Shown here: piece after piece, positions 1-64,000 of the stretch
Layout of the letters: every line of letters starts with the position of its first letter
How positions within the stretch are numbered: the first letter of the stretch is position 1
Assembly: GCA_040755995.1 (NCBI GenBank)
Contig: JBFMAF010000010.1
Coordinates: forward strand, 353,837-417,836
DNA: 64,000 nt
Direction: 5' to 3'
DNA from: Acidobacteriota bacterium
Lineage (GTDB): Bacteria; Acidobacteriota; CAIWXX01
The notes under the pieces: model-generated
Told to the model about the DNA's origin: nothing
The model's input: the letters and a program-made list of their open reading frames with translations, nothing else
Databases searched by the model: none
Program-made: the position numbers and the translations under genes

Positions 1-1
1 C

Positions 2-1027
2 TTCGAGAAGGTCTACGCGAAAATTCGCACCCAAGTGGACAGTGGACCGCGCCTGAAGCGAGTGATTTTCGAGTGGGCCCGGAAGGTGGGGACGAGGCGC
101 AGCGAGAGCCTGGAAGCGGGAAGGCCGGTGCCCGCCGCAGTCGCGCTGCGGTTCTGGCTGGCGGACCGTCTCGTCTTCCGCAAGATCCGCCGTCGCCTCG
201 GCGGGCGCCTCCGATACTTCGGCTCCGGCGGGGCGCCGCTCGCGGCCGAGCTCGCCAGGTTCTTCCACGCCGCGGGCATACTGGTCCTCGAAGGTTGGGG
301 TGCAACCGAAACCTCGGCACCCGCCACCTGGAACTCGCCGCAGGCGTTTCGATTCGGCTCGGTCGGCAAGCCGCTCCCGCACACCGACGTCAGGATCGCG
401 CCGGACGGAGAGCTGCTCGTGCGCGGGCCCGGCGTATTCGCAGGCTACTTCAAGGATCCGCAGACAACCGCCGAGGCATTCGACGCCGACGGTTACTACC
501 GCACAGGCGACATCGGCAGCGTGGACTCGGACGGCTACTTCTACATCACGGATCGCAAGAAGGAGCTTATAATCAACGCGACGGGCAAGAACATCCCCCC
601 GCAGAAGATCGAGAACATGCTGCGCGGATGCGCCTTCGTCTCGAACGCGATCGTGCATTGCGACAGGCGCCCGTACCTGGTCGCCCTCGTCACGCTCGAC
701 CGGATCGCGCTCGCCGCATCGCATCCCGAACTTGCCGAGGCGCCGATCGAGAGCCCCGCGCTGCGGGAGCTCGTCGAGCGGCAGGTGAACTCCGTGAACG
801 AACGGCTCGCGCGGTTCGAACAGATCAAGAAGTTCCGCATTCTGCCGAAGGATTTCTCGCCGGAAACTGGCGAGCTCACGTTGACGATGAAGCTCAAACG
901 CAGAGTGATCGAGGCCAGGTACAAAGACATCCTGGACTCCATGTACGCTACGGACGCGCACGATGCGCCCACGTGGCCGGTCGCGCCGCGAGCGACGGGG
1001 AGACGCGGGGACGCGGAGGCCCGGTGA
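2..1027 (+). CDS. Long-chain fatty acid--CoA ligase (AMP-dependent synthetase), 5' truncated by window edge
   Basis: Motifs SGGAPL, EGWGATET, YRTGDIG, TDRKKELI; frame open from base 2 (FEKVYAK). Confidence 0.92.
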   Translation, partial: FEKVYAKIRTQVDSGPRLKRVIFEWARKVGTRRSESLEAGRPVPAAVALRFWLADRLVFRKIRRRLGGRLRYFGSGGAPLAAELARFFHAAGILVLEGWGATETSAPATWNSPQAFRFGSVGKPLPHTDVRIAPDGELLVRGPGVFAGYFKDPQTTAEAFDADGYYRTGDIGSVDSDGYFYITDRKKELIINATGKNIPPQKIENMLRGCAFVSNAIVHCDRRPYLVALVTLDRIALAASHPELAEAPIESPALRELVERQVNSVNERLARFEQIKKFRILPKDFSPETGELTLTMKLKRRVIEARYKDILDSMYATDAHDAPTWPVAPRATGRRGDAEAR

Positions 1028-1101
1028 GAGGTTCGGACGACGACAGGTGGCACATGGTCGCGCGTGATGGGTTTCACGCTGCATAGACAGGGGGAACCGG
1101 C

Positions 1102-2685
1102 ATGAGATCGATCTATTTCACCGGGGAGCACGACGCATTCCGGCGGGCAGTGCGAAAGTTCGTCACGGAGGAGGTGGCGCCGCACGCTGAGGAGTGGGAG
1201 CGGAACCGCCGGATACCTCGGGGCATCTTCCCACGCCTCGGCGAGCTCGGGTTTCTGGGTATTCTGTTCCCCGAGGAGTATGGCGGGGCGGGCGCGGACG
1301 TATTCTATGCGATCGCGTTCCTGGAGGAGCTGCCTCGGTCGCTCACGGGCGGCTTCTGCGCCTCTGTCTCGGTCCAGCAGTTCATGGCGACACAGCACAT
1401 CTACCGGTCGGGCAGCGAGGAGCTGAAACGGCGATACCTCGTCCCCTCAATCGCCGGCAGGTTCGTGGGCGCGTTGGCGATCACGGAGCCCGATACGGGC
1501 TCGGACGTGGCCGCAATACGCACGACGGCCCTGCTCCGAGACGGCGAGTATGTCGTCAACGGTTCGAAGACGTTCATCACGAACGGTGCCGAGGGCGATT
1601 TCTACACGACCGCCGTCCGCACGGGACGGGCGGAGGACGGAGCCGCCGGCATCAGCCTTCTCGTGATCGACGTCGGCGCCCCGGGCGTCAAGGTCGCGCG
1701 GCGGCTCGACAAGATCGGATGGCACTCGTCCGATACCGCCGAGCTGGTGTTCGAGGACGCGCGGGTTCCCGCGGGGAACCTCGTCGGCGCCGAGAACACC
1801 GGCTTCTACCAGATCATGGAAAGCTTCCCGCTCGAACGGCTCTCCAGCGCTGCAATCGCCGTGGGCAGCGGCCTGGTCTGTATCGAAAAGACACTCGAAT
1901 ACATGGCCGCGCGCCACGCCTTCGGGAAGCCGCTGAATCGCTTCCAGGCGCTGCGGCATCGATTGGCCGATCTCGCGGCCGAGCTCGAAGCCGCCCGCCA
2001 GCTCACCTACCACGCGGCGTGGCTGTACGAGCACGGCCAGCCCGCCGTCATGGAGTCCTCGATGGCGAAGCTCCTGGCCACGGAGTTGGGCAAGAAGATC
2101 GCCGACGAATGCCTTCAGCTCCACGGCGGGTACGGGTACATGGAGGAGTACATGGTGGCGAGGTTCTATCGGGATGCGCGAGCGGCGACGATCGCCGCCG
2201 GCACATCCGAGATCATGCGAGAGATCATCTCGCGGTTGATGATCGAAGGTGGTTCTCCGCTGGCCGAGACGGCGCGACAGGCGCCGCGGGCGGTGACGGA
2301 GCCGCCTAGACGCGCTGAGCCCGATATCGCACGCTCCGAGTGTACAGCCGAGTCCCCGCGCACGGTCGCCGACTTCATACGCGCCATGCCTCAGAGATTT
2401 CGTCCTGAGAAGGCCGAGGGATGGCGGACACTGTTCCACTACAAGATCTCTGGCAGTGCCAGTCCTGAGTGGACAGTGCAGATCGATGGATCGAGCTGCC
2501 ATGTGACTGAGGGGCTGGCGGGCCAGCCCAACTGTGTCGTCGAGATGAGCGAATCCACCTACCTCGGCGTCGAGACCGGCGCCGTCAACGCTCAGGCCGC
2601 GTTCATGATGGGGGAGGTAAAGGTGAGCGATCTCGGCGAGATGATGCGGTTCATGAAGGTGTTCAGGCCGGTGGCTGCCAAGTGA
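1102..2685 (+). CDS. Acyl-CoA dehydrogenase with C-terminal SCP2 sterol-carrier domain
   Basis: AITEPDTGSDV, NGSKTFIT, QLHGGYGYMEEY, GTSEIMR; C-terminal ~110 aa with SCP2-like 'VNAQAAFMMGEVKV'. Confidence 0.92.
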   Translation: MRSIYFTGEHDAFRRAVRKFVTEEVAPHAEEWERNRRIPRGIFPRLGELGFLGILFPEEYGGAGADVFYAIAFLEELPRSLTGGFCASVSVQQFMATQHIYRSGSEELKRRYLVPSIAGRFVGALAITEPDTGSDVAAIRTTALLRDGEYVVNGSKTFITNGAEGDFYTTAVRTGRAEDGAAGISLLVIDVGAPGVKVARRLDKIGWHSSDTAELVFEDARVPAGNLVGAENTGFYQIMESFPLERLSSAAIAVGSGLVCIEKTLEYMAARHAFGKPLNRFQALRHRLADLAAELEAARQLTYHAAWLYEHGQPAVMESSMAKLLATELGKKIADECLQLHGGYGYMEEYMVARFYRDARAATIAAGTSEIMREIISRLMIEGGSPLAETARQAPRAVTEPPRRAEPDIARSECTAESPRTVADFIRAMPQRFRPEKAEGWRTLFHYKISGSASPEWTVQIDGSSCHVTEGLAGQPNCVVEMSESTYLGVETGAVNAQAAFMMGEVKVSDLGEMMRFMKVFRPVAAK

Positions 2686-2875
2686 AGTGGCGATTCGAAC
2701 AGGGGGAGAGCGGGCCGGTATGAGCGGACGCGGAGACGGGGACACGCGGAGAACCGGGGGATTAGCGGGACGGTGTAAGGGCGACGCATGCGTCACCCGC
2801 CTGCCCACCCCCGAATGTCCTCTCCGAGCACAAACCCCCAAGTACCATCGTGATCTCGGATAGCAGAGGAGCCAC

Positions 2876-3994
2876 ATGACATCTGTACTGCCATTGGATG
2901 GAACAACAGTGGTCGATAGCACGCGGATGCTGCCCGGCGCGATTGCGGCGCGAATGCTGATCGACCTTGGTGCGCGGCTGATCAAGATCGAAGATCCGGG
3001 CGTCGGCGATCCGTTCCGGCACGCCCCGCCGATGCTCGAAGGCGTCGGCGCGGCATTCGCCGTGCTCTACCGCGGCGCCGAGTCAGTGTGCCTGGACCTT
3101 AGGCAGGAGCCGGGCGCTGCCAGCCTGCTGAGACTCGCCCGGCATGCAGACGTCTTCTTGGAGAACTTCCGCCCCGGCACTCTCGCCGCGTGGGGAGTCG
3201 AGACGAAGCGCCTGATGGATGCGAACCCGACGCTCGTCATCTGCTCGCTCTCCGGCTTCGGGCAGAGCGGCGATCACGCGTCCCGCGCGGGCCACGATCT
3301 GAACTTCACGGCCGAGTCCGGCCTGTTCTCGATGTTTCCGGGGGACGCGATGCCCCGGGTTCCGTTCTCGGATGTCTCAGGCGGTCTGCTGGGGTGCGGA
3401 TCCATCCTGGCGGCGTTGCTCGTGCGGGCCAGAACCGGCAAGGGGTGCTACATCGACCAGCCTCTTATCGCTGCCCCGCTGCCGTTCCTCTCCTGGGCGA
3501 TCGCCGACCAGGCCGCAGGCGGCGGCGGGCTCGCGAGCTCGCTCCTCTCGGGCGCCTTGCCGGCCTACCGCGTCTATTCGTGCGCCGACGGCAGGCGTGT
3601 TGCGCTGGGCGCGCTCGAACCCAAGTTCTGGACGGCATTCACCGAGATGATCGGCATGGACGGCGCCGCCGGCCTGGGGCTAGATGCCGGGCCCGCGGGC
3701 GCCGAGTGCGCGAGGAAGGTGGCGGAGATCATGTCGACGCTGCCGCGCGACCACTGGATCGGTGTGGCATCCAGGGCCAATGTCCCGCTCTCACCGGTTG
3801 CCGATCTTGACGAGGCCGTGTATGAGCAACGCGGCCCGATCGCCCCGTATCTGCAGAGAACCGCCGCCGGCGGCCGCACCTTCGTGGTCCCCGGGCCTTT
3901 CGTCCCCTCGATTGGGCGACGCGACGATCGTCCGGCTCCGCGTCTGGGCGAGCACACGCGTCGAGTGCTCGACGAGTTCTGCGCAGCTCCATGA
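2876..3994 (+). CDS. Family III CoA-transferase (CaiB/BaiF, alpha-methylacyl-CoA racemase-like)
   Basis: LIDLGARLIKIE, ENFRPG, SGFGQSG, AGHDLNF, LEPKFW, APRLGEHT. Confidence 0.88.
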   Translation: MTSVLPLDGTTVVDSTRMLPGAIAARMLIDLGARLIKIEDPGVGDPFRHAPPMLEGVGAAFAVLYRGAESVCLDLRQEPGAASLLRLARHADVFLENFRPGTLAAWGVETKRLMDANPTLVICSLSGFGQSGDHASRAGHDLNFTAESGLFSMFPGDAMPRVPFSDVSGGLLGCGSILAALLVRARTGKGCYIDQPLIAAPLPFLSWAIADQAAGGGGLASSLLSGALPAYRVYSCADGRRVALGALEPKFWTAFTEMIGMDGAAGLGLDAGPAGAECARKVAEIMSTLPRDHWIGVASRANVPLSPVADLDEAVYEQRGPIAPYLQRTAAGGRTFVVPGPFVPSIGRRDDRPAPRLGEHTRRVLDEFCAAP

Positions 3995-4033
3995 TGTGGT
4001 AGTCTGCGAGATGAGCGAAAGAGAGGACATCTC

Positions 4034-6346
4034 ATGGTAGCAACAGTCGATCCAGGCGATCTCTATCAGATCATATACACGGATCACCCGGATCCGTTCA
4101 GAGTACTCGGCGCGCATCCGGCCGAGATCGCGGGGCAGCAAGGTATATCGGTGCGGGCGTTCCTGCCGGACGCGAGCGGAGCGCACGTCGTTGAGCGCAC
4201 CGCTTCGGGTGAGTCGCGCCACTCGATGACCATGTTGCACCCATACGGCTTCTTCGAGCACTTCTTGCCGGGGCGCGACTTCCCGTTCAGCTACGAGCTC
4301 GAGCGCGAGGACGAGTACGGCCACAGCGAGCGTTTCCTCGACTCGTACGCGTTCATGCCGACCCTCAGCGACTTCGACCTGCATCTCTTTGGCGAAGGGA
4401 AGAACTATCGCATCTTCCAGAAACTGGGCGCGCATCCGCTCCGTGTCGACGGCGTAGATGGTATTCAGTTCGCCGTGTGGGCGCCCGCGGCCAAGAGCGT
4501 TAGCGTGATTGGTACGTTCAACAACTGGGACCGCCGCCGTCACGCCATGCGCCGGCTCGATTCCGGCGTGTGGGAAATCTTCATTCCGGGTCTACCGGAA
4601 GGAGAGCTATACAAGTTCCAGATAAAGACCGTGCAGGGACATATCCTTGACAAGACCGATCCCTTCGCCTTCAGGACGCAGGTAGCGCCTCGCACCGCCT
4701 CGATCGTACACCGCCTGGGGCGCTACAGCTGGGGCGACGAGGCTTGGATGGCAGAACGGCGGAAACGCGACCCACGTTCCTCGCCGATGTCCATCTACGA
4801 AGTGCACCTCGGCTCCTGGCAGCGGACGAAGGTCAGCGAGATCCTGACCGAGGACCGGCCGCTCAATTACCGAGAGCTGGCCGAGACGCTGGTGCCGTAC
4901 GTGAAGGAGATGGGCTATACGCACGTCGAAATGATGCCGGTGATGGAGCATCCGTTCGGCGGGTCGTGGGGCTACGAGGTCACCGGGTACTATGCGCCTT
5001 CCAGCCGCTGGGGCATGCCCGAGGATCTCATGGCGCTCATCGATGCGTTTCACCAGGTCGGGATCGGCGTGATCCTCGACTGGGTACCCGCACACTTCCC
5101 AAAAGACGCGCACGGACTGGGGCGCTTCGACGGCACGGGCACCTACGAGCACATCGATCCGCGACAGGGCGAGCACCGCGACTGGGACACCTTCATCTTC
5201 AACTACGGCCGCAACGAGGTGCGCAACTTCCTCATCGGCAGCGCCCTGTTCTGGTTCGAGTACTACCACGCAGACGGCATCCGTGTAGACGCAGTCGCCT
5301 CGATGCTCTACTTGGACTATTCCCGAAAACAGGGCGAATGGATTCCAAATCGCTACGGCGGAAGGGAGAACCTGGAGGCCATCGAGTTTCTGAAGGAGCT
5401 CAACCATATGGTGCGGGAGCTCCATCCAGGCGCCTGCGTCATCGCCGAGGAATCGACGGCGTGGCCCAGCGTGACGCGTCCCGATCACCTCGGCGGCCTC
5501 GGCTTCGACTTCAAGTGGAACATGGGTTGGATGCACGACACGCTCGCCTACATGGCCCAAGACCCGGTCTTCCGCAAGTACCACCACGGCAAGCTCACGT
5601 TCTCGATCTGGTACGCCTTCAGCGAAGCCTTCGTCCTCCCGCTGTCGCACGACGAAGTCGTGCACATGAAGAAGGCACTGATCTCGAAGATGCCGGGAGA
5701 CTACTGGCAGCAGTTCGCCAACACGCGATTGCTCTTCGCATACCAGTATGGGCACCCGGGCAAGAAGCTGCTGTTCATGGGGAGCGAGTTCGGGCAGTGG
5801 CGCGAGTGGAGCGACGATAGGAGCCTCGACTGGAACCTGGTCGAATACCCGAGCCACCGGGGCCTACGGCAGCTCGTAATGGACCTCAACCGGCTCTATC
5901 GCGCCGAACCTGCACTCTGGCAGGTCGACCACGACAACAGCGGCTTCGAGTGGGTGGATCTGACGGACGCCGAGGCGAGCGTGATCGCATTCCTTCGCAA
6001 AGGGCTCCGGCCCGATGACACTCTGCTCTTCGTCTGCAACTTCACGCCTGTCGCTCGGTACGACTATCGGGTGGGAGTCGGCCAGGAAGGCTCGTACCTG
6101 GAGCTGCTCAACAGCGACGCGGAGGTCTATGGAGGGAGCAATCTCGGGAATGCAGGCCGTGTGGATTCAGTGCCGGTGCCGTCGCAGGGCCGCCCATACT
6201 CGATCAGCCTCGTTCTGCCGCCGCTTGCGGCCGTCGTGCTGAAGCGCGAGAAGCGCGAAGTTGAGTTGAGACTTGAGGAGGAGGAGACAGAGGAAGCCCC
6301 AGAGGCCCCCGATGAGGCAGGGACCTCGGAAGAGGAGCAGCGCTAG
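4034..6346 (+). CDS. glgB: 1,4-alpha-glucan branching enzyme
   Basis: FAVWAP, IYEVHLGSW, DWVPAHFP, RVDAVASMLYLDYSR, AEESTAWP, LSHDEVVH. Confidence 0.97.
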   Translation: MVATVDPGDLYQIIYTDHPDPFRVLGAHPAEIAGQQGISVRAFLPDASGAHVVERTASGESRHSMTMLHPYGFFEHFLPGRDFPFSYELEREDEYGHSERFLDSYAFMPTLSDFDLHLFGEGKNYRIFQKLGAHPLRVDGVDGIQFAVWAPAAKSVSVIGTFNNWDRRRHAMRRLDSGVWEIFIPGLPEGELYKFQIKTVQGHILDKTDPFAFRTQVAPRTASIVHRLGRYSWGDEAWMAERRKRDPRSSPMSIYEVHLGSWQRTKVSEILTEDRPLNYRELAETLVPYVKEMGYTHVEMMPVMEHPFGGSWGYEVTGYYAPSSRWGMPEDLMALIDAFHQVGIGVILDWVPAHFPKDAHGLGRFDGTGTYEHIDPRQGEHRDWDTFIFNYGRNEVRNFLIGSALFWFEYYHADGIRVDAVASMLYLDYSRKQGEWIPNRYGGRENLEAIEFLKELNHMVRELHPGACVIAEESTAWPSVTRPDHLGGLGFDFKWNMGWMHDTLAYMAQDPVFRKYHHGKLTFSIWYAFSEAFVLPLSHDEVVHMKKALISKMPGDYWQQFANTRLLFAYQYGHPGKKLLFMGSEFGQWREWSDDRSLDWNLVEYPSHRGLRQLVMDLNRLYRAEPALWQVDHDNSGFEWVDLTDAEASVIAFLRKGLRPDDTLLFVCNFTPVARYDYRVGVGQEGSYLELLNSDAEVYGGSNLGNAGRVDSVPVPSQGRPYSISLVLPPLAAVVLKREKREVELRLEEEETEEAPEAPDEAGTSEEEQR

Positions 6347-6978
6347 CGAGGATCCGCCTCTGGTCGACCAGGTACAGCAGGATTGTCGCGGTCGAATGCC
6401 CAGCGTGCCGGATTATCGGCGATGTAATGCCGAATGCGATCCAACGATTCACCGTCGCGGATGATGTGTTCGTAGTAGTTGCGTTGCCAGACGGGGCCGG
6501 CAGGTGTGTGCCGCCACACATTTATCTGTTTTGCCGATTGATATTTGAAAAGGGCGATGACGTTCCCCAACGATGGCCGCCGCGGTGGTAGGGGCGCGGT
6601 CTCCGCGCCCCGCTTGCCTGCGCCTTGGGTCAGGCCCAATACCGTACCGGTTGCATTGCCGATGGTGCCGTGACCGGGGCGGGGAAACCCCGCCCCTACC
6701 ACGGGCGTTTCGGTGATGACGACGATGCCGTGAATGTGATTTGGCATGGCGACGAATGCGTCGGTCTTCACCGCCGCGAAATGGTTCGGGATGCATTGCC
6801 AACATCGAACGACGCATTGGCCGTAGGCGTTCAACCGCATCACACCATTTACGATTTCCCCGGACAGGCACGCCCGATCCTTGGTGCAAACTGTGACGCA
6901 ATATGCCCCAGCGCGCGAATAGTCCCGGTCTTTGAGGCGGACGGACCGGCGATGATGTCTGACCGGGTCGTACGTCAA
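6343..6978 (-). mobile_element. REP-associated tyrosine transposase (RAYT, IS200/IS605-superfamily Y1 HUH)
   Basis: HHRRSVRLKDRDYS N-terminus, HUH motif MPNHIHGI, WQRNYYEHIIRD; TTG start after AGGAGG; stop overlaps glgB stop. Confidence 0.9.
6588..6699. repeat. Inverted pair of GTAG-type REP palindromes (REPIN-like) inside the RAYT ORF
   Basis: GTAG-GGGCGCGG-TCT-CCGCGCCC at 6588-6610; inverted copy GGGGCGGGG-AAA-CCCCGCCCCTAC at 6676-6699. Confidence 0.85.
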
Positions 6979-7034
6979 CACGCCTCCTTCATCGGAAACA
7001 GGCCCATGTGGTTGACCCGATCTCGCGGACGAGC

Positions 7035-7433
7035 TCACACGCGCACGAATCGCGCCTTGCCCTCGGCGATGGTGACTCCAGCAGGGTCATAGATCCAGCC
7101 CTGAGTATTCAGCAGCCTGCTGCGCTCCTCGACCACCTTCCCGACGATTCGCACAGCCGTACCGGTCGCCACCGGCTTCAAGAAGCGCACGGTCATCTCG
7201 GCGGTCACGGCCTGGACGTCGGCCGAGATGCAGGCGTGCGCCATGAGCTCGTCGAGCAGCATCGAGAGCAGGCCGCCGTGCGTCACCTCGCGCCAACCCG
7301 AGAACCGCTCGGGGATAACAAACGACGTCTCGGCCACACCGCGCTCCGGATACTCCACGCGCAGCCGCAGGCCATGTTGGTTGTCCTTGCCGCAACAGAA
7401 GCAGTGGTCGTCAAGCTCGACAAACGTGCCCAC
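7035..7433 (-). CDS. PaaI-family hotdog thioesterase
   Basis: CFCCGKDN, HGGLLSMLLDELM, VTAEMTVRFLKPV. Confidence 0.9.
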   Translation of the reverse strand: MGTFVELDDHCFCCGKDNQHGLRLRVEYPERGVAETSFVIPERFSGWREVTHGGLLSMLLDELMAHACISADVQAVTAEMTVRFLKPVATGTAVRIVGKVVEERSRLLNTQGWIYDPAGVTIAEGKARFVRV

Positions 7434-7502
7434 GATTCAGAGCATATCGGAACAGCGTCGATCCGAGAAGGGCCAAGACGCCAAGAGAGAACGAGTGTCC
7501 GC

Positions 7503-8249
7503 TCAAGCCCTGGTGGCGGCGAGCAGATGACGCCGCTTCGCGTCCGGGAAGCGCTCGATCGCGTAGCGCAGCGTGGTTCGGGGGAGACGCGGGCCCTCGG
7601 TCAGCAGGAACCGTTCCAGGCGTTCCATGTCCGTCTTCCCGGCCTCACGCAGGAGCCATCCCATGGCCTTTTGGATCAGGTCATCGTCCGTGGCAAAGAG
7701 TCGTTCGGCGACGTCATAAGCGGCGTCCAAGAATCGGCCATGCCGGGCCAGGTTGATGAACGCCACGATGGAGGCGCGTTTCACCCACCGGTTCGGATGC
7801 GCCGTCCACGTTTTGATCTTGCCCGCCAATTTCGGATAGCGTCCGAGCAGCTCCTCGAACGCCGCAGGACAAAGAGCATCGACCGATGCCCAGTTGTTGA
7901 GGTAGTCCTTCGAGAGCCATTCTCTTATTGTCTCCATCGATCCAGGGGAGAAGTCCTTCTTGAATCGGAGAAACAGCGATGTGGCGAAGCCTTTCTCCTC
8001 CAAGTACTTGGTCGGAAGCATGATCTCGCAGAGCTCGATTGCGTCGGCGAGCGTCCACTGTCCCTTGACCTCCTCCCAGAACGATCGCTCGATTTCACGG
8101 AGCTGGGCGGTCTTGAGTCCGTGGAATGAGACCACGTCCTCTTCTTTGAAGAACTTCCTCGACTGTGCCGCAGTCTCGGGACTCCCCCTCGCGCGCAACA
8201 GGACGGTGACCCGTCGCGCCAGCTCACGCGGTTGTGTTGTCGTCGTCAC
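7503..8249 (-). CDS. DNA alkylation repair protein (AlkD-like HEAT-repeat glycosylase)
   Basis: NNWASVD, NRWVKRASIV, DLIQKAMGWLLRE, RTTLRYAIERF. Confidence 0.88.
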   Translation of the reverse strand: MTTTTQPRELARRVTVLLRARGSPETAAQSRKFFKEEDVVSFHGLKTAQLREIERSFWEEVKGQWTLADAIELCEIMLPTKYLEEKGFATSLFLRFKKDFSPGSMETIREWLSKDYLNNWASVDALCPAAFEELLGRYPKLAGKIKTWTAHPNRWVKRASIVAFINLARHGRFLDAAYDVAERLFATDDDLIQKAMGWLLREAGKTDMERLERFLLTEGPRLPRTTLRYAIERFPDAKRRHLLAATRA

Positions 8250-8322
8250 GCGCGTACCCTCCTGAACGGCATCCGAATCCCTGCTCCACGAATGCCAAGA
8301 CCATGCCGCCGGAGCCCGGTTC

Positions 8323-9864
8323 CTACAGCGGGATGTTGCCGTGCTTTTTCGGCGGATTGGTGTCGCGCTTGTTCTGGAGCATCTTGAGCGACGTTATGAG
8401 CTTCGAGCGGGTCATGCGCGGCTCGATGACCTCGTCGATGAACCCGCGTGCGGCGGCGATGTATGGGTTGGCGAATTTTTCCCGAAACTCGGCGATCTTC
8501 TCCGCGCGCGCCGTCACCGGATCTTCTGCCGACGAGAGTTCGCGCTTGTATATGATGTTGACGGCGCCTTCGGAGCCCATCACGGCGATCTCGGCAGTAG
8601 GAAACGCGTAGTTGATATCGGTACGGATGTGCTTGCTCGACATGACGCAGTAGGCGCCCCCGTAGGCCTTCCGAGTGATAACCGTGATTTTCGGTACGGT
8701 GGCCTCGGCGAACGCGTAGAGCAGCTTGGCGCCGTGTTTGATAATTCCGCCATACTCCTGTTGCGTGCCCGGCAGGAAGCCCGGCACATCTTCGAACGTG
8801 ACCAGTGGGATGTTGAAGGCGTCGCAAAAGCGCACGAAGCGTGCGCCCTTCACGGAGGCATTGATGTCGAGGCAGCCGGCGAGGTGGTCCGGCTGGTTCG
8901 CCACGATCCCGACCGAGAACCCGCCGAGACGCGCGAAGCCGACGACGATGTTCATCGCGAATTCGCGATGCACCTCTAGAAATGTGCCACGGTCCACCAC
9001 CAGCTTGATGATGCGCTTCATGTCATAAGGCTGGTTCGGGTTCTCGGGCACCACGTCGTCGATCTCCGGCTCGACTCGGTTCTCTGGGTCCTTCGTATCG
9101 ACGAACGGCGGATCCTCCTGATTGTTTCCGGGCAGGTATGAGAGGAGGTGCCGTATCTGCTGCAGGCATTCGCGGTCGTCCTCCGCTGCGAAATGCGCCA
9201 CACCGCTGAGCGTGTTGTGCGTGTGTGCGCCGCCCAGGTCCTCCTTGGTCACGCTCTCATGCGTCACCGCCTTGATGACGTCGGGACCGGTGACGAACAT
9301 GTAGCTCTTGTCGTTCACCATGAGCGTGAAATCAGTGATGGCCGGCGAGTAGACAGCGCCGCCCGCGCAGGGTCCCATGATGGCTGAGATTTGAGGTATC
9401 ACGCCTGAGGACAGCGTGTTGCGCAGGAAGATGTCGGCATAGCCTCCCAGACTCTCGACCCCCTCCTGGATCCGCGCGCCTCCCGAGTCGTTCAACCCTA
9501 CAACCGGCGCGCCGTTTCTCATCGCCAGGTCCATGATCTTGCAGATCTTCGCCGCGTTCGTGGCGCTCAGCGACCCGCCGAACACCGTGAAATCCTGCGC
9601 GAAGACGTACACAAGCCGGCCGTCGATCTGCCCATAGCCGGTCACGAAACCGTCGCCGGGTATGACTTGCTTCTCCATGCCGAAGTCCCGGCAGCGGTGC
9701 ATCACGAACTTGTCGATCTCTTGAAAGGTGCCGGCATCCAGCAAGAAATCGATCCTCTCTCGCGCAGTCATCTTCCCCTCGGCCCGCTGGCGCCGGAGGC
9801 GATCTTGACCGCCCCCCTCTTCGGCCATCCTGTTGAGCTCATCGAGGTGTGCGAATTTCGACAT
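8323..9864 (-). CDS. pccB: Acyl-CoA carboxylase carboxyltransferase subunit (propionyl-CoA carboxylase beta / methylmalonyl-CoA decarboxylase alpha)
   Basis: [48 protein letters not shown]. Confidence 0.9.
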
Positions 9865-12287
9865 CAGCGCTCGACCTCTTCCACCCCATCCCCCGCATCG
9901 AGGTATCCCAGCGCCTGCAGGTTCCGTCGCGTCTCCGCGTCGAGGGTGGCGGCGGCGGGAGCCGCGGCGACGGCGGCGAGGGCCTCCTGATCACGCATCC
10001 ATGCGCGCAGCTGTTGTTGGAGGAACCCGGCCAGAACAGGGCGCTCCGAGGCCAGGTTTCTCCTCTCGAGCCGATCGGTCCACAGATCGTACAGCTCCTG
10101 ATCCCCGGTCCTGGGCCTGTATGCATACTCCCAGCGCCCGCTGCGAACGCCGAAGCGCGCCGAGCCTGGCAGAGTGCGTGTGAACACGAATTCGGCGCCC
10201 GGATCCGGTTCCCCCGCGAGCACCGGGAGAAGGCTTCTTCCGGCTGCACGTTTCTTGAGCTCTTCGTTCCCAAAGACATCGGCGAACGTGGCAGGCAGAT
10301 CGATCGTTTGGGTCAGGCCCTGGATCTTCCGCGGCTGCGGCACCCCGATGCCCGCTGGGAACTGCATGATCAGCGGTATGTGAGCCATGTTCTCGTGCAC
10401 TCGCGTGTTGTGCCCGAAGTAGCCGTGTTCCCACAAGGCCTCGCCGTGGTCCGCCAGAATGATCAGAATGGTTTTGTCGAGGATCCCCCTGCGCTTCAGA
10501 TCATCGTACAACGTCCCGACGACGCCATCGGCGTAGTTGAGGGTCGCGTCGTAGACCGAGACGATGTGCTCGAGAGCTCCCTGATCCATCTCCACGCGTC
10601 CCAAATTGATCTTGTCCCGATCCGCCTGAGGATCGATCTTGCCCTTGTAGCCGGTGGCGAACTTCGCGAGGTACTCCCTCGGCGGATCCGAGATCCAGTG
10701 CGGTTCTCGAAAATGAATGTACGCAAAGAAGCGTCTTTCCTTGTTCTTCTCGAACCACGGAATCAGATGCGGCAGGAAGTCCCCCGCGAGGTTGCGGTAG
10801 CCCGGCATGCGAAACATCTCGACGTAGTCGGCGAATCCCTGTCTGTACCCCGCGTTCTCCCCGGCGTGCGGATTGCCGATGAACCCGCCCGTACGGAATC
10901 CGCCGGCCGTGAACGTCTCCGCGATCGTGAGCGCCGTATCAGGCAGCCCGTCCCGCGCGAAAAGCACCCGGTGAAGATCGGGATACTCGCCGGTCATGAG
11001 TGAGCCGGTCGAGGCGCGCGTGTAGACCGCCTGGCAGTATGCGTTCATGAACTGCACCCCTTCGGCGGCGATACGATCGAGGTTCGGTGTCGTCGGGAGA
11101 TGATAGCCGTAGCAGCCCAGGTGCGACGCGGAAGCAGCGTCCAGAAGGATGATCGCGACGCTCGACGATCTCAGCCTGCTGCGCAACTCGCCTATCGCAG
11201 GGCTCTCCGCCTGCTGCGCAAGCACCGGCTGCTTCTTCCCCCAGACGTAGCTCCGGTGATAGATCTTCGGTTCCACCCAGATCCCGTATGTCGGATAGGC
11301 CACCTTTTCGTAACCGGCCTTGACACTCAAGGTGAACGCGGCAATCTGCCCGGCCCACTTCTCCAGGTCGACACTCTTCCGGATCAGCTTGCGGTGGCTT
11401 CTGCGTTTGCGAGGGTCCAGATACTGGCTGTAGAGGACCTGCGGATCCTGCCCGTCGATTGTCATCGTGACGCGAAATTCGCCGCCTTCGATTGCTTTCC
11501 AGTCCTCCGGCGCGAAACCGCATTGGAATGTTAGCTCTGCGCGGTCCGGGATCCTGAGGAAGAACGCCCTCTCCCCAGGCAGCCTCTGCACGATGACCTC
11601 GTGCCCCTGTTGCCGAAGCTCGGCGACATACAGCGGCTCGGTGCCGCGCGATGCCATCTTCATCACGCGTTCCTGCAAGTTGTATGGAGCGAACAGGACC
11701 GAGTCGAAACACACCGAGAGCCGGCGCACGTCGGAGGGTTGTGGACCCCCCGGGAGCGACGGCGCGTTAGGATCCGCGCCGGGGTTCGGCCCCAGGGCCT
11801 GCGCTTCCCCAGGACGATCCGCGTAGGCGAAGCTGAACCCGAGTGCGTTCCGGCCGATCTTCAAGACACGCGAGGGGATGAAGATGCGATAGTCGCCGAA
11901 CTCGCTGCCCATCTGCAACGGTTTGCCCAACGGCTGCTCGTTGACGTCGAACTGGATGGTCTGGGCCTGCGGTCCCTTTACAGGGCGGCAGTTCACAACG
12001 GCCTCCAGATCCTGCACCTCCGTGACGCCGAATGTCATCTCCGCCCGCGTCTCGGTCCCCCACACGAACGTCCGCCCGTAGTTGTCCTTCTCGTCGTCCG
12101 TCCACCAGCCCTTCGTCAAATACGGCCTGCCTGCGGTCGTGCCGATGTCCACATACAGCGTATCCTCCCGCTGCAGCGCCACGGGCTCCATCTTGGCGAA
12201 GTCGTACAGGGTCTGATCTTCGTACAAGGTGCAGCCGGAGAGAACGGCGAGCGAGAGCGCCACCGCACTGAATGCGAGAGCTCTCAT
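9864..12287 (-). CDS. Sulfatase-like (alkaline phosphatase superfamily) lipoprotein with N-terminal extension
   Basis: Lipobox LSGC; IILLDA, ADHGE, HIPLI, ELYDL, LQALGYL; TGATG overlap with pccB start. Confidence 0.82.
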
Positions 12288-12311
12288 GGGGGATCGGGTT
12301 CTTTCCCGTGC

Positions 12312-12974
12312 CTAGAGTTTGATCTTCGTATCGCCGTAAGCCTTCTTATAGTCCGACAGGAACCGCTCGATGCCGATCGTGGTGAGAGGGTGATCCAGAA
12401 GGCTCATGATGACCTTATACGGAATCGTCGCCGCATCCGCGCCGACCATGGCAGCCTGCAGAACATGCATGGGGTGGCGCAGAGAGGCCGCCAGAATCTG
12501 CGTGGAGAAGTCGTAGTTGTTGTAGATCGTGCGGATCTCCTCGACGAGCTTCATGCCGTCGGTGGATATGTCGTCGAGCCGCCCGATGAACGGGCTCACG
12601 TATGTGGCTCCAGCCTTGGCAGCCAGCAGCGCCTGGGTAGCGGAGAATGTGAGGGTGACATTGGTCTTGATTCCGCTCTCGAAGAGGGCCTTCACCGCCT
12701 TGAGCCCTTCGTGGCCTATGGGTACCTTGACCACGATGTTGTCGGCGAGCGCCGCCAGCTCATGGGCTTCCGCTATCATCTCGCGCGATTCGACCGCGAG
12801 CACCTCGGCGCTCACCGGCCCCCGCACGATGCGGCATATCTCCTTGAGCAGCGCGATCGGCTCGGTGCCTTCCTTGGCAAGCAGCGACGGATTGGTCGTC
12901 ACCCCATCCAGCACGCCCAGGCTCTCGGCTTCACGGATCTCCTTGAGATTGGCGGTATCGATGAAGATCTTCAC
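12312..12974 (-). CDS. tal: Transaldolase / fructose-6-phosphate aldolase (short type)
   Basis: GTG start, [31 protein letters not shown]; start overlaps upstream stop. Confidence 0.9.
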
Positions 12975-13762
12975 TGTCCTACCTCCCTTACTTTCATCAC
13001 AGTGTTGGCAAGCGTCCCGATCCCCTGGATCGTTATCTCGACGCGGTCTCCCGGAGACATTGGCCCTATGCCGCTCGGCGTGCCCGTCGCGATCACATCG
13101 CCCGGGTAGAGCGTCATGACGTGCGAGATGAACCGCAGCAGGTAGTCTACCGGAAAGATGAGGTTCCTCGTGTTGGATGACTGGCGGACCTTCCCGTTGA
13201 GCCGAGTCTCGATCGTGAGAGCGCGCGGGTCGAGGCCAACGGCCACACACGGGCCGATTGCTGCGAACGTGTCGAATCCCTTGGCACGCGTGAACTGGAC
13301 GTCGCGGTCCTGCAGATCGCGCGCGGTAACGTCGTTGAAACACGTGTAGCCGAGCACGTAGCCTGCGATCGAGTCGCTGTCGGTCAGGTGACGCGCCATC
13401 TTGCCGATCACCACACCGAGCTCGCCCTCGTAGTCCACTCGCTTGCTCATCCGTGGATACGCGATGTCGTCGCCATGGCCGATCACCGCCGAAGGCGGCT
13501 TGAGGAACAACAGAGGCTCGGTCGGGAGCGGCTTGCCGCGCTCGATCGCATGCTCCCGGTAGTTGAGTCCCACAGCAATGATCTTGCTTGGGGAGCAGGG
13601 CGCCAGAAGCCGCAGATCTGAAATCGCGAGCATCTCGCCCGTTCCCTCAATCGGATCGAAGAGGCCCCCTTTGAGCAGCTCGATCTGTCCGTCCGTCACG
13701 CAAGTGCGCTCGATCCCGTGCGCTATGCTGCCGCCGTGCTCGAAGCGGTATAGCCTGATCAT
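12971..13762 (-). CDS. Fumarylacetoacetate hydrolase family protein
   Basis: [38 protein letters not shown]. Confidence 0.92.
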
Positions 13763-14976
13763 GGCATGTACTCCTTCGCCTCGTTCGAGTGCCCGCTCTC
13801 GTTGGGCGGCGTCGACTTGTCGACGGCGGTCACGACGTAATAGTACGTCTTCTTGGACTGTACGGTGGTGTCGAGGAATGTATTCTTCACGAGCCCCTCA
13901 GGCGAGATCAGTTCGAACTCGTCGCTGCTGCCCATGCGACGGTACACTCGGTAGCCGCCGAGGTCCTTCTCCTGGTTGGCGCTCCAGAGTAGGTTGACAC
14001 CGCTCTTGGATGCCACCGCCACGACGTTCTGCGGCGGAGTCGGAGCGAACGTATCCTTCGGTTCCACCGTGATCTCGTCGCTTCGAGCCGTCTCCTGGTA
14101 AGGGCGATTGGCGGAGTTTACACCCTTGACAATGTACGTGTATTTCGAGCCGTAGGCGGCGCCGGCGTCTACGTACGGCGAGGTAGGAAATGGCACGCCG
14201 TTGATCGGATCGGCAGGGTAGTACTTCTCTTCGGCAAGCTTGCGGTAGATATTGTATCCCACGATCGCGGGCGGTGTGGTGCCATCGATGTTGGTCGACG
14301 GCGCGGTCCAGGCGACGACCACACCGGTCTCCTGCACGAGTGACTTCAGATCCTTCGGCGCGTCCGCAAGGCGGATCATGTCGACGGTCACCCGATTGCT
14401 GAAGCCAGGGCCTCGATCTTTCTTGCCGAACGGTTGCACCGCATACGTGAACCGCTTGGTGAGCCCCCGCGGCGGCTGGAAGTTGGCGAGATCGTCAACA
14501 TAGACCACGTAGTTGCCCTGCGTGAACTCGGAGAGCTTCTCGGCGGGGATGGAGTAGATGGACCCCGCACGGCTCGCAAAATCCTCCACGGTCACCTCAA
14601 CGGGCGCCGCGCTCGCGCGCTCCGCGCGTGGAGCGGCCGGCTGGGTCTGCCCCGGCTGGCTCTGCGCCGCAGGCTGGCTCTGCGGTACCGGCGGCGGCTG
14701 GTCCTCCGTGAGCCTGTAGATCTCGATGCGGTTGAGGTCGGTCAGCGGCGTGCCGTCGTTGTTGGCGGTCGGCGCGCTGAAATACAGGACGAACTTGGTC
14801 CCCTCCTGCCGTACCACCAGGTCGCGCACCAGGGCCGGATAGATGACGAGCGGCGGCAGCGGAGCCGCCTTCTTGCCGCAATCTGCCAGGAATAGAAGGC
14901 ACAATGCGAAAGGGAAAAGGGAAAAGGGAAAGCGGAAAGCGGAAAGGCGACGCGAAGAGGCTCCGCGGTTCTTCAC
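13759..14976 (-). CDS. Fibronectin type III domain lipoprotein
   Basis: Signal peptide ending C-GKK, GYNIYR, GYRVYR, YYYVVTAVD..NES; GTG start at 14976 inferred (ORF track extends to 15111 through repeats). Confidence 0.75.
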   Translation of the reverse strand: MKNRGASSRRLSAFRFPFSLFPFALCLLFLADCGKKAAPLPPLVIYPALVRDLVVRQEGTKFVLYFSAPTANNDGTPLTDLNRIEIYRLTEDQPPPVPQSQPAAQSQPGQTQPAAPRAERASAAPVEVTVEDFASRAGSIYSIPAEKLSEFTQGNYVVYVDDLANFQPPRGLTKRFTYAVQPFGKKDRGPGFSNRVTVDMIRLADAPKDLKSLVQETGVVVAWTAPSTNIDGTTPPAIVGYNIYRKLAEEKYYPADPINGVPFPTSPYVDAGAAYGSKYTYIVKGVNSANRPYQETARSDEITVEPKDTFAPTPPQNVVAVASKSGVNLLWSANQEKDLGGYRVYRRMGSSDEFELISPEGLVKNTFLDTTVQSKKTYYYVVTAVDKSTPPNESGHSNEAKEYMP

Positions 14977-15185
14977 GCATGCAAGTTTCAGCCTGACTAA
15001 CGAACGCTCCTCCGCCCTTTCCCCTTCATCCTCCGTTGGTCTCATTGGCAACCCCTCCATCCCGCTCGTCCCCTTACCCTTGTCCCTTTCCCGTTTTCCC
15101 TCTTCTCTCACCCTGATTGCCGATTGGTCCTCCGTCCGCGCCTCCCTGATCCCTTTCTCCTTGTACCTTTGCCCTTGTCCCTTTT
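14908..15185. repeat. Opposed tracts of imperfect heptamer repeats (purine GGGAAAA/GCGGAAA, then pyrimidine CCCTTGT/CCCTTTC)
   Basis: gaaagggaaaagggaaaagggaaagcggaaagcggaaagg near 14908-14947; ccttacccttgtccctttcccgttttccc near 15072-15100; ccttgtacctttgcccttgtccc near 15159-15181. Confidence 0.7.
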
Positions 15186-15187
15186 TC

Positions 15188-16618
15188 TCACAGGATGAAG
15201 CGGCTGAGGTCCTGGTCTTGAACGATGCTGTCCAGCATCCTGCGCACGTAGGCCTTGTCTATGTCAACCTTCTTCTCAGGAAGATCGCTGCCCTCGAAGG
15301 AGACTTCGTCCAGCAGCCTTTCCATCACGGTCTGCAGCCTCCTGGCGCCGATGTTCTCCGTCGTCTCGTTGACGCGAAACGCGATCTCAGCGATCTCCTC
15401 CAGCGCATCCGGCGTGAATTCGATGGAGACGTCCTCGGTAGACATCAGTGCCTGGTACTGCCGGGTCAGTGCGTTCTGCGGTTCGGTGAGGATTCGAACG
15501 AAGTCGTCCTTGGTGAGCGAGTCCAGTTCGACACGGATCGGAAATCGCCCCTGCAGCTCAGGGATGAGGTCCGAAGGCTTGCTCACATGGAACGCCCCAG
15601 CCGCGATGAAGAGAACGTGATCGGTGCGGACGATCCCGTACTTCGTGTTGACCGATGTCCCTTCGATGATCGGGAGCAGGTCTCGCTGGACTCCTTCGCG
15701 GCTGACGTCGGGCCCGCGGCCCGACTCGCGCCCCGCGATCTTGTCGATTTCGTCGACGAAGATGATGCCTGACTGCTCGGCGCGTTCGATCGCTGTGCGC
15801 GCCAGCTGTTCGTTGTCGATCAGCCTCTGCTCCTCTTCGTGCGTCAGATGCGCCAGCGCCTCCCTCACCTTCATCCTTCGGCGCTTCGTCTTCCCTGCGA
15901 ACAGGGTCGGGATCATGTCCTGAAGATTGCTGACCATCTCCTCGACACCGCTCCCGCTGTACACCTCGAAGTGGAACGGTGAGCCTTTCTCCCGCGTCTC
16001 CACCTCGACCGCCCGGTCATCCAACTTGCCGTCGCGCAGGAGCATCCGAAGGCGCTCCCTGGTCTCCCTGAACTTGAGCTGCTCGTCTGCCGGGCTTTCA
16101 GACGGCATAGGGCCGGTGGCATCGCGGGGGGTGGGTGCCTTGAGCGGAGGGAGCAGAAGATCGAGCAGCCGGTCCTCGGCGTTCTGAATCGCCTTGCCGC
16201 GCACCTCGGCGAGTTTCTCCGACCGAACCATCTCCACCGAGATCTCCACCAGGTCGCGCACCATGCTGTCGACGTCGCGGCCCACGTACCCGACCTCCGT
16301 GAACTTCGACGCCTCTACCTTCAGAAACGGCGAGGACGCCAGCCGGGCAAGGCGACGCGCGATCTCGGTTTTGCCCACCCCCGTCGGCCCTATCATGAGC
16401 ATGTTCTTGGGCGGAATCTCATCGGCTACCTCGGGCGGCAGCTTCTGCCGCCGGATCCGATTGCGCAAGGCGACGGCCACTGCTCGCTTGGCCTTCGCCT
16501 GCCCGACGATGTACCGGTCAAGCTCCTGCACCACCCGCTTCGGCGTCAGCTCACCCCCGCGAGGCTCCGGAGGCCCGACGACCTCCTGCCGGTCACCCGA
16601 GGTCATGTAGTAGACCAT
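15188..16618 (-). CDS. hslU: ATP-dependent protease ATPase subunit HslU
   Basis: [60 protein letters not shown]. Confidence 0.97.
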
Positions 16619-16775
16619 AGCCGTGCCGCCTATCGACGCACTCGACAAGGAGCATTGGAAGCCGAACCCAGCCGGTTCTCCGAGTTCCGGTGTCTGCGCG
16701 TCCCCGCGTCTTCTCAATCACCACACCACCGCGTCCTATGCATGCCCGAGAGCCCGCAACAAGTCCATTGTGAGG

Positions 16776-17312
16776 TTAGAGTTCTTCGACGACGATTTGG
16801 TTGTTGGTGTAAATGCAGATGTCGGAAGCGATGCGAAGGGCCTCTAAGGCGATCTCGCGCGCGGTGAGCTGCGAGTGCTGGACCAGGGCTCTGGCTGCCG
16901 CCAGAGCGATCGGGCCCCCCGAGCCGATCGCCAGGACCTCGTCGTCGGGCTCGATCAGATCGCCGTTGCCGGAGAGCAGGAAGGAGTTCTTGTCGTCGAC
17001 GACGATGAGCAGTGCCTCGAGCCTGCGCAGGGCCTTGTCCATTCGCCAGTCTTTGGCCAGTTCCACCACAGCGCGCCCCAGGTTGCCTCGGAACTCCTCG
17101 AGCTTCGCCTCGAACCGCGCGAAAAGGGCGAACGAATCGCTGGCGGATCCGGCGAAGCCGGCGAGTATCTTGTTCTGATAGAGGCGGCGTATTTTGCGCG
17201 CCTTGTGCTTGACGACGGTCTGTCCGAGTGTCACCTGGCCGTCGCCGGCCATCGCGACGCGCCCGCCGTGGCGGACGCAGACAATCGTGGTTGAATGTAC
17301 TCTCTCACTCAT
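16776..17312 (-). CDS. hslV: ATP-dependent protease peptidase subunit HslV
   Basis: [33 protein letters not shown]. Confidence 0.97.
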
Positions 17313-17397
17313 CGCAGTGCTCGCGAACCAATCGATTCTATGGTCCGTGCCCTGGCAAGTCAAACCGCCGGCGCCCAGAGAACCTGGACTCGAGATC

Positions 17398-19965
17398 TCA
17401 CTGTGCCCAGTAGATGAATCCGGGCTGGAAGGGGGTGACGAGGTCCCGGTGGTTGGGGAGCACGCGCAGGGAGTAGCCGCGCTGGCCCGTAGTGTCGAGC
17501 GGGATCTCGCCGGCGAACTCGTAGATGCCCAGCTTGCTGTCCGGGTCGGTGGGTGCCATGAGCGTGGCCTTCCCGCTGCAAATGCGGCCGTCTTCGTCGA
17601 GTCTCCCCTCGTAGATCTCGATGCGGACGTCCCTGGGACTGATCTCGCCCAGGAACACCTTGGCGGTCACGCGCAGTCGCGTTCCGATCGGAGCTTCCAC
17701 GGGGCGGTCGCCATCGACCTCGATGACCTTGATGGCGTGCCAGTGCCGGCTGAGGATCGAGCGCCACTTCGCAAGCTCCCGGGCCCGGCGCAGGCCGTCG
17801 GCTGTGAGCTGTAGCTGCTCGGTGGAGGCCGGTGCGTAGAAAACGCTGCAGTAATCCTGAACCATCCTATGTGAGTTGAACACGGGCACGAGGGTCCGCA
17901 GCGACGTGCGCATCATGGCGGTCCAGCCCCTCGGTACGCCGTCCTTGCCGCGATCGTAGAACAGCGGCACCACCTCTTTTTCGAGCAGGTCGTAGATGAC
18001 GTTGCCCTCGATGTCGTCCTGCAGCTCGTCGTCCGAGTATTTCTCGGCGTTTCCTATGGACCACCCCGCGCCCTCTCGCGCAGCCTCGTCCCACCACCCG
18101 TCGCGCGTGCTCATGTTGAGGCCGCAGTTCATCGCGGCTTTCATGCCGCTGGTGCCGCAGGCCTCGAGCGGGCGGCGCGGTGTGTTGAGCCAGACGTCGC
18201 AGCCCTGCACCATGTAGTGGGCCACGGCCTCGTCGTAGTCCTCGACGAACACCAGCCGCCTGCGCAGATTCCGCTCTCTGGTGATCTTGATGAGCTTTCG
18301 GATGAGCTCCTTGCCCGGAGTATCCTTCGGGTGGGCCTTGCCGGCCACGATGACCTGGACCGGAAATTCGCGATTGTCCAGAATCGCTTGCAGGCGCTCG
18401 GGGTCTCGGAACAACAGCGCGCCGCGCTTGTAGGTGGCGAAGCGGCGGGCGAAACCGATGGTGAGGGCGTGCGGATCGAGCACCTCCATCGCCTCATTCA
18501 CCTCGTAGTTCGGCGCGGCTCGGGCCATGAGCTGCACTCGCAGCCGCCTGCGCGCGAAGGCGACAAGCCGTTCGCGCCGCCGCTCGTGCGTGCGCCAGAT
18601 CTCTTCGTGCGGGATCTCGTCGACCCTGGACCACACCGCCGAATCCGACGGCTGTTCGCTCCAGTGCGGCCCGAGGTAGTTGTCGTAGAGCCCGTTCATG
18701 TCATGGGAGATCCAACTGGCCGGATGCACGCCGTTTGTGACGGCCCGGATGGGCACTTCATCGACTGGAACGCCCGGCCAGAGCTCTCTCCACATCTCAC
18801 GCGAGACGGAGGCGTGGAGTTTGCTCACTCCGTTGTGCCGCGTACTGAAGCGCAGGGCCAGGACGGCCATGTTCAGCGGTGCCGGGATCTCCTGAGCCTT
18901 GGGCCTGCGCCCCAGCTCCATGAGCTCCGCGACGCCGAGCCCGAAGGACCTGCAGTAGGGACCGAGGTATTTCTCGATCATTCCTGCGTCGAACATGTCT
19001 ATGCCGGCCGGCACCGGGGTGTGGGTGGTGAAGACGGAGCCGGCAGAGGCTGCTTCGCGCGCCTCCGCAAACGAAGCGCCGGTGGATGCCATGTTCATTC
19101 GTGTCCATTCCAGGCCGAGGAAGGCCGCATGGCCTTCGTTCATGTGGCACACGGTGGGGTTCTTGCCGACGGCCGACAGAGCGCGCATGCCGCCGATGCC
19201 CAGCACGATCTCCTGTTGGATGCGCGTCTGGGCGTCGCCGCCGTAGAGCTCGTCGGTGATGTCGCGGTGGGCCGGCTCGTTCGGGGGAATGTTGGTATCG
19301 AGAAGCAGGAGAGGCACTCGGCCGACCTGGGCCTTCCATACGCGCGCGTAGACACGCTTTTCCCCGATCAGCACGTCCACCTTGAGCGGGTTCCCGTCCG
19401 CATCCCGCTCGACCTTGACCGGCATTCTGGAGAAGTCGTTGACCGGGTACATCTCCTGTTGCCATCCCTCGTTATTGAGGTACTGTCTGAAGTAGCCCTT
19501 CTGATAGAGCAGGCCGACAGCGACCAGCGGCAGGCCGAGGTCGCTGGCCGATTTCAGGTGATCGCCGGCCAGGACGCCGAGGCCGCCGGAGTAGATCGGC
19601 AGGCCCTCGCTCAGGCCAAACTCCGCCGAGAAATACGCGACCAGCATGTCCTGCGGCCTGTCGGGGAGATTCGAGAACCAGGTGTCCTTGGCAGCCATGT
19701 AGCTGCTGAAGTTCTCCCAGACCCGGTCCAGGTTCGCGAGGAAGCCGCGGTCTTTGGCGGCCGCGTCGAGCTTCGCCTGCGAGATGGTCGCGAGCAGCCT
19801 GACGGGATTCCGCCCGCTCTCATTCCAGACGACGTTGTCGAGCCTGCGAAAAAGCTCGATGGTCGGGTAGTGCCAGCTCCAGCGCATGTTGTATGCAAGC
19901 TCGCTCAGGCAAGCCAACGGCTCAGGCAATCGCGGGACCACGCTGTAAACGCGAATCGGATTCAC
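17398..19965 (-). CDS. glgP: Alpha-glucan phosphorylase
   Basis: [49 protein letters not shown] start after GGAGGAG. Confidence 0.96.
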
Positions 19966-19995
19966 TTGCTCCTCCTCCACACGAGACAACCCACC

Positions 19996-20004
19996 ATTCT
20001 AACA
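19996..20004 (-). promoter_or_regulatory. Extended -10 promoter element for glgP
   Basis: TGtTAGAAT on minus strand ~30 nt upstream of glgP start. Confidence 0.5.
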
Positions 20005-20156
20005 TATCCCCGCCAAATCGAAAGTTGACAGTTGTCGGTTGATAGTTGTCAGTGAATGGGCGGAAAATCACAGTTCGTGGCCCGTCTCCCGTCTGTCAAC
20101 TGGCATCTGACCAGAGCGCCTTGCATCGCAGCCTGATCCTCGTTCAGAATAGGCGC

Positions 20157-20678
20157 ATGGGCTGGATGACGCTGGTTCTGTTGTGGGCGGGTAGCGCCGG
20201 CCAGCTGGTGCTGGACCGCGAGTACCTGCCCAAAGCCGCCGAGCTGATCGGGGCGGCGCGCAAGAGCGTCGTCGTCTGCATGTTCATGTGGACGGAGGGC
20301 GAAGGAGTCGGGGAGATCGAGCGATGCCTTGGAGCCGCCGTGAAGCGCGGGGTGGCAGTGGAGGTCCTGCTCGAACAGTCCGACGATCGCAACGATGAGG
20401 TCACAGAGGGGAATCGGAAGGCTGCGTCGAGGCTCAGATCGCATGGGGTCCAGGTCGCATTCGACTGCCCCGACCGGCGCACTCACATCAAGGCGATCAT
20501 CGTGGACTCTCGTACAATCTTGCTGGGCAGCCACAATTTGACCTACTCGGCGTTACGCAACAACAACGAGGTCTCGGTGGCGATCGAGAGCCCCGAGATG
20601 GCCGTCAAACTCGAAAATCGCATCAGAGAACTGAGGGAGGACGTGTGTTCAAAGCAAGAGCAGTCGCGATCACGTTGA
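20157..20678 (+). CDS. Secreted phospholipase D-like (single HKD) protein
   Basis: HIKAIIVD HKD motif, GSHNLT..A...NNE; hydrophobic N-terminus; start approximate. Confidence 0.85.
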   Translation: MGWMTLVLLWAGSAGQLVLDREYLPKAAELIGAARKSVVVCMFMWTEGEGVGEIERCLGAAVKRGVAVEVLLEQSDDRNDEVTEGNRKAASRLRSHGVQVAFDCPDRRTHIKAIIVDSRTILLGSHNLTYSALRNNNEVSVAIESPEMAVKLENRIRELREDVCSKQEQSRSR

Positions 20679-21298
20679 CGTGTCTTCTGGCCGGTATCGG
20701 CTGCAGCAAGAAAAGTACCGACGAGGGCGCTCCGTCGACTCCCGCCGAGCCTCAGCAGGCGGCACCGCAGCAGCAGTCGCCGCAGCCCGGCAATCCGATG
20801 GAGGCGATTCAACAGATGGGCCAGGCTATGCAGCAGATGCAGCAGGGCGATATGAAGCCGGTCCCGCCGATCGACTTCCACAAGCTCAAGGATGCACTGC
20901 CGAACCTGGACGGCTGGACGCGAGAGGAACCGAAGGGGGAGTCGGCGACCTTCGGCCAGTGGAGCTACTCTGACGCGTCGACGACGTATACCAAAGGAGA
21001 GTCGAGGCTCGACTGCAAGATCTTCGACTACGCCCACATCCACGCAATGTATGCGCCGTTCATGCTGATGTTCGCCGGGAACTTCTCCCACGAAACCGAC
21101 GACGGCTACGAGAAATCAGTCACCGTCGGCGGAAACCCCGGCTTCGAGCGGTGGGAGAAGGGGAACAAGTCCGGCGAACTGACGCTGTGGATCGGCAAGC
21201 GGTTGATCGTGACTGTCGAGGGTGAGAAGATCCCCGATACGTCGGTATTGCAGGAGCTAGCCAAGGCCGTCGATTACAGCAAGATCGGCCCGCTGTAG
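20645..21298 (+). CDS. Hypothetical lipoprotein
   Basis: Lipobox GIGC, Gln/Pro-rich linker, good codon usage, GGAGG upstream of GTG. Confidence 0.75.
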   Translation: MFKARAVAITLTCLLAGIGCSKKSTDEGAPSTPAEPQQAAPQQQSPQPGNPMEAIQQMGQAMQQMQQGDMKPVPPIDFHKLKDALPNLDGWTREEPKGESATFGQWSYSDASTTYTKGESRLDCKIFDYAHIHAMYAPFMLMFAGNFSHETDDGYEKSVTVGGNPGFERWEKGNKSGELTLWIGKRLIVTVEGEKIPDTSVLQELAKAVDYSKIGPL

Positions 21299-21371
21299 GG
21301 GCGGCCCTTGTGGCCGCCCTGCTGCTAGACCAACGCAACATGCAACGTGCGGGCGGCCCCGGTGGCCGCCC
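21295..21371 (+). repeat. Two tandem REP-like palindromes, the first with a GTAG foot
   Basis: GTAG-GGGCGGCC-CTTGT-GGCCGCCC (21295-21319) and GGGCGGCC-CCGGT-GGCCGCCC (21351-21371). Confidence 0.75.
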
Positions 21372-21385
21372 TGGCGCGACGCAGA

Positions 21386-22063
21386 ATGAAGATCGCATCC
21401 CGGTCTCACAGGCAGGCGAAGGGGAGATTGCGAGGTCTGCTCGCGGCTCGCGACCATCCGCAGCTTCTTGCCTGGGCCGCAGGGGACCCGGGCGTCATGG
21501 GCCTGTTGACCTCTTTGCTATTCGAACCGGACGAGCTGATCGTCTGGCGGGCGATTGAGGGGCTGGGGAAGGCAGCCGGGTTGAGGGCCGAGAGCGACCT
21601 GGAGAGTGTGCGAGACCTGCTGCGGCGGTTCATCTGGGCAATGAACGACGAATCGGGCAGCCTGATCTGGCGCGCGCCTGAGGCCATGGGAGAGACGTTG
21701 GCAAACGTGACGGCGCTCGTCGGCGAATACGGCACGATCCTGGCGTCGTATCTGCGGGAGGAGCCCTTTGAGCGCGGCGTGCATTGGGCGATCGCGCGCA
21801 TTGCCGGGCTGGCTCCCGCTACAATCGCGGAGAGCCTTAACGAGCTGGTACGCTCTTTGAGCATGGCCGATCCATATCTCCGAGCCCACGCCGGCATCGC
21901 ATTGGCGACCCTCGGCGCGAAGAGGCCCGCCCTGGCACTCCTTCGCCTGGCACATGACCCGGCACAGCTCACGGTCTACGACTTCACATCCGGCCTGCTC
22001 CGAACGAGCACGGTCGGGCGGGAGGTGCAGGGAGCGCTGAGCCAAAGCGACGGAAGATCGTAG
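21386..22063 (+). CDS. HEAT-repeat protein resembling the DVU0298 family
   Basis: WRAIEGLG, RRFIWAMNDESG..WRAPEAMGE signature; start uncertain. Confidence 0.72.
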   Translation: MKIASRSHRQAKGRLRGLLAARDHPQLLAWAAGDPGVMGLLTSLLFEPDELIVWRAIEGLGKAAGLRAESDLESVRDLLRRFIWAMNDESGSLIWRAPEAMGETLANVTALVGEYGTILASYLREEPFERGVHWAIARIAGLAPATIAESLNELVRSLSMADPYLRAHAGIALATLGAKRPALALLRLAHDPAQLTVYDFTSGLLRTSTVGREVQGALSQSDGRS

Positions 22064-22174
22064 GCGATTCGATCACGGCCCCGACTGCGACAACCATTGT
22101 GCCTGCACCTTGCTTGCGACCGGACTACCGCCAATCCGCTCACTCCCGCGTCCACGCGTCCACGCGCATTTCGC

Positions 22175-22204
22175 TTGACTTTGGCAGTGCAGAGCGTGTA
22201 GTGT
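22175..22204 (+). promoter_or_regulatory. Putative sigma70 promoter for citrate synthase
   Basis: TTGACT-N18-TAGTGT about 180 nt upstream of the ATG. Confidence 0.45.
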
Positions 22205-22387
22205 GAAGGTCTCTTTTCGGAGTCTCGTGAGAAAAGGAAGACCAGCCAGGCGTCATTTGGGAGGATGTTTGGGTTGGTCGTGGGGACCTGTCGGGTGAGG
22301 CAGCACTACCTTGACCAGACCAGCCTCGTCTTGGAGTCCGGCCGGTCCCGTGGGCCTTATGAATCGTATTTTATTTAGGAGGAACTA

Positions 22388-23668
22388 ATGAGCAAACTGA
22401 AGGAAGCGTTGGCCAAATCGATCCCCGCCATGAGGAACGACATCAAGGCGTTCTTGAAGGATCACGGGGAGAAGATCATCGACCAGGTCAGCATCGGCGC
22501 CGTGTACGGCGGCATGCGCGGGCTCAAGGTCATGGTGTGCGACACATCCGAAGTGCCGCCGGACAAGGGGCTGATCATCCGCGGCATCCCGATCAAGGAC
22601 CTGTCGAACAAGCTGCCCGAGGAGATCCTCTGGCTGCTGCTCGTCGGCACCTTGCCGACTCCCGAGGAGACGAAGGACCTGCAAGACGACCTGAGAGCGC
22701 GGGCGAAGAGCGTCCCAGAGTACGTATTCAAGGTGCTGGACGCCATGCCGGCAGACTCGCACCCGATGTGCATGCTCGACACAGGCATCCTGGTGCTCGA
22801 GCGCGAGTCCGAGTTCCGGAAGAAATATGACGAAGGCATGAAGAAAGACGCCTACTGGGAACCGACGCTGGAGGACACGTTGAACCTGCTGGCGTGGATG
22901 CCCGAGGTCGCCGCCTACATCTACCGGAAGCGCTTCAACAAGGGCCCGCGTGTCGCCGCCGACCCGAATCTCGATTGGGCCGGCAACTACGCCCACATGC
23001 TCGGCATCCCGGATCCGACCGGTGAGCTGAAGAACCTGATGCGCCTCTACATGGTGCTGCACAGCGACCACGAAGGCGGCAACGTGTCGGCGCACACGGC
23101 CCACTGCATCGCATCCGCGCTGTCCGACGTTTACTACGCCGTCTCCGGCGGTCTCAACGGCCTCGCCGGCCCGCTCCACGGCCTCGCCAACCAGGAGTGC
23201 CTGGCATGGGTCCTCGAAACCATCGAGAAGTTCCACGGCGCGCCAAGCGAGGAGCAGCTCGCGAAGTACGCTCAGGAAACGCTCGACTCCGGCAAGGTCG
23301 TCCCGGGCTATGGCCATGCGGTTCTCCGCATCACCGACCCGCGTTTCGATGCATTTCTCGCATTCGGCGCACGCGTCTGCCCGAACGACCCGACCTACCA
23401 GACCGTCGCCCGCGTGTTCAACGTGGTGCCGGAAGTTCTGAAAAAGATCCAGAAAATCAAGGATCCGTGGCCCAACGTCGACGCGGCATCCGGCTGCCTC
23501 CTCTACCACTTCGGCATGACCGAGTTTAGCTACTACACCGTGCTGTTCTCGATCTCCCGTACCATGGGGCTCTGCTCGCAGGCCGTCATCGGCCGCGGAT
23601 GGGGCGAGCCGATCGAGCGACCGAAGTCAATGCCCACTCCCTGGTTCAAGGCACAGGCCGCGAAGTAG
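22388..23668 (+). CDS. gltA: Citrate (Si)-synthase, eukaryote/Geobacter-type
   Basis: YGGMRG, LHSDHEGGNVSAH, NGLAGPLHGLANQE, PGYGHAVLR, PWPNVDA, IERPKS; RBS AGGAGG. Confidence 0.95.
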   Translation: MSKLKEALAKSIPAMRNDIKAFLKDHGEKIIDQVSIGAVYGGMRGLKVMVCDTSEVPPDKGLIIRGIPIKDLSNKLPEEILWLLLVGTLPTPEETKDLQDDLRARAKSVPEYVFKVLDAMPADSHPMCMLDTGILVLERESEFRKKYDEGMKKDAYWEPTLEDTLNLLAWMPEVAAYIYRKRFNKGPRVAADPNLDWAGNYAHMLGIPDPTGELKNLMRLYMVLHSDHEGGNVSAHTAHCIASALSDVYYAVSGGLNGLAGPLHGLANQECLAWVLETIEKFHGAPSEEQLAKYAQETLDSGKVVPGYGHAVLRITDPRFDAFLAFGARVCPNDPTYQTVARVFNVVPEVLKKIQKIKDPWPNVDAASGCLLYHFGMTEFSYYTVLFSISRTMGLCSQAVIGRGWGEPIERPKSMPTPWFKAQAAK

Positions 23669-23691
23669 GCAAACAGGTTCGTCAATCCGAG

Positions 23692-23716
23692 AGGCGGGGC
23701 CGCGGCCCCGCCTTTC
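23692..23716 (+). terminator. Intrinsic terminator after citrate synthase
   Basis: AGGCGGGGC-CGCG-GCCCCGCCT hairpin followed by a short T run. Confidence 0.7.
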
Positions 23717-24067
23717 GTCTTGTGCCCCGACTCCGGCGCGGTGTGTCTCGATTGTCTGCGCCGTCCAGAGCACTCGATGCGCCCCCGGGCGAACATACAT
23801 CGCGTCATAAGTCCACGACGGGCTCCGCGAGTCGGCGTAGTGTGCGAGGCGCTGCATAGCAGATCTGCCGGTCGTCTCACGAGTCTCCTGCCTGTACCCC
23901 GCCCAATATCCCCGGTCTCAGCGTGTTTGCACGCGTGCGGTCCGTTCGGCAAGCCGGAAACCACACGGAGCGGGTGCAGGTTGAAGCCTCCGGCTGACGT
24001 GCGCTAGATTGGTGCGATGAGACCCCGTCCCCCCGCGGTCCTGGTTCCGGCTGCCCGCCGGCGCAAC

Positions 24068-24095
24068 GGAACAAATCACGGCGCACCCGCGTTTA
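24068..24095 (+). promoter_or_regulatory. Putative ECF-type autoregulatory promoter
   Basis: GGAAC-N17-CGTTTA just upstream of the ECF sigma gene. Confidence 0.6.
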
Positions 24096-24112
24096 TCCTG
24101 GTGAGATGAGCG

Positions 24113-24688
24113 ATGACTGAGGGATCGCCGAACGACAGAGAGCTCGTTCGGCGCTGCCTCAGAAAGGATGAAGAGGCGTGGCGACTGTTGATCGAGAGAT
24201 ACCACCGGCGAGTCTACAACCTCTGCTACCAGTTTTTCGGCAGAGCCGGAAGGGCGCAGGACATGACTCAGGAGGTGTTCCTGAAGCTCTACGGCTCGCT
24301 CAGCCGGTTCAGGTTCGACATGGAATTCGCCAACTGGATCATGGCGGTCGCGCGGAACCTTTGCATCGACGCCTATAGAAAGGAAAAGAAGAGCATGTTC
24401 GCCAACCTGGACGAAGCCGAACGCGTACCGGCTCCGGCCGGCCTCAGCCCGCTGGCCGAGCTCGAGCGGAAGGACGCGTACAGCCAGGTCCACGATGCGC
24501 TCGTTCGAGTAAGCGAGGACCTGAGGATGGCGGTCATCCTGAGGGACATCCAGGGGTGCAGCTACGATGAGATTGCCGGTATAGCGGGAGTGCCTATCGG
24601 CACGGTGAAATCGAGGATCAACAGGGGGCGGCTCGAGCTGGCTCGCGTGCTGATGGGCGCCCGGGCCGAGAAGGAGCAAGGAGCATGA
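24113..24688 (+). CDS. ECF RNA polymerase sigma factor (SigW/RpoE-like)
   Basis: AQDMTQEVFLK, ARNLCID, SYDEIA, GTVKSRINRGR. Confidence 0.95.
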   Translation: MTEGSPNDRELVRRCLRKDEEAWRLLIERYHRRVYNLCYQFFGRAGRAQDMTQEVFLKLYGSLSRFRFDMEFANWIMAVARNLCIDAYRKEKKSMFANLDEAERVPAPAGLSPLAELERKDAYSQVHDALVRVSEDLRMAVILRDIQGCSYDEIAGIAGVPIGTVKSRINRGRLELARVLMGARAEKEQGA

Positions 24689-25305
24689 ACTGCAAACAGG
24701 TGCAGGACCTGCTTCCTGAGTACGTAGATCGCCAGGTGAGGCAGGTGTTCCTGCGCGACATCGAAGCGCATCTGCGAGGTTGCGATGAGTGTTCAAAGCT
24801 GCTCGCCGTCTACCGCGACAACATCCGGATACTCGGAGCGTTTCCGGAGATCGAGCCGCCGCCGGATCTCGCGGCAAAGATCTTCGAGCGGACGGCAAGG
24901 CGTGGGCTCATTCGCGCGTGGATCGAGCGATACCTGTCGCTTCCACGTTACATTCTCCTGCCCGTGGCAGCGGGGTTGCTCGTCGCCGTGCTCGCCCCCG
25001 TTCTCCTGAGCAACGATGCGGCATCCCGTTCGGCGACCAAGTACGCGCATCGCGCCTGGTCCTTCACATTGAAGCTGTACGGGAGGGCGGAAGGTGTCGG
25101 CCAGGAGATGGCCAGCCTCAAGAATCTCGTTTTCCTGATTCTGGATGAGCGGGTCGAGGAGCTGCAGGAGCAGGTCCAGAGCTACAAGGCTCGAAAACAA
25201 ACCAACGAGCAGCGGCGGTCCCAGAGCAGCTACCTGATGTGCGGGTTGGACTCTGCAGGCTCGGATACACAAGGAGCGGACTCCAATGTACTGCGTCAAT
25301 CATGA
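24685..25305 (+). CDS. Zinc-binding anti-sigma factor (zf-HC2) with TM helix
   Basis: MNC...HLRGCDEC, central hydrophobic segment, ATGA overlap with sigma gene. Confidence 0.88.
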   Translation: MNCKQVQDLLPEYVDRQVRQVFLRDIEAHLRGCDECSKLLAVYRDNIRILGAFPEIEPPPDLAAKIFERTARRGLIRAWIERYLSLPRYILLPVAAGLLVAVLAPVLLSNDAASRSATKYAHRAWSFTLKLYGRAEGVGQEMASLKNLVFLILDERVEELQEQVQSYKARKQTNEQRRSQSSYLMCGLDSAGSDTQGADSNVLRQS

Positions 25306-25930
25306 AGCCGTCGAGAGCGTGACACTCTGTCATGCGTGTGGCAAGGCGATCTGTGCGCAATGCCAGCATGACGTGAAGGGGGTCAACTACTGCCCGGACT
25401 GCCTTGCGAAGGCGGTTGAGCAGCCGAGGGTTGAACCGCCCCGGGCGAAGTCGCCGGGGCTTGCCGCCGTGCTTGCCTTCGTGCCGGGGCTCGGGGCGAT
25501 TTACAACGGGCAGTACGTGAAGGCTGTTGCTTTCATCGCCGTTTTCGCGGGTCTCATCCATGCGATTGACCGGGCCAGAGGCACAGAAGAGCCGTTCGCC
25601 GGGCTGCTCATGGCGGGCTTCTGGTTCTACATGATTTTCGACTCGGTGCGCTCGGCCAGGGCGATCAACCAGGCGGCGGCATCAGAGGGGGCGGCACCCG
25701 CCGCGGCGGTGGCATCGATCAACGGCAAGGAGTCGCTGGGATGGGGTATCGCCATCACCGTGCTGGGCGTCGTTTTCCAGCTTTGGAACCTGGATCTCAT
25801 AAAGCTCTCATCCGTTCTGAAGCTGTGGCCGGTGATCCTCATCGTGATCGCCGTCGGCATGCTGAAGAACTACTTCACCGCATCCGGCGCGGGTTCGAAG
25901 GAGAGGGAGGAGGAGAAGAAAGATGTCTAA
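25286..25930 (+). CDS. B-box-like zinc finger membrane protein with C-terminal LiaF/DUF5668-like segment
   Basis: CVNH..CHACGKAICAQC..YCPDC, PGLGAIYNGQY, LWPVILI. Confidence 0.8.
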   Translation: MYCVNHEAVESVTLCHACGKAICAQCQHDVKGVNYCPDCLAKAVEQPRVEPPRAKSPGLAAVLAFVPGLGAIYNGQYVKAVAFIAVFAGLIHAIDRARGTEEPFAGLLMAGFWFYMIFDSVRSARAINQAAASEGAAPAAAVASINGKESLGWGIAITVLGVVFQLWNLDLIKLSSVLKLWPVILIVIAVGMLKNYFTASGAGSKEREEEKKDV

Positions 25931-26129
25931 GAAAGCTTCGGCGGATGTGCTCGTTTTCGGACTTGCGCTGCTGGCCCTGGGCACGGTGTTCCTGCTGGAG
26001 AACTTCGGCGTGGAGCTGCACCTCTTGAGCGTGGTGGCCAAGTGGTGGCCGCTGATCCTGATTCTGTTCGGTGCATTGAAAATAAAGAGAGCGCTCCAGG
26101 AAAGGAGCGAGCGCGATGCGAGCTCGTGA
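25923..26129 (+). CDS. Small two-TM LiaI/LiaF-like (DUF5668) membrane protein
   Basis: GLALLALGTVFLLEN...KWWPLILILFG; overlaps both neighbours. Confidence 0.78.
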   Translation: MSKKASADVLVFGLALLALGTVFLLENFGVELHLLSVVAKWWPLILILFGALKIKRALQERSERDASS

Positions 26130-27546
26130 GGTCGTATTCGTCCTGTTCGTGATAGCCGTCGGCCTCTGTATCCGGGCGGGGACGGGACTGAAGGAAGACC
26201 TGAAGGACTTCCATGGCTGGCAGATCCATTACTCGGACAAGGCGCACGAATACGTCGAGACCAAGGAAGAGGCGGTTGACGTGAAGGCGCCCATCCGTTT
26301 CGACAACAGCCACGGCGATGCCACGATCACGGGCTGGGATCAGCCGCGTGTTTCGATCAAGCTGACGAAGCGCGTATACCTGGATGACGAAAAGAGGGCG
26401 AAGGAGGAGGCGGCCAAGGCGCACATCCTCCTCGAGTCGAGGGCCGGGGAGACGGTCATAGGGTGCGACCGCGGCGAGTCGCAGTCGTACCGTATCGAGA
26501 CGGACTTCGACATCACGCTTCCTAACTCCATGGTGATCAAGGCGCGGAATGAGCACGGCGACTTGTCGCTGCACGATCTCAAACCCGCCGCTCTCGAAGT
26601 CACCGCCAACTACGGCGAGTGCATGCTCAAGAACGTTGCCGGAGACGTGACGATCCGGGCGGATCACGGCGAGCCGACGATCGAGAACCTAACGGGCAAT
26701 CTTTATGTCGAAAACACATACGGCGAGCTGCAGATCACACAGGTCTCGGGAGACGTGAAGGCCAAGAATACGCACGAGGACACTCAGGTTCAGAAGGTCG
26801 GGGGAGGGCTCGAGCTCGATTCCGACTACGGGGACATCGTCGTGCGCGAGATCGTCAAGGATGCCGTCGTCAGGGGCGATCATTCTGCCGTAGACCTCTC
26901 GGGCTGCGAGGGCAATGTGACCGTCGTGAACAGCTACGAGGACGTGCTGGTCGGCAAGGTGGCCGGTAAACTGGAAATCCACGGAGACCACAGCCCGGTC
27001 GATTTCAGCGGGATCGGAGGAGCTGCCAGAGTCGTGACCTCGTACGAGCGAATCAATGGGCAGGATCTGGCCGGGGCGGTGGAGATACAGGCGGAGCGGG
27101 CGCCGGTAGACCTGGCGGGGGTGGCTGGTGGGTGCACGGTGCGAACCTCTTATGAGGACGTGAGCATCCGCGATTTCACCGGCCGAGTGGACGTCTCCGT
27201 GCCGCACTCCGGATGTCGCCTTCGCACGAACACGCCGCCTTCGGCCCCCATAGTCGTTCGCGCCGACAACGGTGACATCCGCCTGGTGCTGCCTCCAGAG
27301 TCTCAGTTCCAGCTCCTCGCCGAATCACTCACGGGTGAGGTGAACTGCAGATATCCAGGGATGAGCACCTACCGCGACGAACAAAAGCAGTTGACCCGGG
27401 TCACCGGGTCCTCCGGCGGCGGCGCGCGCGGCCCGATGATCGAGCTCTACTGCAAGTATGGAGACGTGACCGTCGCGCAGACCACTGAGTCGGACGAGCA
27501 GGCAGAGACACGGGGCCGCGGTGACACGAAGACGCGGGGGCGTTGA
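26116..27546 (+). CDS. DUF4097/adhesin-like beta-strand repeat protein
   Basis: ~22-aa repeats of x(N/S)x(Y/H)G(D/E)...V.G.V type; N-terminal membrane anchor. Confidence 0.82.
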   Translation: MRAREVVFVLFVIAVGLCIRAGTGLKEDLKDFHGWQIHYSDKAHEYVETKEEAVDVKAPIRFDNSHGDATITGWDQPRVSIKLTKRVYLDDEKRAKEEAAKAHILLESRAGETVIGCDRGESQSYRIETDFDITLPNSMVIKARNEHGDLSLHDLKPAALEVTANYGECMLKNVAGDVTIRADHGEPTIENLTGNLYVENTYGELQITQVSGDVKAKNTHEDTQVQKVGGGLELDSDYGDIVVREIVKDAVVRGDHSAVDLSGCEGNVTVVNSYEDVLVGKVAGKLEIHGDHSPVDFSGIGGAARVVTSYERINGQDLAGAVEIQAERAPVDLAGVAGGCTVRTSYEDVSIRDFTGRVDVSVPHSGCRLRTNTPPSAPIVVRADNGDIRLVLPPESQFQLLAESLTGEVNCRYPGMSTYRDEQKQLTRVTGSSGGGARGPMIELYCKYGDVTVAQTTESDEQAETRGRGDTKTRGR

Positions 27547-27730
27547 GACCGGAGACGCGGCGACGCGCGGACAGGGAGACAGTTACGCCGAGACGCGGAA
27601 AAGCGGCAGGTAATACCTGTCGCGGCCGCGCCGCGCGGACGCCGGCTCGCAGGCGGGTTATAATCTGCTACTGGGCGTGCGCGGTCCGCAGGCCGCACAA
27701 CCCCGGGGACGGAGCAGAAAGGAAGAACGG

Positions 27731-28498
27731 ATGCTCTCGAAGAACGCGCCACGCACGGTGATCGTGACGGGCGGAGGGAGCGGGATCGGTCTGACCATGG
27801 CACGGCGTTTCGCCGAGGCGGGCGATCGTGTGGCAGTGTGTTCGCGAAAGGCGAGTAACCTGGATCGTGCCCGCAGGGACATCACGGGCGATCTGCTCGT
27901 CGCCGAATGCGACGTGCGCGAGAAGTCGCAGATTCGAGAGTTCGTGTCACGAGTCGTGGAGCGAATGGGGAACATCCACGTGTTGATCAACAATTCGGGG
28001 GTCGGCGGGCGCAACCCGATCGATCGGGACATGACCGATTTCTTCCGCGACTGCCTGGAGACCAACGTGACGGGGGCCTTCCATTTCATCCAGAGGGTGC
28101 TGCCGGAAATGCCCGAGGACGGCCGGATCATCAACGTGGCCTCGGTGCTCGGGAAATTCGGCGTCCCGGCATCTTCCGCATACTGCGCAAGCAAGCACGC
28201 GCTGATCGGGTTAACGCGCGCGCTGGCCCTGGAGCTGGCTCCACGGCGCATCACCGTCAACGCGATCTGCCCGGGCTGGGTCGACACTGAGATGTCACGG
28301 GATTCCATGGCGCAGCTTGCGGGCATCATGGGCACCACACCCGCCCAGTTCCAGAAGAAGGCTCTCGGCCATGTTCCGATTCAGCGCTTCGTCGAGCCCG
28401 ACGAGGTCGCTGCGATGGCGCTGTACCTGGCATCGGCCGAGGCCGCTGCGATCACTGGGCAGGCCTTCAACATCTGCGGCGGCCAGAGCTTTTACTGA
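27731..28498 (+). CDS. Short-chain dehydrogenase/reductase
   Basis: TGGGSGIG, NNSG, YCASK, NAICPGWVDT. Confidence 0.93.
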   Translation: MLSKNAPRTVIVTGGGSGIGLTMARRFAEAGDRVAVCSRKASNLDRARRDITGDLLVAECDVREKSQIREFVSRVVERMGNIHVLINNSGVGGRNPIDRDMTDFFRDCLETNVTGAFHFIQRVLPEMPEDGRIINVASVLGKFGVPASSAYCASKHALIGLTRALALELAPRRITVNAICPGWVDTEMSRDSMAQLAGIMGTTPAQFQKKALGHVPIQRFVEPDEVAAMALYLASAEAAAITGQAFNICGGQSFY

Positions 28499-28631
28499 GT
28501 TCTCCGCAGCCGGAGCCGACCCCGTGCGTCTGCAACCCGGTGAGCGTGAACGTCGGCGGGAACGAGAACGTCGACGATCCCACCCGAGTAGCTATCCGGC
28601 CACCCGGAGTTCCTACCCGGGCCGCGCCTGA

Positions 28632-31004
28632 CTACAGCTTGTCGAACGCCTTCAGGTCTTCCAGGATGTCGATTGCGTTCTTGTAGCGGCGCTCGGGTTC
28701 CTTCTGCAGGCACTTGAGCATGATCTTGTCGCAGGCGGCAGGCAGGTCTTCGCGAACCTGGGTGGGCGGCGGCACCTTCTCGAAGAGATGCTGGTATAGG
28801 ACACGCTCGCTGTGAAACGGCGGATGACCCACGAGCAGGTGATATAGTGACGCTCCCAGGGAGTAGATGTCAGTGCGGTGATCCACCTTCTTGCCCTGGA
28901 TCTGCTCGGGTGACATGTAGTACGGCGTCCCGCTGACGGCGCCGCTCTGTGTCTGCTCCGATTCATCCAGAATCTTGGCCAGCCCGAAGTCCATGAGCTT
29001 GATCTGCCCGCTCTTGGTCAACATTATGTTTGTGGGCTTGATATCACGGTGAATGATCTTCTGCTTGTGGGCGTAGTCGAGGGCCTGGCAGAGATGCCGG
29101 GTCAGGAACACGAACTGAGGCACCGTCAGGCGTTTCCACTTCTCGAGGAGCATCATGAAATCCTCGCCCTCGACGTACTCCATGGAGATGAAGTAGTTCT
29201 TGCCCATTCGCCCCACGTCGAACACCGTCACGATGTTGGGATGATTCAGGGCGGCGGCTGACCGGGCTTCCGTAAAAAACTGGTCGACCACCTTCTGGTC
29301 CGAGTGGATGGGGTGAGACAGGATTTTCAGCGCGACCAGGCGCTTGAGGATCTTGTCCTGCGCCTTGTACACCATTCCCATCCCGCCCTCGCCGATCTTG
29401 TCCAGCAACTCGTACCGCTCCAACCCGTCCGACGCCGCTGGCGCGACGATCTGCCCTGTGGTCTTCATCCCCGGGGGCGGAGCCTTCGACACCTCCTCCT
29501 CCAGCCGGCGGATGCGCTCGCGCACATCCCGATACGAGTAGTCTTCCTGTCCGATCTTCTTGAACAGGGTCAACGCTTCGCGCTTGCGGCCCACCTTCTC
29601 GACGGCCTCTGCCATCAAGTAGTACAACTCGATCGTGCCGGACTGGATGGGCTGATCCGCTGTGGCCTTCATGTAGCGGTCGATCGCAAGGTCGAACTGC
29701 CCTTTGGCTACGAAGAGCTTCCCGAGGATTGTGCAGGCGGTGAGGTAGTGCTCGTCGGGCGGCGGCACCTTCTGGAGAAGCACCAGGGCCTTCTCGTCAT
29801 CGCCCGCGTCTCTGGCGGCCATCCCGGCGTCGAAGAAACTGCTGGCTATCTCGAGCAGCTCGGCTGCCTTGGCGAAATTCTTCAGCTCGTTGTAGAGGTT
29901 ACCCGCCTTCAGGAAATCGTTTCCTCGCTCGTACATGCTCGCGGCCATCTCGCGATCATTCGCCCTCAGGTAGGCCTCCGCGGCGGGCAGGAATGACTCG
30001 TTCTTCACGAAGCAGGCGGCGGATTCCCGGTACATGCCCTCCCATTCGTACAGCTCCGCGGCACGCACAAAGTCCCCGGCCTTCTCGAACCAGGATGCCG
30101 CCTCGGCCTGCTTGCCGGCGGCTATGGCTCCCTCGGCGCGCATCGCGGCAGCGGCGGTAGATTCACCGCCAAGCTCCAGCATCTCAGCCGCCTTATCGAA
30201 ACTCGAGATCTTCGCAAAGTGCTTGGCAGCATCCTTGTACCGCTTCGCCTTGGCGCAGAACTGAGCCGCCTCCTTGTAAAGCTTCTCCCTTGTGCAAATC
30301 TCGATCGATTTGGCAGTCTCCCCCGTGCGGTCATACAAAGTCGCCGCGGCCACGGCCATTCGGGCGCTCTCCTTGGAAAGGCCCGTGCCGCCGGCGGTGG
30401 CCGTCGTGAACCCGCGGCTCTCTTCGTACCCCTTCTCATACGCCTTCGCGGCCTTGAGCACGTTGCCCGCCTTCTCATACGTCTGGGCCGCCTTCAGATG
30501 GGCGCCGCTCCGTTCGAGCAGCTCGGCCGCCTTCTCGTAGTTCTGTAACTGCAGATAGACCTCCGCTGCCTTGTCCCAGTTGCTGGAGTGTTCGAAGATC
30601 TCCGCCGCCCGCAACGGGCGGTTTGTCGAGAGCGCCAGGTTCGCGGCCGATTCATGGTCACGGGCCTGGAGATAGCAGATGATGGCCTTGTCGATCTGCT
30701 TCAGCTTCTCATGAAGCACTGCCGCCGCCGCGTACTCACGCCCGTCGGTGTAGACCTTGATGGCGTCTTCCCACATCTCCAGACGCTCGAACGCTTCACC
30801 AGCCCCCAGGTAGTTGTGAACTGCCGCCAATCTCCGCGCCTGTTGCACCTCCCACGCGTTCTTGAAAAACGTGCGCTGGAACCAGTCGATCAGCGTGGCG
30901 CGGCCTCCACCCCTTCCCCGTAGCGAACGAATAGAAGTCGTGATCACATAGTACGCGACCACACCGATGATGACATAGACGACAAGAATGACTCCCTCGG
31001 GCAT
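28632..31004 (-). CDS. Hanks-type Ser/Thr kinase with N-terminal TM anchor and long TPR/SNAP-like helical repeats
   Basis: GEGGMGMVY, HRDIKPTN, DFG, GTPYYMSPE; 13-aa periodic AAxxY/FExxG repeats; start approximate. Confidence 0.9.
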   Translation of the reverse strand: MPEGVILVVYVIIGVVAYYVITTSIRSLRGRGGGRATLIDWFQRTFFKNAWEVQQARRLAAVHNYLGAGEAFERLEMWEDAIKVYTDGREYAAAAVLHEKLKQIDKAIICYLQARDHESAANLALSTNRPLRAAEIFEHSSNWDKAAEVYLQLQNYEKAAELLERSGAHLKAAQTYEKAGNVLKAAKAYEKGYEESRGFTTATAGGTGLSKESARMAVAAATLYDRTGETAKSIEICTREKLYKEAAQFCAKAKRYKDAAKHFAKISSFDKAAEMLELGGESTAAAAMRAEGAIAAGKQAEAASWFEKAGDFVRAAELYEWEGMYRESAACFVKNESFLPAAEAYLRANDREMAASMYERGNDFLKAGNLYNELKNFAKAAELLEIASSFFDAGMAARDAGDDEKALVLLQKVPPPDEHYLTACTILGKLFVAKGQFDLAIDRYMKATADQPIQSGTIELYYLMAEAVEKVGRKREALTLFKKIGQEDYSYRDVRERIRRLEEEVSKAPPPGMKTTGQIVAPAASDGLERYELLDKIGEGGMGMVYKAQDKILKRLVALKILSHPIHSDQKVVDQFFTEARSAAALNHPNIVTVFDVGRMGKNYFISMEYVEGEDFMMLLEKWKRLTVPQFVFLTRHLCQALDYAHKQKIIHRDIKPTNIMLTKSGQIKLMDFGLAKILDESEQTQSGAVSGTPYYMSPEQIQGKKVDHRTDIYSLGASLYHLLVGHPPFHSERVLYQHLFEKVPPPTQVREDLPAACDKIMLKCLQKEPERRYKNAIDILEDLKAFDKL

Positions 31005-31310
31005 CTCGTCCAGGATACCGCCGCGCAGGTGCATGCGCCCCAGATCGGCAAAGGCCAGTGCAAACATTTTCGGTTGAATACTATGAGGCGAGCCCACGTC
31101 TGTCAAGGAAACGATTGAACAGGGGTGCTGGGCGATTCAGGGTTCGTGCCCCTGGGCTCGTACCCGCGCCAATCCCGGGCACCGACTTCGGCAACTCGAA
31201 CGGGTACGGGCACGGACACGGTCAGTTCGAGCCGCAAGAGGCTGCCAGCCCGCTCTACAGGCGCGCCGGGTATCCGCGCTATTGTGGACTCGTGGCACGC
31301 TGAGTATCAT

Positions 31311-32465
31311 ATGGCCATGCTGACCCGCGCCGACTGGGAAGCTTACGAGGCCTCGAATCTGGCTCCGTGGGCCATGAAAAGCGCGGAAAGTCGCGGAAGG
31401 CGATACCCCGAGGAGGAACACCCGCTCAGAACCTGCTTCCAGCGCGACCGAGACCGGATCGTCCATTGCTCCTCATTCCGGCGCCTGGAATACAAGACGC
31501 AGGTCTTTGTGAATCACGAGGGTGACCACTACCGGACACGTCTCACGCACACGCTCGAAGCGGCCCAGATCAGCCGCACGATCGCCCGGGCGCTCCGCCT
31601 GAACGAGGACCTGACGGAGGCCGTGGCGCTGGCGCACGACCTCGGCCACACCCCCTTCGGCCACGCCGGTGAGGATGCCTTGCGCGAGCTCATGCGCGAC
31701 CACGGGGGTTTCGAGCACAACCGGCAGAGCCTCCGTATCCTCGAGCTCCTCGAACGCCGGTACCCGGAGTTCCCCGGCCTGAACCTCACATGGGAGGTCC
31801 GAGAGGGGATCATCAAACACTCGCCCGGCCACGAGCAGCTGGGGGATTCCGAATACGAGCCCGACCAATCGCCGTGCCTCGAGGCCCAGTTGATCGACTT
31901 CTGCGACGAAATAGCGTACATGAGCCACGACGTCGACGACGGAATCGCCAGCGGGATGCTCGATTTGGCGGGCCTCGACCAGGTCCGGCTGTGGGGTGAG
32001 ACCTATCGAAATGTCAAGTCGTTGTATCCGGAAGTCGACGATCACGTGCTGCGCTACCAGACCGTACGGGGCATCATCAACCGCCTGGCAACGGATCTCA
32101 TCGAGGAAACGGATCGGCGCATCAGCAGTAGCCGGGCGGCCGCCGGAGACGCGGGGCGCCGCTCCGAACGCCACGTGGGATTCACCGTCTCGATGCTCGC
32201 CACCAAGAACGAGCTCAAGGACTATCTGTTCGAGAACCTCTACCGCCACTACCGTGTCATCCGCATGGGAGACAAGGCCCGGCGCATAATCCGAGATCTA
32301 TTCGAGGTCTACCTCTCCAACCCGAAGCAATTCCCGCCGCAGATGCAGGCGCGCCTGGCGGCGGGCGACCGCCACCGTGTGATCTGCGATTACATCGCCG
32401 GCATGACCGACCGCTTCGCTCTCGACGAACACCGCCGGCTATTCGACCCCCACGAACGCGTATGA
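31311..32465 (+). CDS. dgt: Deoxyguanosinetriphosphate triphosphohydrolase (HD domain)
   Basis: FQRDRDRI, RRLEYKTQV, RTRLTH, HDLGHTPFGHAGE, DYIAGMTD. Confidence 0.95.
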   Translation: MAMLTRADWEAYEASNLAPWAMKSAESRGRRYPEEEHPLRTCFQRDRDRIVHCSSFRRLEYKTQVFVNHEGDHYRTRLTHTLEAAQISRTIARALRLNEDLTEAVALAHDLGHTPFGHAGEDALRELMRDHGGFEHNRQSLRILELLERRYPEFPGLNLTWEVREGIIKHSPGHEQLGDSEYEPDQSPCLEAQLIDFCDEIAYMSHDVDDGIASGMLDLAGLDQVRLWGETYRNVKSLYPEVDDHVLRYQTVRGIINRLATDLIEETDRRISSSRAAAGDAGRRSERHVGFTVSMLATKNELKDYLFENLYRHYRVIRMGDKARRIIRDLFEVYLSNPKQFPPQMQARLAAGDRHRVICDYIAGMTDRFALDEHRRLFDPHERV

Positions 32466-33388
32466 AACAGAAGCCTGAATCAAAGGACCGTTTCCGAAGA
32501 CTGCTGGCCTGCCAGGAGTGCAAACGGCAGTGGGACGTGACTCAGTACGAGGTCGGTCAGAAACTGCGCTGCACCTGCGGCTTTCTCCTGGAGGTCGTCA
32601 GGATGCAGCCCCGCGCTCCGGAGGTGCAGCACTGCGAGTCCTGCGGCGCCCTGCGCAAGAGATCGAAGGTGGCGTGCGAGTACTGCGGAGCCGTCCCGAC
32701 GCTGGTGGCATCCAAGATGGGGCTGGTCTGCCCGTTTTGCTTCTGCCGCACTGCCGACGACAGCAAGTATTGCCAGTCATGCGGCAACGTGATCCAGCCA
32801 GGCACGCTGGATGCGGCCACCGGGAGGCTGCGCTGCCCAAGATGCTGCAAGGCCGCTCTCGCGAACCGTCAGATCGGTGCGTTCACCGTTGAGGAGTGCC
32901 CGGCATGCGGAGGCATGTGGATCGCGCAAGAGACCTTTGAGCGAATAGTGAACCAGCAGGTGGAGCAGCGCGAGGAGAAGGAATACGCGCACACTGTGAA
33001 GGTGTTCGGAGAGCTGAGCGAAGTGCAGTACGTGAAGTGTCCCGAGTGCATGCGTCACATGAATCGGCACAACTTCGCACGCGCAAGCGGCGTAATCATC
33101 GACGAATGCCGCCAGTGCGGCATATGGTTAGATCACGACGAGCTCGAGAAGATCGCCGCCTATGTCGCCACCGGCGGGCTCAGACGCACCAAACAGATCG
33201 AGTTGCGCGATATGGAGGAAAAGGCGCAGCGCCTGCGGGCGCAGATCGCGGCCCGGAGCAGCGCCGGTTCAGATCTGGGGTTGCCGATCCTGGCCCAGAC
33301 GCGCACGCCCGCCGACGCCGTGGTCATCACCGATGTGAGCGGCTCGGTGCTCGACGCCATCGCCGGGCTTTTCGGCAGGCTCAGGTGA
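32462..33388 (+). CDS. Multi-zinc-ribbon protein (double zinc ribbon plus two zf-TFIIB-like units)
   Basis: Nine CxxC and one CxC; ECPACGGMW, DECRQCGIWLDHDEL; ATGA overlap with dgt. Confidence 0.8.
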   Translation: MKQKPESKDRFRRLLACQECKRQWDVTQYEVGQKLRCTCGFLLEVVRMQPRAPEVQHCESCGALRKRSKVACEYCGAVPTLVASKMGLVCPFCFCRTADDSKYCQSCGNVIQPGTLDAATGRLRCPRCCKAALANRQIGAFTVEECPACGGMWIAQETFERIVNQQVEQREEKEYAHTVKVFGELSEVQYVKCPECMRHMNRHNFARASGVIIDECRQCGIWLDHDELEKIAAYVATGGLRRTKQIELRDMEEKAQRLRAQIAARSSAGSDLGLPILAQTRTPADAVVITDVSGSVLDAIAGLFGRLR

Positions 33389-33438
33389 GGGCGTGGAGGT
33401 CGGCCCGGCAGGCCAAGGAGCCGGCCCGCCCTCGGGAT

Positions 33439-34125
33439 TCATCGAGCCACGATCGTGCGAAGGGCCGCGAGCTGCTCCGAAGGGTCGAAGATAGCCCTCA
33501 CAGGGATCTCGAACCCCATCACGGCAACGCTCGCGATCATTCCTGCGCTGGCCTTGATCGAGAGCTTGTACACTCCCTCCTCGAGCAGGTATTGCTCGAC
33601 AGTCTGCCGGACAGCATCCACAATCCAGTACTCGCGCACACCGTGCGCTGCATAGTCCTCGAACTTGACACCCCGGTCGGCAAGCTCCGTTGAATCTGAA
33701 ATCACCTCGACAACGAAATCCGGCGCGGGGTACTTCATCTGGCTCGGAGTGATGTGCGAGGCCTTCTCGTTACCGAAGAAGCAGATGTCTGGCTCATAGT
33801 CGTTGCGTGTCAAGGTCACGAGCGCCTTCTCATGATGTACGATGCCCAGTTCATTCTGGCGGACGTGCATCTTCAGCAAAGTGAAGAGGTTCTCACTGGC
33901 CTCGCTGTGCGATTCCTTGACCGGTGATTGCACGATTACCTCCCCATTGATGAACTCGGCTGTCTGCTGATCGCTCACCACATCATAGAAATACTGGCGT
34001 TTGAGGGCTTCAGCTTCGAGTGCCGCCTCCAGTTGCCTCACGGCCCCGGGCAGTCCTGGCGAGCGGAGTAGCAACTGTACAGCCTGCTCCGTTGAAGCAG
34101 GCAAAGGAATCGCATCCGTAGCCAT
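33439..34125 (-). CDS. Uma2-family PD-(D/E)xK endonuclease
   Basis: EFINGEV, EPDI, PDFVVEVIS, DRGVKFEDYAAHGVREYWIVD. Confidence 0.9.
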   Translation of the reverse strand: MATDAIPLPASTEQAVQLLLRSPGLPGAVRQLEAALEAEALKRQYFYDVVSDQQTAEFINGEVIVQSPVKESHSEASENLFTLLKMHVRQNELGIVHHEKALVTLTRNDYEPDICFFGNEKASHITPSQMKYPAPDFVVEVISDSTELADRGVKFEDYAAHGVREYWIVDAVRQTVEQYLLEEGVYKLSIKASAGMIASVAVMGFEIPVRAIFDPSEQLAALRTIVAR

Positions 34126-34304
34126 GATCAGAGTATAGCCGACGGTAGGGCGAGCAGCAACGAGCGTTCGAGCACTCGACACCACGACACGGTGGGGTCG
34201 TGCGTGAGTGTGCCGCAGTCATGCCCGACCCGTCGCGCCGCTGAGGCCACACGGCGGGCCTTCGTTGGGACGATACGCTACCGTCTACCTCTCCGGGCGG
34301 GCGC

Positions 34305-34784
34305 TCACCGCGCGGCGGTGGATGAGACCTCGCTTGCTTCGCCGGCGTCGGTCGAGTACCTAAGGGTGGTGCTCTTGTACTTCAGGTCGATGCTCTCTTC
34401 CGCCTCCCCGTCCGTGTAATCCAGGCTGTATTCGACGATCTCGGCGTCCCGGATCAGGATCGACAGGTAGATGTGCTGGCTGCCCGCAAGATTCCTCTGG
34501 AAATCCACCTGGATCTCATCGAACTGCCTGCTCTGCGCCAGCGCATTGAACAGCGCCGGCGAGGACCTGGCGTCGACGCGCTTCTGGAAGGTGGCCTTGA
34601 GCGAGGTCTTCGACACTCCCGCGGGATTTCCCGCATCGAATCCGAAGTCGCTGGCCTCGATCCACTTCGGATGATTCGGGTCGCTGCTGGTGCCCTGGAT
34701 GCCCGGAATGCGAATGAGCACCGCTTCGTCCGCACACAGCGATGCCGAGAGCAAGACGATTGCAGCCGCCGTGATTGCCTTCAT
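34305..34784 (-). CDS. Hcp (T6SS tube)-fold protein with N-terminal signal peptide, orphan
   Basis: IPGIQGTSSDPNHPKWIE, KRVDARSSPALF, EESIDLKY; MKAITAAAIVLLSASLCA leader; GGAGG RBS. Confidence 0.75.
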   Translation of the reverse strand: MKAITAAAIVLLSASLCADEAVLIRIPGIQGTSSDPNHPKWIEASDFGFDAGNPAGVSKTSLKATFQKRVDARSSPALFNALAQSRQFDEIQVDFQRNLAGSQHIYLSILIRDAEIVEYSLDYTDGEAEESIDLKYKSTTLRYSTDAGEASEVSSTAAR

Positions 34785-34987
34785 TGCCCCACCTCCTCGT
34801 GTTCTGTCGGGGATTCTATGCCACCCGGAACCAATGTGAAACCTTTTCGCGATTCGCGTGCCGGTCACGGCATAGCCTTCATCGGGCCGGAAGGCCGCGC
34901 GGGCGATCTACTTCGGGTCGGGCACGTGTCGGTCCCGCAGCCCGTCGTTCGCACTCCGCAGCGTGCCGTCCGCATCGTGATCGTCCC

Positions 34988-35033
34988 GACGCATATTGCG
35001 ACAGCGACCTGCGACGGTGTTGCATGTTGCGTC
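34988..35033. promoter_or_regulatory. Two imperfect palindromes, candidate sigma54 enhancer (UAS) sites
   Basis: GACGCA-TAT-TGCGAC (34988-35002) and GTTGCA-TGT-TGCGTC (35019-35033), 31 bp apart. Confidence 0.55.
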
Positions 35034-35157
35034 CTCCTCTCGCGTGAGCGCCCGGGCCTGGGCGCTCTCTGCAAAGGCCTCTCGATTGCTGCTCACGGCA
35101 CGGCGAGGGCCTGCGCGTGGCAGAAGCAGGCGGACGCCGGCCGCGCCGACCCGCGCT

Positions 35158-35173
35158 TGGCACGTGTCGCGCA
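35158..35173 (+). promoter_or_regulatory. Putative sigma54 -24/-12 promoter
   Basis: TGGCACG-TGTC-GCGCA; GG and GC correctly spaced; -12 box deviates from TTGC. Confidence 0.55.
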
Positions 35174-35246
35174 TATCCGAAGCGAAGGCCAAAAGTGGCC
35201 AAAACGCCACAAGCGCAAAAACCGCCGAAGGCCTTGGGAGGACGAG

Positions 35247-35654
35247 CTGAAAAGAAGGAGCCCGGATGCAGTCTCGACCGGCCAGGCCGCGCGGTTCTGC
35301 TATGTCACGCCGGAGACGATCGTGAACTGGATACGGTCCAATCAGCTCAGAGCGCAGCGCACGGCGGGCGGGCAGTATCGAATCCGCACGGAGGAGTTGA
35401 GGGAGTTCATGACGGCCAAGGGAATGGCGACGGCTCTGCTGGACGCCGAGAGAGACGTGCGGCCGTATTGCTGGGAGTATCACTGCGAAGAAGCCGGGCG
35501 CTTCGGATCGGTTTGTGATTCATGTCTCGTTCACAGGTCCGGCACGCTGAACTGCTGGGAGCTCCACGGGCTTCTGCCCCTCACCTCGCGCCGCGTCGAT
35601 CGGTGTGCGAATTGCGACTATTTCCAACGATACGGATCGCACGGACATGAGTAG
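35247..35654 (+). CDS. Excisionase/MerR-type HTH regulator with Cys-rich two-CW C-terminal domain
   Basis: STGQAARFCYVTPETIVNWI...RTAGGQYRI; CWEYHC..CDSC..CWE..CANC; CTG start inferred from GGAGG. Confidence 0.78.
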   Translation: MKRRSPDAVSTGQAARFCYVTPETIVNWIRSNQLRAQRTAGGQYRIRTEELREFMTAKGMATALLDAERDVRPYCWEYHCEEAGRFGSVCDSCLVHRSGTLNCWELHGLLPLTSRRVDRCANCDYFQRYGSHGHE

Positions 35655-37167
35655 CCCGGCCGCGCGGTCACATCCACACCCCGCGTTGACGGATACGGAG
35701 GTGCAAGCGCTGGTGAAGGAGCACCTGTTCGAGCAGGCACCCATCATGATCGCGCTGCTGGACAGCGAGTGTCACGTAGTGGCGGGCAATGCGTCGTTCC
35801 GGAGGACGTTCCCGGAGTGGGCGCATCAGCGATGCTATCAGCTCTTCAAGAACAGCATGCGACGCTGCCCGAGCTGCGTGGCGTTGAAAACGCTCCAGGA
35901 TGCCAAGGTCAGAGTGCACGAGGAGATCATCGCGAAAGACGGCGTCGAGCCGACGCAGTACGTGGTGCGTGTTGCGAGGCTGGGCCCGTCGGATACCTCG
36001 CCGCCCGCACTGATAATGTGGATGGCATCCGAAGTCACCGAGGCCGTGAGCCTGCTGAAAGAGAACGAGCTGCTGTTCGAGCGGGTGCCGTGCTACGTGA
36101 CGGTGCTCGATCGCAATCTTCGGATCGTCCGGTCGAATCGGAAGATGAAGGAGACCTTTGGCGGCCGCAAGGGCGAGCACTGCTACCGCGTGTACAAGCG
36201 GCGGGACTCGCCCTGCCCCGGCTGCGCCACCCTGATGGTGTTTCGAGATGGAGCGGACCACACCGCAAGCCAGGTGGGGGTGAGCGCGACTGGCGAAGAG
36301 GTGCACTACATAGAGAGCTCCTCGGCGCTCGTGCGTGAAGGCGGCGGGCGGGTCAATCGGGTGATTCAGATGTCGACCGATGTCACCAACCTGCACCTGC
36401 TGGAGAAAGAGAAGATCGAAGCCGAGCGGATGGCCGCGGTCGGACAGACCGTGGCCGGGCTCGCCCACGGGATCAAGAACATACTCATGGGTGTCGAGGG
36501 CGGCGTATACGTTCTGCAGTCGGGACTGAGGCAGAACAATCCAGCCCGGCTCGACACCGGCGTCGAGATGCTCAGCCGGAATGTTGAAAAGATCTCGGCG
36601 CTCGTCAAGAACCTCCTGAGCTTTTCCAAGGGGACGGTGCCGCACGTCACGCTCACCGACCCGAACAAGGTGGCCCGCGAGATCCTGGAGCTCTACGGAC
36701 AGACCGCGCGAAAGGCCGGTATCGAGCTGCGGGCAGAACAGCAGGAGGGGGTTGAGCCGGCTGCGCTCGACGCCGAGGGAATCCACACGTGCCTGGCCAA
36801 CCTTGTCTCGAATGCGATCGATGCATGCCAGTGGAGCGAGAAGAAGGGATGCCGCGTGACCCTGAAGACCTCCGAAGAGAACGGCGTGCTCTGCTTCGAA
36901 GTGGCGGACGACGGCTGCGGCATGGACTACGATGTCAAGAAGAAGATCTTCACCACCTTCTTCACGACCAAGGGCTCAGGGGGCACAGGTCTGGGGCTGC
37001 TCCTCACGCGCAAGATCGTGCAGGAGCACGGCGGAAAGATACTCGTGGATTCAGAGCCCGAGCGCGGCACCACATTTCGGATACTCCTGCCGCGAAATCG
37101 TCTGCCCCGGCCGACGGGCGATTCGGGAATCGGCGGCGAAGGCGGATCGGCCGGAGCTGGTGCATAG
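35647..37167 (+). CDS. Cytoplasmic two-PAS sensor histidine kinase
   Basis: AGLAHGIKN H-box, NLVSNAIDA, DDGCGM, FFTTK, GTGLGL. Confidence 0.92.
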   Translation: MSSPAARSHPHPALTDTEVQALVKEHLFEQAPIMIALLDSECHVVAGNASFRRTFPEWAHQRCYQLFKNSMRRCPSCVALKTLQDAKVRVHEEIIAKDGVEPTQYVVRVARLGPSDTSPPALIMWMASEVTEAVSLLKENELLFERVPCYVTVLDRNLRIVRSNRKMKETFGGRKGEHCYRVYKRRDSPCPGCATLMVFRDGADHTASQVGVSATGEEVHYIESSSALVREGGGRVNRVIQMSTDVTNLHLLEKEKIEAERMAAVGQTVAGLAHGIKNILMGVEGGVYVLQSGLRQNNPARLDTGVEMLSRNVEKISALVKNLLSFSKGTVPHVTLTDPNKVAREILELYGQTARKAGIELRAEQQEGVEPAALDAEGIHTCLANLVSNAIDACQWSEKKGCRVTLKTSEENGVLCFEVADDGCGMDYDVKKKIFTTFFTTKGSGGTGLGLLLTRKIVQEHGGKILVDSEPERGTTFRILLPRNRLPRPTGDSGIGGEGGSAGAGA

Positions 37168-38562
37168 ATGGGCTCCACCCTCCTCGAGGACGAGACGAAG
37201 GCCCAGGCCATGCCACAGAACGCGACCGAGATCATCCTCGAAAGCATCTCGGACGGGGTGTTCACGGTCGATCACGATTGGCGTGTCACGTCGTTCAACA
37301 GGGCGGCGGAGGAGATCACCGGTGTGCTTCGGCAGGATGCGATCGGCAGGCGGTGCTGCGAGGTGTTCCGGTCGAACATGTGCGAGTCGCAGTGTGCGCT
37401 CCGCAGCACCCTCGACACGGGGGTCCCTGTCATCGACCGTTCCGGCTTCATCGTCGACGCGGATGGGTGCCGCATTCCCGTCAGCGTCTCGACCGCCGTG
37501 TTGCGCGACGATTCCGGTGCGGTGATCGGCGGTGTGGAGACGTTCAGAGATCTGAGTGTGGTCGAGGAGCTGCGGAAGAAGATCGAAGGACGCTACGAGC
37601 TCGGGGATATGGTCAGCCGCAGCCCACTGATGCTGAAGCTCTTCGACATGCTTCCTCAGGTGGCCTCAAGCGACAGCACAGTGCTGATCGAAGGGGAGAC
37701 GGGGACGGGCAAGGAACTGGTGGCGCGCGCACTCCACGGCCTCAGCACCCGGTCCGACCGGCCGTTCGTGGCAGTCAACTGCGGCGCCCTGCCGGACACT
37801 TTGCTCGAGTCCGAGCTCTTCGGGTACAAGGCGGGCGCGTTCACAGGTGCATCGAAGGACAAGCCGGGCCGCTTCGCTCTGGCCGAAGGCGGCACGATCT
37901 TCCTGGACGAAATCGGCGATATCAGCCCGGCGCTGCAGGTCCGCCTTCTCCGCGTGCTTCAGGAACGCGCCTACGAACCGCTCGGCGGCACGCAATCCGT
38001 CAAGGCAAACGTGCGCGTTCTCACCGCCACAAATCGCAACCTGGGCGAACTGCTGACATGCGGCTCATTCCGTCAGGATCTCTACTACCGCATCAACGTT
38101 ATGCGCCTGGAGCTCCCGCCCCTGCGCGCGCGGAGGGAGGACATCCCGATTCTGGTGGAGCATTTCGTCCGGAAGTACAACCGGCTGCAAGGGCGCGGTG
38201 TGTCAGGGGCTTCGCGGGCGACCATGGCCATATTGCTTGCACATGACTACCCCGGGAACATCCGTGAGCTCGAGAACATCATCGAACACGCATTCGTTCT
38301 CTGCCAGGAAGCCCCAATCGAGCCGTCCCACCTGCCGGACCATCTGACCGCCCGGCGTCGGTTGCCGAGCCTCCCGGGCAGCCTCGGAGGTACGCTGCAC
38401 GCCGTTGCATCCGAAACGATCCTGGAGGCGCTCAAGCGAAATCACTACAACCGGATCGCCGCCGCCCGGGAGCTGGGCATTCACAAGAGCACGCTCTTCC
38501 GGAAGATCAGGGCCCACGGCATCCAACTCCCGCCGCCGTCACGGCGGGGGAAGGAGAAATGA
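37168..38562 (+). CDS. PAS-domain sigma54-dependent enhancer-binding protein (Fis HTH)
   Basis: GETGTGKE, ESELFG, GAFTGA, FLDEIGD, PGNIREL, C-terminal HTH. Confidence 0.95.
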   Translation: MGSTLLEDETKAQAMPQNATEIILESISDGVFTVDHDWRVTSFNRAAEEITGVLRQDAIGRRCCEVFRSNMCESQCALRSTLDTGVPVIDRSGFIVDADGCRIPVSVSTAVLRDDSGAVIGGVETFRDLSVVEELRKKIEGRYELGDMVSRSPLMLKLFDMLPQVASSDSTVLIEGETGTGKELVARALHGLSTRSDRPFVAVNCGALPDTLLESELFGYKAGAFTGASKDKPGRFALAEGGTIFLDEIGDISPALQVRLLRVLQERAYEPLGGTQSVKANVRVLTATNRNLGELLTCGSFRQDLYYRINVMRLELPPLRARREDIPILVEHFVRKYNRLQGRGVSGASRATMAILLAHDYPGNIRELENIIEHAFVLCQEAPIEPSHLPDHLTARRRLPSLPGSLGGTLHAVASETILEALKRNHYNRIAAARELGIHKSTLFRKIRAHGIQLPPPSRRGKEK

Positions 38563-38990
38563 TCATGGACAGCACAAAGGGTCGCCGCAGGCCGAAGATT
38601 CTGGTAATCGACGACGAGCCGGATATCCTGTCGTTTCTCACCGTGCTGCTGGAGGATTCTCAATATGGGGTCGTCTCGGCAGACAACGCGGCCGACGGCC
38701 TGGCGTTGGCGAGGCGCGAAGTCCCCGATCTTGTCTGTCTCGACATCATGATGCCCGGCAGGTCCGGCATCAGTCTGTACCGGACGATCAAGCGGGATCA
38801 GCTCCTCGGCTCAATCCCCATTGTCATCATCAGTGCCGTGGGATCGGCGCAGAGTTTCACCGGCAGCGAGTTTCGCAAGACCGTCCAGGACGACTCCGTT
38901 CCCGAGCCGCAAGCTTTCTTCGAGAAGCCAATCAAGGCGGCTGAGCTTGTGGCCTACATTGATTCGTTCTTCGCGGGTCTGCAGAGGTAA
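38559..38990 (+). CDS. Single-domain response regulator
   Basis: LVIDDE, LDIMMP, EKP. Confidence 0.9.
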   Translation: MIMDSTKGRRRPKILVIDDEPDILSFLTVLLEDSQYGVVSADNAADGLALARREVPDLVCLDIMMPGRSGISLYRTIKRDQLLGSIPIVIISAVGSAQSFTGSEFRKTVQDDSVPEPQAFFEKPIKAAELVAYIDSFFAGLQR

Positions 38991-38994
38991 GCCG

Positions 38995-40512
38995 ATGGCA
39001 CTGCCGGCACTGAATGAGTGGTTCTACGAGAACCTCTTCAACAACGCGGCCTTCAGCGTCGCAGTCGTGGACCGGGATTACCGAATCGTGGCCGCCAACG
39101 CCGAGTTCGAACGGCACTACGGCCCATGGGAAAGCCACAAGTGCTTCGAGGTGTACAAGGGCCGGGCGGACCTCTGCCCCGGCTGCCAGGCCTCGCTGGC
39201 GTTTTCGGACGGCATGCAGCGGGTCTCAGAGGAGACAGGCGCGGATTCTGACGGCAATCCGAGGTTTTACCTGGTCAACTTCCTCCCGCAGAGATCTCCC
39301 GGAGGCGAGATCTCATACGTCATCGAGATATCCATCGATCTCACACAGAGAGTGATGATCGAGCGGGAGTACCGCCAGATATTCGATCACTCGCCATGCT
39401 ACATCACGGTGCTGGACCGGGCTTTCCGCGTCCTCAAGGCGAACCACCGCTTCCTGGAGAAGTTCGGTGGGAGGGAAGGCGCCTACTGCCACGAGTTGTT
39501 CAAGAAACAGAAGGGCCGCTGTGCGGACTGCCCTTCGATGAAGGTGTTCGACTCGGGCGAAGTCCATGAGTCACTCCAGACCGGCCTGGACAAGGATGGC
39601 CGCACCACGCACTACCTCCTCACCGCCGCTCCGTTGCTCCGAGATGCCGGCGGCCGGGTGCTGCGCGTGACCGAGATCGCGCTCGACATCTCGGAGATGC
39701 TGAGTCTCAAGGACCGGCTGAAGCAGGTGGAGCAGGAGAAGCTGGAGGCCGAGAGGCTGGCTGTGGTCGGCCAGACAGTGGCCGGGCTGGCGCACGGCAT
39801 CAAGAACGTAGTGATGGGCCTTGAGGGCGGCCTGTATGTTGTGCATTCGGGGCTGCGAAGAGACGACGGCCGGCTGGTCGAAAGCGGCTGGGAGATGCTC
39901 AACAACAACATCCAGCGCATGTCCGCCTTCGTGCGCGAGTTCCTCAACTTCGCGAAGGGCACGAGACCTGAGGTCCAGTGGGCCGAGCCCTTGTCGATTG
40001 CCGAGAGGGCGGTTGAGGAACATCGGAAAGCGGCCAAACAGGCGGGCATCACCATCGAGACCGATCTCCGGGGCCCAATCGACAAGGCTCCGATGGATGC
40101 AGAGGGGATTCAGATGTCGATCTCGCGGCTGATCTCGAACGCGATCGACGCGTGCCTGGCCAGCGACAGGAGATACCACAACATCCAGGTCCGGTGCCAC
40201 GAGGAAGACGGAACGATCTACTACACAGTGGAGGACAACGGGTGCGGGATGGACTACGAGGTGAAGAACAAGGTGTTCACGAGCTTCTTCACGACCAAGA
40301 GCTCCGGCCAGGGGACGGGCCTAGGCCTCCTCACAGTACGCAAGGTAGTCCATCAGCATGGAGGGCGCGTGAGCTTCAATTCGACCGCTGGAAAAGGATC
40401 CACGTTCACGCTCGCATTCCCGCGCGAAAGGCTTCCGCGCATTCCGGATGCCCGGGATGACGAGATGGTGCCGGGCCATGGTGGGGGTGCAGAGTCATGG
40501 GAGGAGAGATGA
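38995..40512 (+). CDS. Second two-PAS sensor histidine kinase (paralog of 35647-37167)
   Basis: EAERLAVVGQTVAGLAHGIKN, SNAIDAC, DNGCGMD, FFTTK, GTGLGL. Confidence 0.92.
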   Translation: MALPALNEWFYENLFNNAAFSVAVVDRDYRIVAANAEFERHYGPWESHKCFEVYKGRADLCPGCQASLAFSDGMQRVSEETGADSDGNPRFYLVNFLPQRSPGGEISYVIEISIDLTQRVMIEREYRQIFDHSPCYITVLDRAFRVLKANHRFLEKFGGREGAYCHELFKKQKGRCADCPSMKVFDSGEVHESLQTGLDKDGRTTHYLLTAAPLLRDAGGRVLRVTEIALDISEMLSLKDRLKQVEQEKLEAERLAVVGQTVAGLAHGIKNVVMGLEGGLYVVHSGLRRDDGRLVESGWEMLNNNIQRMSAFVREFLNFAKGTRPEVQWAEPLSIAERAVEEHRKAAKQAGITIETDLRGPIDKAPMDAEGIQMSISRLISNAIDACLASDRRYHNIQVRCHEEDGTIYYTVEDNGCGMDYEVKNKVFTSFFTTKSSGQGTGLGLLTVRKVVHQHGGRVSFNSTAGKGSTFTLAFPRERLPRIPDARDDEMVPGHGGGAESWEER

Positions 40513-41039
40513 GCGATGTCGGTGAGTTGACGGTGCTCGTCGTGGATGACGAGCCACAGGTGCAGATCTACTTGCAAACAGTGCTCGAGGACGCCGGCTT
40601 TCGCGTAGAGCTCGCGGCCAACGGCAAGCAGGCGCTGGACCGGATGCAGGAGAAGGAGCCGGACGTGATCTCGCTGGATCTGGTGATGCCCAAGATGTCG
40701 GGGCTGAAGTTCTACGAGTACATCCAGAAGAACCCGAAGCGCGCCGGAATTCCGGTGGTGGTCGTGACCGCTCACGGAAAGGACGAGATGGGTTCTGTCG
40801 AGCTGAAGAAGATGCTGGTGTACAAGGCGAAGGGGGCGCCGGTCCAGCTCCTCGAGAAACCGGTCAAGCCGGACGAATACGTCAATACGATAAGAAAAGC
40901 GCTGGGGCTCGAACCGCTGGACTTCGATCTCGATGAGAACTCGCAGGCGCTCAGGGTGCGCCTGTTCGAGAAGATCAAGAGCGCGGACAAGGAGACCTTG
41001 AAGGTGGCCTTGAGGGCTTTGGAAAAACGGGACTCGTAG
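40509..41039 (+). CDS. Response regulator receiver protein with C-terminal helical tail
   Basis: LVVDDE, ISLDLVMPK, LEKPVKP. Confidence 0.88.
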   Translation: MSDVGELTVLVVDDEPQVQIYLQTVLEDAGFRVELAANGKQALDRMQEKEPDVISLDLVMPKMSGLKFYEYIQKNPKRAGIPVVVVTAHGKDEMGSVELKKMLVYKAKGAPVQLLEKPVKPDEYVNTIRKALGLEPLDFDLDENSQALRVRLFEKIKSADKETLKVALRALEKRDS

Positions 41040-41082
41040 CCGTGCCGTCCGGCAGAACGACGTTTCACAGAGAGGGTTGAGA

Positions 41083-42339
41083 ATGGTTCAATTGGTCAAC
41101 AGGGACAGGCTGCACGAGTCAGAGGTCGACCTTCGCGCGGTCGACGAGGCTTACGAGGCGCGGCATGAGCCGCTGGTGAGCCCGGACGGCGAGAGAATCG
41201 CCTGGCCCGTCAAGAGCGGTGATGAGGGGTGGAGCCTGTGGGTGAACGGCCGGCGGTGGCCGGATGCCTTCGACGTGCTCTGGCACGCGATGTTCGGCCC
41301 GGACGGCAGACTCGCTGCGCTCGTGAAAAAGGATGAGCTCTGGACCGTCGCCGTGGAGGGTGTCCCGTGGGATGAGAAGTTCGATTTCGTATGGAACCCG
41401 GCGTTCAGCCCGGACGGATTGCACATCGCCGCCCAGGTGAAGAAGGACGGCAAGTACACCATGGCGGTGGATGGGAAGTCATGGGATGAAGGCTATGTCA
41501 GCACTCGGGAGTTCACCTTGGACAACGCCGGCAACGTTGCTGTCAGTGCCCAGGTCGAGCGGCTGAACGAGGGCGACGTCTTCAGATTCCTGGAGGGCAC
41601 CTGGGGACTGGCCGTCAATGCCGGTCTCTGGCCGGCGAAGTACCTGAACGTCTACGGCCCCGTGCTGAGCCCGGATGGCAAGCACGCAGCAGCACAGGTC
41701 CGGCTGGACATCTGCGACTATACGATCGCTGAGGACGGACAGCCATGGGACAGCCGGTTTGGCTGCATATGGGAGCCGGTCTACGATCCGAAAGAGGGTG
41801 CAATCGTTGCGCCGGTCAAAGTCCCCGGCGGGTGGACCTTGGTAAAGGGAGGCAATCCCTTCTGGAAAAGGAAATACGGGCAGATCTGGCGGCCGAAGTT
41901 CTCGCCCGACGGCAACCGAGTTGCGGCGGTCGCCTCGCCCGCCTTCGGCAAGTGGACCGTCGCGGTGGACGACACTCCGTGGACCTGCTTGTTCTCGGAT
42001 GCCGTCCTAGAGCCCCACTTCAGCGCTGACAGCAGGCGTATTGCCGCCATCGTGAAGGAAGAGAACCGGTGGACCATCGCAGTGGACGGGAAAGCCTGGC
42101 ACGAGACTTTCGACATGATCTGGGACCCGGTGTTCAACCCCGACGCGTCGCACGTGGCGGCGAAAGTCGAAAGGAATGGCTCCTATTCGATCGCAATCGA
42201 CGGCCAGATCTGGAAGGACAGCCTCGAACGTCTTTGGCCGCCTGTGTTCAGTCCCGACGGAGAGCAGATCTTGGTCAAGGGGATCGCGGGAGACAAATAC
42301 TTCCGCAAGGCTCTCCCTGTCAGCCAGATTCTCAGGTGA
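41083..42339 (+). CDS. tmcD: TmcD-like Trp-rich beta-propeller subunit of a transmembrane redox complex
   Basis: Repeats of W.P.FSPDG..AA.V....WT.AVDG..W; ~420 aa; adjacent to tmcC/tmcB homologs. Confidence 0.8.
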   Translation: MVQLVNRDRLHESEVDLRAVDEAYEARHEPLVSPDGERIAWPVKSGDEGWSLWVNGRRWPDAFDVLWHAMFGPDGRLAALVKKDELWTVAVEGVPWDEKFDFVWNPAFSPDGLHIAAQVKKDGKYTMAVDGKSWDEGYVSTREFTLDNAGNVAVSAQVERLNEGDVFRFLEGTWGLAVNAGLWPAKYLNVYGPVLSPDGKHAAAQVRLDICDYTIAEDGQPWDSRFGCIWEPVYDPKEGAIVAPVKVPGGWTLVKGGNPFWKRKYGQIWRPKFSPDGNRVAAVASPAFGKWTVAVDDTPWTCLFSDAVLEPHFSADSRRIAAIVKEENRWTIAVDGKAWHETFDMIWDPVFNPDASHVAAKVERNGSYSIAIDGQIWKDSLERLWPPVFSPDGEQILVKGIAGDKYFRKALPVSQILR

Positions 42340-42351
42340 GGTAGAAGGATT

Positions 42352-42996
42352 ATGTACGAGCTAGTCAAAGGCCCGCTGCTCTGGTTCGCCTTCGCGGTGT
42401 TCATCGGCGGGAGCATCTTCCGGCTTGTGCGAATGTTCACGCTGGCGAAGAGGGATCGCGTCATCTATCCGTATCTCAGCCCCAAGGCGGCGCTGCGTTC
42501 ACTGATCCACTGGGTCGTCCCCTTCGGCGGGCGCAACATGAGGCTGCGGACGGCCGTTACCGTAGTGGCCTTTCTATTCCACGTCTGCCTGGTCGTCCTG
42601 CCGATATTCCTTCTCGCTCACGTGCTGCTCTGGCACGATGCCTGGGGCATCCGTTGGTGGACACTCTCGGAGACGCTAGCCGACGTGATGACGGTCATCG
42701 TGATCTCGGGGGGCATCTTCTTTTTCATGCGCCGATTGGTTGCGCCCGAGGTGCGCAACGTCTCCTCTGCAGGCGACTTCGCCATCCTTGCGATCATCCT
42801 AGCACCGTATCTGACGGGCTTCCTGGCGCACCACCAGCTCCTCGCCTACAAGCCGATGCTGACGATCCACATTCTCTCCGGAGAGATCATGCTCATCGCA
42901 ATCCCGCTCACACGCTTGAACCACATGCTCTACTTCTTCTTCACACGCTCGTACATGGCCGGCGAGTTCGCTTTCCGCAGCGCGAGAGATTGGTAA
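42352..42996 (+). CDS. tmcC: TmcC/HmcE-like NarI-family membrane cytochrome b
   Basis: V.GPLLW, RSLIHWVVPF, FHVCL..LLAH, HILSGE, IPLTRLNHM. Confidence 0.82.
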   Translation: MYELVKGPLLWFAFAVFIGGSIFRLVRMFTLAKRDRVIYPYLSPKAALRSLIHWVVPFGGRNMRLRTAVTVVAFLFHVCLVVLPIFLLAHVLLWHDAWGIRWWTLSETLADVMTVIVISGGIFFFMRRLVAPEVRNVSSAGDFAILAIILAPYLTGFLAHHQLLAYKPMLTIHILSGEIMLIAIPLTRLNHMLYFFFTRSYMAGEFAFRSARDW

Positions 42997-43005
42997 GGGG
43001 GCGAG

Positions 43006-44313
43006 ATGTATCAGGAAAGGGCTGAGGTAGTAGATCCGGGCATCGACGAGCCGGTCAAGAAGCTCAGCACGGACCGGATCGAGAAGACGATACGGCGGGT
43101 GCTGGATAAGGAGTGCTCCGCACGCCTTCAGGTCTACTTGGAGACCTGCATGCACTGCGGCCTGTGCGCCAACGCATGCCACTACTACAACTCCCACGAC
43201 AGGGATCCCAAGTACTCCCCCGTGGGCAAGGTCAAGGACACGGTCTGGGAGATCGTGAAGCGAAAGGGCAAGGTCGATCCGGCCTTCATTCGCAAGATGG
43301 CCCGAATCGCCTTCACCGAATGCAACGTCTGCCGGCGCTGCAGCATGTACTGCCCGTTCGGCATCGATATGGCCTACCTGCTGCTCACCGTTCGGCGCAT
43401 CTGCCATCTGCTCGGAGTCGTCCCGCAGTTTCTGCAGGACACCGTCAACAGCCACGCGGTCACGATGAACCAGATGTGGGTGCAGCAGGACGAGTGGATC
43501 GACACGCTCCAGTGGCAGGAGGAGGACGCGTCGATGGAGGTCGAGGGGGCCAGGATACCGCTCGATGCCGAGGGCGCCGACATCATGTACTCCGTCATCG
43601 CCCCTGAACCGAAGATCCTCGCTCAGCTCCTCGCCAACATCGCGATGATCATGAAGGTCGCCGGCCTCAGTTGGACCATGCCCACAACAGACGGATGGGA
43701 CAACAGCAACATGGCCATGTACTCGGGCGACTTCGAGACGATGGCCCGAGTGGAACGGCTGCACTGGGAGACCGCGTTCCGGCTGAAGGTCAAGAAGGTC
43801 GTGATGGGTGAATGCGGGCACGCCTTCCGGGGCGCCGTCTACGACGGGCCGCGCTGGCTCTCGTGGAGACAGACGCCGATTCCGATGGTGCACGCGGTCG
43901 AGTTCTACTACGACCTGATCTCCAGCGGGCGGATCAGGATCAAGAAGAAGTACGAGAAGCCTGTCACCATTCAGGATCCGTGCAACATCGTTCGCGGTCG
44001 CGGGCTGGGAGACAAGCTTCGCTACATCATGAAGGCCACATGCTCCGACTTCCGCGACATTTTCCCCAACCACGAGCACAACTTCTGCTGCGCCGCCGGT
44101 GGCGGCGTCATCAACTGCGGACCTCCGTGGAAAGGGGTGCGAGTGCGCGGCAACCGCGTCAAGGCCGACCAGATCCGCGAGACCGGCGCCAAGTACATTG
44201 TCACGCCGTGCCACAACTGCCACAGTGGCATCGAAGACATCATCGGCTACTACAAGCTCGGGGTTCACACCAAGTTCTTCAGCGAGATCCTGGTGGAAGT
44301 GATGGAGAAATGA
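43006..44313 (+). CDS. tmcB: TmcB-like Fe-S/CCG-domain protein (HdrD/DsrK family)
   Basis: CMHCGLCANAC, CNVCRRCSMYCPFGID, ECGH, DPCN, CCAAGGG, PCHNC. Confidence 0.87.
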   Translation: MYQERAEVVDPGIDEPVKKLSTDRIEKTIRRVLDKECSARLQVYLETCMHCGLCANACHYYNSHDRDPKYSPVGKVKDTVWEIVKRKGKVDPAFIRKMARIAFTECNVCRRCSMYCPFGIDMAYLLLTVRRICHLLGVVPQFLQDTVNSHAVTMNQMWVQQDEWIDTLQWQEEDASMEVEGARIPLDAEGADIMYSVIAPEPKILAQLLANIAMIMKVAGLSWTMPTTDGWDNSNMAMYSGDFETMARVERLHWETAFRLKVKKVVMGECGHAFRGAVYDGPRWLSWRQTPIPMVHAVEFYYDLISSGRIRIKKKYEKPVTIQDPCNIVRGRGLGDKLRYIMKATCSDFRDIFPNHEHNFCCAAGGGVINCGPPWKGVRVRGNRVKADQIRETGAKYIVTPCHNCHSGIEDIIGYYKLGVHTKFFSEILVEVMEK

Positions 44314-44342
44314 CGGCATGCGAGCGGAAGGAGAAAGCTGAA

Positions 44343-45224
44343 ATGGACAGAAGGCGATTCATCCGGGCGGGGCTGTCGATTGGCGGAGCGGTTCTTGCTC
44401 AAGGCGGCATTGCCGAAGCCCGCGGGCCTGCCTCCGGCAAGGAATTCGCCGGGGTCCTCGTCGACACGACGCGATGCATCGGCTGCCGGAGATGCGAGGA
44501 GGCGTGTGCGAAGGCCAACGGTTTACCACCCCCGAACCTGGACGACACATCAGTGTTTCAGGGGACACGCACCATGGGCACCACGGCCTGGACGGTGGTC
44601 AACCGGTACGAAACATCCCGCGGCCCCGTGTATGTCAAGAGACAGTGCATGCACTGCAACCAGCCGTCATGCACGTCTGCATGCCTCGTGCGCGCAATGC
44701 TCAAGACGGAAGAGGGACCGGTCATCTGGCGCGAGAGCAAGTGCATGGGGTGCCGGTATTGCATGGTCTCATGCCCGTTCGACGTGCCGAAGTTCGAGTA
44801 CGACCGTGTCGTGCCGAAGATTCAGAAGTGCAACATGTGCTTCTCGCGTTTGAAGCAGGGCCTACGGCCTGCCTGTGTCGAGGCCTGCCCGATGGATGCG
44901 CTGATGTTCGGCACCAGGAAAGCGGCGCTCGAGAACGCTTACGCGAGGATTGTCTCGAAACCGGACCGCTATCACGAGGCGGTCTATGGTGAGAGCGAGG
45001 TGGGTGGGACGGCGTGGCTGTACCTGGCCGGCGTGCCGTTCGATGAGATCGGATTTCGCACCGACCTCGGGACGACTGCTTATCCGGAGTACACCAAGGG
45101 GTTCCAGTACCTGGTTCCCATGATCTATGTGCTCTGGCCCACCTTTCTGATGGGCATCTGCAGCATGACGCGGGGTGGGCAGAAGGAAGAGAGAGGCGTT
45201 GGGCAGGAGGCGAAGAAGCAATGA
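44343..45224 (+). CDS. hmcB: HmcB/HybA-like Tat-exported multi-[4Fe-4S] protein
   Basis: Tat motif DRRRFI; CIGCRRCEEAC, CMHCNQPSC, CMGCRYCMVSCP, CNMC..PACVEACP; C-terminal TM; alternative start 44310. Confidence 0.85.
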   Translation: MDRRRFIRAGLSIGGAVLAQGGIAEARGPASGKEFAGVLVDTTRCIGCRRCEEACAKANGLPPPNLDDTSVFQGTRTMGTTAWTVVNRYETSRGPVYVKRQCMHCNQPSCTSACLVRAMLKTEEGPVIWRESKCMGCRYCMVSCPFDVPKFEYDRVVPKIQKCNMCFSRLKQGLRPACVEACPMDALMFGTRKAALENAYARIVSKPDRYHEAVYGESEVGGTAWLYLAGVPFDEIGFRTDLGTTAYPEYTKGFQYLVPMIYVLWPTFLMGICSMTRGGQKEERGVGQEAKKQ

Positions 45225-46465
45225 GTGATGCCAGGGCCAACGGCGCGACGGCGGTTCCCTACGGCCCGGAGGGGAGGCGGTTCGCCTCGTTTTTCCTCTC
45301 GGAGCTGAAACCCAAGGGCAAGATACTGACGCCTTTCAACGTCATCAGCGCTCCGATCATCCTGCTCGGGTTGGTTCTCATTGTCATCCGGTTCGCCAAG
45401 GGACTTGCGACCGTGACGAACCTCTCGCAGGAATTCCCGTGGGGGCTCTGGATCGGTTTCGACGTGGTCACGGGCGTGGCGTTTGCAGGCGGAGCTTACG
45501 TGCTTTGCTTCGCCGTCTACATCGCGGGGGTGAAAATATATCACCCGATCATCCGAGCCACGGTCCTGAACGGCTTCCTGGCCTACGTCTTCTACTCCGG
45601 CGCTCTGCTTCTCGATCTCGGGCGCCCGTGGAACATCATCAACCCCGTGATCGGGAACGACTTCGGGGTCTCCTCGGTGCTCTTCCTCGTCGCATGGTCG
45701 TTCTTGCTGTACACCATCGCGGCATTCATCGAGTTCTCGCCTGCGGTGGCCGAGTGGCTGGGGTGGCGGCGGGTGCGACACCTGCTCACATCCATGACCG
45801 TGGCCACGGTGATCTGTGGGATCACCCTCTCCACACTCCACCAGGCCGGGCTTGGTGCGCTGTTCTTGACAGCCAAGGGGAAGATCCACCCGTTGTGGTA
45901 CACGGAGTTCATCCCCATCCTGTTCTTCGTTTCGAGCATACTGGCGGGTCTCAGCCTCGTGATCATTGAAGGCAGCATCAGCCACAGGGTCCTCCACAAC
46001 CGGATCACTCCGGAGCACAGCGCATCGCACGACGAGATCGTGATCGGATTGGGGAAGGGCGCTGCCATATCCATGTTCGTTTATCTTGCACTCCAGGGGC
46101 TCGTCCTCGTCCACGGAAGGCACTGGAACTTCATAGCTACTCCGATGGGGTACTGGTACCTCCTGGAGATGGTGGGGTTCGTCGCGATTCCAATGGCGCT
46201 TTACATAGAGGGGGTCAGGGGACGGCGGATGCGTCTGATCATGGTAGCCGCAGTGCTGACCTCAGTGGGTGTGATCCTGAATCGGATGAACATCTCAATC
46301 ATCGCATATCGTTGGGATGCCCCGAACCACTACTACCCATCATGGATGGAGGTGGCGATCACATTGGCCGTCATCCTCGGCGAGATCTGGGTTTTCAGGT
46401 GGGTGGTCAACCGCATGCCGGTACTGAGCGAGCCGCCGGAGTGGGCAAGAGCTGAGGCACATTGA
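45221..46465 (+). CDS. hmcC: HmcC/HybB-like NrfD/PsrC-family membrane protein
   Basis: TNLSQEFPWGLWIGFDV, LDLGRPW, LSTLHQ..LG.LFL, YYPSWME. Confidence 0.87.
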   Translation: MSDARANGATAVPYGPEGRRFASFFLSELKPKGKILTPFNVISAPIILLGLVLIVIRFAKGLATVTNLSQEFPWGLWIGFDVVTGVAFAGGAYVLCFAVYIAGVKIYHPIIRATVLNGFLAYVFYSGALLLDLGRPWNIINPVIGNDFGVSSVLFLVAWSFLLYTIAAFIEFSPAVAEWLGWRRVRHLLTSMTVATVICGITLSTLHQAGLGALFLTAKGKIHPLWYTEFIPILFFVSSILAGLSLVIIEGSISHRVLHNRITPEHSASHDEIVIGLGKGAAISMFVYLALQGLVLVHGRHWNFIATPMGYWYLLEMVGFVAIPMALYIEGVRGRRMRLIMVAAVLTSVGVILNRMNISIIAYRWDAPNHYYPSWMEVAITLAVILGEIWVFRWVVNRMPVLSEPPEWARAEAH

Positions 46466-46488
46466 TCAGAGAATCATGGGGGTATGCC

Positions 46489-46614
46489 GTGGAACAGTTT
46501 TCGTACATCGACATCTTCGCAACCAAGGGCATCGAGTACGTTGTCGTTATTGTGGTCCTGCTGGCATTCGCCGGGGTTTGGATCTATCTCAGCGGGAAGC
46601 GGAGGCAGTACTAA
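46489..46614 (+). CDS. hmcD: HmcD-like 41-aa single-TM peptide (not in ORF track)
   Basis: GTG start; MEQFSYIDIFATKGIEYVVVIVVLLAFAGVWIYLSGKRRQY; lies between hmcC and hmcA homologs. Confidence 0.75.
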   Translation: MEQFSYIDIFATKGIEYVVVIVVLLAFAGVWIYLSGKRRQY

Positions 46615-46707
46615 CGCCATGTGGGCTGAGGAGCGTTCTGAGTCCGCCTCAAGCAGACTGGCCCTGCGACAATCGCTGCCAACCTTTCGTCAGGGGTGTG
46701 AACCATC

Positions 46708-48294
46708 ATGATACAACTCGTCGCGCGACGTCAGAAGATCTGCTGCAGTCTCCTCACGTTTTTCGGGTTCATCGGTTGGCATCCCGTTGGACACGCAGCG
46801 CAGGAGGGGCAACCGTCACCGCGCGCCGACCTTGCTGTGATCGACGGCATGTCACGATTCGGGGATCTCGAGCGACCCGCCGTGACGTTCCCCCACGACC
46901 AGCACACCCGGGCGCTGGCGAAGGAGAAGACCGGCTGCGCTGCCTGTCATCTCACCAACGCCAAGGGGTATTTCACGCCCAGTTTCGATCATACCAGCGA
47001 GGGAGACCGGCAGGCCGTGATGGACCTGTACCACGACAGGTGCAACGGTTGCCACAACCAGCGCAGGAGCGCCGGGCTCTCCTGCGGGCCGGTGACCTGC
47101 GGGGAGTGCCATTTACGCGAGCCGAGGTGGACGTCGAGCCGCCGGCCGATGGCGCTCGATTACTCACTTCACTATCGCCACATCATGGCACAGGCGGAGA
47201 AGTGCGATAGGTGCCATCACGAGTACGACGAGACGAGTCGCAAGCTAATCTACGTGAAGGAGCAAGAGACGCCTTGCCGCGACTGCCATCGGGCCAAGGC
47301 CGAGGCGAACCGGCAGCCGATGGAGGTCGTCTCGCACTGGGACTGCATCGGATGTCATCAGAAGACTGTAGCTCAGGGCAAGGCGGCCGGGCCGGTAATG
47401 TGCGAAGGCTGCCACGATCCCGTCAAACAGGCCGCAATCAAGAAGGTGGACTACACGGCCTACGTGCTTCCCCGAAAACGCCCGGCAGCGGTCCTCGTGC
47501 GCGTTGCCGCAGGCGACACGGCCCGTGCCGAGCTGAACACGGTCCCCTTCGACCATCGGATTCACGAAGGGGTCACGACTACGTGCCGCACGTGCCACCA
47601 TGACCGCATGCAGGCGTGCAGCCAGTGCCACACACTCTGGGGCGATCCGAAAGCGGAAGGCGTGACTCTCGAGAAGGCGATGCACGACAAGAGGTCACCG
47701 CGAAGTTGCGTCGGCTGCCACGAACAGGAGGAATCGAAGTCGGCATGTGCAGGCTGCCATGCATTGACAGTCCCCAAGCGAATCCCCGTGGCAGGATGCC
47801 AGAGCTGCCACCGTGGACCGAGGCCGGATGAGCCTGGAATCTGGGAGCTGCCGGAGGCGTCAGTCAAGGCTCTGATGCCGCAGCCCGCCCTTGGCGAAGT
47901 GCCGTTCGACCAGGACATCCGAGACATGAAGATCGATGGCCTCGCGCACGACTACGATCCGGCCAAGTTCCCTCACCGCAAGATCGTAGAGAAACTCAGG
48001 AGCACGATCGAGGGGAGCAGGCTCGCCACCTTCTTCCACGCGCGTCACGAGGTGATGTGCCAGGGATGTCACCACAGCAGCCCCGCCGGCGTCAAGCCGC
48101 CTCTTTGCGGCAACTGCCACACGCACCCCTCAGACGAGAAGAACCTGGTGGTGCCCAAGTTGGAAGCCGCTTACCATCTCCAGTGTATCGGCTGCCACAA
48201 CAGAATGGGCATAGAACCCAACACAACTAAGTCCGCATCGAGATCCTGCGAGGGGTGCCACCCACGCAAGGGCGGCGTGCAGGGCCTGCGCTGA
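46708..48294 (+). CDS. hmcA: 16-heme high-molecular-weight cytochrome c (HmcA-like)
   Basis: 16 CxxCH motifs counted; c3-type F.H..H motifs; signal peptide. Confidence 0.9.
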
Positions 48295-48463
48295 TCGCGT
48301 TGGCTCGGCACCGAATGCGCAGCGACTCAGCCGCCACCTTGAACCTGGCCGGCAGCTGGGGGAGGATAGGCCGGTCGTTCAGAACCATGAGAAGGAGCGT
48401 ACAGTGAAGGAGAAAAGGACGCAGCCGCCGTCATCGGTCTCGGCGTGGTCACACAATCGAGAT

Positions 48464-48937
48464 ATGAGAATCGCGATCGGAGGAACGAGCTCGGCGCCGT
48501 CTTTTCCGTCGGTCATCCTCTGGCTGGTACTCCTCGCCACCCCGTGCGCGATCCTCGCAGACGACGCCCAGGTTGAGAGCCCGAGTGAGGAAGTGGAGAA
48601 GATCGACAGCACTGCGTGCGCGACGTGCCACGAGCCGGAGAAGGGGCAGACCGCGATCGATCAGCACCTCTCCCAATCCGTTCACGCAGGCCTGGTCAGT
48701 CTCGACTGCCATGCCGACAAGGACAGCGTTCCCCATGTGAAGGGTGCGGTCCCTTTCTTCGCGGGCTGCGAAGGCTGCCGGACGTGCCACGAGGAGGAGT
48801 CACGCCAGTACCAGAAGCACGGACGAGCCGCGATCGGGACGTGCGTGGACATGCCGCACTGCAGCAGCTGCCATGGAGCGCATGACATTCTGCCCTCGAC
48901 TTCCAGGGCCTCCAGAACTTACCCCGCAAACCTCCCG
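48464..48937 (+). pseudogene. N-terminal fragment of a multiheme cytochrome c
   Basis: Signal peptide, CATCH, degenerate [22 protein letters not shown]; homology breaks off after ANLP. Confidence 0.72.
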
Positions 48938-49300
48938 CTCATCGCCGGTGGTCACACCTTCGGCAAAGCCCACGGCGCCGGCCCGGCGACCCATGTGGGG
49001 CCTGAGCCCGAAGCGGCAAGCATCGAGGAGCAAGGCCTCGGTTGGAAGAGCAGCTTCGGCACCGGCAAAAGCGCTGGCACGATCACCAGCGGCCTGGAGG
49101 TCACCTGGACCACCACGCCGACGAAGTGGAGCGGCAACTTCTTCTGGAACCTGTTAGGCTACGAATGGGAACTGACGAAGAGCCCGGCCGGTGCGCACCA
49201 GTGGGTACCGAAGGGTGGCGCAGGCGCCGGCACGGTGCCGGATGCGCACGACCCGTCGAAGCGTCACGCGCCAGCCATGCTGACCACCGACCTCTCCCTG
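48938..49300 (+). pseudogene. katG: Internal fragment of catalase-peroxidase, fused in frame to the cytochrome fragment
   Basis: [52 protein letters not shown]. Confidence 0.88.
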
Positions 49301-49377
49301 GCGCATTTCGGATCAGCGCGGCTGCCGGCCTTAACCTCGCCTCGGTCGTGGTCATAAGGACTCTACGACCAACCACT

Positions 49378-49626
49378 TCAACATCCCGGACAGATACGCT
49401 GCCCTGATCGGAGACCGGGTACCGGAGATCGGGTGTCATTGCCCCAACCCGAGCACCCCTCGCCGATCTCGGTGCTGATGACGCCCGGTGCAAACAGCTC
49501 TGATCTTAGTCCCCGCGGTTTCTGGCCCAAGTAGGGGCCCGAGAGATTCGAGCTTGGTGGCGTTGCGGAATGGAGGCCCAGGAGGAAAGAAAGAACGAAT
49601 GCCGAAGACAACGCTCTTTTCATCAT
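49378..49626 (-). pseudogene. N-terminal stub of a secreted PD40/WD40-like beta-propeller protein
   Basis: Signal peptide then GPYLGQKP..ELFAPGVIST; truncated after ~65 aa; ATGA overlap with upstream gene. Confidence 0.65.
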
Positions 49627-50537
49627 GGATTCTTCGTTTCCGGGGAGAATTCGCCAACGAAGCTGGCCCAGCCGTCCCAGGCCGGATCATCGGTGAGACG
49701 CCGCTGGTCGGAGCCGTCGCTCTTCATCAGGTACAGCTCGAAATTGCCGTCGCGATCGCTCTGGAAGATGATGAAGCGGCCGTCCGGCGACCAGGCCGGG
49801 TGTGTGTCGCGGCAGGGCCCGGTCGTCAGCACGGCGTCGCCCGTTCCGTCGGCGAGAACGATGTGGATTCCCGCCTCCGGGCGGCCGTTGACGGGCCGGC
49901 TGAGGGAGTAGGCGATCTTATGGCCGCAATGAGACCAGACCGGAAAGGCTTCGTGCCAGGGAGTCCGGGTGATTCGGCCCTGGCCGGAGCCATCGGCGCC
50001 CATCGTGTAGATCTCGTAATTGCCGTCGCGGTTTGACATGAAGACCAGTTTCCGACCGTCAGGCGAGAAGACGGGGCGCTCGTCGCGCCAGTCGCCGGAA
50101 GTCAGCCGCTCTTGATCCGCACCGTCGGTCCGCATCGTCCAGATCTCGGTCTTTTCTCCGATGTCCCTGACGAAGATGACCTTCTTCCCGTCGGGGCTGA
50201 ACTCCGGGTGCCCCTCGCGTTCGCGCGAAGTCGTGAGCTGCGTGAGGCCGCTGCCGTCGACGTTCATCAGGAAGAGATCGGAACTTCCGTTCCGGTCGCT
50301 GAGGAAGACGATCTGCTTTCCATCCGGCGAAGAAGCCGGGCAGTTGTCTTTGGCGGGATGGTCGGTCAATCTGACGGGATTCGTTTCTCCGCACCTGAGG
50401 AGGTAGATGTCCTGGTTGTTGTTCCGGCCGGAGCAGAAGAGCACGGCACCGTCCGCTTTCGCCCACGCCTCCACCCTGATGAAGGGGATCAGGAACAGCA
50501 CGACAAGGTCGATTCCGATGCTCGCTCTGATTCTCAT
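49623..50537 (-). CDS. TolB-like (PD40) beta-propeller protein
   Basis: Repeated P..SPDG..I.F.S.R.G...IY.M..DG motifs; signal peptide. Confidence 0.9.
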   Translation of the reverse strand: MRIRASIGIDLVVLFLIPFIRVEAWAKADGAVLFCSGRNNNQDIYLLRCGETNPVRLTDHPAKDNCPASSPDGKQIVFLSDRNGSSDLFLMNVDGSGLTQLTTSREREGHPEFSPDGKKVIFVRDIGEKTEIWTMRTDGADQERLTSGDWRDERPVFSPDGRKLVFMSNRDGNYEIYTMGADGSGQGRITRTPWHEAFPVWSHCGHKIAYSLSRPVNGRPEAGIHIVLADGTGDAVLTTGPCRDTHPAWSPDGRFIIFQSDRDGNFELYLMKSDGSDQRRLTDDPAWDGWASFVGEFSPETKNP

Positions 50538-50559
50538 CCTTTCACCTCTTTGTCGATTT

Positions 50560-50955
50560 ATGCCGGGTCGACCGCGCCGGTATCGATGGAGAGAGCAACA
50601 GACGGATCTGGCGGCCGCTCGCAGCCTCCTGGCGCTCGGACATCTCCGCGTTGCCGTCAGTCGCGCCTACTACGCGATTTTTCACAGTGCTTGCGCCGCG
50701 CTGCTGTGGGTCGGCGTTGAGCACGGACGCCATTCGGGAGCGCAATCGGAGTTCGGTGAGTTCTTAGTCAAGCCCGGGATCCTCGAGCCGGAGTTTGGCC
50801 GCCTGTATGTCAAAGCGCGTGAAGCCCGTGAAGAGCAGGAATACGACCTGGATGCTGCGCCGCTCGCTGCTCAAGATGCTGTCGAGATCGTGGATGATGC
50901 AGAACGCTTTGTAAGTCGGATCGCGCAGTACTTGCAGCAAGCCGGAGCAGTCTGA
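50560..50955 (+). CDS. HEPN-domain protein (MNT-HEPN type), N-terminus probably damaged, no MNT partner
   Basis: AVSRAYYAIFH, HSG...FG...VK.G, R...EYD, AERFV. Confidence 0.75.
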   Translation: MPGRPRRYRWREQQTDLAAARSLLALGHLRVAVSRAYYAIFHSACAALLWVGVEHGRHSGAQSEFGEFLVKPGILEPEFGRLYVKAREAREEQEYDLDAAPLAAQDAVEIVDDAERFVSRIAQYLQQAGAV

Positions 50956-51010
50956 CCGGCGCGCATACCTGGTCGAATGCTGAAGGCGCCGTTCACCTTT
51001 TTCGGGGCCA

Positions 51011-51880
51011 TCAGCAGGCGGCCGCCTCGCCCAAGATACCCTCAAGCAGTCGCATGGCCGTCTCAACCGTGCGGCCGCTCGGATCCTTGCTCGGGTTGAC
51101 GGCGGCGAGAGTGAGGCCGGCGAGCGGTGTGCTCGCGATGAGCCAACGGCAATAGCCGACGGCATCGGCCGAGGAGACTCCTCCCGGCGAGGGGTACGTC
51201 ACGCCGGGCGCCTCCGCCGGATCGAGCACGTCTATGTCGAAGTGCAGGTAGAGCTCCACGGGAGGCGGCTGCCCTTGGAATGGCGCGCTTCCCGCGCCGT
51301 GCAGCTCGTCCGGATGGACGATCCGCACGGAGGTTGCCCTGAGCAGCTCCGCTTCGGGCGCATCCAGATCGCGGCTGCCGACAAGAATGCAACGGCTGGT
51401 CGGAGCCGGTTGTATCAGCCCGGCGAACTGCCTCAGATAGGCATTGCCGTACCCGCAGATGGCCGCATACGGCATGCCCCCAAGGTAGCCGGAGGTGGTC
51501 GTCTCCTCCGTATTCCAATCCCCGTGGGCGTCGAACCATGCAACGTTGAGGGTTGACTGAGGGTGTGCCCGTGTGAGGCCGCTCCACATTCCGATCGCAT
51601 TGCAGCAGTCGCCGCCGATAATGACCGGCGTTACGCCGTCGGCCACGGCAGCGGCGACCGCGCCTGCGACACGCGACTGCAATCTCCCGAGGCGCGTGAC
51701 CGCATCGTCTTGCACCGGGTCTTCCTCCATCCACACCTCGCGGCTCACCGATACGCCGCTGGCAAGGAGTCGAGACAGCAGGCCAGCGGACCACAGCGCG
51801 CCAGGCGCCTCACCCATTTCCACCCCGCGTCGATCCAGATCGAATGGGACAGCGATCAACACCACACTTCTTCCCATCAC
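51011..51880 (-). CDS. Arginase-family ureohydrolase
   Basis: GGDC, WFDAHGDWNT, SGYLGGM, HFDIDVLDP. Confidence 0.9.
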   Translation of the reverse strand: MMGRSVVLIAVPFDLDRRGVEMGEAPGALWSAGLLSRLLASGVSVSREVWMEEDPVQDDAVTRLGRLQSRVAGAVAAAVADGVTPVIIGGDCCNAIGMWSGLTRAHPQSTLNVAWFDAHGDWNTEETTTSGYLGGMPYAAICGYGNAYLRQFAGLIQPAPTSRCILVGSRDLDAPEAELLRATSVRIVHPDELHGAGSAPFQGQPPPVELYLHFDIDVLDPAEAPGVTYPSPGGVSSADAVGYCRWLIASTPLAGLTLAAVNPSKDPSGRTVETAMRLLEGILGEAAAC

Positions 51881-51934
51881 GTCCCTCGATCAGCGCCTGT
51901 GCTGACTGAGCAACGCGCACCCTGGGCCGAAGTG

Positions 51935-52110
51935 CGGCGCGCGTGCCGGGAGCTGCAGAACCTCGAAATGGTGCTTGATGTGTTTCAAGATTCTCGCGAC
52001 GACATCCGACTGCGTTCGGCACTCGCCCATGACCGAAATGATACACAACCTGGAACCGCGCCTGCAAAGGAGGAGATCGGCCTCGTACACGTCAGTGTCC
52101 TTTGCCATTC
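51935..52110 (-). mobile_element. Degenerate C-terminal remnant of an IS91-family transposase
   Basis: VYEADLLLCRRGSRLCIISV...VVARILKHI...PARAP resembles the YE.DPL.C..CG..M.II..I....IL.HL...RAPP tail of IS91-type proteins (recognised by eye). Confidence 0.5.
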
Positions 52111-52139
52111 TACTACGTTCTACTCCTGAGATTCTCAGA

Positions 52140-52690
52140 GTGGCGTCGGAGGCCAGCTTGACCGCCCAGACATTGGTGCCCGCGGCTCCGAAGCTCGTCG
52201 TATATCCTGCGAAGACGCAACCGCCATCTCCAGTCAGTTCCAGTGATTGCAGATAGTCGTCGGAAGTCCCTCCATAGGTTCTCTGCCAGACAACGCCTCC
52301 TGCCGAGTCCAGCCTCAGCACCCAGGCCTCAACACCGTTGCCGAACGCCATGCTGTAGCAGCCGACGTAGTAGCCGCCGTCATCGGCCTGCCGGACCTCG
52401 GTGGCCCAGTCCGAGCCGGCGGCGCCACCGAAGGTCTTCTGCCAGCTGACGATGCCGGACGAATCCAGCTTCACCACCCACGCGTTCTGGTCTCCGCCGA
52501 AGCTCCCCCAGGTATAGCCGGCCAGAACGAACCCGCCATCGCTCGTCTGCTGTACCGAACGCGGCACATCAGTGCCGGCCCCCCCGATCACCCGCGCCCA
52601 GTAGTGCGAAGCCTGCGCTACCGCCGGCAGCCCGGCCGCGATGAGCAGGCACGCGACCGCGTCTCTGAATCTGTTGCTGTGCTTCATCAT
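52140..52690 (-). pseudogene. N-terminal fragment of a secreted beta-propeller repeat protein
   Basis: Signal peptide; repeats W.KT(F/Y)GG...D....QT.DGG...AG.T; truncated in the third repeat. Confidence 0.75.
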
Positions 52691-52924
52691 TTCGCCTCCG
52701 CCAATCAGGTGCGCCACCTTGATAGACCCTCCCGCCACCTGAAAGTACCAGCGCCGCCGCCGAGTCGGCTGCCATCAGCGCTGTCGACAGCCGTTGACGG
52801 TGCCGGACTCGGGTGAGTTATCGTCCGCGGAGGAGAAGTGGATGTGGGCACGGGCGAGCGGCTCCGGGTGCGAGTCGAACAGGAGCTTGTGCTCGATGCA
52901 GGAACGTGCGAAGAGGTGATTGGA

Positions 52925-53270
52925 CCGAGACGCCTGCAACCAGGAGCTGCATCACGAGATAGACAGCCACGGTCATCCACCCGGCGCGGAGAAACCGACC
53001 CAGCCGCGCACGCGGCCATCCCGCCCTGCGGGCGAGCGAGTCGCCCAGCCGGTTCGCCAGCTCCATGGGGCAGACCGTGCACCAGGCTCGGCCAAACGCG
53101 AGCGCCGCCGCGATCATGCCGGGCCACCAGAGCCCCCAGACCACAAGCGTGGTGATGTTGGTCTTTCGGAGTACCATGAGCTCATCAGCCTTCATTCCTG
53201 CGCCGATATTCATGCCGCTGATGGCGAGCCACGACATCACCCCCAGCGTGATCACCTGAAGCGCCACAGG
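52925..53270 (-). pseudogene. Fragment of a NapH/NosR/FesM-type 4Fe-4S-binding membrane protein
   Basis: TLVVWGLWWP, GRAWCTVCPMEL; lacks both termini. Confidence 0.7.
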
Positions 53271-53391
53271 GCCTGCACGAGTTTCGCGCACTTGACCTCA
53301 ATGCGCCTCAGTCCTACACTCCAGCCGTGATCTACCCCCAATCGCCGCAAACTCATAGTCAAGCGCGCCTATCCTCCGTCCTCGGGGGCGG

Positions 53392-53520
53392 ATGTTCTTC
53401 GAGCGCTTCCGTCGCTTCGGCTTCCCTCAGAGCGCGCTCACCACATCCTACGGGATGGCCGAGTGCACGGCGCTGGTGACATCCAGTTGTCTCGACGCGC
53501 GCGAGCTGGCGCGGCCGCTG
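53392..53520 (+). pseudogene. Short fragment of a fatty acyl-AMP ligase
   Basis: F.ERF...GF...AL..SYGMAECT..VT adenylation motif. Confidence 0.65.
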
Positions 53521-53557
53521 AGCGAGGACGAGCGTACGCGTGTCGTCGAACAGGTCC

Positions 53558-53659
53558 GCGCACTATCCCGAGTGGAGCATCACCCGCACCATCGACCACA
53601 TGCTGGCCGAGATCGCCGAGGTGTGGCCGGCGAAGGGGCGGCTCAACGGCACCTGGTAG
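53558..53659 (+). pseudogene. C-terminal fragment resembling an NAD-dependent sugar epimerase
   Basis: Frame not in ORF track reads AHYPEWSITRTIDHMLAEIAEVW...stop. Confidence 0.5.
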
Positions 53660-53713
53660 GACGATAATTGCGGTTTGTGAAGACCGGCTGGCAGGGCACC
53701 GCGAGGAGAGTCG

Positions 53714-56128
53714 ATGTTCAAGAGCTACCTGAGGACGGCGTATCGGAGTCTCGGCAAGAGGAAGGCGATCTCGCTGATCAACGTTACCGGCCTGGCGGTC
53801 AGCATGACCGTGTTCGTGTTTATCCTGCACTACGTGCAATTCGAATCGAACTACGACCGCTTCCATCCTGACTGTGATCGGATCTACCGGTTGCGGTACG
53901 AGCGCACGACCGAAGACGGGCAGACGGTCCGGTTCGCGTCGTGCTGCCCGCCTGCAGGCGCTCTGGTGCGCGCGCGATACCCGGAGGTGGAGAAGGTCGG
54001 CCGGATTCTGCGCTATCGCGCATCCGTCTCGTTCGGTGACACGAAGTTCCTGGAGGAGAACATGTACTTTGCGGACCCCGACTTCCTCCAGATACTTCCC
54101 TTTCCGTTCATCAAAGGGGACCCGTCCCAGGGAATCCGTGACGCCAACAAGGCGTTTGTCTCCGAGTCGACGGCACGGAGGTACTTCGGCGATCGGGATC
54201 CGATCGGGAGGACTTTCAGCGTCGACAGGAAGATGGACTACGTGATTGTCGGTGTCTTCCGGGACATTCCCAGGAACTCGCATCTCAAGTTCGACGTTCT
54301 GCTCTCCTATCAGAACCTCATCACGCTCTACGGGCCGGAGTTCCAGGAGGCCTGGGGGCACACTGGTGTCTACACGTACCTGCGTCTCCGCCCCGGTGCC
54401 GACCCTGCCGCCATCGAGAAGAAGCTTGTTGGTCTGGTCGACGAGCAGTTCGGCCAAGCGCTCCGGAACTACCGCATGACGATGGAGCTGAAGCTGCAGC
54501 CGCTGCCCGATATCCATCTGAGGTCGCACTTCATGCAGGAATACGAGGTAAACGGCAATGCTGGCGTGGTTGGATTCCTGTTTGTCGTGGCGTTCGTCGT
54601 GATGGCGGTCTCCTGGGTGAACTATGTCAACCTGTCGACGGCGCGGACGCTGGAGCGTGTGAAGGAGGCGGGCCTGCGCAAAGTGGTGGGTGCCTCCCGC
54701 CGCCAGCTCTTTGCCCAATCGCTGCTGGAGACGGCGATCCTACACTGCGTCGCCGTCGTCATGGCGATCGGCCTCGTCGCGCTGCTGATGGGGCTCTTCG
54801 CCGGGCTGACCGGGGTTCCGCTGGGTCATTCCCTCTGGCTTCAGGGATGGTTCTGGGGTTCGCTCGCGCTGCTGCTCGCGGGAGGCGTCGCCATCTCGGG
54901 GTTCTACCCGGCGCTTGTGCTCTCCTTGTACCATCCGGCTCAGATGCTTCGCGGCGATCTGGGGGCTTCCATGACTGGGATGCGACTTCGAAAGGTGTTG
55001 CTGGTTTTCCAGTTCGTCATTGCGATGGCTCTCATCACGGCGACGCTTGTGGTCTACCGGCAGACCTCGTTCATGACGAGCCGGGACGTTGGCTTCGACA
55101 CCAGGCAGGTTCTCGTGGTGACGGCCCCGCGAGTCCGGGACGAGACGTACGCGGAGAAGTGGAAGACGTTCAAGGAGACGCTCCGCCAGAGCTCCGATGT
55201 ACTCCACATGTGCCATGTCACTGAAGTTCCCGGCCGGCAGATCCTGTGGGACGCGGGCGCGATCCGGCGGGCGGGCGAGGATCCCACTAGGGGCAAGAAC
55301 TACCAGATTGTTGGTGTCGACTACGACTTCGTGGACTTCTTCGGGCTTCGTCTGGTCTGTGGGAGGAATTTCTCCAGAGAATTCCCCGCTGATGCGAGCG
55401 CTCTGATGCTCAACGAGACTGCGGTGAAGTACATGGGCTTTCTGGACGCCGAGAGTGCGCTGGGGCAGCAGGTGGACTACTGGGGCGACATCTACACCGT
55501 CGTGGGCGTCCTGAAGGACTACCATCAGCAATCGCTGCGGGAGGCGTTCGAACCGCACATCTACCGCCTGATGCCCACCGGCAGGGACGTGCGCGGGAAG
55601 TTCGCAATCAGGGTGAGCACCCAGCGGGTGGCCCAGACCCTGGCGATGATCAAGGGGCAGTACGATTCCTTCTTTCCGGGGAATCCCTTCGAGTACTTCT
55701 TCCTGGACGAGTACTACGACGAGCAGTACAAGGCCGACCGCTTGCTCGGCAGGGTCACCGGCCTCTTCACCGGACTCGCCCTGTTCATCACGGCGCTGGG
55801 CCTCTTCGGGATGGCCTCGTACAGCGCAGTGAAACGGACCAGGGAGATCGGCGTTCGCAAGGTGCTCGGCGCAAGCATCGGCAGTATTCTGATGCTGCTG
55901 GTCTCTGATTTCCTCCGCCTCATCGTCTTCTCGTTTGTCGTCTCGCTGCCGCTCCTGATCGTGGGCGTGAACATGTACCTCCAACAGTACGCATTCCGGA
56001 TGAAGATCGACACGTGGCTGTTCCTCTGGCCGCTCGTCTCCGTCTCGTGTGTCACCCTGGTCACCGTGAGCACACAGGTCATCAAGGCGGCCACTGTCAA
56101 TCCGGTGGATGCCATCCGGTACGAGTAG
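53714..56128 (+). CDS. MacB/FtsX-family ABC transporter permease (duplicated architecture)
   Basis: SLINVTGLA, LQPL.DIHL, NYVNLSTAR, RKVVGA, REIGVRKVLGAS, NPVDAIRYE; RBS GAGGAG. Confidence 0.94.
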   Translation: MFKSYLRTAYRSLGKRKAISLINVTGLAVSMTVFVFILHYVQFESNYDRFHPDCDRIYRLRYERTTEDGQTVRFASCCPPAGALVRARYPEVEKVGRILRYRASVSFGDTKFLEENMYFADPDFLQILPFPFIKGDPSQGIRDANKAFVSESTARRYFGDRDPIGRTFSVDRKMDYVIVGVFRDIPRNSHLKFDVLLSYQNLITLYGPEFQEAWGHTGVYTYLRLRPGADPAAIEKKLVGLVDEQFGQALRNYRMTMELKLQPLPDIHLRSHFMQEYEVNGNAGVVGFLFVVAFVVMAVSWVNYVNLSTARTLERVKEAGLRKVVGASRRQLFAQSLLETAILHCVAVVMAIGLVALLMGLFAGLTGVPLGHSLWLQGWFWGSLALLLAGGVAISGFYPALVLSLYHPAQMLRGDLGASMTGMRLRKVLLVFQFVIAMALITATLVVYRQTSFMTSRDVGFDTRQVLVVTAPRVRDETYAEKWKTFKETLRQSSDVLHMCHVTEVPGRQILWDAGAIRRAGEDPTRGKNYQIVGVDYDFVDFFGLRLVCGRNFSREFPADASALMLNETAVKYMGFLDAESALGQQVDYWGDIYTVVGVLKDYHQQSLREAFEPHIYRLMPTGRDVRGKFAIRVSTQRVAQTLAMIKGQYDSFFPGNPFEYFFLDEYYDEQYKADRLLGRVTGLFTGLALFITALGLFGMASYSAVKRTREIGVRKVLGASIGSILMLLVSDFLRLIVFSFVVSLPLLIVGVNMYLQQYAFRMKIDTWLFLWPLVSVSCVTLVTVSTQVIKAATVNPVDAIRYE

Positions 56129-56200
56129 GCAGTTCGACTCTCGACGCGGGGCGGGACCAAAGCGGCCTTGCATGATTCATCGGCCTGAGGCCCCGCCTCG

Positions 56201-57565
56201 CTAGTAGAAGCTCAACGTGAAGGTTGTCTGCACGTTGGGCTCGGAGTGAACGCGGATTGAGCCATGGTGCAAGCGCATGACCTGGCGGGAGAAGCTGAGG
56301 CCGATACCCGATCCATCCTTCTTGGTTGTGAAAAACGGGACGAAGATCTTCTCCATGGCCTCCGGGATTATCCCGGGCCCATTATCCTGGATCGTGATCA
56401 CCACCCGCCCTCGCGCGTCCATCAGCGCCTTCAGCTCCACGCGTGCGCCTTCGCGTCTGTTGACCGCGTCAACGGCGTTAAGCAATAGGTTGATCAACAC
56501 CTGCTCGATCAGCTCGGGATCGGCGGTCAACTCGAGGCTCTTCGGGTCGACATCGGAAACGAAGGCGATGCCGCCCTCACTGATTCGCCCCTCCAGCAGC
56601 TTCTCGACGCGGCCGAAAAGCTCAGAGAGTGGAACGATCTTGAATTTTGGTCTGGGGATAAGCGTGAGCCGCCGGTAGGCCTGTACGAAATTCATCAGTC
56701 CCTGGCTCCGCCTGCGAATCGTCAGGAGCGCCGCCTGTATGTCCTCGGTGCAGTCGCCCGCGCTTCCAGCTGGACCGGGCCGCCTGTCTTTCCCGGCCAT
56801 CGACGAGATGAGATCCATTGCGGTGGAGGCGAGCGAGGCGATAGGTGTCATCGAGTTCATGATCTCGTGCGTGAGCACGCGTATGAGGCTGTGCCATGCC
56901 TCGGTCTCCTTCTCTTCCAGCTCTCCGCGGATGTCCTGCAGGGAAATCAGTGTGTACTTCTCGCCTCGAACCTTGAATTCGGTGGCATGGATCGCGAGCT
57001 GCGCGACATCCTCGTGCTCCGCCAGCCTGACGAGAGTCCTCTCGCCCGGCTTGAGGGTGAGGAGCGTTTCCACCAAGGGCCGGTGTACTTCTCCGAGCGA
57101 CTGGATGTTGACGAGATTCGCGACGCGAAGCAGCCGCTTTGCAGCCGAGTTGATCAGGTCCACGTGGCCGTCGGATCTGAACGAAAGAAGGCCGACGCCC
57201 ACATGCTGGAGTATTGTCTGAAGATACCGGTACTGTTCCTCCTTGGCCTCGCGCGTTCGTTGGAACTCGGCGCTTATATCCGCCAGCGCCTTGTGCAATT
57301 CCTCGTATCCGGGCCCGAGCCCGGTTGGCACGAACGACTGCGAGAAGTCCGCGTATCGCACCGCCTCGAGGAAGCTGGCCAGCGCCCGATTGCTGCTTTC
57401 CACGTATCGCACCAGCGAGAACGCCTCGATGATCAGCAGGGCGCACAGAAGCAGCGACAGGACCGGCGAGTGCGCGATCCAGGCGGCGCAGACGGCTGCC
57501 GCCGTGGCGCAAAGGAGAAGGACCCTGGACACCGCCTGGACTCGGAACCGCCGGGTCCGTCTCAT
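56201..57565 (-). CDS. Membrane PAS sensor histidine kinase
   Basis: RVLTHEIMNS, NLLLNA, DNGPGI, FFTTK, GSGIGLS. Confidence 0.93.
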   Translation of the reverse strand: MRRTRRFRVQAVSRVLLLCATAAAVCAAWIAHSPVLSLLLCALLIIEAFSLVRYVESSNRALASFLEAVRYADFSQSFVPTGLGPGYEELHKALADISAEFQRTREAKEEQYRYLQTILQHVGVGLLSFRSDGHVDLINSAAKRLLRVANLVNIQSLGEVHRPLVETLLTLKPGERTLVRLAEHEDVAQLAIHATEFKVRGEKYTLISLQDIRGELEEKETEAWHSLIRVLTHEIMNSMTPIASLASTAMDLISSMAGKDRRPGPAGSAGDCTEDIQAALLTIRRRSQGLMNFVQAYRRLTLIPRPKFKIVPLSELFGRVEKLLEGRISEGGIAFVSDVDPKSLELTADPELIEQVLINLLLNAVDAVNRREGARVELKALMDARGRVVITIQDNGPGIIPEAMEKIFVPFFTTKKDGSGIGLSFSRQVMRLHHGSIRVHSEPNVQTTFTLSFY

Positions 57566-57566
57566 C

Positions 57567-58958
57567 TCAGAGCGCCTTCAGCGCAACCAGGGTCATGTCG
57601 TCGCGCGCGCCACGCGACCCCACGAACGTTTGCACTTCGACGAGGATCGTCTCCGCCATCTCTCTCGCGCTCTTGCCTGCGTTCTCACGGATCGTCTCCA
57701 TCAGCCTCTGGATCGAATACTCCTGATCCTCGGTGTTCACGGCATCGCTGACGCCGTCTGTGAAGAACACGAGCCAATCGCCGGGTTGCATGGAGACCTC
57801 GGTCTCCTCGAGCATCTGTCCAAACGCGGGGCTGCCGGTGATGCCGAGGACCATTCCTTCGGGCTGCACCCAACCGAAATCCCCCGCCGGGCTGTAGTGG
57901 AGGGCGGGATTGTGTCCGGCCCGTGAACAGGTGACACGCCGGTTCGCAGGGTTCACAATGGCGACCATCATCGTGACGAAGGTGCCGGCTCCAAGGGTCC
58001 GATGGAGCTGCTCGTTGATCCGGTCCAGTATCTGCCTGGCAGGAATGTCGCCTCCGACCACCGACTGCACGTACCCCTTGGTCAGCGTCATGTAGAACGC
58101 GGCCGGCACTCCTTTGCCCGAGACGTCGGCGATGATCACGGCCAGCTTCCCGTTCTCCATCGGGATGAAGTCGAAATAGTCCCCGCTGACCTCGGTTGCC
58201 GGAAGGCATCTGCCTGAGATGTCGAAACCCTGGATCAGGGGCGTCTCTCTCGGCAGAAGTGATCCCTGCACCTGCCATGCGATCTCCAGCTCTCTCGCCA
58301 TCCGCTCCCTCGCGAGCTCACTCGCTATGTCCTGTATGGACACCAGCCGATAGCTCTCGCCGTGCATCCGGAACTCGGTGGCACGCACAGACAACACCGC
58401 CTGCGGCGAGACCGTGTCGATCTTTATGAGCGAATCCTCACCCGGGGCGATCTGGAGGAGTGTCGATGCGAGGTTTCGGTTGTACTTGTCGAGAAAGGCC
58501 ACGCTCTTGAGCTGGCTCACGTTGAAGAGCCGCTTGGCGGCTTCGTTTATGAGGACGACCGTGCCGTCCTTCTTGTACGTGATCACGCCTACGCCGATGT
58601 GCCGCACCACAGTCTGCAGGTACTGGAGATTCTCCTCCTTCTCCTCGCGCAACTTCATGAAGTGTTGTCGCACCTGGTTGAATTTCGTCTTGAGGTCATC
58701 CTTGCTCGAGATTGGATCCATGAGCGAGAAAGACTGGCTGAAATCCTCGAGGAGGATTGACTGCAGAAAGCGACTCAGGTCGCGATGCACCTTGGAGAGA
58801 AACCGCACGAGCAGGTAGAGCTGGCAGACCGCGATGAGGCCGAGGATCGCGGCGACCGGAGTCAGGCCCCCGGCCACGGTCCAGGCGCACGCGAAGATGG
58901 TCGCAGTCAGTGTGGTGACCCTGACCACCAGCTGTATGTGGAACCTAGTGAAGAGCAT
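57567..58958 (-). CDS. Membrane PAS protein with SpoIIE/PP2C phosphatase domain
   Basis: ELEIAWQVQGSLLP, VSGDYFD, ADVSGKG, RAGH, TDGV, DDMT. Confidence 0.92.
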   Translation of the reverse strand: MLFTRFHIQLVVRVTTLTATIFACAWTVAGGLTPVAAILGLIAVCQLYLLVRFLSKVHRDLSRFLQSILLEDFSQSFSLMDPISSKDDLKTKFNQVRQHFMKLREEKEENLQYLQTVVRHIGVGVITYKKDGTVVLINEAAKRLFNVSQLKSVAFLDKYNRNLASTLLQIAPGEDSLIKIDTVSPQAVLSVRATEFRMHGESYRLVSIQDIASELARERMARELEIAWQVQGSLLPRETPLIQGFDISGRCLPATEVSGDYFDFIPMENGKLAVIIADVSGKGVPAAFYMTLTKGYVQSVVGGDIPARQILDRINEQLHRTLGAGTFVTMMVAIVNPANRRVTCSRAGHNPALHYSPAGDFGWVQPEGMVLGITGSPAFGQMLEETEVSMQPGDWLVFFTDGVSDAVNTEDQEYSIQRLMETIRENAGKSAREMAETILVEVQTFVGSRGARDDMTLVALKAL

Positions 58959-60327
58959 ACTTCTCGATGCGGCGATAGAGCGACGCGCGTGTCAGTCCCA
59001 GTTCCTTGGCTACGTGGCTGATGTTGCCGCCGTGCTTGACCATTGCCTTGCGAATCAGCGCCTTCTCGACATCTTCAATGTTGTAGCTCTCCAACGCCAG
59101 TTCGTCGCGATCCGATTGGGCGCCCGAGAACAGGAAGTCTTCGGGTTCGAGCTGCGGCGATTCCGAAAGGATGACGGCGCGTTCGACCGCGTGCTTGAGC
59201 TCTCTCACGTTGCCCGGCCAGGCGTGCTTCTGCAGCTTCTTCAGGGCCGCCAGGGAGAACTGAACCGGGTTCTTCCCGTAGTGCCGGCAGAACAGCTTCA
59301 GGTAGTAATCGGCGAGAAGCAGAATGTCATCTCCCCGGTCCCGCAGCGGCGGCAGCGCGATCTCGACCGTATTGATGCGGTAGAGGAGATCCTGGCGGAA
59401 CTCTTTCCGCGCCACCATCTCGGCAATCGGCCGGTTCGACGCGCAGATCAGCCGGATGTCGACCTCCGTCGCTCTGTTCGATCCGACTCTGGTCACCTGG
59501 CGCATCTCCAGCGCCCGCAGGATTCTCGCCTGCATCGGCAGCGAGAGATTGCCGATCTCGTCCAGGAAGAGCGTTCCGCCCGAGGCGAGCTCGAAGCGTC
59601 CAGGGCGGTCCGTCCTCGCATCCGTGAAGGCGCCCTTCACGTGACCGAACAGCTCGCTCTCGAAAAGCGATTCGACGATCGCGCCCATGTCGACGCTCAG
59701 GAAAACCTGGTTGGCGCGAAGCGAACCGCGATGCAGCGCGCGCGCCACCAGCTCCTTGCCCGTCCCGTTCTCCCCGAGGATCAGAACGTTGGCGTCCGTG
59801 GCCGCAACCTTCTGTATCGTCGCGAAGACCCGCTGCATCGGCGGTGAGCTGCCGATGCATTCCTGGAACGAGCTGTCGAGATCGGCGCTCAGCCGCTCCT
59901 GCTGCGATCGCAGCCGGTCCACTTCGAGCCGGGAGCGGCGCAGACTGAGGGCCGATGACACCGTCGCGAGGAGCTTCTCATTCTGCCACGGCTTGAGCAC
60001 GAAATCGGTTGCACCCTGCTTCACAGCCCTGACCGCCATGTCTACATCACCGTAGGCCGTGATGAGAATCACCACGGCGGCCGGATCCATGTCGAGAATC
60101 CTCTGGAGCCACTGGAACCCTTCCTGGCCGCTCGTGACATCCTTCCCGAAATTCATGTCGAGCAGGATCACATCGTAGGCGGCCTCGCGGAGCAGCTCCG
60201 GAATTCGATTGGGGTCCTTCTCGCAATCGACCTGCGCGACGTGCTGTTTCAGGAACAGGCGTGCGGCGTACAGTACGTCCACGTCGTCATCCACTACCAG
60301 GAGTCTCGCGGTCCTTATGCGTTCCAT
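58945..60327 (-). CDS. NtrC-family sigma54 response regulator
   Basis: LLDMNF receiver, GENGTGKE, GAFTDA, FLDEIGN, WPGNVREL, Fis HTH. Confidence 0.95.
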   Translation of the reverse strand: MERIRTARLLVVDDDVDVLYAARLFLKQHVAQVDCEKDPNRIPELLREAAYDVILLDMNFGKDVTSGQEGFQWLQRILDMDPAAVVILITAYGDVDMAVRAVKQGATDFVLKPWQNEKLLATVSSALSLRRSRLEVDRLRSQQERLSADLDSSFQECIGSSPPMQRVFATIQKVAATDANVLILGENGTGKELVARALHRGSLRANQVFLSVDMGAIVESLFESELFGHVKGAFTDARTDRPGRFELASGGTLFLDEIGNLSLPMQARILRALEMRQVTRVGSNRATEVDIRLICASNRPIAEMVARKEFRQDLLYRINTVEIALPPLRDRGDDILLLADYYLKLFCRHYGKNPVQFSLAALKKLQKHAWPGNVRELKHAVERAVILSESPQLEPEDFLFSGAQSDRDELALESYNIEDVEKALIRKAMVKHGGNISHVAKELGLTRASLYRRIEKYALH

Positions 60328-60519
60328 TGTCCTTCCTCACCCATATTGTACGGCGAAACCGGCTTCGGAGAGTAGCCAGCAGCCTTCTTCCTTGTGCGCC
60401 ATCACGATCAGAGGGTCCGTTCGGCGGTCCTGCCTCGCGGTTGGAACCCGCGAGGTGGGGCTGAACCCGAGTGCCCCTTCACTGTTCGGTGTCACGCCCG
60501 GATAGCTTTCCGTGTACTG

Positions 60520-60580
60520 TGTATGAGATCGGGGACGCTGCTGTCCACCAACGGACAACCGCCTGTACGGCCATCCAACA
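60520..60580. promoter_or_regulatory. Candidate enhancer sites for the divergent sigma54 regulator
   Basis: TGTCCA-CCAA-CGGACA at 60542-60557 with weaker TGT-starting copies at 60520 and 60564 (22-bp period). Confidence 0.55.
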
Positions 60581-60653
60581 TGGCTCTCAGCGACGGGGCG
60601 GGCCGGGCTTCTAACCCGCAGTAACCAAACAGATCAAGAGGAGTGGGCATAGC

Positions 60654-60669
60654 TGGCACAGTCCTTGCA
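60654..60669 (+). promoter_or_regulatory. Sigma54 -24/-12 promoter
   Basis: Perfect TGGCAC-AGTCC-TTGCA. Confidence 0.82.
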
Positions 60670-60685
60670 AACTGGACGCCTGGAA

Positions 60686-60982
60686 GCGAAGAAGATGTTG
60701 CGATTGAGTGGAGTTTGTGGCCCGGTGCGTCATCGCGTACCCGTCCCCGATTGCGACGGTGGTCGGGTGCGGGAACGGGAACGGGTACCGGCCTTCGGGC
60801 TGGGTACGACCGAGCGACACGCTAGCGAGGCTGCGCCTCAGACCCACGAGGCATGGCGTGGTTGGTGCGGCGCAGCCTCGCGTCGAGAGTCGAGAGTCGA
60901 AGGTCGAAAGAGAAGACCCTGGGTACGGGAAGTGTGTTTTCGAACCGATCCGAGCTTGACTCAATTGCAACATCTTTTTCGC
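60686..60982 (+). repeat. 297-bp segment bounded by 32-bp imperfect inverted repeats with internal hairpins (structured leader or MITE-like)
   Basis: 60686-60717 vs reverse complement of 60951-60982: 26/32 identical; internal perfect 13-bp IR 60825-60837/60869-60881. Confidence 0.75.
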
Positions 60983-61200
60983 CCCGAGCATTCTAGTCGG
61001 TGCGAGGCGGAGCCTCGCTGAAGGTTGAGGAGACAACCGCCCAAGCAGGGGTGCGACCCATCGAGGAGAACAGGTGGCCCTGGTTGAGAATCGCACGGTC
61101 GGGAATAGTGGCGGATCTGCGCACGCTCCAGCCCGGCCTACCGCCGTTCTGGGGGCTAGCGAAGAAGACCGCAGAACCGGAGCCCTGAAAGGAGAACGCG

Positions 61201-63606
61201 ATGTTCCGTAACTATTTGATCACTGCGCTGCGAAACCTCCGCAGGCAAAGGGTTCATTGCCTGGTCAACATCCTTGGCCTATCTCTGGGCATGACCTGCA
61301 CAATCCTGATCCTCCTCTGGGTCGGGGACGAACTCGGCTACGACCGTTTCCACGGAAACTTCGACCGCATCTACCGCGTCGTGGCGGACTGGCCTCGGAA
61401 CGGCTGGCAGGGAGTCAACGCATCCCCGATGCCCCTCGGCCCGGCCGTCGAGGACGGGATTCCCGAGGTCGCGGGAATGGTCCGGATCACTGGACAGCCC
61501 CGGAAGGTCTTTCGGTACGGAGACAAGGCGTGCTACGAGGATCGGGGCATCGTCGCCGACCCGTCCTTCTTCACCGTGTTTACGTTCCCGTTCGTGAAAG
61601 GGACGGCCGCTGGCGCCTTCACAAAGGCGAGCGACATGGTCCTCACTGAAAGCACGGCCCGGAAATACTTCGGCGACGAGGACCCGATCGGGAAGGCGGT
61701 CGAGGTCGAAGGAAAGCCGGCCGTTGTGACGGGGGTCGTCGCCGATCCACCGGCGAACTCGACCCTCCAGTTCGCCTTCATCAACTCCTTCGAATTCGTC
61801 GGCGAACTGACCGGTTACTCGACCCACTGGGGTGCTTTGAACTTCGACACCCTTGTTCTGCTGAAGCCGAACGCGCACTCGGAGGATATCGGTCCGAAAG
61901 CAACCGGGATCGCCTCGGCCAACAAATCGCCCCATGTCGGGGCGGGCCTGAGCTTCCGGCTCCAGCCCCTGTCTGAGGTCCATCTGGATGCGCGGCCCTA
62001 CACGATGAGCACCGTCGTCCTCGGCGACAGGAAGGCCGTCACCCTCTTCTCCGCAATCGCCGCCTTCGTACTTCTCATCGCCTGCGTCAACTTCATGAAC
62101 CTCTCGACTGCCCGGGCATCGATGAGGGCCAAGGAGGTTGGACTGCGCAAGACAGTCGGCGCAGCCAGGCGCCATCTCGTAACGCAGTTCCTCGGCGAAT
62201 CCTTCCTCCTGACCTCCCTGGCTTTCGCGGTCGCGCTCGGGTGTGTGCTCATCCTCCTCCCATCATTCAACCGCCTGACGGGCAAGGCAATCCAAATCGG
62301 CCTCGTCGACGGCGGGCAGATTCTGGTGCTGGTCTCCGTGCTTCTGTTGACTGGATTGGTCGCGGGAATCTACCCGGCATTTGTCCTCTCGGGGCTGCGC
62401 CCTATCTCGATGTTGAAAAGCGCGGGAAGGGACGGCGGCGGCCGAATCGCCCACGGGTCGATCTTCAGACGGACCCTCGTCGTCTTCCAGTTCACCCTAT
62501 CGATCCTTCTTATCATCATGACCCTCGTCGTCGTCAAGCAGATGCGTTTCATTCAAACGGCGGACCTCGGCTTCGATCGCCGGAACGTCGTTGAGATCCC
62601 GCTCAAGGGAGGGGTCGTCGGGCGCTACGAGTCTTTCAAGAGCCGACTCCTCCAGATCCCGGGGATCGCGGCCGTGAGCGCCGAGAGTTACCCTTTCGCC
62701 ATGTCGGCCAACCGGAGTTCGGGAAACTGGGACTGGGAAGGCCGCGAGGGGCGCGAAGACCTTGACCTCGTCTTCGGTGGCGTGGACACCGATTTCGCCC
62801 GGACGCTGGGGCTCCGGGTCGCAGCGGGCCGGATGCTGTCCTCAGAATTCGGGACGGACAAGACAGGTGCCGTCGTCATCAATCAGAGCGCTGCTGCGGC
62901 CATGGGCCTTGAGGACCCCGTGGGGAAGTGGATTTCATTCAGGCAGGACGGGCAGGGGCGGCGGACCATCGTCGGGGTGGTCGATGATCCCCGCTTCCGC
63001 TCCTTTCATTACGGCGTCGAGCCCATGCTCTTCTACCTCGCCGACATGTCCGAAGCCGAAGACAACGGGATCGTCTTGGCCAAGCTCCGCGGCGAGGAAC
63101 GCAACCTCTCCCGCACACTGGCCGCGATCTCCAGAGTCTGGAACGAATTCAATCCGCACGTCCCCTTCGAATACACGTTCCTCGACCAGACGTACCAAGG
63201 GCTCTACCGGAAGGAACGCCAGGCGCTCATCCTCTTCAACGTCTTCGCCGTTCTGGCCGTCGTGATCTCCTGTCTGGGCCTGTTCGGACTCGCGTCCTTC
63301 ACGGCCGAGCGCCGGACAAAGGAAATCGGCGTCCGCAAGGTCCTGGGAGCCCCGGAATGGGCGATCACCGGGCTCATGACGCGCGATTTCGTCCGATGGA
63401 TCCTCGCAGCCAACATCATTGCCTGGCCGGTCGGGTACTACGCCGCCGGGAAACTCCTCCAGGGTTATGCCTTCCGGGCGGAGATAGGAATCGAGATCTT
63501 CGCGTTTTCAGGCGGGGCCGCCTTGGCCATCGGCCTCCTGACCGTGGCCCGGCAGGCCATCAGGGCAGCCCGGGCCAATCCTGTCGACGCGCTCCGCTAT
63601 GAATGA
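61201..63606 (+). CDS. MacB/FtsX-family ABC transporter permease
   Basis: MFRNYLITALRNL, NILGLSLG, ACVNFMNLSTAR, KEIGVRKVLGA, NPVDALRYE; RBS AGGAG. Confidence 0.95.
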   Translation: MFRNYLITALRNLRRQRVHCLVNILGLSLGMTCTILILLWVGDELGYDRFHGNFDRIYRVVADWPRNGWQGVNASPMPLGPAVEDGIPEVAGMVRITGQPRKVFRYGDKACYEDRGIVADPSFFTVFTFPFVKGTAAGAFTKASDMVLTESTARKYFGDEDPIGKAVEVEGKPAVVTGVVADPPANSTLQFAFINSFEFVGELTGYSTHWGALNFDTLVLLKPNAHSEDIGPKATGIASANKSPHVGAGLSFRLQPLSEVHLDARPYTMSTVVLGDRKAVTLFSAIAAFVLLIACVNFMNLSTARASMRAKEVGLRKTVGAARRHLVTQFLGESFLLTSLAFAVALGCVLILLPSFNRLTGKAIQIGLVDGGQILVLVSVLLLTGLVAGIYPAFVLSGLRPISMLKSAGRDGGGRIAHGSIFRRTLVVFQFTLSILLIIMTLVVVKQMRFIQTADLGFDRRNVVEIPLKGGVVGRYESFKSRLLQIPGIAAVSAESYPFAMSANRSSGNWDWEGREGREDLDLVFGGVDTDFARTLGLRVAAGRMLSSEFGTDKTGAVVINQSAAAAMGLEDPVGKWISFRQDGQGRRTIVGVVDDPRFRSFHYGVEPMLFYLADMSEAEDNGIVLAKLRGEERNLSRTLAAISRVWNEFNPHVPFEYTFLDQTYQGLYRKERQALILFNVFAVLAVVISCLGLFGLASFTAERRTKEIGVRKVLGAPEWAITGLMTRDFVRWILAANIIAWPVGYYAAGKLLQGYAFRAEIGIEIFAFSGGAALAIGLLTVARQAIRAARANPVDALRYE

Positions 63607-63874
63607 TCACCCACAGCGAGGGACCCACCTGCTTCTGATGCGTCCGTACCCCGGGGCCGAACGCCGGCAGGCCTACCCGACCGCGGCCAAGAGCGAGATC
63701 GGGAACAGGCACGGGAAGGCCCCCGTCCCAGTGGCTTCAGGCGAGCCCTCGGCACAGTGTGGCGAGTTCAGAGCGCGCTACTGTCCACCAGCGGACATCC
63801 GCCTGTACGGCCCTCGAACATGGTTCTGAAGCAGAGCGCGCGCATCGCCTCTAAGTCACAGAAACCGAACGGAC

Positions 63875-64000
63875 TAGTAGAGCGTTCTGTTAATAACATA
63901 GCATGCTAGGCCACCGAGATCTCGCTCATCTTGTACCGCCAGGTGAAAACGACAGGCTCTTGGTTCATTTGAGCGATGCCGCGATAGATGCGTTCAACAA
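63875..64000 (-). mobile_element. 3' end of an IS630-family element (transposase C-terminus 63906->64000 plus terminal IR)
   Basis: Minus-strand peptide VERIYRGIAQMNQEPVVFTWRYKMSEISVA*; end sequence TAGTAGAGCGTTCTGTTAATAAC begins at TA within CTAG; AT-richer than flanks. Confidence 0.65.

What the first reader, a model, noticed from the sequence alone, without database searches (positions are those of the whole stretch)
41083..48294. Hybrid Tmc/Hmc transmembrane redox complex (tmcD-C-B then hmcB-C-D-A) outside a classical sulfate-reducer context
Seen: seven contiguous co-oriented genes: Trp-rich propeller, NarI-type cytochrome b, HdrD/DsrK-type CCG protein, Tat Fe-S protein, NrfD-type membrane protein, 41-aa TM peptide and a cytochrome with exactly 16 CxxCH. 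Established: in Desulfovibrio, Hmc (hmcABCDEF) and Tmc (tmcABCD) are separate complexes, with TmcC/TmcB homologous to HmcE/HmcF. Here there is no tetraheme TmcA and no second E/F pair, hmcA comes last, and TmcD is included. Inference: one composite conduit from a periplasmic 16-heme cytochrome through a quinone-type NrfD module to a cytoplasmic disulfide-reductase-like subunit, in a host whose other genes look Acidobacteriota-like. It could serve sulfur respiration or syntrophic electron transfer.
Basis: partly seen in the sequence, partly recalled or inferred. Interest (0 to 1): 0.82.

Follow-up and report, generated by a model that had tools for sequence, protein, structure and literature searches.

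The report
Joined Tmc-Hmc electron-transfer operon
An acidobacterium with the full sulfate-reduction gene set has one operon that joins the inner half of the Tmc membrane complex to the outer half of the Hmc complex, a layout that recurs in many sulfate-reducer genomes and likely lets one 16-haem cytochrome feed electrons both to the quinone pool and to the sulfur carrier DsrC.

Summary
In detail: seven tightly packed genes, tmcD-C-B-hmcB-C-D-A. The B and C subunits are Tmc-type, not HmcF/E, and no HmcF was found in the genome. The host is an acidobacterium, but it carries dsrAB, dsrC, aprBA, qmoABC, sat and dsrMKJOP, so this is a sulfate-reducer context. The gene set is not rare. It follows tmcD in 20 of 80 related loci from several phyla, in 16 of 47 TmcD-bearing Desulfobacterota, and in small Nitrospirota genomes. 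Usually hmcA comes first; only L010 and L028 show the window's full order. 44 of 45 such genomes have dsrA and 1 of 45 has QrcD, against 24 of 27 other TmcD genomes; this contrast is not independent of phylogeny. HmcC keeps 7 of 9 QrcD proton-path residues. Best reading (0.5): a two-armed complex doing the jobs of Qrc and Tmc. Tetrahaem-TmcA operons arise more than once among hybrid-type TmcB, so the hybrid may be the older form. Nine searches found no paper naming it, but the key 2011 review was unavailable, and a Thermodesulfovibrio 'Hmc' looks like it. This scan noted the same layout five times before, on other DNA.

The parts
41083..42339 (+). tmcD: Trp-rich beta-propeller, no hydrophobic segment, likely cytoplasmic
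   Evidence: NF045725 483 bits > 440; PD40; deviates at 1 of 60 near-invariant columns in 72 homologues
42352..42996 (+). tmcC: NarI-type membrane cytochrome b, predicted two haems b
   Evidence: NF045723 277 > 240, HmcE 193 < 275; H77, H90, H173, H191 invariant in 34 hybrid sequences; 5 hydrophobic segments
43006..44313 (+). tmcB: HdrD/DsrK-like Fe-S protein with CCG domain and GECGH motif; predicted DsrC-trisulfide/disulfide reductase
   Evidence: NF045724 731.6 (cut-off 735), HmcF 381; motifs at 48, 106, 268, 361, 402; in the TmcB clade (SH-aLRT 98), apart from HmcF (100)
44310..45224 (+). hmcB: Tat-exported four-cluster Fe-S protein with a C-terminal membrane anchor
   Evidence: NF045715 342 (cut-off 420); RRRF at 14; 16 invariant Cys; hydrophobic segment at 268
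45221..46465 (+). hmcC: NrfD/HybB/QrcD-type membrane subunit with predicted quinone site and proton path
   Evidence: NF045714 409 (cut-off 550), PF03916; D81, Y100, Y122, D132, Y164, E171, E178, H207 align with the QrcD residues named in PMC6303296
46489..46614 (+). hmcD-like single-helix peptide, 41 aa
   Evidence: NF045712 E 1e-5, below cut-off; similar peptides in hybrid and canonical operons
46708..48294 (+). hmcA: 16-haem class III cytochrome c
   Evidence: 16 CxxCH; NF045713 498 > 400; 1gws E 1.5e-101 over residues 27-521
35265..41039 (+). Co-oriented regulatory block directly upstream: HTH protein (start uncertain), PAS histidine kinase 35647-37167, PAS sigma-54 activator 37168-38562, receiver 38559-38990, PAS histidine kinase 38995-40512, DVU0259-like receiver 40497-41039; likely controls the operon
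   Evidence: Pfam/NCBIfam; gaps -16 to 43 bases; close homologues flank the operon in L010, L013, L028 and L068

Best explanation
The seven genes encode Tmc-type cytoplasm-facing subunits and Hmc-type periplasm-facing subunits, which likely form one two-armed membrane complex in which the 16-haem HmcA would pass electrons either through HmcB/HmcC to menaquinone or through TmcC/TmcB to the sulfur carrier DsrC. The HmcB/HmcC arm would do the job of Qrc: quinone reduction with protons taken from the cytoplasm, hence energy-conserving. The TmcC/TmcB arm would do the job of Tmc, with HmcA in place of TmcA. Shown: gene content, subunit families, cofactor motifs, host pathway, distribution. Inferred: physical union, direction of flow, DsrC and menaquinone as partners. 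In this host the periplasmic donor is unknown, and the complex is likely accessory to DsrMKJOP.
For: (1) All cofactor ligands are intact: four invariant His in TmcC, GECGH plus CCG in TmcB, 16 Cys in HmcB, 16 CxxCH. (2) HmcC keeps 7 of 9 QrcD proton-path residues and the quinone-site Asp, while the host's DsrP lacks several of them (residue list from passages of PMC6303296, which also says HmcC is likely electrogenic). (3) In D. alaskensis, H2 oxidation needs both Qrc (to menaquinone) and Tmc (proposed to DsrC) (passages of PMC4215793); this operon holds an equivalent of each. (4) QrcD was found in 1 of 45 hybrid genomes, against 24 of 27 other TmcD genomes; within the Desulfobacterota sample 0 of 17. 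(5) No HmcF in 45 of 45 hybrid genomes, so TmcC/B is the operon's only cytoplasmic arm. (6) dsrA in 44 of 45; the host's DsrC ends in the two-Cys C-terminus. (7) The gene set survives reordering (hmcA first or last; hmcD before hmcB or after hmcC). (8) Thermodesulfovibrio N1 has anchor-less periplasmic hydrogenase and formate dehydrogenase, a class III cytochrome, and an 'Hmc' whose locus tags run CCG protein, 16-haem, gap, Fe-S, NrfD (passages of PMC5165239), the usual hybrid order.
Against: The Qrc contrast rests on few evolutionary events: only 2 independent pairs, one agreeing and one uninformative, p = 1. Three tmcA-type genomes (G658, G621, G692) lack both the Hmc arm at the tmc locus and QrcD, one hybrid genome (G075) has QrcD, and five genomes with a canonical Hmc also have QrcD. 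Most comparison genomes are MAGs of unstated completeness. In the window, QrcD N100 is Arg, E142 is Leu and E413 could not be aligned, and its HmcC departs at 9 of 64 conserved columns, more than any of 33 others. No stand-alone tetrahaem cytochrome c3 was found in the host, and its uptake-type hydrogenase has its own HybA/HybB anchor, so the classic donor is missing. A same-family genome has dsrA but no TmcD. In D. alaskensis, hmc mutants grew better, not worse, on H2.
Confidence: 0.5

Rival explanations
1. A second DsrMKJOP-like quinol:DsrC oxidoreductase. TmcC/B/HmcA/B/C map one to one on DsrM/K/J/O/P; menaquinol is the donor, and electrons run through the quinone pool or loop out through HmcC-HmcB-HmcA and back through TmcC to TmcB, perhaps driven by proton motive force. 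This covers the first reader's serial conduit.
For: Same module architecture as DsrMKJOP, which reduces DsrC-trisulfide with menadiol (passages of PMC10861901). It needs no periplasmic donor, which fits this host's lack of a stand-alone cytochrome c3.
Against: The host already has a full dsrMKJOP. HmcC resembles the quinone reductases QrcD/HybB rather than DsrP at the proton-path positions. It does not explain the scarcity of Qrc.
Confidence: 0.22
2. Two separate complexes under one promoter: TmcBCD working without a dedicated cytochrome, and HmcABCD as a stand-alone cytochrome:quinone oxidoreductase like Nhc or Qrc.
For: tmcDCB with no cytochrome gene behind it occurs in 8 of 47 TmcD genomes, as reported for Seep-SRB1a/1g (passages of PMC10553843). 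G773 has hmcA-B-C and tmcD-C-B at different loci. TmcB and HmcC similarities correlate only weakly (rho 0.26, 35 loci), and the NrfD subunit has been swapped for a HybB-like one in some operons.
Against: tmcB overlaps hmcB here by 4 bases. In most hybrids hmcA sits exactly where tmcA sits in tmcDCBA operons. TmcB and HmcA similarities correlate better (rho 0.61, 42 loci; no housekeeping-gene control was run).
Confidence: 0.15
3. An outward conduit: electrons from cytoplasmic thiols or quinol are exported through HmcA to periplasmic or outer-surface cytochromes, for syntrophy, metal reduction or keeping the periplasm reduced under oxygen.
For: Canonical Hmc is proposed to run outward (passages of PMC5109826) and matters for oxygen survival in D. 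alaskensis. The host encodes an MtrB-type porin next to a 10-haem cytochrome, a 60-haem protein, alternative complex III and a caa3-type oxidase.
Against: The cytoplasmic arm is Tmc-type, and Tmc is tied to inward flow from H2. The tie to dsrA is near-complete (44 of 45). Nothing links the operon to the porin-cytochrome loci.
Confidence: 0.13

Closest known systems
TmcABCD of Desulfovibrio vulgaris / D. alaskensis and Desulfobacterales (Pereira et al. 2006, not read; cited in PMC5109826, PMC4215793)
   Same: TmcD, TmcC and TmcB orthologues in the order D-C-B; GECGH motif; neighbouring DVU0259-like receivers.
   Different: No tetrahaem TmcA. A 16-haem HmcA and the HmcB/C/D quinone module are added; PMC4215793 states that Tmc has no NrfD-like subunit.
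HmcABCDEF of Desulfovibrio vulgaris (Rossi et al. 1993, not read; cited in PMC5109826)
   Same: HmcA (16 haems, matches 1gws over its length), HmcB-, HmcC- and HmcD-like subunits; same six-module plan.
   Different: The NarI/CCG pair is TmcC/TmcB, not HmcE/HmcF; TmcD is included; order D-C-B-B-C-D-A instead of A-B-C-D-E-F; HmcB, C and D fall below the curated cut-offs.
'Hmc complex' of Thermodesulfovibrio sp. N1, THER_1440-1444 (PMC5165239, passages)
   Same: CCG protein directly before the 16-haem cytochrome, then Fe-S and NrfD genes: the usual hybrid order, seen in 8 of 9 small Nitrospirota genomes fetched.
   Different: The paper calls it Hmc and mentions neither tmcD nor tmcC ('tmc' occurs 0 times). 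I could not open that genome, so its identity with the hybrid is inferred. hmcA is last in the window.
DsrMKJOP
   Same: NarI-type cytochrome b, CCG protein, periplasmic cytochrome c, Fe-S protein and NrfD subunit; GECGH-type motif.
   Different: 16-haem HmcA instead of trihaem DsrJ; extra TmcD and HmcD; the host's true dsrMKJOP lies on another contig.
QrcABCD
   Same: Fe-S plus NrfD module with most proton-path residues conserved.
   Different: No QrcB or pentahaem QrcA; HmcC scores 62 against the QrcD cut-off of 570. An analogue, not a member.

Membership tests
Tmc (TmcABCD) | TmcD, TmcC, TmcB orthologues | tested here: met
   483 > 440; 277 > 240; 731.6 just under 735 but inside the TmcB clade
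Tmc (TmcABCD) | Tetrahaem type II cytochrome c3 TmcA as periplasmic subunit | tested here: not met
   None in the operon; no stand-alone class III tetrahaem gene found in the genome
Tmc (TmcABCD) | No NrfD-like subunit (PMC4215793) | tested here: not met
   45221-46465 is NrfD/HmcC-like
Hmc (HmcABCDEF) | 16-haem HmcA | tested here: met
   16 CxxCH, 498 > 400, 1gws E 1.5e-101
Hmc (HmcABCDEF) | HmcB, HmcC, HmcD | tested here: inconclusive
   Best families are HmcB/C/D but all below cut-off (342/420, 409/550, 25/34); HmcC groups with canonical HmcC against HybB (SH-aLRT 100)
Hmc (HmcABCDEF) | HmcE and HmcF as cytoplasm-facing pair | tested here: not met
   HmcE 193 < 275, HmcF 381 < 750; HmcF is a separate clade; no HmcF in the genome
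Hmc / Tmc | Subunits co-purify as one transmembrane complex that moves electrons between periplasmic cytochromes and the cytoplasm | not testable with these tools
   Needs biochemistry
DsrMKJOP | DsrM, K, J, O, P orthologues | tested here: not met
   DsrK 203 < 400, DsrO 99 < 200; true dsrMKJOP over cut-off on contig C37
QrcABCD | QrcD orthologue with QrcA/B/C | tested here: not met
   QrcD 62 < 570; none in the genome
QrcCD-like electrogenic module (works-like test) | Proton-path residues D70, Y88, N100, Y110, Y150, E157, E164, H199, E413 and quinone-site D120 | tested here: inconclusive
   7 of 9 path residues and D120 kept; N100 is Arg, E413 not aligned, quinone-site E142 is Leu. D. vulgaris numbering was mapped onto three fetched QrcD by a constant offset of 8
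Dissimilatory sulfate reducer (host) | sat, aprBA, qmoABC, dsrAB, dsrC, dsrMKJOP | tested here: met
   qmoA/B identified as HdrA-like genes between aprA and qmoC/sat, qmoC below cut-off on a short call
Dissimilatory sulfate reducer (host) | dsrD as marker of the reductive direction | tested here: inconclusive
   An 82-aa ORF sits directly after dsrB but hit no DsrD model; that it looks like a divergent DsrD is recalled, not tested

The most novel reading that the evidence does not exclude
The TmcDCB-HmcABCD complex is the older and more widespread form of the family: a single Qrc-plus-Tmc machine used by sulfate reducers across many phyla that lack Qrc. The textbook Tmc arose from it more than once by swapping HmcA-D for a tetrahaem TmcA, and the textbook Hmc by swapping in HmcE/F and dropping TmcD.
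Probability: 0.35. Interest if true: 0.65.

Novelty: new variant of a known kind. Interest (0 to 1): 0.42.

Why it matters
How sulfate reducers without Qrc move periplasmic electrons to menaquinone and to DsrC is open, and the role and direction of Hmc are still unsettled. If this operon is a joined Qrc-like plus Tmc-like complex, it names the missing route for Nitrospirota, many Desulfobacterota and the newly found sulfate reducers in Acidobacteriota, Myxococcota and other phyla. It would also recast the two textbook complexes as derived forms. It is testable in cultured Thermodesulfovibrio if their 'Hmc' is this hybrid. The window itself is one more instance with a minority gene order, so it adds little beyond the family-level point.

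Tried and rejected
Complex prediction of TmcC against HmcB, HmcC and HmcD: no answer, score 0.00 in two runs, controls not folded; not used as evidence either way. RNA runs: no RNA holder listed, so expression is unchecked. First locus scan with the single TmcD sequence found nothing; the alignment scan worked. 16S rRNA not found in the assembly, so rpoB was used. No Rfam hit in the window. Promoter and terminator scan at chance level; no sigma-54 consensus match in 33000-49500. 'Split Hmc with hmcEF elsewhere' rejected: the three other NarI/CCG pairs are not HmcF. 'Recent transfer' not supported: GC3 of the genes lies at the 29th-96th percentile of the genome. 'Decaying operon' rejected: no stops, cofactor ligands intact, TmcB deviates at 0 of 141 conserved columns. 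'Canonical Hmc nested in hybrids' not shown: AU p 2.5e-5 with all 35 rows, but p 0.25 once three HybB-like rows were dropped. Phylogeny-aware test of the Qrc contrast had no power. The AU test of window TmcB with HmcF did not finish and was not repeated. The Pereira et al. 2011 review is not held.
Full report
Observation. The seven ORFs are present as described, on the + strand from 41083 to 48294, with gaps of 12, 9, -4, -4, 23 and 93 bases. NCBIfam names them TmcD (483, cut-off 440), TmcC (277/240; HmcE 193/275), TmcB (731.6/735; HmcF 381/750; DsrK 203/400), HmcB (342/420), HmcC (409/550), HmcD (25/34, E 1e-5) and HmcA (498/400). HmcA has exactly 16 CxxCH and matches solved HmcA 1gws over residues 27-521. 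Cofactor ligands are intact: four invariant His in TmcC, two ferredoxin motifs plus GECGH and a CCG domain in TmcB, a Tat motif and 16 invariant Cys in HmcB. Six co-oriented signalling genes lie directly upstream.

Host. The assembly is 7.7 Mb and 99.8% complete. An rpoB tree of 28 rows puts it with Thermoanaerobaculia and Holophagae, support 100/98 (one 232-aa row was dropped), so Acidobacteriota is right. It carries a dsrL-like gene, dsrAB, dsrN, dsrC, aprBA, qmoABC and sat on C34, and dsrMKJOP on C37. The dsrD position holds an ORF that no model recognised. It also has a hydrogenase-2-type enzyme with its own membrane anchor, an alternative complex III with an oxidase, and many multihaem cytochromes, but no stand-alone tetrahaem cytochrome c3 and no QrcD were found. 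This is the genetic profile of a sulfate reducer, though not a classical lineage; passages of PMC10591310 describe acidobacterial MAGs with this gene set.

Distribution. A scan with a TmcD alignment kept the best 80 of 586 confirmed stretches, so this set leans toward close relatives. In 20 of these 80 loci tmcD-C-B is joined to a large HmcA-like cytochrome: 15-16 haems in 19, and 11 haems with the Fe-S and NrfD genes upstream in L044. Their titles span Myxococcota, Acidobacteriota, Gemmatimonadota, Ignavibacteriota, Elusimicrobiota, Planctomycetota, Eisenbacteria, GN15 and Nitrospirota. Most Desulfobacterales loci have tmcD-C-B plus a four-haem tmcA; many others end at a contig edge. In an even sample of 301 Desulfobacterota, 47 had TmcD: 16 hybrid, 14 with tetrahaem tmcA, 8 with no cytochrome, 3 with tmcD alone, 5 cut by a contig end, 1 with an unrelated 17-haem cytochrome. 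Of 38 hmcA-like loci fetched from that sample (37 of the 44 matching genomes), 17 were hybrid, 10 canonical hmcABCDEF and 11 partial or other. In 151 Nitrospirota, 10 had TmcD; of the nine fetched beyond G076, eight showed tmcD-C-B-hmcA followed by hmcB-C, seven of them checked for and showing a 38-48 aa peptide in between, and one was cut. In the host's own phylum only the host had TmcD, 1 of 401 (the tally likely includes G025, flagged unpublished, as a non-match), although five acidobacterial loci turned up. The window's order, hmcA last, is seen in full in L010 and L028 and in part in L187. A same-family genome has dsrA but no TmcD, so the operon is accessory.

Co-occurrence. Of 45 hybrid genomes (host, 19, 8 Nitrospirota, 17 Desulfobacterota; L044 left out), 44 have dsrA (one in two pieces), none has HmcF (controls 3 of 3), and 1 has QrcD. 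QrcD was found in 24 of 27 other TmcD genomes, 0 of 6 with canonical Hmc only, and 0 of 2 unclassified (80 genomes). The Qrc idea came from earlier finding e1-9840596 and was tested here. On the TmcB tree it reduces to two independent pairs and has no statistical power, and three tmcA-type genomes also lack QrcD.

Trees (quick IQ-TREE, LG+G4). In 89 CCG proteins (20 of the 46 tmcA-type rows and 4 of the no-cytochrome rows kept), the window's protein lies in the TmcB clade (98), apart from HmcF (100). Hybrid TmcB are not one clade (AU p 0.0008, 83 rows), nor are tmcA-type TmcB (p 2.4e-5, 55 rows). TmcA-type operons thus appear at least twice among hybrid-type sequences, which fits a hybrid ancestor, but the base of the clade is unresolved and repeated gain of the Hmc arm is not excluded. 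The window's TmcB does not group with the three other acidobacterial TmcB (p 2.6e-8); its nearest rows are L010, L068 and L028, which suggests a separate lateral acquisition. Codon GC3 is typical of the genome, so it is not recent. Canonical HmcC sits among hybrid HmcC in the free tree, but this is not significant once three HybB-like rows are removed (p 0.25).

Mechanism. Shown: composition, motifs, pathway context. Established from passages read: Tmc is needed for H2 oxidation and is proposed to carry electrons from cytochrome c3 to DsrC, while Qrc carries them to menaquinone (PMC4215793); QrcD is electrogenic and HmcC shares most of its residues (PMC6303296); TmcB shares the catalytic Cys motif of DsrK (PMC10861901). 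Tested here: window HmcC keeps D81, Y100, Y122, Y164, E171, E178 and H207 (7 of 9 path residues) and D132, but not N100 or E142, and E413 could not be aligned. Inferred: HmcA takes the place of TmcA and serves two arms, HmcB/C to menaquinone and TmcC/B to DsrC (0.5). Rivals are a DsrMKJOP-like quinol:DsrC enzyme (0.22), two co-regulated complexes (0.15) and an outward conduit (0.13). The missing cytochrome c3 leaves donor and direction in this host open.

Literature. Nine full-text searches listed no title on a joined Tmc-Hmc operon. I saw term-matched passages only, no supplements, of PMC10553843, PMC5109826, PMC5165239, PMC6491731, PMC5539420, PMC8528874, PMC10861901, PMC10591310, PMC6303296, PMC4215793, PMC6129605 and PMC10504309; 'tmc' and 'hmc' occur 0 times in the main text of PMC8528874 and PMC10591310. 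Their supplements, such as the Tmc tables of PMC10553843, may bear on novelty. PMC5165239 describes a Thermodesulfovibrio 'Hmc' whose locus tags give the usual hybrid order; that it is the hybrid is my inference, and I did not establish the genus of the small Nitrospirota genomes. PMC5109826 reports separate tmc and hmc clusters side by side, as in L155, which is a different arrangement. Pereira et al. 2011, the most likely place for a prior mention, was not held; Rossi 1993 and Pereira 2006 are known to me only through citations. This scan's earlier notes record the same hybrid five times on other DNA; they are leads, not support.

Verdict. A real, intact operon and a widespread variant of the Tmc/Hmc family that I could not find named in print. 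It is a member of neither Tmc nor Hmc as defined, and likely works like Tmc plus Qrc. Novelty: new variant of a known kind. Interest 0.42.

Noticed in passing
window 48404-49357: ORF after hmcA: a multihaem cytochrome fragment (3 CxxCH) fused in frame to a catalase-peroxidase fragment whose DNA is 92% identical over 365 bases to a stretch on contig C33. Looks like a scrambled pseudogene or an assembly join.
   Followed up: partly
L055:6241-7107, L088:2096-2950, L168:11284-12150, L075:5406-6113: TmcB-like genes break at a TGA exactly at the catalytic Cys (xE-TGA-GH), a likely selenocysteine; the window has Cys. Lead from earlier finding e1-3111820; no SECIS check made.
   Followed up: partly
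G000 C10:103762-105867, C20:84017-86556, C20:91372-93840 (L090, L091): Three further NarI/CCG (DsrMK-like) pairs, near Rrf2 regulators and DVU0259-like receivers; one CCG protein carries a fused receiver domain. Homologues of the C20:84-86 kb pair lie next to the hybrid operon in L013, L028, L058, L062, L081, L178 and L179.
   Followed up: partly
G000 C32:52374-56795, C43:139826-142970, C35:59574-62543: A 60-CxxCH cytochrome, a 10-haem cytochrome next to an MtrB/PioB porin, and a 19-haem cytochrome with a cytochrome b561-like domain: possible extracellular electron transfer.
   Followed up: no
G000 C37:216545-228000 (L093): Alternative-complex-III-like cluster followed by cytochrome c oxidase subunits II and I, so this dsr-bearing acidobacterium may also respire oxygen.
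   Followed up: no
L008:3786-4034 (G000 C34): 82-aa ORF in the dsrD position, between dsrB and dsrN, not detected by PF08679; a DsrL-like gene precedes dsrA.
   Followed up: partly
L221 and L170 (G773): tmcD-C-B followed by an unrelated 678-aa, 17-haem cytochrome, with hmcA-B-C on another contig.
   Followed up: no
L014, L025, L058, L068, L178-L180: Hybrid operons whose NrfD subunit is replaced by a divergent or HybB-like one.
   Followed up: partly
L181, L184, L185, L188: hmcA-B-C preceded by only a 140-161 aa fragment of an HmcF-like gene, in three of the four with a NarI-type gene before it: another reduced variant.
   Followed up: no
G585, G819, G663, G697, G729, G789: Six dsrA-bearing Desulfobacterota genomes with canonical hmcABCDEF but neither TmcD nor QrcD found.
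   Followed up: partly
L023, L025, L014: Record titles disagree with rpoB: 'Chondromyces' falls with Thermoanaerobaculia; 'Enterobacterales' and 'Rickettsiales' fall among deltaproteobacterial lineages.
   Followed up: no
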